Assembly (NCBI GenBank): GCA_049673305.1
Contig: JBATXM010000277.1
Span: 1-28,050 of the forward strand
Source: Pseudonocardiaceae bacterium
GTDB taxonomy: Bacteria > Actinomycetota > Actinomycetes > Mycobacteriales > Pseudonocardiaceae
Direction: 5' to 3'
Length of the DNA stretch: 28,050 bases
This document shows positions 1 through 28,050 of this stretch, piece after piece. Under the pieces are notes generated by a model that was not told where the DNA came from, made no database searches, and worked only from the letters and a program-made list of their open reading frames with translations. Numbering within the stretch: the first letter of the stretch is position 1; every line of letters starts with the position of its first letter. A program made the translations under genes and the position numbers.

Positions 1-242
1 GGAAACGGAGCGAGGAACCAGGACACGAACACTGGGATGGGACAACCGCCCGGGAAACCGGCGGAACACAAAGGTCCCAGGTCCTACACCCTGGCGAAGC
101 AACCGCGCCAGTCTCCGACCCTCCTCAATAGCAGCGCAGGCGATACGTCACCAGGTGGCACGTCACTACATGCTGCGGGACAGTCGGCTTGTTGCGGCCC
201 GGTTGCAGGGAGACGTTCGACCAGGCCTATAGCATCGGTGGT

Positions 243-617
243 ATGACCTGGGGTACTGTGGAGCTGGAACCGGAGGTCCGCGACTGGATCGAAGGGCTGA
301 GTACGACCCAGTTCGCCACGGCAGCCTTCTATGTCGACCTGCTTGCCGAGCATGGTCCGCTGCTGAGCGAGCCGTACACGCGGCAGCTCGACGGTAAGTT
401 GCGGGAGTTGCGGTTCCACCTGGGTGGTCAGGCGGTGCGGGTGACCTACTGGATCGCTTCCGGGCGGCGCATCGTGTTGCTGACGGTGTTTGTCAAGACC
501 CGGATGCGACAGACCCGGGAGATTGACCGGGCCCAGCGGGCGCTGCAGCGATGTATTTCAGCAGCGCACACTGCAGACGATGACGCGAGGAGTGATGGCG
601 ATGTCGCAGCGATCTGA
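243..617 (+). CDS. Type II toxin, RelE/ParE superfamily (HigB/Gp49-like)
   Basis: ORF 189..617, likely start at Met19 (243). C-terminal WIASGRRIVLLTVFVKTRMRQTREIDRAQRAL is typical of Gp49/HigB-like toxins. Its 3' end overlaps the following HTH gene, giving the toxin-first order seen in higBA. Confidence 0.65.
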   Translation: MTWGTVELEPEVRDWIEGLSTTQFATAAFYVDLLAEHGPLLSEPYTRQLDGKLRELRFHLGGQAVRVTYWIASGRRIVLLTVFVKTRMRQTREIDRAQRALQRCISAAHTADDDARSDGDVAAI

Positions 618-900
618 CTGGCAGGAGCTGCGCAGCCGCCGGATGGCCGAGCCCGGTGCGGCCGAGGCGTATGACGCTGCGCGGCTGGCCTTCGAACTCG
701 GTCGGCAGGTCCGGGAACTCCGTGTCCAGCAGGGATTGAGTCAGACTGAGCTAGCCCGGCGCGCCGGCATGACCCAGCCTGCGGTGGCCCGGTTCGAGGC
801 TGGTGGCACAGTGCCCACGTTGCCCGTCCTGGAGCGCCTGGCTCGCTCGCTGGGCACTGAGCTGACGGTACAGCTGGTTCCATCCTCGTCGGTGGCGTGA
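595..900 (+). CDS. HTH XRE-family antitoxin (HigA-like)
   Basis: In-frame ATG at 595 preceded by GAGGAG (586-591). XRE-type HTH: LSQTELARRAGMTQPAVARFEAG. Overlaps the toxin stop by 23 nt. Confidence 0.65.
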   Translation: MAMSQRSDWQELRSRRMAEPGAAEAYDAARLAFELGRQVRELRVQQGLSQTELARRAGMTQPAVARFEAGGTVPTLPVLERLARSLGTELTVQLVPSSSVA

Positions 901-1060
901 TCCAGAGCACGCGACGCCTCGGCGGTACCGGGTCGGGCGGGTCGAACAGGCCGGCCTGTTCGCTGGCTGACTCTGGCCGGCGGCGACATTCCGGTCCGGA
1001 TCGCCACATTGTCAGTGGGTCCCGATAGCGTGCGCCTCGTCACGAACGAGAGGGGCGAGG

Positions 1061-2767
1061 ATGTCCGTTGGTCTGGTGGATCACCCGGTGGTGAGTGCCG
1101 AGGTGCATGCGCTGTACGCGCCGCTGCTGGAGCGGCTGGCCTGCGCGTCGGAGGTGGATCCGCGCCGGTCGGCGCTGGTCGACGAGGCGGGAGAGGTGTG
1201 GAGCCGGCCGGGGTTCGACACGGTCCTCTCGGCGTCGCGCCTGGGTTTCACCCCGTTCGACTACCAGCTCGCCACGATGCAGACGGTGCTGCGCCGGATG
1301 CGTGGGCGGGCGATCCTGGCCGATGAGGTCGGTCTCGGCAAGACGATCGAGGCCGGGCTGGTGCTCTCGGAGCTGCGGATGCGGGGGCTGGCCGACCGTG
1401 CGCTCGTCATCACTCCGGCCGGGTTGGTGGGCCAGTGGCGTGAGGAGCTGGAGCGCAAGTTCGCCCTGCCCACCACGATCGCGGCCCGCGGCGGCTGGGA
1501 GAGTGGCGCGGACCGCCCGGTGGTGCTGGCGTCGCTGGCTGCGGCCCGGCGCGACCCGCTGCGCTCGGCGGTCACCGACGAGCGATGGGACGTGGTGATC
1601 GTCGATGAGGCCCACCGCTTGCGCAACCCGGCCAGCGCCTCGGGGAAGCTGGCCCGCACGCTGCGCACCCGCTACCTGCTGCTGCTCACCGCCACTCCTG
1701 TGGAGAACCGGTTGCAGGATCTCTACGAGCTGGTCAACCTCGTCGCGCCAGGCATGCTCGGCACGGCCGCCCAGTTCCGCAGTGCGCACGGCTCCGCCGA
1801 CTCCGGGGTCGAGGCCCTGCGCAACGTCGCGGCGTTGCGTGCCCGCACCCGCCAGATCATGGTGCGGCACCGGCGCAGCGAGGTGGCGGTGCTGCTGCCC
1901 CAGCGGTTGGCCGAAACCGTCCTGGTGACGCCGTGTGACGCTGAGCGCTCGCTGTACTCCGAGCTCACCGCCCGGATCCGCGGCGCGGCGCTGGGCGCGG
2001 ATTCGACCCAACGGCTGACACTGCGCAGCCTGACCCGGCTGGCCGGTTCCAGCCCGGCCGCAGCGGCGCCCACCCTCGACAAGACCGGGTGGCACGATCT
2101 CGCCGAGCGCGCCCGGGCGATCACACGGCCCCGCAAGACCGACGAGCTGCTCTCCCGGCTGCGCACCCACGTCGAGCGCGGGGAGAAGGTGCTGGTGTTC
2201 ACCGCGTTCCGGCACACGCTCAACGCGATCGCTGAGGAGGTCGCCGCAGCCGGCATCCCGGCGGCCTGCTACCACGGCAGCCTGTCCCGGCGGGACAAGG
2301 ACGCCGCAGTCGCGGCGTTCGCGGGCGACGTGCCGGTCCTGCTGTCCACTGAGTCGGCCGGCGAGGGCCGTAACCTGCAGTTCTGCCACGTCATGATCAA
2401 TATGGATCTGCCGTGGAACCCGATGCAGATCGAGCAGCGGCTGGGCCGGCTGCACCGGGTGGGCCAAGAGCACGACGTCCTGCTCGCCAACCTGGTGTCT
2501 CGCGGCACCATCGAGGAGCGCATCCTGCACGTGCTGGAGTCGAAGATCAACCTCTTCGAGCTGGTCGTCGGGGAGCTGGACATGATCCTGGGCCGGGTCA
2601 CCGACGACTTCGACTTCGAGTCCTCGGTGTTCACCGCGTATGTCACCGCCGCCGACGACGCCGCGTTCGCTGCCTCGCTCGACGGTCTGGGTGCTGACCT
2701 GGCCCGCGCCCGCAGCGACTACCTGCGCACCCGGGGTGCGGTCGACCAGCTGGTGGGGGAGGACTGA
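1061..2767 (+). CDS. SNF2-family (DEAD/DEAH-like) helicase
   Basis: Motif I LADEVGLGKTIEA, motif II VIVDEAHRLRN, SNF2 motif III LLLTATPVENRLQDLYELVNLV, helicase-C region with LQFCHVMINMDLPWNPMQIEQRLGRLHRVGQ. Purine-rich stretch before the ATG. Confidence 0.9.
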   Translation: MSVGLVDHPVVSAEVHALYAPLLERLACASEVDPRRSALVDEAGEVWSRPGFDTVLSASRLGFTPFDYQLATMQTVLRRMRGRAILADEVGLGKTIEAGLVLSELRMRGLADRALVITPAGLVGQWREELERKFALPTTIAARGGWESGADRPVVLASLAAARRDPLRSAVTDERWDVVIVDEAHRLRNPASASGKLARTLRTRYLLLLTATPVENRLQDLYELVNLVAPGMLGTAAQFRSAHGSADSGVEALRNVAALRARTRQIMVRHRRSEVAVLLPQRLAETVLVTPCDAERSLYSELTARIRGAALGADSTQRLTLRSLTRLAGSSPAAAAPTLDKTGWHDLAERARAITRPRKTDELLSRLRTHVERGEKVLVFTAFRHTLNAIAEEVAAAGIPAACYHGSLSRRDKDAAVAAFAGDVPVLLSTESAGEGRNLQFCHVMINMDLPWNPMQIEQRLGRLHRVGQEHDVLLANLVSRGTIEERILHVLESKINLFELVVGELDMILGRVTDDFDFESSVFTAYVTAADDAAFAASLDGLGADLARARSDYLRTRGAVDQLVGED

Positions 2768-2769
2768 CC

Positions 2770-3843
2770 ATGGATCCGGGCCTGCGGTTCTGGCTGCGCT
2801 ACGTCGATGACCACGGTGGGCTCACCGAGCCGGCGAGGGACGGCACGCTCGTGGTGCTGCCGCACGCGGTGGCCGCCGAATTCGACCTGCCCGACGAACT
2901 GATGGTGACCTCCGACCCCGACGTCGCTCGCGAGGACGGCACGGTGCTGCTCGCCACGGGTCATCCGGTGCTGATCCGGGCCGCCGACGCGACGCTGACC
3001 GGCGGCGACGCCGGGGTGGTCGCGCTCGCCGCTCCGAGCACCCCGGCACCGGGTGCTGACTACCTGCAGGACCGGGTCCGGGAGCAGTTCCCGGTAGAGC
3101 ACGGGCGGATCGACGTCACGGGCCTGCCCACTCGGGTCACCCGCCCGGTGCTGCGGGTCGGCGCGCTGGTCACGTACACCGTGTCAGCCGAGGAGTGCTA
3201 CCAGGAACGGCTGGAGTGCTGGGTCGACGCGCGCTCGGGGCTGCCGCTGGGCGAGGACGACGTGGCCCGGCTGCGGCGCGCCCCGCGTGCCGTCAACACC
3301 GACACTTCGCCCGCATCGCTGCTCACCACCGCCGGTCGCGGTGTGGAGCACGCGCACCGCATCCTCGAGGCTGCGGCCAGCAGACGGCGGAGCACGCTGG
3401 CGGCCCAGGCATCGGACGCTCATCGGCAGGAACGCGCGCACGCCCGTGCCTACTACGATGACGCGCTGCGGTCGTTGGAGCGCCGCCGCGCCACAGCCCC
3501 GCCCGACCGGGCCGAGCTGCTCGCGGCCCGTGCCGTGAGCACCCGTGAGGAGCGAACCCGGCGGTTGCTGGAGATCGACGAGAAGTACCAGGCCCGCCAC
3601 GACATCCGCCCGTTCCGGCTGCACGCCGTCCTGGTACCGGGATGGCGGGTACCGGTCGACGTTCGCCGGGGGGCACGGCGCTATCCGTTCGCGTTCGACT
3701 GGCTCCCCGCGCTGGGCGCCTACGCCAACGAGGGCTGCCCGCACTGCGGCGCGACCACCGCGCTGTCGGCGAGCAAGACCCGGCTCGGCTGCCTGGACTG
3801 CCTGCCCAGCTCGGCCCTGCACGCCGTACCCACCTCGGCGTGA
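2770..3843 (+). CDS. Helicase-associated protein with C-terminal CxxC...CxxC zinc ribbon (possibly DUF1998-like)
   Basis: ATG 2 nt after the helicase stop (translational coupling). C-terminus reads CPHCGATTALSASKTRLGCLDC. No catalytic motifs recognised. Confidence 0.6.
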   Translation: MDPGLRFWLRYVDDHGGLTEPARDGTLVVLPHAVAAEFDLPDELMVTSDPDVAREDGTVLLATGHPVLIRAADATLTGGDAGVVALAAPSTPAPGADYLQDRVREQFPVEHGRIDVTGLPTRVTRPVLRVGALVTYTVSAEECYQERLECWVDARSGLPLGEDDVARLRRAPRAVNTDTSPASLLTTAGRGVEHAHRILEAAASRRRSTLAAQASDAHRQERAHARAYYDDALRSLERRRATAPPDRAELLAARAVSTREERTRRLLEIDEKYQARHDIRPFRLHAVLVPGWRVPVDVRRGARRYPFAFDWLPALGAYANEGCPHCGATTALSASKTRLGCLDCLPSSALHAVPTSA

Positions 3844-3886
3844 ACCTGAGCTATTATGTGACCACTAGGCTGAGTGAGGTGGTCAC

Positions 3887-4153
3887 ATGGATGTGGGAGT
3901 GCGGGAGCTCAAGGAACGGCTGTCGGAGTACCTGGAGCGGGCGGCCAGGGGTGAGCATCTCACCGTCACCGAGCGTGGCCGGCCCAAGGCGGTTCTCGGG
4001 CCGTTGCCTGGCGGCGACAACCTGGCGCGAGGCGTCGCGGAGGGCTGGATCACGCCGCCACGATCACCCGGTCCCGTCCCGTCGCCCCCGGCTCGGGTCA
4101 GGGCGTCGACATCCGTGCGGGACATGGTCGACGAAGACCGGGCCGAGGAGTGA
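3887..4153 (+). CDS. Type II antitoxin, Phd/YefM family
   Basis: N-terminus MDVGVRELKERLSEYLERAARGEHLTVTERGRPKAVL matches the Phd/YefM fold pattern. The stop overlaps the VapC start (GTGA). Confidence 0.7.
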   Translation: MDVGVRELKERLSEYLERAARGEHLTVTERGRPKAVLGPLPGGDNLARGVAEGWITPPRSPGPVPSPPARVRASTSVRDMVDEDRAEE

Positions 4154-4554
4154 CGCTCTACCTCGACTCGAGCGCGCTGCTCAAGCGATACATCGACGAG
4201 CCGGACAGCTCGCAGTTCACCACGATTCTGACCAGCGACGAGAGCTGGTTGACCTGCCGGATCACCTGGGTTGAGGTGTGGCGCAACCTCGGCAGGCGGC
4301 TGACCGGGGTAGATGCGCCCGTCGCTCGCGACGCTTTCCGAGCCGACTGGGCACACCTGGCCGTCGTCGAGATCGACGCCGTGCTCGCCGAGGACTCCGG
4401 TCGGATCGCCGACCTCACCGGGAGCCGCAGCCTCGACGCGGTGCACCTGGCGGCGATGCAGCGTGCCGGGCCCTCCGGCATCACGTTGGTGACGGCGGAC
4501 CTGAGACAGGCCCAAGCCGCCAGGTCGATGGGATGGTCCGTGCTCGGAGCGTGA
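4150..4554 (+). CDS. vapC: Type II toxin VapC (PIN-domain ribonuclease)
   Basis: LYLDSSALLKRY with the PIN acidic residue. Size and architecture typical of VapC. GTG start overlaps the antitoxin stop by 4 nt. Confidence 0.8.
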   Translation: MTLYLDSSALLKRYIDEPDSSQFTTILTSDESWLTCRITWVEVWRNLGRRLTGVDAPVARDAFRADWAHLAVVEIDAVLAEDSGRIADLTGSRSLDAVHLAAMQRAGPSGITLVTADLRQAQAARSMGWSVLGA

Positions 4555-4588
4555 CGGCGGTCACCGTTGGCCACCGCCACGTCATGTA

Positions 4589-4791
4589 TCACTGCTCGTC
4601 GAGCGCCTGATCGATAGCCTCATCGAATACGTCCTCGATCTCCCAGCGCTCCAGGATCCTCGCCGTTCTGAGGTCGGCCTTGATGCTCGCGCGATGCAGT
4701 TTGTACAGCGTGTCGCCGTAACCCCCTTGACATCATCCAGGCGAGCCTCAAGCGCGGCGATCCGGCGCTCCAACGTCTGCAGCGAAGCCAT
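4589..4791 (-). pseudogene. Small ORF (~67 aa) interrupted by an apparent 1-nt frameshift at a C5 homopolymer (4722-4726)
   Basis: N-terminal frame reads MASLQTLERRIAALEARLDDVKG. A second frame reads GYGDTLYKLHRASIKADLRTARILERWEIEDVFDEAIDQALDEQ* with stop at 4589-4591. One extra C/G in the homopolymer would join them. Confidence 0.3.
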
Positions 4792-4821
4792 GCGCCACCC
4801 TAACCGGGATCCCCGACAAGA

Positions 4822-6021
4822 TCACATCAGGTTCTGGCGATCAGAGTCAGCGGATGCCTTGTCATCATCCCGGTGGCCTGCGGTGACCGCTGTCGCGCGC
4901 CCAGTGGTCGTGGTGGGCGGTTCGGGAGCGGTCTCGGGGAGCGGGGAGTTGGTCACCTTCCTGACCGACTCGAGGATCGTCAGCCCCTGGCTGACCAGCC
5001 CGGCCGCGATCTCGCTGAGGCCGTTCGCGCCGTTGAGGATGTTGACGTTGGCGCCATGGAGTCCCAGCGCTGCCTGCTTCACGATCTCGGGCAGCTGGTC
5101 GATGAGCATCCGGTCGAGGGCGACCCGGTCGTTGGACGCCGCGGCCTCGGCCTGGATCCGCATTTTCTCCGCGTCGGCCAGCGCCAGGATGCGCACGCGC
5201 TCGGCCTCGGCCTCCGCGGGCCGCACCACTTCTGCGATCAGCTCCTGCTGGCGCAGCTCAGCTGCCCGCTGGGCCAGCTCGGTCTGTGCCGCGAGGACTT
5301 GGAGTGTTGCCTGCGCCTGGGCCAGCGGGCCCGCCTGCGCTGCCGCGGCCTGCGCTGTGTCTATCTGGGCCCGGTACTGCGCCTGGATAACGGCGGTCTG
5401 CCGGGCGTACTCGGCTTGCTGGCGCTGGGAGTGCTGGGTCGCCTCGGCGGCGGCCTGATCCGCCTGGGCCTGGGCGATCTGAGCCTCCCGTTGGATCGCC
5501 GCGTTGTGCGGGGCCGCCATCGCCGCGATGTAACCGAGGTTCATGTCGTCGATGGACTGGATCTGCAACGAGTCGACGCTCAGGCCGAGGGTTGCCATCT
5601 CGGCCTTGGAGCCGTCGAGCACCTCCACGGCCAGCTTCTGACGTTCGGTGACGATTTCCTCGACAGTCATCGAGCCGATGATCGAGCGCAGATGGCCGGC
5701 AAAGATCCGGCCGGTGAGAACCGACATCTGGTCCTGGTCGGACAGGAAGCGCTGCGCTGCGTTGACGATGCTCTCGTCGTCGTTGCCGACCTTGAACGCG
5801 ATGACCGCGCGGACGTTGAGCGCGATGGCCTGTCGCGTCACGCACGCTTCGTGGACCTCGGCCTCGCACATGGCCAGGGTCAGGAAGCGCACCTTGCGGA
5901 CGAAGGGCAGCACGAACGCCCCGTGGCCGGTGACGACCCGGAATGGTGAGCCGCCGACCTTGCTCTTCCCGCCGGAGATCAGCATGGCCTCGTCGGGTGC
6001 GGGAACTCGATAACCGAACAT
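4822..6021 (-). CDS. Flotillin / SPFH (band-7) family protein
   Basis: SPFH N-domain with MFGYRVPAPDEAMLISGGK, followed by a long Ala/Gln-rich coiled-coil typical of FloT/YqiK-like flotillins. Confidence 0.85.
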   Translation of the reverse strand: MFGYRVPAPDEAMLISGGKSKVGGSPFRVVTGHGAFVLPFVRKVRFLTLAMCEAEVHEACVTRQAIALNVRAVIAFKVGNDDESIVNAAQRFLSDQDQMSVLTGRIFAGHLRSIIGSMTVEEIVTERQKLAVEVLDGSKAEMATLGLSVDSLQIQSIDDMNLGYIAAMAAPHNAAIQREAQIAQAQADQAAAEATQHSQRQQAEYARQTAVIQAQYRAQIDTAQAAAAQAGPLAQAQATLQVLAAQTELAQRAAELRQQELIAEVVRPAEAEAERVRILALADAEKMRIQAEAAASNDRVALDRMLIDQLPEIVKQAALGLHGANVNILNGANGLSEIAAGLVSQGLTILESVRKVTNSPLPETAPEPPTTTTGRATAVTAGHRDDDKASADSDRQNLM

Positions 6022-6033
6022 CGCGCGCCTCCG

Positions 6034-6276
6034 CTAGCCGAGCATCTCGACGGTGGAAGCGAGGGGGTCCGACCAGGCGACGACGCCCACCGTTCGGCCG
6101 CCACGGGACTCAACGACGAGCACGGTCGCCCCCGCCGGTAACGCCTCGTCCGACCAGGCCAAATAGGTCTCCGAGCCACCGCGGATGCGCACCCGCGCCT
6201 CACCCGGCCCATCAGGTCCCCGAGTGGAGACGGTCAGCACACCGAGGCGGCCCACGACGGAGGGGTCCGAGCTCAC
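6034..6276 (-). CDS. NfeD-like short OB-fold protein (flotillin partner)
   Basis: 80-aa protein directly upstream of the flotillin gene on the same strand, as in yuaF-floT/yqiJ-yqiK pairs. Beta-rich sequence: VLVVESRGGRTVGVVAWSD. Confidence 0.55.
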   Translation of the reverse strand: MSSDPSVVGRLGVLTVSTRGPDGPGEARVRIRGGSETYLAWSDEALPAGATVLVVESRGGRTVGVVAWSDPLASTVEMLG

Positions 6277-6317
6277 CGAACACCGACCTTTCGGTCATAC
6301 AACCCGATACCTACCCG

Positions 6318-6551
6318 CTACGCCGAGGCGGCAGTGGCTTCGGTGATCTGGTCGAGGGTGGGGTTGGTCAGCACCGAACCATCCGGTAGCAGGATGGTCG
6401 GCACGGTCTGGTTGCCTCCGTTGACGCCTGCTACGAACGCGGCGGCTGCCGCGTCGTGCTCGATGTCAACTTCGCGGAAGCTGATGCCGGCACGGGCCAG
6501 CTGCGCCTTGAGTCGCCGGCAGTAGCCGCACCACACGGTCGTGTACATCGT
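6318..6551 (-). CDS. Mycoredoxin/glutaredoxin-like CxxC thiol-disulfide oxidoreductase
   Basis: TVWCGYCRRLK active-site motif and PTILLPDGSVLTNP thioredoxin-fold signature. ORF 6318..6632 trimmed to the internal Met (MYTTVWCGYC) at 6551. Confidence 0.7.
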   Translation of the reverse strand, partial: TMYTTVWCGYCRRLKAQLARAGISFREVDIEHDAAAAAFVAGVNGGNQTVPTILLPDGSVLTNPTLDQITEATAASA

Positions 6552-6628
6552 CAGTTCGCTCACGCTCAGTGCCAACAGTCCCGGCCTGCGCGGTGTTCCT
6601 GCCGCTGGTCGTGGCCGTGCGGACGTAG

Positions 6629-7645
6629 TCAATTATTACGTTCGCTCTGCTCATACACCTGAGCTGGCGGGCCGACGATGAGGGGGTCGGGTGTGTTGAC
6701 CACATCGGGGTCCTTAGTCGGATAGTCCAGGGTAGACAGAACCCAGCGCAGCGCCTCGATCCGACCACGTTTCTTGTCGTTGCTCTTCACCACCGTCCAC
6801 GGCGCTGCTGGGGTGTCGGTGTGCTGGAACATGGCCTCTTTCGCCTGGGTGTAGTCGTCCCACCGCTCCAGCGCGGCCAGATCGACCGGGCTGAGCTTCC
6901 ACTGCCGCAGCGGGTCGATGACCCGGATGGTGAACCGGGTCCGTTGTTCGGCTCGAGAGACTGAGAACCATAACTTGACCAGGTGGATACCACTGTCGAC
7001 CAACGCCTGCTCCAACCCCGGATTCTGTTTCATGAACTCCCAGTACTCGCTGGTGGTGCAAAACCCCATGACGCGTTCGACGACAGCGCGGTTGTACCAG
7101 GACCGGTCGAATAACACGATCTCCCCCGCGGCGGGAAGCTGGCTGAAATAGCGCTGGAAGTACCACTGAGTGCGCTCCCGCTCGCTGGGTTTCTCCAACG
7201 CCACCACCCTCGCCCCGCGCGGATTCAGATGCTCGGTGAAGCGTTTGATGGTGCCCCCCTTGCCCGCCGCGTCACGACCTTCGAAGAGCACAACGACTCG
7301 CTGCTCGCTGTCCTTGACCCAGGACTGCATCTTCAACAGCTCGATTTGCAGGGACCGCTTGGTGCGCTCGTACTCCTGCCGGCTCATCCGCTCGGTGTAC
7401 GGGTAGTCCTGCTGCCATGTGGTGATCTCACGTCCATCGGGGCCAAGCAGGAGCGCCTCGTCGTCGTCGAGTTCTGCCACCGACAGACCCTGCAGGTTGT
7501 CCAACAGGTCCACCGCCCGCAACGCCTCCCGCAGCGCCTGCCGGGTCTGTTCGGAATGCCCTGCTCCTCGGGGGACGTGGCGGAAGCCGTTGACAACCTG
7601 CTCGGCTGACGTCATGGCCGATCCCATCGGTAGCAGCTGATCCAC
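6629..7645 (-). CDS. ppk2: Polyphosphate kinase 2 (PPK2) family protein
   Basis: Walker A VLFEGRDAAGKGGTIKRF, then FDRSWYNRAVVERVMGF and lid region. Start is uncertain: GTG at 7645 or ATG 18-30 nt downstream. Confidence 0.85.
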   Translation of the reverse strand: MDQLLPMGSAMTSAEQVVNGFRHVPRGAGHSEQTRQALREALRAVDLLDNLQGLSVAELDDDEALLLGPDGREITTWQQDYPYTERMSRQEYERTKRSLQIELLKMQSWVKDSEQRVVVLFEGRDAAGKGGTIKRFTEHLNPRGARVVALEKPSERERTQWYFQRYFSQLPAAGEIVLFDRSWYNRAVVERVMGFCTTSEYWEFMKQNPGLEQALVDSGIHLVKLWFSVSRAEQRTRFTIRVIDPLRQWKLSPVDLAALERWDDYTQAKEAMFQHTDTPAAPWTVVKSNDKKRGRIEALRWVLSTLDYPTKDPDVVNTPDPLIVGPPAQVYEQSERNN

Positions 7646-7904
7646 CTTGGATCGAGATTAGCTGACGTGGACGGCGCGGCCGTGCTCTTAATTACTGCAC
7701 AGGCAGGACTCGGCGGATCAGCCGGACCAGGAGCAGTTCAGCCAGAAAGACGAGGCCAGCGGCGAGTACGTCGATGAGTAGCTCTTCCACGACCACCAGG
7801 GTAGGAGCCGACGGTAGCGGTCCGGGGCGGTTGAGCCGACGGCTTCGCGACCTTGGCGTGAACAGCGGTCGACGTCACTCACGACAGCACCGGCGCGGCC
7901 GGCG

Positions 7905-8222
7905 CTAGGAATGCGCGGTCAGGTCCTTGCGCACGTCCTGGCGGGCCAAGCGTTCGGTGACGACGCTGCCCACTCCCACCGCCAACGCCACCGGCCACTC
8001 GATGATCTCGATGGTCGCCAGCGCTGCGAGACCACCCAGCCACAACAACCGTAGGGGGTCCACGTCTCCCATTCCGGGCAGCGGCAACCGGAAACCTGCC
8101 AAGGCACCCACACTCTGGGGCTGGCCACCGCCCGAGCCCTGGACGCTCGCGCCGACCTCAGCGTGCGCGGTGGTTTCGCCGTCGAGGTCGTGCTCAGATT
8201 CCGAATGTGAACGAGTTGGCAT
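7905..8222 (-). CDS. Hypothetical small protein with C-terminal hydrophobic segment
   Basis: ATG preceded by a perfect SD (TAAGGAGGAACT-ATG), 35 nt downstream of the ATPase stop. Hydrophobic stretch LRLLWLGGLAALATIEIIEWPVALAVGVG. Confidence 0.45.
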   Translation of the reverse strand: MPTRSHSESEHDLDGETTAHAEVGASVQGSGGGQPQSVGALAGFRLPLPGMGDVDPLRLLWLGGLAALATIEIIEWPVALAVGVGSVVTERLARQDVRKDLTAHS

Positions 8223-8256
8223 AGTTCCTCCTTAGCAGGGTTATTTCAGGTACCCA

Positions 8257-11200
8257 TCAGGCGACCCCGTCAAGCGCGGTCTCGTCGAACACCACCGAAA
8301 GGAACCCCAAGGCTATCGCCGCGCTGACGCCCGCCCAGGCGACTGGTCCCAGGGGGGTGCAGCCGAAGAAGTGGCTGAGCCCGGGGGTTTGGACGATGCC
8401 GACGAGCACAGTCGCCGAACCCAGACTGGTGGCCAGCACCAGCGGACTGCGGTAACGCCCGACGAGCGTTTGGGTCAGCTGGGCGCCGACCAGCCCGCAC
8501 AGCGCCATGGTGCTGGTGCGCCGGGCACTTCCCGGGGTCAGGGTGCCCATGAGCCACGCGGTGGTGGCGCCCAGGCCGGTGAGGATGCCGCGGTGGCGGA
8601 TCTGGCGGGTCAGGGGCGCGTCGAGCATGGCGGTGCCGACGGGTCCGGCGCCGTGGCAGGCGTGGTGGTCGTCGGTGGGGGTGACCGCGACGGCCATGGC
8701 CGGGAACATGTCAGTAAGCAGGTTGACCAGGAGCAGCTGGCGGGTGGAAAGCGGGGAGTCGCCGGATAGCAGGGTGCCCAGCACGGTGAAGCCGACTTCG
8801 CCGGCGTTGCCTCCGAGCAGGATGCTGATGGCGTCGGCGACGCTGCGCCACAGCGCCCGGCCTTCGGTCACCGCCTCGAGCAGCACGGTGAGGTCAGCGT
8901 CGGTCAGCACGAGGTCGGCGGCGTTGCGGGCAGCGGCGGACCCGCGAGCGGCGATGCCGATCCCGACGTCGGCGGCGCGGATGGCGGCGGCGTCGTTGGC
9001 ACCGTCGCCCACCATGGCAACTACCCGACCGGCAGCGCGTAGTGCCTCGATCACCTGCAGTTTCTGCTCGGGCGTGACTCGTGCGATCACTCCGGCGTCT
9101 CGCAGGAGCCGGGCCCTGCCGGCGCGGTCCAGGGCGGCCAACTCCGGACCGGTGACCACGTTGGTGTTCTCCGGCCAGCCCAGCGTGCTGGCGATGGCCA
9201 ACGCGGTGTGGGGGTGGTCACCGGTGAGCATGACGGGGTTGACGCCGCAGTCGCGCAGGCCGGTCACAAGGAGGGCGGAGCTCGGACGCGGGGTGTCCGC
9301 CAAGGCGAGAAATCCGAGGAATTCCAGATCGTCCACGAGCTCGTCCACGGCCTCGTGCGGGTGGGATGGGTCGATGCGGCGTTGCGCGACGGCGAGCACC
9401 CGCAACCCATCGCCTGCCAGGTTTGCCGCAACGGTGGCGAGGGTCGGTTCCGCAGCCGGGCAGCAGGCCAGGATGACCTCGGGTGCGCCCTTGACCGCCA
9501 ACAGCGCTGTGGTTCCTGTTGTGCCGGTGGCTGCGGCGTACCCGCGGTTGGTTTCGAAAGGCTGGCCGCTGACCTGTGCCCAGTCGGGATCGGGTGGGGC
9601 GGCGGCCAGGACCGCCTCGTCGGTGGCGTGCGAGTGCTCGCCCGACTGGCGTCCGTCATCAGGGCAGGCGCGCGCTGCGGTCTGGAGCACCGCGCTTGCC
9701 TCGGGCTCTGTGGGTGAGTGAACCATGCCGTCCGCAGTGGCGACTCGGACCACCCGCAACCGGTTGTGGGTTAGCGTGCCTGTTTTGTCGAAGCACACTG
9801 TGTCCACCCGCCCGAGGGCTTCCAACGTGCGTGCGGTGCGCACCAGAATGCCGCGCCGGCTCAACCGCCGGGCGGCCGCCATCTGGGCGACCGTGGCCAC
9901 CAGCGGCAGTCCCTCGGGCACGGCGGCCACAGCGACCGCGACGCCACCGCTGATGGCCTGGCGGATCGGCCGGCCGTACAGCAGGGACAAGGCGGTCACC
10001 GTGGCGCCACCGGCCAGGGTGAGCGGCAGCGCCTTGCTGGTCAGTTCCCGCAGCCGGGTCTGTACCCCCGCCGCAGGGGGGGTACGTGACGCCAACGTGA
10101 CCGCTCGCCCAGTCTCGGTGTGCTCCCCGGTATCCACCACGACTGCTCTGGCCTGACCGGCAACCACAGTGGTGCCCTCAAAAACCATGCACCGGCGGTC
10201 GGCGATGGACGCGCTGGGAGACGCCGCCGTTACCTGTTTGGCCACCGGCAAGGATTCACCGGTCAGGGCTGACTCGTCAACTTCCAGATCGCTCAGGTCC
10301 AGCAGCCGAGCATCGGCGGGCACCACATCCCCGACATCCAACTCGATCACATCACCCCGGGCCAACTGGGCAGCGTCGATGACCTCGGTCCCCGTGCGCA
10401 TTTCGGACTCGTTGCGGGCAGTGCGCACCCGGCGGGCCTTCTGCTGCTGGGTCGCGGTCAAGGAGGCGAGGGCGCGTTCGGCGCGCAGCCGCTGGACGCC
10501 CCCGACCACTGCGTTGATTCCCATGGCGCCGAGGACCAACCCAGCATCCACAGTGGACCCCAGGATCGCCGATGCCCCCGCGCCCACCGCGAGGATCGGG
10601 GTGAGCGGGTCGTTGAGCTCGACGCGCACCGCATCGGCTAGTTGCAGCGACAACTTTATCGCTGCGGCACCGGGCAGTCGGAACGCCGTGCGGACGAGGC
10701 GACGTCGGTGCTCTGCTAGTCCTGACCTGGGGTCGGGGGCCGGTGGGGAATCGTTGGTCAGACGGCGCAGGACTCCCTCTGGGGTCAGGGCGTGCCAGAG
10801 GATCTGGGGGCGAGGGGTTGGTGCGGTCGTCGTCGCGACGCCCAGCGCGAAGCCCCACCCCGACAGCAACGCTGCCGCCGCAGCGAGGTTGACCGGGCTG
10901 ATGCGGGGCAACGGGGACAGCAGGTTTGCCCACCTTCGTTGCCCTCCGGTGATCACCAACAGCCCGGACAGCGCCGCGGCGGCCTGGGCGTAGGTCGTGG
11001 CATGCTGGCCGGCCTTTCGTGCTGCGGGCACAGCCCGCAGCAACCGCCACACACCCACCAGACCACGCACACACACCAGGTCCGCCGCCCACAGCACCGC
11101 GCTGCCCTCGTCGGCCAGCGTTACGGCGAGGTCTCCGCGCAACAGCCCGGCCACCACCTCCGGATCGGTCACCGCGTGCAGGCCATCCTGCTGCCTCCTG

Positions 11201-12579
11201 GTACTGAGCCGGGCGATCGTGAGCACCACGTGGCCGGCATCCTGCAGTGCGCTCACGACCTGCGACATACTCTGATCAGAGCCGACGATCTCGTCTGCCA
11301 GCTCCACGGGAGCGCCGACGGCGGGATCGCCAACCACCACCACCCGCAGACCAGCCTGCTGAGCGGCGTCCACCACGGCCCCAGCCAGCGGGTCAGGCTC
11401 GTGGCCCTGGACTGACAGGGCACTGGAATGCACCACCACGGTGTCCACGACCTGCAGCAACCGCAAACGTTCGCCGTCGCGTACCAGGACAGCTTCCCGG
11501 GCCAGGGCGCATCCCAAGGCCGCCTGGTAGGCGGCCCAGCCGTACCGGGCGGGCTTGGGGGAACCAGCCAACACCGCCGCGCTGGCCTCCTGAAGATTCT
11601 TTCTCAACAGCAACGTCGCCACCGCGCCGACCACACTTCCGGTGATGGCTTTCACCGCGTAATCGCCGAGCGGATCGACCGGAGCGGGACGACGAACAGG
11701 TGCGGTTGAGGCTGAGGCTGAGCTGATCCGTTCGGGCACACACAACTGGTCGTGGGCGGCGTCGAAGGCCACGACCCTGGCCACGGCTTCAGCCAGCTGC
11801 GACGCCCGCAGGACCGCATCCAACACCAGCTCGGTCGGCGACTGATCGACGCTGTACACGGCCGCGCTCGCGACGGCCAGCACGAAATCCGCAGTGGTCT
11901 TGCTCAGTGCGGAACGCAGCACCGAGCGCAGCCGAGGATCCTCTTGCAACAGTGTCAGGGCCGCGACTGCCATCGGTGGGGGACGCCGCAGACGCACCAT
12001 CCGAGCTGTCAACGCTCCCGCCACGCCCGCCGCGTCCACAGCCAGTGCGACTGCCGCCGCGCGAACCTCTCCCACCCCACCCGGGTGCGGAATCTCCTCA
12101 GCCTCCGCTGGCCTGGCGGCCAAGCCATGCCTGGCCGCCAACGAGGTCGCCGCCTCCACTACCCGGTCTGTGACCGCGTCCTCAGCCACCTGCACCACCA
12201 GGCGCCCCAAACCACCATCCCAATAAGCGACCAGAACATCGGGATGCTCCAACACTCCAGCGACGACCTTCTTCATCGCCTGCTGCGCCCCACGCGCCAT
12301 ACCAGCATCAGGGACACTCAACGGGAGGTGAAAGCGCTGGCCTTCCTGCCAGTGCGCGGCTCCCACCGCGACGACCCGACGCACCACACCCGTCACCGAC
12401 CGTGCGGCCTCGGTGGTCGCCCGGGCCCCAGCGCCGGCCACACCGACACCGATGGTGGCAGCCTCACCAGCAACATCAACCGCTGTGCGCACCACCACGC
12501 CAGCCCCACGCAGGACCCGCACAGGGGAGGTCAACACCAGCCCAACCCCCAGCCGCGCCAAAGCCCCCAGCACCATCAA
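8257..12579 (-). CDS. Cation-transporting P-type ATPase (P2-type, CtpH/CtpI-like) with ~590-aa N-terminal extension
   Basis: TGES (ALTGESLPV), PEGLP in TM4, DKTGTLT (D931, nt ~9787), TGDHPHTA, MVGDGANDAAAIRAADVGIGIA. Cation_ATPase_N-like LTPEGVLRRLTND at aa ~600. The N-terminal extension resembles a degenerate ATPase module (see findings). Confidence 0.85.
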   Translation of the reverse strand: MMVLGALARLGVGLVLTSPVRVLRGAGVVVRTAVDVAGEAATIGVGVAGAGARATTEAARSVTGVVRRVVAVGAAHWQEGQRFHLPLSVPDAGMARGAQQAMKKVVAGVLEHPDVLVAYWDGGLGRLVVQVAEDAVTDRVVEAATSLAARHGLAARPAEAEEIPHPGGVGEVRAAAVALAVDAAGVAGALTARMVRLRRPPPMAVAALTLLQEDPRLRSVLRSALSKTTADFVLAVASAAVYSVDQSPTELVLDAVLRASQLAEAVARVVAFDAAHDQLCVPERISSASASTAPVRRPAPVDPLGDYAVKAITGSVVGAVATLLLRKNLQEASAAVLAGSPKPARYGWAAYQAALGCALAREAVLVRDGERLRLLQVVDTVVVHSSALSVQGHEPDPLAGAVVDAAQQAGLRVVVVGDPAVGAPVELADEIVGSDQSMSQVVSALQDAGHVVLTIARLSTRRQQDGLHAVTDPEVVAGLLRGDLAVTLADEGSAVLWAADLVCVRGLVGVWRLLRAVPAARKAGQHATTYAQAAAALSGLLVITGGQRRWANLLSPLPRISPVNLAAAAALLSGWGFALGVATTTAPTPRPQILWHALTPEGVLRRLTNDSPPAPDPRSGLAEHRRRLVRTAFRLPGAAAIKLSLQLADAVRVELNDPLTPILAVGAGASAILGSTVDAGLVLGAMGINAVVGGVQRLRAERALASLTATQQQKARRVRTARNESEMRTGTEVIDAAQLARGDVIELDVGDVVPADARLLDLSDLEVDESALTGESLPVAKQVTAASPSASIADRRCMVFEGTTVVAGQARAVVVDTGEHTETGRAVTLASRTPPAAGVQTRLRELTSKALPLTLAGGATVTALSLLYGRPIRQAISGGVAVAVAAVPEGLPLVATVAQMAAARRLSRRGILVRTARTLEALGRVDTVCFDKTGTLTHNRLRVVRVATADGMVHSPTEPEASAVLQTAARACPDDGRQSGEHSHATDEAVLAAAPPDPDWAQVSGQPFETNRGYAAATGTTGTTALLAVKGAPEVILACCPAAEPTLATVAANLAGDGLRVLAVAQRRIDPSHPHEAVDELVDDLEFLGFLALADTPRPSSALLVTGLRDCGVNPVMLTGDHPHTALAIASTLGWPENTNVVTGPELAALDRAGRARLLRDAGVIARVTPEQKLQVIEALRAAGRVVAMVGDGANDAAAIRAADVGIGIAARGSAAARNAADLVLTDADLTVLLEAVTEGRALWRSVADAISILLGGNAGEVGFTVLGTLLSGDSPLSTRQLLLVNLLTDMFPAMAVAVTPTDDHHACHGAGPVGTAMLDAPLTRQIRHRGILTGLGATTAWLMGTLTPGSARRTSTMALCGLVGAQLTQTLVGRYRSPLVLATSLGSATVLVGIVQTPGLSHFFGCTPLGPVAWAGVSAAIALGFLSVVFDETALDGVA

Positions 12580-12734
12580 CCGTCCCTCACCAGGTAGCGC
12601 TGATCATGTTGTATCCGACCACACATACCCCCACAGTGCGGTGTCCAATCCCCGCCGACCGGGTCGTCGTCCGCATCACCCCGCGCAAGGTCGTCGGCTC
12701 GCTCTGCACCCCAGGCTCCATAAACGCCGGGACT

Positions 12735-12914
12735 CAGACCTCCCGGAGTAGCTTCTTTGACCTGGGGCACTGTAAGGCGTTCGCGTGAAAATCTGGTGAA
12801 TATCCGAGCATCCAAGGGTCTCCAGGCCTGCGAAGGACCGGCCTAGAACTCAAGATCATGGTTTGGGTGCCTCAGGTGACATGTCGTGTCACTTTCGGCA
12901 CCGAAACCGTGATC
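12735..12914 (+). repeat. Copy A of a ~180-bp conserved element containing a 65-nt extended imperfect hairpin (12851-12917)
   Basis: About 93% identical to 15250-15440 (one 10-nt indel). The last ~55 nt are identical. Nested stems: gatcatggtttgg/ccgaaaccgtgatc, ggtgcc/ggcacc, gtgaca/tgtcac, with loop tgtcg. Confidence 0.8.
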
Positions 12915-13809
12915 TTGATGGCCCTCACCCACCAGCCACTGGTGCAGCTGACCAACACGCTCCCGGTCGTCACTGGCATAGCTGAGGAATACCCTGACCA
13001 CCACACCTCCCGGGCACGATTGGGGACAACAAGCGAGCCCGGGTCTGCGGTGCGGTGCCAACCAGAGTCGTTCCGATGTGACGCGCGGTGTCGCCCGACC
13101 GAGGAGACGAGGTACTGGCGCGCTTCTCCGAGCTCTTGAGCTGGGACCAAAAAGTTGCTAATCAGGTGGACGCCATCGATATTTTCTACTTAGAGTAATA
13201 CTCTTCCGCCATTTTCGCACCCTGCTACCACCTGAATGTTGTTAGATCCACCATCGAAGAGTAGAAATATTCATACTGAGTGTTAGCGTTCCCGTACTTG
13301 CCGACAAGAGGTGACTCGGCGACGTAGTTCGGTTGCGCGCAGTCATAGCTGGTCGGCTGTCCAGTGGGCGGTTGGCAGGATGTTGGACAATTCTGGTCCA
13401 TGCGCACGTATGAGCGCGGCCACATCACCCGCAACGGTCGTGAGTACGTCGTGCTGCTCGCCGCAGCGGATCTCGGCACGCCAACTGGCTGAACAACTGC
13501 CGGAGACCGTCGCTGTGGCAGGTGTGGAGTTCCTCTACGGACCGCTGACGGAGAACCCCGCTCGAGCGAGAAACGCTTGTTGCAAGTAAGTGGCAAGTAT
13601 GTATGATGGTACCGGAGTTCGTTGGTGAGGTCCTCAGGGCTGAATGCACGGAGACTGTGCTCGCTATGGACGTGCTCACGACGTCTTGTTGCGCAGTGTT
13701 TGTGCCATGTCACAGAATGCTTACAAGGTCGTAAAAATTTCCGGAGGTAAGGAAACGACACTGACGGTGCCCGAGTGGCAGGGATTTCGATAGTAGGGAG
13801 AAGGCGAAG

Positions 13810-14520
13810 GTGATGCGGGCAACGTTCCACGCCGAGCTGGATGAGCTGATGGCCGAGCTCGCGCGAATGACCCGGCTGGCTGGCCAGATGATGACCAACG
13901 CGTCGATCGCGCTGCACCAGACTGATCTCGCCCTCGCGGGAGTGGTCATTGCTGATAGTGATCAGATGAACGGGATGCTCGAGGATATCGACCGGCACTG
14001 CGTCACCCTGCTGGCGTTGCAGGCCCCGGTCGCGGGGGATCTGCGGGTGGTGGTCGCGGCCTTGCACGCGGTGGGTCATGCGCAGCGGATGGGCCGTCTC
14101 GCCAGGTATGTCGCCATCGTTGCCCGGCTCAAGCACCCGAACCCGATGGTCTCCGGGAAAGTTCGTCCGGTGCTGGCCCGGATGAGCCTGCTTGCCAGCC
14201 AACTCGCCGAGGACGCCGCGACCACGATCGAGCATCAGGATCCGCTGTCCGGCTGCCGGCTGGCCGTAGCGGACGACGAGGTGGACGCGCTGCTGCGCCA
14301 CCTGTGCACCATCCTGTCCGCAGCGGATTGGTCACATGGTGTGGAACAGGCGGTGGACACCGCCCTGATCGGCCGCTATTACGAACGTTTTGCCGACCAC
14401 GCGGTAGCCATCGCACGGCAGTTCTGTTCGGTGGCCACCAGGAGGATGCCCGAGCCTGCGTCCACTGTGCCGCTACTCACGCCGGTCGTTGAACACGCCG
14501 GGGAGACAACGGGTCACTGA
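13810..14520 (+). CDS. phoU: PhoU-family phosphate signalling regulator (two PhoU repeats)
   Basis: ELDELMAELARM..DQMNGMLEDIDRHCVTLLALQAPVAGDLRVVVAALHAVGHAQRMGRLARYV, and a second repeat EVDALLRHL..LIGRYYERFADHAVAIARQ. GTG start preceded by AGGGAGAAGG. Confidence 0.85.
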   Translation: MMRATFHAELDELMAELARMTRLAGQMMTNASIALHQTDLALAGVVIADSDQMNGMLEDIDRHCVTLLALQAPVAGDLRVVVAALHAVGHAQRMGRLARYVAIVARLKHPNPMVSGKVRPVLARMSLLASQLAEDAATTIEHQDPLSGCRLAVADDEVDALLRHLCTILSAADWSHGVEQAVDTALIGRYYERFADHAVAIARQFCSVATRRMPEPASTVPLLTPVVEHAGETTGH

Positions 14521-14885
14521 TGCTGACCTGGTCGATGATGCTGTGGCGTCGTTCGCGGCTGCGGGGCAGGGCCACCCGCGACCAGGTCATAGAGGCCGAT
14601 GGGGTGGTGTTCGACGGCCCGCGGCGGCGGGTGCTGGTCGATGGCTATCTGGTGCATCTTCCAGCTCGCGAGGCCGCCGTGCTCGGCGTCCTCATGGCTC
14701 GCCCCGGCCAACTCGTGTACCGCCCCGTGCTGATCGATGCGGGATGGGGTGTCCAGCGAGCGCAGCACGGTGTTGTCGATCGGCTGATGCGCCGGTTGCG
14801 TCGTCGGCTAGAGCCCAGCCCGGTGTCTCCCGCCCGGCTTCGCCGCGTCGGTGACGCCGGCTACATCTTCGGTTCGATGCCCTAA
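14520..14885 (+). CDS. Standalone OmpR/PhoB-type winged-helix DNA-binding domain protein (no receiver domain)
   Basis: VVFDGPRRRVLVDGYLVHLPAREAAVLGVLMARPGQLVYRPVLIDAGWG...VDRLMRRLRRRLEP...VGDAGYIF matches trans_reg_C. The ATG overlaps the phoU stop (TGATG). Confidence 0.6.
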   Translation: MLTWSMMLWRRSRLRGRATRDQVIEADGVVFDGPRRRVLVDGYLVHLPAREAAVLGVLMARPGQLVYRPVLIDAGWGVQRAQHGVVDRLMRRLRRRLEPSPVSPARLRRVGDAGYIFGSMP

Positions 14886-14939
14886 GGGATCCGGCGTGGG
14901 GTCGCCAGAAGTGTCGGTCATCGGTGCCAGAACCAGGTC

Positions 14940-15266
14940 ATGAGCAGCAACGACGACCGTTTCGTGGTGCCGCTCTACTCGGTGGTCGAAGCAGCTCGTC
15001 ACCTCGACGTCCCCGCATCGACGTTCCGGACCTGGGCACATGGCTACCGGAGCTTGCGGAGAGGGCGGCCTCCTGCGGTTGGCGATCCCATCGTCACCAC
15101 CGTGCCCATCGACAGCGGAGTTTCCATCCCGTTCATCGGTCTCGCCGAGAGCTACGTACTCGCCGCTAATCGTCGAGCTGGCGTACCGCTTCAGCATATC
15201 CGGCCTGCCCTCGACCGCCTTCGTGATGACCTCGGGATCGAGCATGTCCCAGACCTCCTGGAGTAG
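14940..15266 (+). CDS. Small HTH DNA-binding protein (excisionase/MerR-like HTH)
   Basis: LYSVVEAARHLDVPASTFRTWAHGY resembles the Xis/MerR-type HTH. Weak RBS. The 3' end runs into repeat copy B. Confidence 0.45.
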   Translation: MSSNDDRFVVPLYSVVEAARHLDVPASTFRTWAHGYRSLRRGRPPAVGDPIVTTVPIDSGVSIPFIGLAESYVLAANRRAGVPLQHIRPALDRLRDDLGIEHVPDLLE

Positions 15267-15440
15267 CTTCTTGATCAAGGTCTGACCTGGGGCATCCGTA
15301 AGGTGTTCGCAGGAAAATCTGGTGAATATCCGAGCGTCCGAGGGTCTCCAGGCCTGTGAAGGACCGGCCTAGGACTCAAGATCACGGTTTGGGTGCCTCA
15401 GGTGACATGTCGTGTCACTTTCGGCACCGAAACCGTGATC
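15250..15440 (+). repeat. Copy B of the ~180-bp conserved element, with the extended hairpin at 15380-15440
   Basis: Direct repeat of 12735-12914. Weaker (~60%) homology continues ~300-500 bp downstream of both copies. Overlaps the 3' end of the CDS at 14940-15266. Confidence 0.8.
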
Positions 15441-16296
15441 ATGACCTTAGCGTCGCCTCGATGTGGGTCACCACCGCCTGCGGGCGGGAAGTTGTTCGCC
15501 CGCGCCCGGTTGGTGGGGTCATGGATGTGCGTGCCACACGAGCTGGTGGTGCGCAGGCGGGGTGACGGGCAGATGATGGCTCACCGCCAGCGAGCGCCGT
15601 ATCGATTGACGTTCATGACCTACTTGAGGAGGTCTGTGTCCGCGCTTCTCACAAGCTCTTTACCGACGGCGCTGAAGTACGCTACAACTACGCCAAAAAT
15701 GAGATCGTCGACTCGTACTTACAGCGCATCGATTTCCACGGCGACCAGTGGGCACGAGTTGTCCACCTCCCCAAGTATCACTAGGCCGACGTCGTCGTCG
15801 ATCAAGAACGAGGTTTCGGCGCACCGATCTTTGCCCGTGGGCCGATCTTTGTCCGTGGGGGAGTGCGGCTGGAGACTGTGTTCGCTGCTTTCAAGCGGGG
15901 AGCGAGAATCGACTTCCCTCGTGACCACGAGATCGCCGATCACCAGTGGATGTTGGAAGCGGCCCACCATGGCTGGCCAGTCCTTGGCGGTGACTCCAAG
16001 CACCGTCGACGCCGACGTCCTGCCGAACGAGCAGTGCTGATCGACGCCGGTGCACGGCCGTTTCACGGGCCGCTGTCCGCTCTGACGCTTAACCGCCTCA
16101 CCCTCGCCACTCCACGGGGGAGGTGGGGGGATCCGGTGCGGAGGTGCCGCAGATGGCAACTTAGGGTGAGAAGTTGCCATCTGCGGCAACCCCACACGCC
16201 GCGACAGTCCTTCCCCCGATCTCACTGACAGTGACATCGGTACGCGGTGTGGCAGACATCGGACTCCCAGCCCACCGATATGATCGTGAAACGACC

Positions 16297-16386
16297 GTGG
16301 CCGACGGGGTGGTGTTCGACGGCCCGCAGCGGCGGGTGCTGGTCGATGGCTATCTGGTGTACCTTCCAGCCTGCGAGGTCGCTGTC
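16297..16386 (+). pseudogene. Remnant (N-terminal ~30 codons) of a second winged-helix gene copy
   Basis: About 92% nucleotide identity to 14592-14683 (VADGVVFDGPQRRVLVDGYLVYLPACEVAV). Homology ends abruptly where the 3' end of the operon begins. Confidence 0.5.
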
Positions 16387-16404
16387 TGGCCACCGCGCTG
16401 TCGG

Positions 16405-16545
16405 CTACATCCCCAGAAAGCCGAGGATCTTGCTCAGTACCGCTGGCTGAGTGATCCACCACACCGCGTCGGCGAGTGCTGCCATCAGTACCAGGACCAG
16501 CACGATACGAAAAACCAGGTAGTGCGGGGGCACGGAGGTTCTCAC
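16405..16545 (-). CDS. 46-aa hydrophobic (single-TM) peptide, last gene of the Hsp70/GTPase operon
   Basis: GTG start overlaps the TGA of the upstream GTPase gene (GTGA at 16542-16545). Sequence VRTSVPPHYLVFRIVLVLVLMAALADAVWWITQPAVLSKILGFLGM. Confidence 0.35.
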   Translation of the reverse strand: MRTSVPPHYLVFRIVLVLVLMAALADAVWWITQPAVLSKILGFLGM

Positions 16546-18173
16546 GACGCGGCCGCCAGCGGACGCGGGGCGATCGACACCCCGGAGCGGTCCAGCAGCC
16601 ACAACAGCGGACGGGCTGGCGAGGTGGGGCTCGCCAGCCCGTCCGCGTCGATCGCCGCGTCCAGCGACGACACCAGGAAGTAGCGGACCACGCCGAAGTC
16701 ACGCATGGTGCCGTCGAGCATGTTGTCCAGCCCTTTGCCGCGCAGCCAGGTCTCTATTTCCGCTGATTCCGCTTCGGGGTGCAGTCCGGTGGCCTGCAGT
16801 CCAGTGGCCTGCAGTTCAGTGGCAGAGCGCAGGTCGAGCAGCAGGTCAGCCTTCACCACAGCGACGGCGAGCGGCTTGCGCTTGAGCTTGACGCCCTGGT
16901 CACGCAGCCACTGCGCGGTGACCAGGTAGGACTGTTCGGGATGTACCTTCGCGGGTTGCGCTGTAGCGAGACGCGAAGCCAGCGCCCCGGTGACCTCGTC
17001 GGCGACGTCGGGTACCGAGAACGGGTCGAGGACGAACACGAGGCCCTGTGCGTCATCGAGGAACGGCAGCTCACTGCTGCGCTCGCGGTTGTTGAAGAAC
17101 TCGCCTGCCGCATCGAACAGATGCAGCAGCGCCTCGTGTCGGGCCGCCGTGAGCCGCAGCGTGATCCCCGCCGGTGGCCGGTCGGCGTCGGTCTTGGTGG
17201 TCTGCATCCCGGACTCGACCACCATGGTGGCGTCCCGGAAAGTGTCCGCGCTGTCCGGCCCGACCGGTTCCGCCGACCCGCCGGTCGCGTTCAGGTGCCG
17301 GACGAGCGCGACCATGCCGGCCAGCACCAGCCGGGTCTTGCCGGCTGAGGGCGGTCCAAACACCGGGACCAGCACGTCAGTCAGCACCGCCGCCCCGGCG
17401 CGCAAGGGGCGGTCGCATTTCTGACACACCGGCACCAGCCCGGCTGCGGCCCGCAACACGGTGGTTGGCAACAGCGACCCGCACTCGCACCGGCGCACGA
17501 ATGCGCCGAGCCGGCCCGCCCGGATGTCGTGATGGGTCTGGCCGCAGGCGCAGCGGTAGGCCGGCAGTCGGTTGCGGTAATTGCAGCCGGAGTAGTGGCA
17601 GGTCGCCTTCGCGCCGCGCAGCACGCGGATGCCCAGGTCCGCACCACGCAGCAGACCGACGACCACCAGCCAGCCGAGCCAGGGCAGCGCCAGCACCACC
17701 CCCAGCAGGGCGTAGACCACGGCGGCGCCCACGGCGGCGCCCACGGTCAGCGCGAGGGCCCCCACCAACGGCAGGAGCAGCAGCGGCCAGAAGAAGAGCA
17801 TCACCGGCTCGTCGCACACGAGCTGAAACAGCCATGTCCACAGGCGTGACACCGCGTGTGCGATGTGGTTCGCCGCCGTGCCGAGGTCGGCTCGGCTCTG
17901 CGCGAACAGGTAGCCCGGCCACGCGCTGTCGCGCGCGAAGTTCGACGTCACCCGCCGCACCCGAGCCAGCCGCTGGCTGACGTCGAATGGGGTGACGTTC
18001 GGGGCGGCCAGACCCCCGACCCGCAGCAGCGTCCCCGCCACCACCACGACCACCAGTAACACGCCGATCCCGCCCACGCCGAGCACCACAAAGGGCCAGG
18101 CGGGACCGACCAGGTAGACGACAGCATAATAACAGGCCACGAGGTACAGGGCGATCCCGATTAATGCGGGCAC
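16542..18173 (-). CDS. Membrane-anchored double-Zn-ribbon P-loop GTPase-like protein
   Basis: Two N-terminal hydrophobic regions (~4 TM). Cys clusters CHYSGCNYRN..CACG and CECG..CQKCDRPL. Walker A VFGPPSAGKT, Walker B LHLFDAAGE, NKxD-like VKAD. GTG start 3 nt after the upstream stop. Confidence 0.8.
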   Translation of the reverse strand: MPALIGIALYLVACYYAVVYLVGPAWPFVVLGVGGIGVLLVVVVVAGTLLRVGGLAAPNVTPFDVSQRLARVRRVTSNFARDSAWPGYLFAQSRADLGTAANHIAHAVSRLWTWLFQLVCDEPVMLFFWPLLLLPLVGALALTVGAAVGAAVVYALLGVVLALPWLGWLVVVGLLRGADLGIRVLRGAKATCHYSGCNYRNRLPAYRCACGQTHHDIRAGRLGAFVRRCECGSLLPTTVLRAAAGLVPVCQKCDRPLRAGAAVLTDVLVPVFGPPSAGKTRLVLAGMVALVRHLNATGGSAEPVGPDSADTFRDATMVVESGMQTTKTDADRPPAGITLRLTAARHEALLHLFDAAGEFFNNRERSSELPFLDDAQGLVFVLDPFSVPDVADEVTGALASRLATAQPAKVHPEQSYLVTAQWLRDQGVKLKRKPLAVAVVKADLLLDLRSATELQATGLQATGLHPEAESAEIETWLRGKGLDNMLDGTMRDFGVVRYFLVSSLDAAIDADGLASPTSPARPLLWLLDRSGVSIAPRPLAAAS

Positions 18174-18176
18174 GGC

Positions 18177-20684
18177 TCACTCACCCCGCTTCCCAGGCGG
18201 CTTGCCCGACCTCGCGCTGGATCGGTGGCGCAGGCTCCAGCGACGCCCTTCCCGCTCGGACACCGCCCGCTTGGACACCCAGTCCCACCATGGCTGCCCC
18301 AAACCACTGGGGTAGCTGCGCTCGACCGCGCTGCGGAGCTCCTCGGGCATCCCGGCGACAAGCTCCGCGAGCCGGTCGAGCAGGGCACTGAAGGTTGTGC
18401 GCTGCTGGTCGGTCTCCGGCTTGCCGGTGGCAATGCTGAAGGTGAACGCGAGGGCCCGGCACTCGTCGACTGTCGCGGTGCCGGCGCGGCGGGGCAACCT
18501 GGTTTGGAGAGCCTCGTAGATCGGGATCGCGGCGGTGTCCGAGCAGCCCTTGAGCACGGCCAGCGCGCTGTCGCGGGGCGCGGCGAGCAGGCTGTCGACC
18601 ACGATCGGCGCTCTGACCTCAAGTAACGGCGCAGCCACGCCGATCAGTGCGGTCGCCAAGCCCGCACCGGTGGCGCTCGACCCGCAGTGGCGAAGAGTGT
18701 CGCTGGCATGCAACAGTGCCTGGTCGCTCTTGTGCAGCTCAGCCAGCGGCGGCGGCAACGAATGGCCTTGCTGGCCGAGCTGGTCGATCATCCACAAGAT
18801 GTTCTCCGACAGGGCCTGTGCTGGCTCGAGCACCGCACAGAGCCGGGACCCGACCTCCGGGGAGACCGTCCGGCCGCCCTCCACCAGACCGGCCAGGAAT
18901 TCGGCCGCCTCGCGCTTGCCCGGCGTTCGCGCGCCGAAGACGATGTCCCAGGCCACCGTGCTCGGATGAGTTTCGCCCACCATCCGCGCGAACGCCCACT
19001 GCTGGATGTCTCGCATCAGCCGATTCCACCTCGCGCCCTCGAGGTGCTGGCAGGCCTCGGACATCACCTGTACGTCCAGCTCGTCACCCGGATCGCACGC
19101 CTCCGGCCACAGCGGCCGCCACCAGCAGGTACGGACGGCCGCCACGGCGTGGGCCTGGTGCGGGCCCGCCAACCAGCCGCGCAGCACGTCGCGCACCCAG
19201 TCTAGTGCCTCGGGCGGCGCGGGCCACCGCTGCGGCTGCAGGTCCGGGGCGGGTTGTTGCACCCACCAGGCGGCGAACCCATAGGCGGCATCACGGAACG
19301 TCGCGGTGGCCGGGTGCACAGCGTGCCGGTGCGCCACGGTGAGCAACGCGGGCACCTGGTCTGGACGCGCCCCCCGCAGCGCCGCCTCGACCTCGGCGCG
19401 GGCACGCTCGCAGTCCTCATCCGGACGGTCGAAGACCCGCAGCGGCGGGAGCGCGGTGAGCATGCGCAGTGCGTCAACCCCGTCGGACGCGGCCAGGGTC
19501 TCGCTGATCTCGGCGGTGAGCAGCCTGCGCTGGATCGGAGCGCCCGCCCGCGCCCACCCGCGCGAACCGGCGGCGGCGGCCAGCGGGCGGAGCACGGGCG
19601 CGGGCGGGGCCGTATCCAGCATCGCCTCCAGGACCGCGTCGCGGGCGATCCGCATCGCGTCCTCGGGCGCGGTCAACAACCAGTCCGCCGCCTCCTTGAG
19701 CTGGCCCGGTGCAGTCAGCCGCTCACCAGTGGCGACCACAGCTGCGGCGAGCCGATCGGTGCTGGTCGGCTGCGCGTTCCCAGCGCCGGCGGCGCGGGCT
19801 TTGGCGAACTGTTCCGCGAGCTCGACCGCATCCACCACGTCGTAGGCGTCCTCGGCCAGGAAACGGGGGACCCAGAATCCCGCAGCGGTAGTGGGCTCCA
19901 CGGCGGTGTGGCCTCCCCGGTCCAGGTCGAAGACGGTGAGCCCGCTCCCCGACCTGGTGTCCGCCCACCGCCCAGCCCACTCCGGGTGCAGCGCGATGAT
20001 GTCGTGCTGGCCGTACTGGCCATCCGCCACGAAGATCTTGAAGCTGACCCGCAGCGCCTGCGGTTGAGGCACCAGCAGGGTCGCGGCGGCGATCCAGCAC
20101 GCGGCCTGCTCGGGGTCAGCGCAGACGAGGACCACCGTGCGCCGGTGCGCGGGATCGGTGAGGCGATGGATCGCGGAGAGCAACGCGGTGAGCCGCTCCT
20201 GGCCACCCTCAGCGTCGCGCACCCGGTCGCGGACGGTCTCGACGTCGAGTAGCCCCGGTGCCGGGTGCTCCGCCAACTCGTCCAGCTCGGTATCCGGCGC
20301 GGGCTCAGTCGCCCACCAGGGTGCGGCCCACAGCTGCGCGGGCCGCACCACCCCGTAGCTGGCTGGATCGCGGGTGACGACGGCGTGGGTGAACTGGTTG
20401 CCCTCCCGGGTGCCGTTCGCCTCCTGGCCGAGGTAGCGCCCCGCCGCGGTGACGAACAGCTCCCCCTCGGCTGTGTGCGCCAGCGACGGTGGGTACTCGG
20501 CGACTGGCCTGCGCTCCCGCATCCAGCGCACCGGAGGCTCGTAAAGCCCAGTGCGCTGCACGATCGGCATGGCCTCGGGGGCGAGGCCGGGGGAGGCGGC
20601 CTGGAACTGGAAGCCCGCCCCGCCTTGCAGGCCCTGCCCCGGCCGGCAGTCGGTGTAGTAGAGCGAGCCGAACCCCCTACTCAC
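18177..20684 (-). CDS. Large (~835 aa) conserved protein with N-terminal GFGSLYYTDC..GAGFQFQAAS motif (GAP1-like, tentative)
   Basis: GTG at 20684 overlaps the TGA of the upstream GTPase gene (GTGA), which argues for this start over the ATG at 20726. Mostly alpha-helical. No enzymatic motif recognised. Confidence 0.7.
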   Translation of the reverse strand: MSRGFGSLYYTDCRPGQGLQGGAGFQFQAASPGLAPEAMPIVQRTGLYEPPVRWMRERRPVAEYPPSLAHTAEGELFVTAAGRYLGQEANGTREGNQFTHAVVTRDPASYGVVRPAQLWAAPWWATEPAPDTELDELAEHPAPGLLDVETVRDRVRDAEGGQERLTALLSAIHRLTDPAHRRTVVLVCADPEQAACWIAAATLLVPQPQALRVSFKIFVADGQYGQHDIIALHPEWAGRWADTRSGSGLTVFDLDRGGHTAVEPTTAAGFWVPRFLAEDAYDVVDAVELAEQFAKARAAGAGNAQPTSTDRLAAAVVATGERLTAPGQLKEAADWLLTAPEDAMRIARDAVLEAMLDTAPPAPVLRPLAAAAGSRGWARAGAPIQRRLLTAEISETLAASDGVDALRMLTALPPLRVFDRPDEDCERARAEVEAALRGARPDQVPALLTVAHRHAVHPATATFRDAAYGFAAWWVQQPAPDLQPQRWPAPPEALDWVRDVLRGWLAGPHQAHAVAAVRTCWWRPLWPEACDPGDELDVQVMSEACQHLEGARWNRLMRDIQQWAFARMVGETHPSTVAWDIVFGARTPGKREAAEFLAGLVEGGRTVSPEVGSRLCAVLEPAQALSENILWMIDQLGQQGHSLPPPLAELHKSDQALLHASDTLRHCGSSATGAGLATALIGVAAPLLEVRAPIVVDSLLAAPRDSALAVLKGCSDTAAIPIYEALQTRLPRRAGTATVDECRALAFTFSIATGKPETDQQRTTFSALLDRLAELVAGMPEELRSAVERSYPSGLGQPWWDWVSKRAVSEREGRRWSLRHRSSARSGKPPGKRGE

Positions 20685-21877
20685 GCCCGGCTCCGGCCGA
20701 TCACACCGAAACCGTGGAGCAACCACAGCAGCGGCTCCTCGACGCGGAAGGGCTGCACACCGCCCGCGTCCACTTCCCTGTTCGCGTAGTCCGGCTCGGC
20801 GCCCAGCGCTGACACCGCGAAGTAGCGGAAGGTCGCGTAGTTGTGCATGAGGTGCGCGTCAATGTCGTCCGCGCCGTACTCGTGCAGCATGGCCCGCACG
20901 TGCTCGTGAGTGTCCTGACCCGCGCTCTCGTCGTAGCCCGGCAGCGCCGAGGGCTTCACCAGCAGCGGATGGTTCCCGCCGAGTACCGGAAAGAAGGCGT
21001 CCATCTTCGCGAACACGACGGCCAGCGGCACCGTGACCCGCCGGCTCGCCTTGACCTGGTGCGAGACCCGCAGCAGCTCGGTGATCCGGTTGAGCACCTC
21101 CAGCGGAGGCTCAGCGTCCCGGACGACGGAGGCGGGAACGTCGATGTGGTCCATCGCGCCGGGCAGCTGCCACGGGTCGAGCAGCAGGACCAGCCCGTTC
21201 GCCACGCCAAGGTAAGCCTGGGTGTGCACGCGGTCTTGGCTGGTGAGGTCCTCACCCGCGGCGTCGTAGAAGGAGAGCACCGTCGTGGCGAAGGTCTCGA
21301 TGCCCAGCCTGCGCGTGGGCTGGCGCCACTCGATGACGACCGGTGTGCGCAGCCCGTTGAGTGCCCCAGGTGTTTGCTCGAACAGCCTGCCCTGGGTGAA
21401 CAGCTGCTCCTCGTAGTTCTCCAGCCACTGCCGGGGCGACCCGGCGCCGCCTTGCTGGTCCCCGGTCAGTCGGATGTCGGCCTGGAACCGGCGCCGCACC
21501 GTCGTGCGCAGCTCGTGGTGCAGCACCGACAGGTACACCGTCTTGCCGGCCCCCTTGCCGCCGACCATGCCGACGAGCGGGCTGCGGCTTTCCGCGAAGG
21601 TTGACGACAGCGGGGTGTGGCACGCCGGGCAGGCCCGGACACCGGTGAGTCCGCCGCAGTGCGGGCACGCCGCCTGGCGGGGGCGCTCGAACGGGCGCCT
21701 GGACTGCGACATGAAAGTCGGGTACATCGCTGTCCGGACGTTCGTCAGCTGCTGGCGGAGCTCGTCCTCCCGCTTCGCGCACCTCGGGCCGCCTGGAACT
21801 CCGCGTCCGAGGCACTGGTAGGCCAGTTTGCCCTGGTTGATGGGGTGGTAGCAGTACGGGCAGGCGACGGTAGCCAT
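20681..21877 (-). CDS. Double-Zn-ribbon P-loop GTPase-like protein (soluble paralog)
   Basis: CPYC..CLGRGVPGGPRC and CPHCGG..CPAC. Walker A GMVGGKGAGKT, Walker B SFYDAAGED, NKxD-like AKMD. ATG lies 1 nt after the upstream gene stop. Confidence 0.8.
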   Translation of the reverse strand: MATVACPYCYHPINQGKLAYQCLGRGVPGGPRCAKREDELRQQLTNVRTAMYPTFMSQSRRPFERPRQAACPHCGGLTGVRACPACHTPLSSTFAESRSPLVGMVGGKGAGKTVYLSVLHHELRTTVRRRFQADIRLTGDQQGGAGSPRQWLENYEEQLFTQGRLFEQTPGALNGLRTPVVIEWRQPTRRLGIETFATTVLSFYDAAGEDLTSQDRVHTQAYLGVANGLVLLLDPWQLPGAMDHIDVPASVVRDAEPPLEVLNRITELLRVSHQVKASRRVTVPLAVVFAKMDAFFPVLGGNHPLLVKPSALPGYDESAGQDTHEHVRAMLHEYGADDIDAHLMHNYATFRYFAVSALGAEPDYANREVDAGGVQPFRVEEPLLWLLHGFGVIGRSRA

Positions 21878-21878
21878 C

Positions 21879-24548
21879 TCAGGACACCTTCAACTGGCCT
21901 ACCGGCGGGTCGAGGAGCAACGCGGGCGCGGGCTCGGCGAGAAAGCACCGCAGCCAGTACGGCTTGGGCAACCGAGGCACGGGCGCCCGCAGCACCACCG
22001 GCGCCGCGGGGTCGACCACGACGGGCGCCCGGAGCAGCTCCACTCCCGCCTCAGCAGAGCGCGGCATGGCGTGCCCGGTCGCGGCCACGATGATCACGGT
22101 GACGCCGGGGACCGGCTCGGCGCCGGACAGCGTCACCACACAGGTCACACCGCCCGCGAGGCGGTGGCCCCGGCGACGCAGCTGGTAGCTCAGCTGGGGG
22201 AGCCGCTGCTCGACGTCCACCGAGGTCAGGGGCGAGTGGCTCTCGCCGCTCTCGCCGCGGATCACGGCACCCACCTCGACGCGCGACACCCCCGGGACGC
22301 CGCGGACCTGGCAACCACCCTCGTCGCGGTACTGCGCCAGGGTGATCCGGCGCCCGCCGCCAGCCCACCGCACGTCGGCCGCGCTGGCCATGTCCGGCCA
22401 GCGCCAGGTGACGCGGACGTCGTCACCGAACCGTTGTGCCCGCACCCGGCGCACCGGATCGGCGAGGTCCACGACGGCGTCCTGGCCGCGGACCGCGCCA
22501 TCCGTGCCGAGGGTGAACGGCACGCAGTAGGAGCGACCGGGCGGCACCGACGCGAGCAGCGTCATCGACTCACCCTTCGCCGTGCCCGTGCCCTCGAGCT
22601 CGACGCCGTAACCCGCCAGCTCCGCCAGGGTCACGAGCTGGCCATACTCCCATGGGCACGGACGGGGCGAACGCCGGATGACGATCTCGCTGCCGGGGCG
22701 CTGGCGCCAGGACAGCCGCACCTGCAGGCTCGCGTCAGCGACCGGCGTGGCAGTCAACGCGGCGACCGGGCGGGCCTCCGGGCGGGTCGCGCCGCGCACC
22801 ACAACAGGCGCGCAACGCTGCGTAGCACCACCATTGTGCGGCGGGTAGCAGGCGATCAGCGTGTAGTAGTACTGAACGCCGTCCACAGCCGTCTCGTCGC
22901 GGAATGCGCGGTTGCGCTCCACGGTTATCGGCTTGCCCAGCGGTTTGCCGGGGCACTCGGGGAGGCCCTCGCTGCGGTGCACCTCGACGGTCGCGACGTC
23001 GGGGTGCACCCGCCAGCGTCCGGTGACGACGTTGCTCCCGCCCTCGACCACCACGTCGGTGACCGGCGGGAGCACTCGTACCGTGGCGCCGGCCGGGCGC
23101 GACCACTGCCGGCCTGCGGTGCGCGCGAACACCGCATAGTGCACCTGTCGCCCGACCGGGGGGGCGTCGTCGATGCTCGAGTGCCCGGACCTGATCGGGA
23201 TCTCGCGGCCGTCCTCGACGTCGACCGGCTCGCGGCCCTCCCGGCGAACCACCCGGAACGTGGTCTGCTCACCGTGATCGGGTGCTGGGCGCCAGGCGAT
23301 GCGGACGCCGGCACCGTCGGCGCTCGCGGTGACCCCGAGGACCGGCGCGGACGGCACCGTCGCGAGCTCGTGGGCCAGCTCCGGTGAGTCACCAGCCAGC
23401 CGCAGCGCCTCCCGCAGCCGCGCTGCGGCCTGCTCCTCACGACCTGCCCGCAGCTCCGCCGTGGCGGCCCGGCGCAAGTTCTCGACCTGCTCGTACTGGC
23501 GCTGCACGGCGTCGCGCACCGCCTGGCCCTGCGGGCCGGCCAGGGTGCTCGCCTGCTGTTGCGCGGCGAGGAGCTTGCCCTGCGCCAGCAGGGTGGTGAT
23601 GTCCGCGAGCGGGTCGCGCCGGAGCCCGGATTCCGCGAGCACACTCACGACGACCCGGCCCGCGTCGGCGCCCGTCAGCCCGCTGCGGGTCAGCAGGGCG
23701 AACAGGGTACGGGGCTGGGCGCCTTCGGCACGCTTGTCCCGCACCGCCTGCAGCAGGTGGAACAGGGCGAGCGCGGTGAGGTCGGTGCCAGCCTTGGCCT
23801 CACTGACCAGGATGCCCACCGCCTCCCGCCGCGCGCGGGTCGCTGGGCTGTCCGGCGCGGTGTCCAGGTCCGCTCCGCGCAGCTGGGCGACTTTCTGGGA
23901 CAGCGCCGCGTCCCGGTTTCTTGGCGCCGGGGTCACGGTGAACCCGCCGAGCAGACCGAAGGTGGCCAGATCCGGGAACAGCAGCCGAGGGATGCTCTCG
24001 ACGCCCCCGGCGATGAGCTTGGTGTTCAGGCTCTCGATCCTGCCGCGCATCCCGGCCGTGCTCGGGAGCTCGACCGGCTCGATGATCCGCAGTCCCGCGC
24101 CTGCGCTGGCCCGTTCGATCTCGGCGTCCCCGAGCGTGGGATGTGCCGCAGCCGCTGCCCGCAGCTGGTTGCGCGTGATGACGCCAAGCTCGCCGTGGCT
24201 CGCCCGGAGCAGCGCGGTCAAGTCCGCGATCTCCGAGCCGAGCTGCTGGTGACGACCCTTCTCCCAGGCCTGCCACCACTGCGGGTTCGTGAGGTCCGCG
24301 CTCGTGCTGCGGGTGAGCTCCTCGTGCTCACGCAGCAACTGCTGACACACCAGGCCGGTCGGCCCGGCCTGCATCGCCGCCTTGTTCCACAACCGGACCA
24401 CGCTCTCGATCCGCTCGCGCAGCGCGGCGCCATCCATGGTCACATCAACCGCGTAGCGGGTCCGCAAATCGTCGGGAAGATGCGGCAACCGCCTGCGTAG
24501 GGGCTTGAGCACGCGGTCTTCGTAGGCCCGGGGATTAAAGCCAGCCAC
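21879..24548 (-). CDS. Large protein: ~400-aa helical N-domain plus four or more FN3/Ig-like beta-sandwich repeats
   Basis: Repeated segments VRIAWRPAPDHGEQTTFRVVRREG, VTGRWRVHPDVATVEVHRSEG, LQVRLSWRQRPGSEIVIRRSP, VRVTWRWPDMASAADVRWAGG. GTG start 5 nt after the Hsp70 stop. Confidence 0.7.
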   Translation of the reverse strand: MAGFNPRAYEDRVLKPLRRRLPHLPDDLRTRYAVDVTMDGAALRERIESVVRLWNKAAMQAGPTGLVCQQLLREHEELTRSTSADLTNPQWWQAWEKGRHQQLGSEIADLTALLRASHGELGVITRNQLRAAAAAHPTLGDAEIERASAGAGLRIIEPVELPSTAGMRGRIESLNTKLIAGGVESIPRLLFPDLATFGLLGGFTVTPAPRNRDAALSQKVAQLRGADLDTAPDSPATRARREAVGILVSEAKAGTDLTALALFHLLQAVRDKRAEGAQPRTLFALLTRSGLTGADAGRVVVSVLAESGLRRDPLADITTLLAQGKLLAAQQQASTLAGPQGQAVRDAVQRQYEQVENLRRAATAELRAGREEQAAARLREALRLAGDSPELAHELATVPSAPVLGVTASADGAGVRIAWRPAPDHGEQTTFRVVRREGREPVDVEDGREIPIRSGHSSIDDAPPVGRQVHYAVFARTAGRQWSRPAGATVRVLPPVTDVVVEGGSNVVTGRWRVHPDVATVEVHRSEGLPECPGKPLGKPITVERNRAFRDETAVDGVQYYYTLIACYPPHNGGATQRCAPVVVRGATRPEARPVAALTATPVADASLQVRLSWRQRPGSEIVIRRSPRPCPWEYGQLVTLAELAGYGVELEGTGTAKGESMTLLASVPPGRSYCVPFTLGTDGAVRGQDAVVDLADPVRRVRAQRFGDDVRVTWRWPDMASAADVRWAGGGRRITLAQYRDEGGCQVRGVPGVSRVEVGAVIRGESGESHSPLTSVDVEQRLPQLSYQLRRRGHRLAGGVTCVVTLSGAEPVPGVTVIIVAATGHAMPRSAEAGVELLRAPVVVDPAAPVVLRAPVPRLPKPYWLRCFLAEPAPALLLDPPVGQLKVS

Positions 24549-24553
24549 GTGCG

Positions 24554-26221
24554 TCAGCTCGAGACCGAGATCTTGGAGACGGTGTCGATGGCCAGCCCGA
24601 GCTCCTCGGCGGACAGCCCGACCGAGACCTTGATAACCAGGTCATTGCCAGTGCTGCGTTCGGTAGCCCGCAGCTGCAGGAGACCGTCCTCGTCGATGGA
24701 CATCACGATGTCAATCTTCGCCGCCCCCCCGGGGGGCTGACGCGGGATGCCGGTGATCTTACCGCTGCCGTCGTCGAGCGGGTTGTTGGCAGAGAGCTCC
24801 TCGCTCACTACCGTGCCAGCCTGCTCGTAGAGTTCGATGAGGACCGTGGTCTGGGTGTGGTGGACGGTGTAGGCGGTGAATGTGCGGTCGCCGGTGGGTA
24901 GCGGATCGTTGGCGAACGCCAAGTGCTTGATGTAGTCCCGGCCGGGGTGCTCGCGATCCACCACCCGCACCCCGAATGCCTTGGGGAGAACGCTCTGGGT
25001 CTTCTTGTCGGTGAGCTGCTTGACCGTCTCCTCCGACATGCCGTACTGGCGGGCGACGTCCGTGACGACCTTGGCCGCCTCGCGCTGCGCCTCGGCGGTG
25101 CTGCCGGCCCGCTCCTTGACCTGCTGCTGCATCTGGTACACGACGCGGGACAGCGCGAAGATCGCGGCGCCTTTGGCCACCGCCAACTCCGGCTCGTGCA
25201 GCTTTGGGTCCCAGCCGAACTCCTTGGCCAGCCGGGCCGCCACCATCGGCATTCGGGTGGACCCGCCGACGAGCAGCACCTCATCGATCGTGGCGTCCGG
25301 TGCGCGCTCCGTCAAGGTGTTCAGCGTCCGTCGCACGATCTCGATGGTCCGGTCCAGCAGGTCTGCGGTCATTGTCTCGAACTCAGCCCGGGTGACCTCG
25401 ATCCGCGCCGCGGCACCGGCGAAACGCAGCTGTACTGGCCGACTCTCCTGCAAGGACAGCTGTTTTTTGACCTCTTCGGCCTTGTTCGCGACCTCTTGGA
25501 GGAACTCGGCGTCGTCCTCAGGTGGCTCGGCAGGGGTGGCCTGCGCGACGAAGTTCTCCAGGAGGTGGTCGCGCAGCCGGGCGTCCCAGTCCGCGCCGCC
25601 CAGGTTGGTGTCTCCATCAGTGCAGACGACGGTGATCTCACTCGCGCCCACCCGAATCACGGTGGTGTCGAACGTGCCGCCGCCGAGGTCGTAGACGAGC
25701 ACGGTCTTGTCGGCCCCGCCGCTGGTCAGGTCATAATGCACGGCTGCGGCCACCGGTTCGGGCAGAATGCCGACGACATCGAGCCCCGCGATCAGGCCGG
25801 CTTTCTTCGTGGCCTCCTTCTGCCGCGCGCCGAAATACGCCGGCACGCTGATCACGACCTGTTCGACGGGACCGTTCGTGTAGCTGGCGGCGTCGGTGGC
25901 CAGGCGGCGCAGGATCAGCGCCGAGATCGACTCCGGGGTATGGACCTCACCATGAAACTCGTATTCCCGATCCTCGCCCATCTGCCGCTTGATCAGGCTC
26001 ACCACACTGCCGGCGTCGATGAACGCTGACTGCTTGGCCGACTCACCGACCACCACGTTCGTCGGCGTCTCGAATTGCACAACCGAGGGCATGATCTCGG
26101 CGTTGTTGTCATTGCGGCACACCGTCGGCCGCCCGGTCTCGTCGATGTAGGCGATCGCCGAGTAGGTGGTGCCCAGGTCGATGCCGAAGACTCGGCCCGC
26201 CCCATCGGCGCCGTTAGTCAT
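24554..26221 (-). CDS. Non-canonical Hsp70 (DnaK-family ATPase with SBD-beta but no C-terminal lid)
   Basis: FGIDLGTTYSAIAY, VLVYDLGGGTFDTTV, LLVGGSTRMPMVAARL. SBD-beta-like ITGIPRQPPGGAAKIDIVMSIDEDGLLQLRATERSTGNDLVIKV. Only 555 aa. ATG overlaps the GrpE-like stop (ATGACTAA). Confidence 0.9.
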   Translation of the reverse strand: MTNGADGAGRVFGIDLGTTYSAIAYIDETGRPTVCRNDNNAEIMPSVVQFETPTNVVVGESAKQSAFIDAGSVVSLIKRQMGEDREYEFHGEVHTPESISALILRRLATDAASYTNGPVEQVVISVPAYFGARQKEATKKAGLIAGLDVVGILPEPVAAAVHYDLTSGGADKTVLVYDLGGGTFDTTVIRVGASEITVVCTDGDTNLGGADWDARLRDHLLENFVAQATPAEPPEDDAEFLQEVANKAEEVKKQLSLQESRPVQLRFAGAAARIEVTRAEFETMTADLLDRTIEIVRRTLNTLTERAPDATIDEVLLVGGSTRMPMVAARLAKEFGWDPKLHEPELAVAKGAAIFALSRVVYQMQQQVKERAGSTAEAQREAAKVVTDVARQYGMSEETVKQLTDKKTQSVLPKAFGVRVVDREHPGRDYIKHLAFANDPLPTGDRTFTAYTVHHTQTTVLIELYEQAGTVVSEELSANNPLDDGSGKITGIPRQPPGGAAKIDIVMSIDEDGLLQLRATERSTGNDLVIKVSVGLSAEELGLAIDTVSKISVSS

Positions 26222-26909
26222 CCGTCTTCTCCTTCGTCACGTAACGGTGCAGGCTGATCCGAGCCGGAATGATGACCTTCCCACCGTCGATCTCCGCGTA
26301 GCCGTCCTGCACCACCTCGGCAACCGTGCCGTCCCGCTCAGGGTCGTCGATGTCCACGACTGCGGCCACCTGCTGGCGGCTCGGCGCGAAGACGCCACCC
26401 ACCTCCCGGGGCGCAGCGATGACGCCGCACCGCTCCAGCGCCTCCGCCACCGTCGCGGCGAACGACTCGAGCAGGGTCGCGACCTGCGGGCCGGTCATCT
26501 CGGCGGGGACCGTCCCGGCTTGGCGCAGCAGGCTGTTGCGCAGCCGGCACAGATCGGTGATGACCGGCCGCAGCTGGCCAGCCCGCTCGATCGACTTGAG
26601 GCGTTGGATCTCCTCATGCTGACGGTCGATCACCCGCTCTCTGGCCAGCGCCCGGTCACTCTCCCCGGCAAGCCGTTGCGCCACCTCGGCGAGGGCGGCC
26701 TCCAGCGCGGCGAGCCGCAGGTCAAGCTCGGCAGGCAGCTGCGGCGGGTCCGCTTGCAGAACGGCGACCGGCTCGCCCGCACCGTTGCTGTTGGTGTGGC
26801 TGTTCTCGTCGTGGTTGTTCTCATCGGTGCGCGTCAGCAACTCCACCGATTGTGCCTGGTCAAGCCGCAGCCCGGCAGCCGCGCCGTCAGGGCCGTCCTG
26901 CGGAAGCAT
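26214..26909 (-). CDS. GrpE-like nucleotide exchange factor
   Basis: Coiled-coil LAALEAALAEVAQRLAGESDRALARERVIDRQHEEIQRLK, then a C-terminal beta-domain GTVAEVVQDGYAEIDGGKVIIPARISLHRYV. Co-translated with the Hsp70 gene. Confidence 0.65.
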   Translation of the reverse strand: MLPQDGPDGAAAGLRLDQAQSVELLTRTDENNHDENSHTNSNGAGEPVAVLQADPPQLPAELDLRLAALEAALAEVAQRLAGESDRALARERVIDRQHEEIQRLKSIERAGQLRPVITDLCRLRNSLLRQAGTVPAEMTGPQVATLLESFAATVAEALERCGVIAAPREVGGVFAPSRQQVAAVVDIDDPERDGTVAEVVQDGYAEIDGGKVIIPARISLHRYVTKEKTDD

Positions 26910-27065
26910 GTCGTCAATCTCTGCAATCGGTTGTCGGGGCGGAACTCCGGGACCAAGGCCACAAACCCTCCAGATGGATGATACTGAACGAGGGGGCGGC
27001 CCGATCTTAGGTGCTCTGAGTGCGCCGAGTTCGACAGCAGAGCTGATCAGGGACCGGGACTCGAG

Positions 27066-27953
27066 TTAGCAGAGGGTGGTCAGGAGGGTGGTGCTGCGTC
27101 GGCGTAGGCGTGCTGAGCCTACTTGCGTCGCGAGTTGGGTGGCATGGTTGGCGTGGGTGCGGGCAACGTCGCGGTCGCCGTTGGTGGCGAGAGCGGTTGC
27201 GAGGTCGATGTGGGTGCGGGCTTGCGCGCCGACAGCCGAGGGGTCGAGCTGGTTGAGGGCATCGGTGAGGACCGCGGTGGCATCAGGCTCGCCAAATTGA
27301 GCGAGGACGTGGCCGCTCCAGCGGGCGAGGTGCAGCGGGGTGAACCCGCAGTAAGGGCGTTCGTCGGTCGGGTCGCTGGGCAGGAGGTCGGCGGCTCGGT
27401 CGAAGGCACGCAGGCTGGCGGCGTGGTCGCCGTGGGCAGCGAGGGCTTCGTCGAGGAGGTCTACCGCGTCGCCGGTCGCTCCCGCGTCGATGAGCACGAA
27501 TGCCTGTTCTCCCACCGCGTGTGAGTCGTGCGGGATGGAGTTGGATTGGGCGGCGGCTGATCGGGCACGTTCGTGATGCTGCCACGATGTCTTCGCCTCG
27601 CCGAGGTCGCGTGCTTGCCATCCGGCGAGGGTGTGCATCTCGGAGAGCAGGGCGGCGAGCGCCTCCCGGGTTCCCGGTGCGAGGCTGTACGCGGTGAGCT
27701 CCTGGACTTGACGGATCTTGGTGTTGAGCTCGTCGTGGACGACGACCGCGCCCAGCTGCCGGTCCAGTCGGCAGAGCACGTCGAGTTGCTGATGAAGTAG
27801 GTTGCTGACGTTGCCCTTGTGACATCCGCTCGGCCGGTGGTTGCCGTTGCTGCGAGGTGGCGGATGAGGGCAATGGCATGAAGTGAGGGGCGGGAAACCT
27901 AGCAGGTATGTGGTGATGGCCACCTGCTTGACGCTGTGGGTGCCGCCGCGCAC
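27066..27953 (-). CDS. TPR-like protein resembling the C-terminal region of actinobacterial XRE-family regulators; N-terminus degenerate or uncertain
   Basis: LCRLDRQLGAVVVHDEL...LSEMHTLAGWQARDLGEAKTSW...AFVLIDAGATGDAVDLLDEALAAH matches the TPR-like portion of such regulators. The first ~50 codons are low-complexity. No HTH is encoded in any frame up to the window end. Confidence 0.4.
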   Translation of the reverse strand: MRGGTHSVKQVAITTYLLGFPPLTSCHCPHPPPRSNGNHRPSGCHKGNVSNLLHQQLDVLCRLDRQLGAVVVHDELNTKIRQVQELTAYSLAPGTREALAALLSEMHTLAGWQARDLGEAKTSWQHHERARSAAAQSNSIPHDSHAVGEQAFVLIDAGATGDAVDLLDEALAAHGDHAASLRAFDRAADLLPSDPTDERPYCGFTPLHLARWSGHVLAQFGEPDATAVLTDALNQLDPSAVGAQARTHIDLATALATNGDRDVARTHANHATQLATQVGSARLRRRSTTLLTTLC

Positions 27954-28021
27954 TCAGTCGATCACAGGCGACTGTGGCCGGTCGACGACACTACACCCTC
28001 CTCGTGATCGTTGTTTGGGAA

Positions 28022-28050
28022 GATTTAGCCGCGCTCAGCGCGGCTAAATC
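28022..28050. terminator. Perfect 13-bp inverted repeat with 3-nt loop (gatttagccgcgc-tca-gcgcggctaaatc) at the window edge
   Basis: Read directly from the sequence. Downstream context (e.g. a T-tract) lies outside the window, so terminator versus operator versus TIR cannot be decided. Confidence 0.25.

Follow-up and report, generated by a model that had tools for sequence, protein, structure and literature searches.

Two near-identical elements in the window (the whole 28,050-nt stretch of Pseudonocardiaceae DNA that was analysed) are very probably copies of an undescribed non-coding MITE of soil actinobacteria: one of them (copy B) complete, the other (copy A) truncated, and the long hairpin in both an internal palindrome rather than a dedicated regulatory RNA. 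An earlier reading of the sequence alone (the sequence-only reading) had listed a MITE-like repeat as the third of its candidates, and had named many dispersed copies with target-site duplications (TSDs) as the mark of a MITE. This candidate proved to be the right one. We found at least 18 insertions in the MAG JBOHFR01, and TSDs at copy B and at an independent copy, L017.

The full element is about 390-440 bp long. Its 17-nt TIRs start with CAGACC, its 69-nt palindrome lies some 125 nt inside the left end, and its GC-rich tail contains a second hairpin. For instance, copy B is 387 bp long, L017 is 395 bp and L019 is 399 bp, and the copies of type I (described below) are about 48 nt longer. 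L017 (L017:4503-4897), which comes from a different MAG, is a complete copy with perfect TIRs (17/17, compared with 15/17 in copy B), a TGTCA duplication and unrelated flanks. Further copies were found in soil metagenomes, namely L019 (complete), L020 and L021. The MAG of the window holds two copies. In JBOHFR01, another Pseudonocardiaceae, the element has inserted at 18 or more sites that differ in their flanks, and one of these holds a complete copy flanked by TGTCA. The 17 further left ends there all have flanks of their own, and all of them lie 47-354 nt from contig ends and point outward, which is the picture that a multicopy repeat should give when it interrupts an assembly. The repeat breaks assemblies of Pseudonocardiaceae MAGs, in one of which 17 contigs end within it.

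In addition, the target is strict. A DGNCH pentamer, with G at -4 and C at -2, adjoins all 25 of the true termini examined. The TSDs are TGTCC/TGTCC at copy B and TGTCA/TGTCA at L017, and these two are the only complete copies with intact TSDs; that of L019 has decayed (AGCCC/GGTCC, differing at 2 of 5 positions). No conserved ORF was found in the element, the open frames differ between copies, and the indels are not multiples of three. Meanwhile, a Pfam search of the element translations gave no match except one sub-threshold DUF. Prokaryotic MITEs have been defined as typically under 500 bp, with TIRs of about 4-30 bp and direct repeats (PMC10969869). The present element, with a GC content of about 62%, fits this definition in size, TIR length, direct repeats, the lack of a transposase and the dispersed copies. 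It adds to the known MITEs a GC-rich family that has a long internal palindrome and inserts strictly at DGNCH.

The features of both copies are collected in the following table.

Features of the two element copies and of the interrupted gene (positions in the window)
Feature	Position	Strand	Evidence
Copy A, truncated: left TIR through palindrome, 10-nt internal deletion	12735..12918	+	family profile, model positions 1-178 only, E 9.5e-47
Copy A left TIR, CAGACCTCCCGGAGTAG	12735..12751	+	preceded by GGACT (12730-12734), fits DGNCH
Copy A internal palindrome	12850..12918	.	RNA -47.9 kcal/mol plus, -38.4 minus
5′ part of interrupted HTH_66 / VapB45-like antitoxin gene	14940..15249	+	PF21321, E 1.8e-32; HTH_66 profile positions 1-103
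TSD TGTCC, left copy	15245..15249	.	read from sequence; fits DGNCH
Copy B, complete 387-bp MITE	15250..15636	+	family profile match, model positions 1-396, E 7e-125; TIRs at both ends
Copy B left TIR, CAGACCTCCTGGAGTAG	15250..15266	+	three window matches at <=3 mismatches vs 0.07 expected
Copy B internal 69-nt imperfect palindrome, 32-nt arms, 5-nt loop TGTCG	15376..15444	.	RNA -45.5 kcal/mol plus, -40.4 minus; DNA -25.7 kcal/mol
Second, smaller inverted repeat in copy B tail, CCACC..GCGGGCG / CGCCCGC..GGTGG	15471..15516	.	read from sequence
Copy B right TIR, CAGACCTCCTCAAGTAG on minus strand	15620..15636	-	15/17 match to left TIR
TSD TGTCC, right copy	15637..15641	.	read from sequence; excising 15250-15641 restores reading frame
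Interrupted gene continued to in-frame TAG	15642..15784	+	HTH_66 profile positions 98-174

Copy B aligns collinearly with two independent complete copies, L017:4503-4897 and L019. A 17-mer identical to its left TIR stands at 17 contig ends of JBOHFR01, and the position of its right TIR is that of the right TIRs in L017, L019 and L020. In addition, the second inverted repeat in the tail is paired in the whole-element fold and is conserved in L015, L016, L017 and L019. When copy B and one TGTCC are removed in silico, the host translation reads ...LGIEHV|RASHKLFTDGAEV..., and it can be aligned without gaps to six intact homologues reading LGIEHVLASRKLFTDGAEV. The joined antitoxin translation aligns to P0001-P0009 straight across the junction. 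Copy B is a complete insertion, and the gene that it interrupts encodes an HTH_66/VapB45-like antitoxin. The element splits genes: the contig annotation calls the front half of this one a hypothetical protein of 108 aa (P0008, from a Pseudonocardiaceae MAG). Codon-position GC periodicity was also tried for coding context and orientation bias, and it was dropped as it gave the wrong strand for the known gene at copy B.

The sequence-only reading had described the two elements as near-duplicates of about 93% identity with one 10-nt indel and an identical terminal 55 nt, and this description holds. They are direct repeats (12735-12918 and 15250-15444) with 94% identity across a stretch of 147 nt and a block of 23 nt, between which the 10-nt indel lies, and the final 55 nt, ending at GTGATC, are the same in both. 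The 10 nt missing from copy A (GATCAAGGTC) are present in every other family member. However, the homology of about 60% that was claimed downstream of both copies was not recovered. The local alignment of the sequence downstream of copy A to the internal tail of copy B scored 17, against a shuffle mean of 17.9. Neither Smith-Waterman alignment against shuffles nor the nhmmer family profile found tail homology after copy A, and the profile match to copy A stops at 12918 even at E <= 10. There is also no right TIR for copy A in the window. Judged by the profile and these alignments, copy A is a fragment that retains the left end and the palindrome only, and its break falls exactly on the palindrome's outer edge. 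In the family as a whole, head (81-92% identity) and tail (82-94%) are equally conserved. Thus, the pattern of a conserved head and a decayed tail, which had been taken as a sign of selection on the 5′ element, is only apparent and arises because copy A is truncated at the palindrome edge.

How copy A came to its place can also be read in another way. Part of the copy-B locus might have been duplicated as a segment, or the metagenome assembly might have gone wrong across the repeat, with no transposition of copy A itself. All sequences come from metagenome assemblies, so the copy A junction, which lies at a repeat and a palindrome, could in principle be chimeric, and misjoins are typical at such places. 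The region holds another small duplicated fragment (14594-14680 and 16299-16385). Furthermore, at an equal distance from the palindrome, a 36-nt stretch (13105-13137) weakly resembles the right junction of copy B together with the host flank. However, the score of this stretch is marginal (30 vs shuffles 20.2 +/- 2.8, maximum 34), so the 33-nt similarity lies inside the shuffle range, and it has no support at the protein level: a protein profile against the six-frame translation found no HTH_66 paralogue fragment downstream of copy A. The left flank of copy A is unrelated to that of copy B and ends in GGACT, which fits DGNCH. Two changes, the 10-nt deletion and a compensated outer stem, are private to copy A, and an independent assembly (L022), identical over 5.1 kb, reproduces the same arrangement exactly and adds no variation. 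We therefore regard an origin by duplication or misassembly as quite unlikely, and a truncated insertion remains our reading of copy A. Two other arrangements were tried and rejected. For a clean insertion of copy A in a gene, the minus-strand flanks do join in frame, yet only the right flank weakly matches the N-terminus of TIR_2 (E 0.01). The left flank adds nothing to this weak match. For a composite transposon made of the left end of copy A and the right end of copy B, the outer flanks (GGACT and TGTCC) form no duplication, and copy B has its own TSD.

The long imperfect hairpin that the sequence-only reading saw in each copy is real, and it folds far beyond chance. In both copies the 32-nt arms are 84% complementary around a 5-nt loop. 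The plus-strand RNA reaches z-scores of -9 to -11, with 0 of 200 shuffles folding as well, and the minus strand reaches -8.4; in the fold of the whole element, both strands are equally good by z-score. The C/T difference between the copies at 12859/15385 gives a U-G pair on the plus strand, as had been noted. However, it is not the sole stem difference, since a second one (12915 T / 15441 A) lies in the longer stem and makes the outer stem of copy A fully paired.

These features had suggested a structured plus-strand RNA, that is, a cis-regulatory leader or sRNA in which the 180-nt head is repeated because of selection on RNA structure and not because of mobility. The hairpin is indeed highly stable, and the plus strand gives the better fold (-45.5 and -47.9 vs -40.4 and -38.4 kcal/mol). 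In addition, the wobble bias, read earlier as a hint of plus-strand transcription, does extend to the family: five of the six one-sided stem transitions give G.U on the plus strand and one on the minus strand, and three stem positions are changed on both sides. However, the 5:1 bias is not significant (one-sided p about 0.11), six further stem events are mismatches on both strands, and the minus strand also folds. Covariance analysis, which had been proposed as a check, gave 89% of cells paired and no stem covariation above the shuffle control, with 136 of 500 shuffles as good (only 5 distinct sequences). Rfam, likewise proposed, gave no match in the whole window at the gathering threshold, nor at E <= 1 in 12600-15750 and L018, and a promoter/terminator scan found no site in either copy. 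Furthermore, copy B lies within a coding sequence and has TIRs and a TSD. The copies are dispersed in unrelated contexts (inside coding sequence, intergenic, with various flanks), with no constant position beside a regulated gene. Thus, we consider a regulatory RNA very unlikely, and recognising the element as a MITE avoids mistaking the repeat for one.

The palindrome itself varies in the family. Most JBOHFR01 copies carry a perfect 69-bp palindrome (type I), and type II has a 4-nt asymmetric bulge and mismatches in the stem. The loop TGTCG of the window appears as its reverse complement, CGACA, in L001, L002 and L006. Between copy B and L017 the palindrome is identical at 69 of 69 positions, whereas identity is 88% in the head and 85% in the tail; such full identity beside a divergence of 12-15% elsewhere hints at a constraint for which a purely passive palindrome would not account. 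One form of such a constraint would be a protein-binding site, either a cis-acting transposition site for the transposase or a host factor, or an operator for a dimeric host regulator that is carried along. The perfect two-fold symmetry of the type-I copies and the identity between copy B and L017 are consistent with it. Type-II copies also have fewer variable columns in the palindrome than elsewhere (7/69 vs 55/253, p = 0.038), but this value is inflated as L019 and L021 were retrieved by an exact match to the right arm, and without that arm the difference is not significant. However, the palindromes of type I and type II are 13% apart, and the rest of the element diverges to an equal degree. 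Type II also has the asymmetric bulge and the mismatches, and a symmetric site of 69 bp is much longer than typical operators. Moreover, no candidate binding protein was identified. On balance, a protein-binding site seems unlikely. More broadly, the 69/69 identity, the paired stem changes and the 5:1 plus-strand G.U bias point to a palindrome that is a selected functional module of this undescribed MITE family. It might be a cis-requirement for mobilisation (by a novel transposase group with the 5-bp DGNCH target) or a plus-strand RNA insulator or attenuator. We consider this reading unlikely.

Arm-to-arm copying in DNA would explain the paired stem changes equally well. We propose that the palindrome belongs to the element itself and is no regulatory RNA of the host, and that it may form a DNA cruciform or hairpin. 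Intrastrand template switching between the arms could then produce the perfect 69-bp version, the paired stem changes and the flipped loop, and hairpin-provoked breakage could leave a copy that ends at the palindrome, such as copy A. The family may be a small natural example of palindrome evolution in place, by arm-to-arm correction, loop flipping and breakage at the edge. Meanwhile, a copy co-transcribed with its host gene (in copy B, the plus strand) would give an RNA carrying a very stable hairpin, and as a side effect this hairpin could hinder transcription or translation, or change the stability of the mRNA.

For the transposition of the element, we propose that a DDE-type transposase encoded elsewhere would mobilise it in trans, recognising the TIRs and making cuts staggered by 5 bp. 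The family and mechanism of this transposase are inferred from the TIRs and TSD alone, because no autonomous partner with matching ends was found. A parent IS was found neither in the window nor by a fuzzy TIR-pair search in all fetched loci, neither in plasmids (blastn with the whole element and the terminal 102 nt) nor in viral contigs, nor in the literature (full-text search for the terminal sequence). A link to the bridge-RNA-guided IS110 family, in which the hairpin would belong to such an element or be its specific target, was suggested by L018, where a 31-nt match to the arm (30/31) lies about 250 nt upstream of a DEDD/Transposase_20 gene. However, 12 aligned copies of this IS110 from different loci put its left end at TGAGTCCCCG; the arm lies 27 nt upstream of that end, in flanking DNA. 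None of 14 other loci carries the arm or any MITE sequence, and their flanks are mutually unrelated. In addition, the element studied has TIRs and a 5-bp TSD, unlike IS110, which has no TIRs and no multi-bp TSD. Such a link is hardly credible.

Several known systems resemble the present element. The IS-derived prokaryotic MITEs (Correia/NEMIS of Neisseria and the families in PMC10969869) are also under 500 bp, with TIRs, a TSD, no transposase gene and many dispersed copies. They also insert into or next to genes, and their transcripts are predicted to form very stable stem-loops. However, the present element is GC-rich, not AT-rich, and its target is a GC-containing pentamer. Correia elements duplicate TA. 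Here the stable structure does not come from the pairing of the two ends but is a separate, off-centre internal palindrome. The ERIC/IRU and REP/BIME repeats of enterobacteria are likewise dispersed and non-coding, with a long imperfect palindrome as a core that gives an RNA hairpin if co-transcribed, and REPs are mobilised by RAYT (HUH) transposases (PMC2817692). However, these repeats lack clear TIR and TSD signs of DDE transposition, while the present element has both and its palindrome is one internal module. Overall, the element opens no new class of system, unless a function is shown for its palindrome or the missing transposase is an unusual one.

DDE transposons with 5-bp target duplications include the Tn3 family and its TIME derivatives, the IS2 group of IS3, IS1634, ISH3 and phage Mu. 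The present element shares with them the 5-bp staggered cut, and like theirs its target consensus is weakly palindromic, as is usual for a symmetric transpososome. However, its termini (CAGACCTCC...) are unlike GGGG... (Tn3) and TG...CA (IS3, Mu); no related transposase was found, and we claim no membership. Finally, intrinsic terminators and SPRITE-like repeats also have a GC-rich stable hairpin that would form in the RNA of either strand. The sequence-only reading had set aside a classical intrinsic terminator for want of a T-tract, and we agree: no T-run (U-tract in RNA) follows the stem on either strand, and the stem, with 32 pairs, is far longer than that of a terminator.

The sequence-only reading had described two direct repeats, each with a hairpin, and both parts of this description hold. 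Apart from a 10-nt indel, the repeats (copy A and the start of copy B) share 94% identity, and each includes an inverted repeat whose 32-nt arms enclose a loop of 5 nt. A 37-nt core has 2 exact occurrences in the window versus 0 expected. Furthermore, we found that the 17-mer at the left end of copy B is repeated in inverted orientation at its right end with 15 of 17 positions matching (3 matches in the window against 0.07 expected), and that TGTCC is present on either side of the 387-bp segment between these terminal inverted repeats (TIRs). The ORF upstream encodes an HTH_66 domain (PF21321, E 1.8e-32), and removal of positions 15250-15641 brings it in frame with the downstream sequence. The joined protein was aligned without gaps over the junction with six intact HTH_66+DUF433 homologues of 235-244 aa, the junction being ...LGIEHV/RASHKLFTDGAEV... 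in the joined protein versus LGIEHVLASRKLFTDGAEV in the homologues, and the HTH_66 profile agrees with this. Thus, the TIRs, the TGTCC duplication and the restored frame show that copy B inserted precisely and duplicated 5 bp of its target. It lies on the sense strand of the interrupted gene.

Features of the window and of related loci
Feature	Coordinates	Strand	Remark
P-type cation ATPase ORF	8257-12579	minus	1440 aa
Copy A	12735-12918		truncated
Region of lower GC	12800-14000		
Hairpin of copy A	12850-12918		
Short ORF	12919-13061	minus	reads RVFLSYASDDRERVGQLHQWL; ends at copy A palindrome edge
33-nt similarity	13105-13137		
AT-rich patch	~13140-13300		
Trans_reg_C gene fragment	14594-14680		
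HTH_66/DUF433 (VapB45-like) antitoxin gene	14940-16225		broken
HTH_66 ORF	14940-15266		
Copy B	15250-15636		complete
Left TIR, copy B	15250-15266		
Repeat shared with copy A	15250-15444		
Hairpin of copy B	15376-15444		
Right TIR, copy B	15620-15636		
In-frame TAG	15782-15784		antitoxin gene
18-bp tandem duplication	15824-15859		antitoxin gene
24-codon deletion			antitoxin gene
Trans_reg_C duplicate	16299-16385		downstream of broken antitoxin gene
Gene cluster	16542-26909	minus	
L017 complete copy	4503-4897		MAG JBOHFR01
L017 second copy	5347-5517		MAG JBOHFR01
L018 locus with IS110-family element	1-1714		metagenome

Compared with its intact homologues, the interrupted antitoxin gene shows further decay besides copy B, namely a deletion, a stop codon and a tandem duplication. 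In addition, an 84-87-nt fragment of a Trans_reg_C (OmpR/PhoB-type winged-helix) gene is present as a 91% identical duplicate, which suggests that the region gathers small rearrangements.

To find further copies, the exact left 23-mer was used as a query against one genome per species. All 17 matches were found in a single Pseudonocardiaceae MAG, JBOHFR01. They lie 47-354 nt from contig ends, all point outward, and every flank is different, which is the hallmark of a repeat that is present in many copies and breaks a short-read assembly. In addition, one of the 17 loci, L017, has a complete internal copy of 395 bp with perfect 17-nt TIRs and TGTCA on both sides, its flanks and those of copy B being unrelated. 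A second copy at this locus is cut by the contig end, and the left ends of the two face each other with 449 nt between. Meanwhile, metagenomes were scanned with the right hairpin arm, which is invariant, as the query. This yielded L019, a complete 399-bp copy with a decayed duplication, L020, which is a right end, and L021, which is a left end. In 25 of 25 genuine termini, position -4 is G and position -2 is C, giving the target DGNCH. No conserved ORF was found in the element, the open frames varying among copies, and its translations have no Pfam match beyond one sub-threshold DUF match. The element is thus non-coding and multicopy, has TIRs, duplicates 5 bp when it inserts at DGNCH sites and, in the window, interrupts a gene. 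Prokaryotic MITEs are defined by size, TIRs, direct repeats, lack of coding capacity and copy number (PMC10969869), and the element shares all of these features. Thus, it is very probably a MITE, and an undescribed one, since its ends match no described family that we found. For annotation, it should be noted that the element splits genes and fragments MAG assemblies.

The left TIR forms the start of copy A. Copy A is preceded by GGACT, which fits DGNCH, and its 10-nt deletion is private. A profile of seven family members matched copy A at model positions 1-178 only, so that the match ends at the exact outer edge of the palindrome, and no right TIR of copy A was found in the window. The proposed homology of about 60% downstream of the two copies disappeared in a shuffle comparison (sequence downstream of copy A against the internal tail of copy B, score 17; shuffle mean 17.9). 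Selection on the head, the left part of the element, had also been proposed. However, the tail, to the right of the palindrome, is as conserved in the family as the head (82-94% versus 81-92% identity), and thus such selection is not a property of the element. The minus strand right of copy A offers no more than a weak TIR-domain N-terminus of 26 residues: the short ORF matches the first 26 positions of TIR_2 (E 0.01, below cutoff). The remainder of such a gene is absent, and the left flank of copy A does not continue it. The most plausible reading of copy A is that it inserted independently and was truncated at the palindrome afterwards. An assembly misjoin at this junction is a small residual possibility. 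The window makes up an entire 28,050-bp contig of a Pseudonocardiaceae MAG, and over 11058-16166 a second assembly agrees with it at 100% identity.

In the same region, 33 nt resemble the last 11 nt of the right TIR of copy B, the duplication and the first 20 nt of the copy B host gene, at the same distance to the palindrome as in copy B. The score is marginal (30 versus a shuffle mean of 20.2 and maximum of 34), without protein-level support. The GC content between copy A and the PhoU gene is 57-58% versus ~69% elsewhere in the contig, and the segment may be foreign or decayed DNA.

The palindrome exists in two versions. Type I, the majority in JBOHFR01, forms a perfect palindrome of 69 bp (RNA, -61.8 kcal/mol; DNA, -41.7 kcal/mol). 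Type II, in copies A and B, the complete L017 copy, L019 and L021, contains scattered mismatches and an asymmetric bulge of 4 nt, in which TCAG faces TTTC; the partial L017 copy carries type I. Stem changes on both sides were seen at three positions: a T-A/G-C switch between the types, A-T in copy A versus T-A in type I, and C-G in L021. This covariation did not exceed the shuffle control, 136 of 500 shuffles of the five distinct sequences being as good. The wobble that had hinted at plus-strand transcription recurs, in that one-sided transitions give G.U five times on the plus strand versus once on the minus strand, but the bias is not significant, and six further stem events are mismatches on both strands. 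The 5-nt spacer occurs as CGACG, CGACA and TGTCG, with L001, L002 and L006 differing from L015, L016 and the window. Reverse-complementing the window loop TGTCG gives exactly the CGACA of L001, L002 and L006, and thus the spacer flipped between lineages. Template switching between arms and hairpin breakage, as DNA hairpin or cruciform processes, lead to flipped spacers, perfect arms and truncation at the edge, and such processes can yield "compensatory" changes without selection on RNA. On these general grounds, the flipped spacer, perfect arms and palindrome-edge truncation fit DNA-level processes. The element is a tidy example of palindrome evolution inside a mobile element.

As plus-strand RNA, the hairpin folds at -45.5 to -47.9 kcal/mol (z about -9 to -11, no shuffle equal). 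For the whole element, z is about equal on the two strands (-7.7 and -7.3); no Rfam match and no promoter-like or terminator-like site were found within it. The palindromes of copy B and L017, from different genomes and retrieved without reference to the palindrome, are identical at 69 of 69 positions, versus 88% in the head and 85% in the tail, which argues for some constraint. A broader test gave p = 0.038, a value biased because two copies were retrieved through the right arm, and type I and type II palindromes show the same degree of divergence as the remainder of the element. A functional module with a partner transposase of an unusual group seems unlikely, and our confidence in any particular role is much lower than in the MITE assignment. 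We suppose that a DDE-type transposase would move the element in trans with 5-bp staggered cuts, that the palindrome would be an internal module whose symmetry is maintained by processes at the DNA level, and that any effect of an RNA hairpin on host transcripts would be a by-product.

No transposase was found in the window, and no parent element in plasmids, viral contigs, fetched loci or the literature. At metagenome locus L018, a palindrome arm is followed, ~250 nt downstream, by an IS110-family transposase gene. However, an alignment with 12 copies from other loci placed the IS110 left end, which starts at TGAGTCCCCG, 27 nt downstream of this remnant, and the arm is missing from the other IS110 copies; IS110 is thus an unrelated neighbour. 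The L018 flank resembles a palindrome arm joined to a right end that has diverged, and more speculatively, it may be an internal-deletion derivative that arose between two TCATGACC repeats. In soil Pseudonocardiaceae, this IS110-family element (L018, L023-L036) is very abundant, with matches to thousands of proteins at E <= 1e-40, the top 120 being 85-100% identical. A conserved non-coding region of ~230 nt, the place where one would look for a bridge RNA, precedes its transposase gene.

Pfam domains of the ATPase ORF begin only from about residue 715, and it is probably over-extended at the 5' end, or else has an unusual N-terminal extension. Finally, the minus-strand gene cluster encodes a Double-GTPase 2 protein, a GAP1-N2/GAP1-M protein, a weak second DO-GTPase2, an 889-aa protein without Pfam match, an HSP70-like protein and GrpE, and it resembles GTPase-centred conflict or defence systems.
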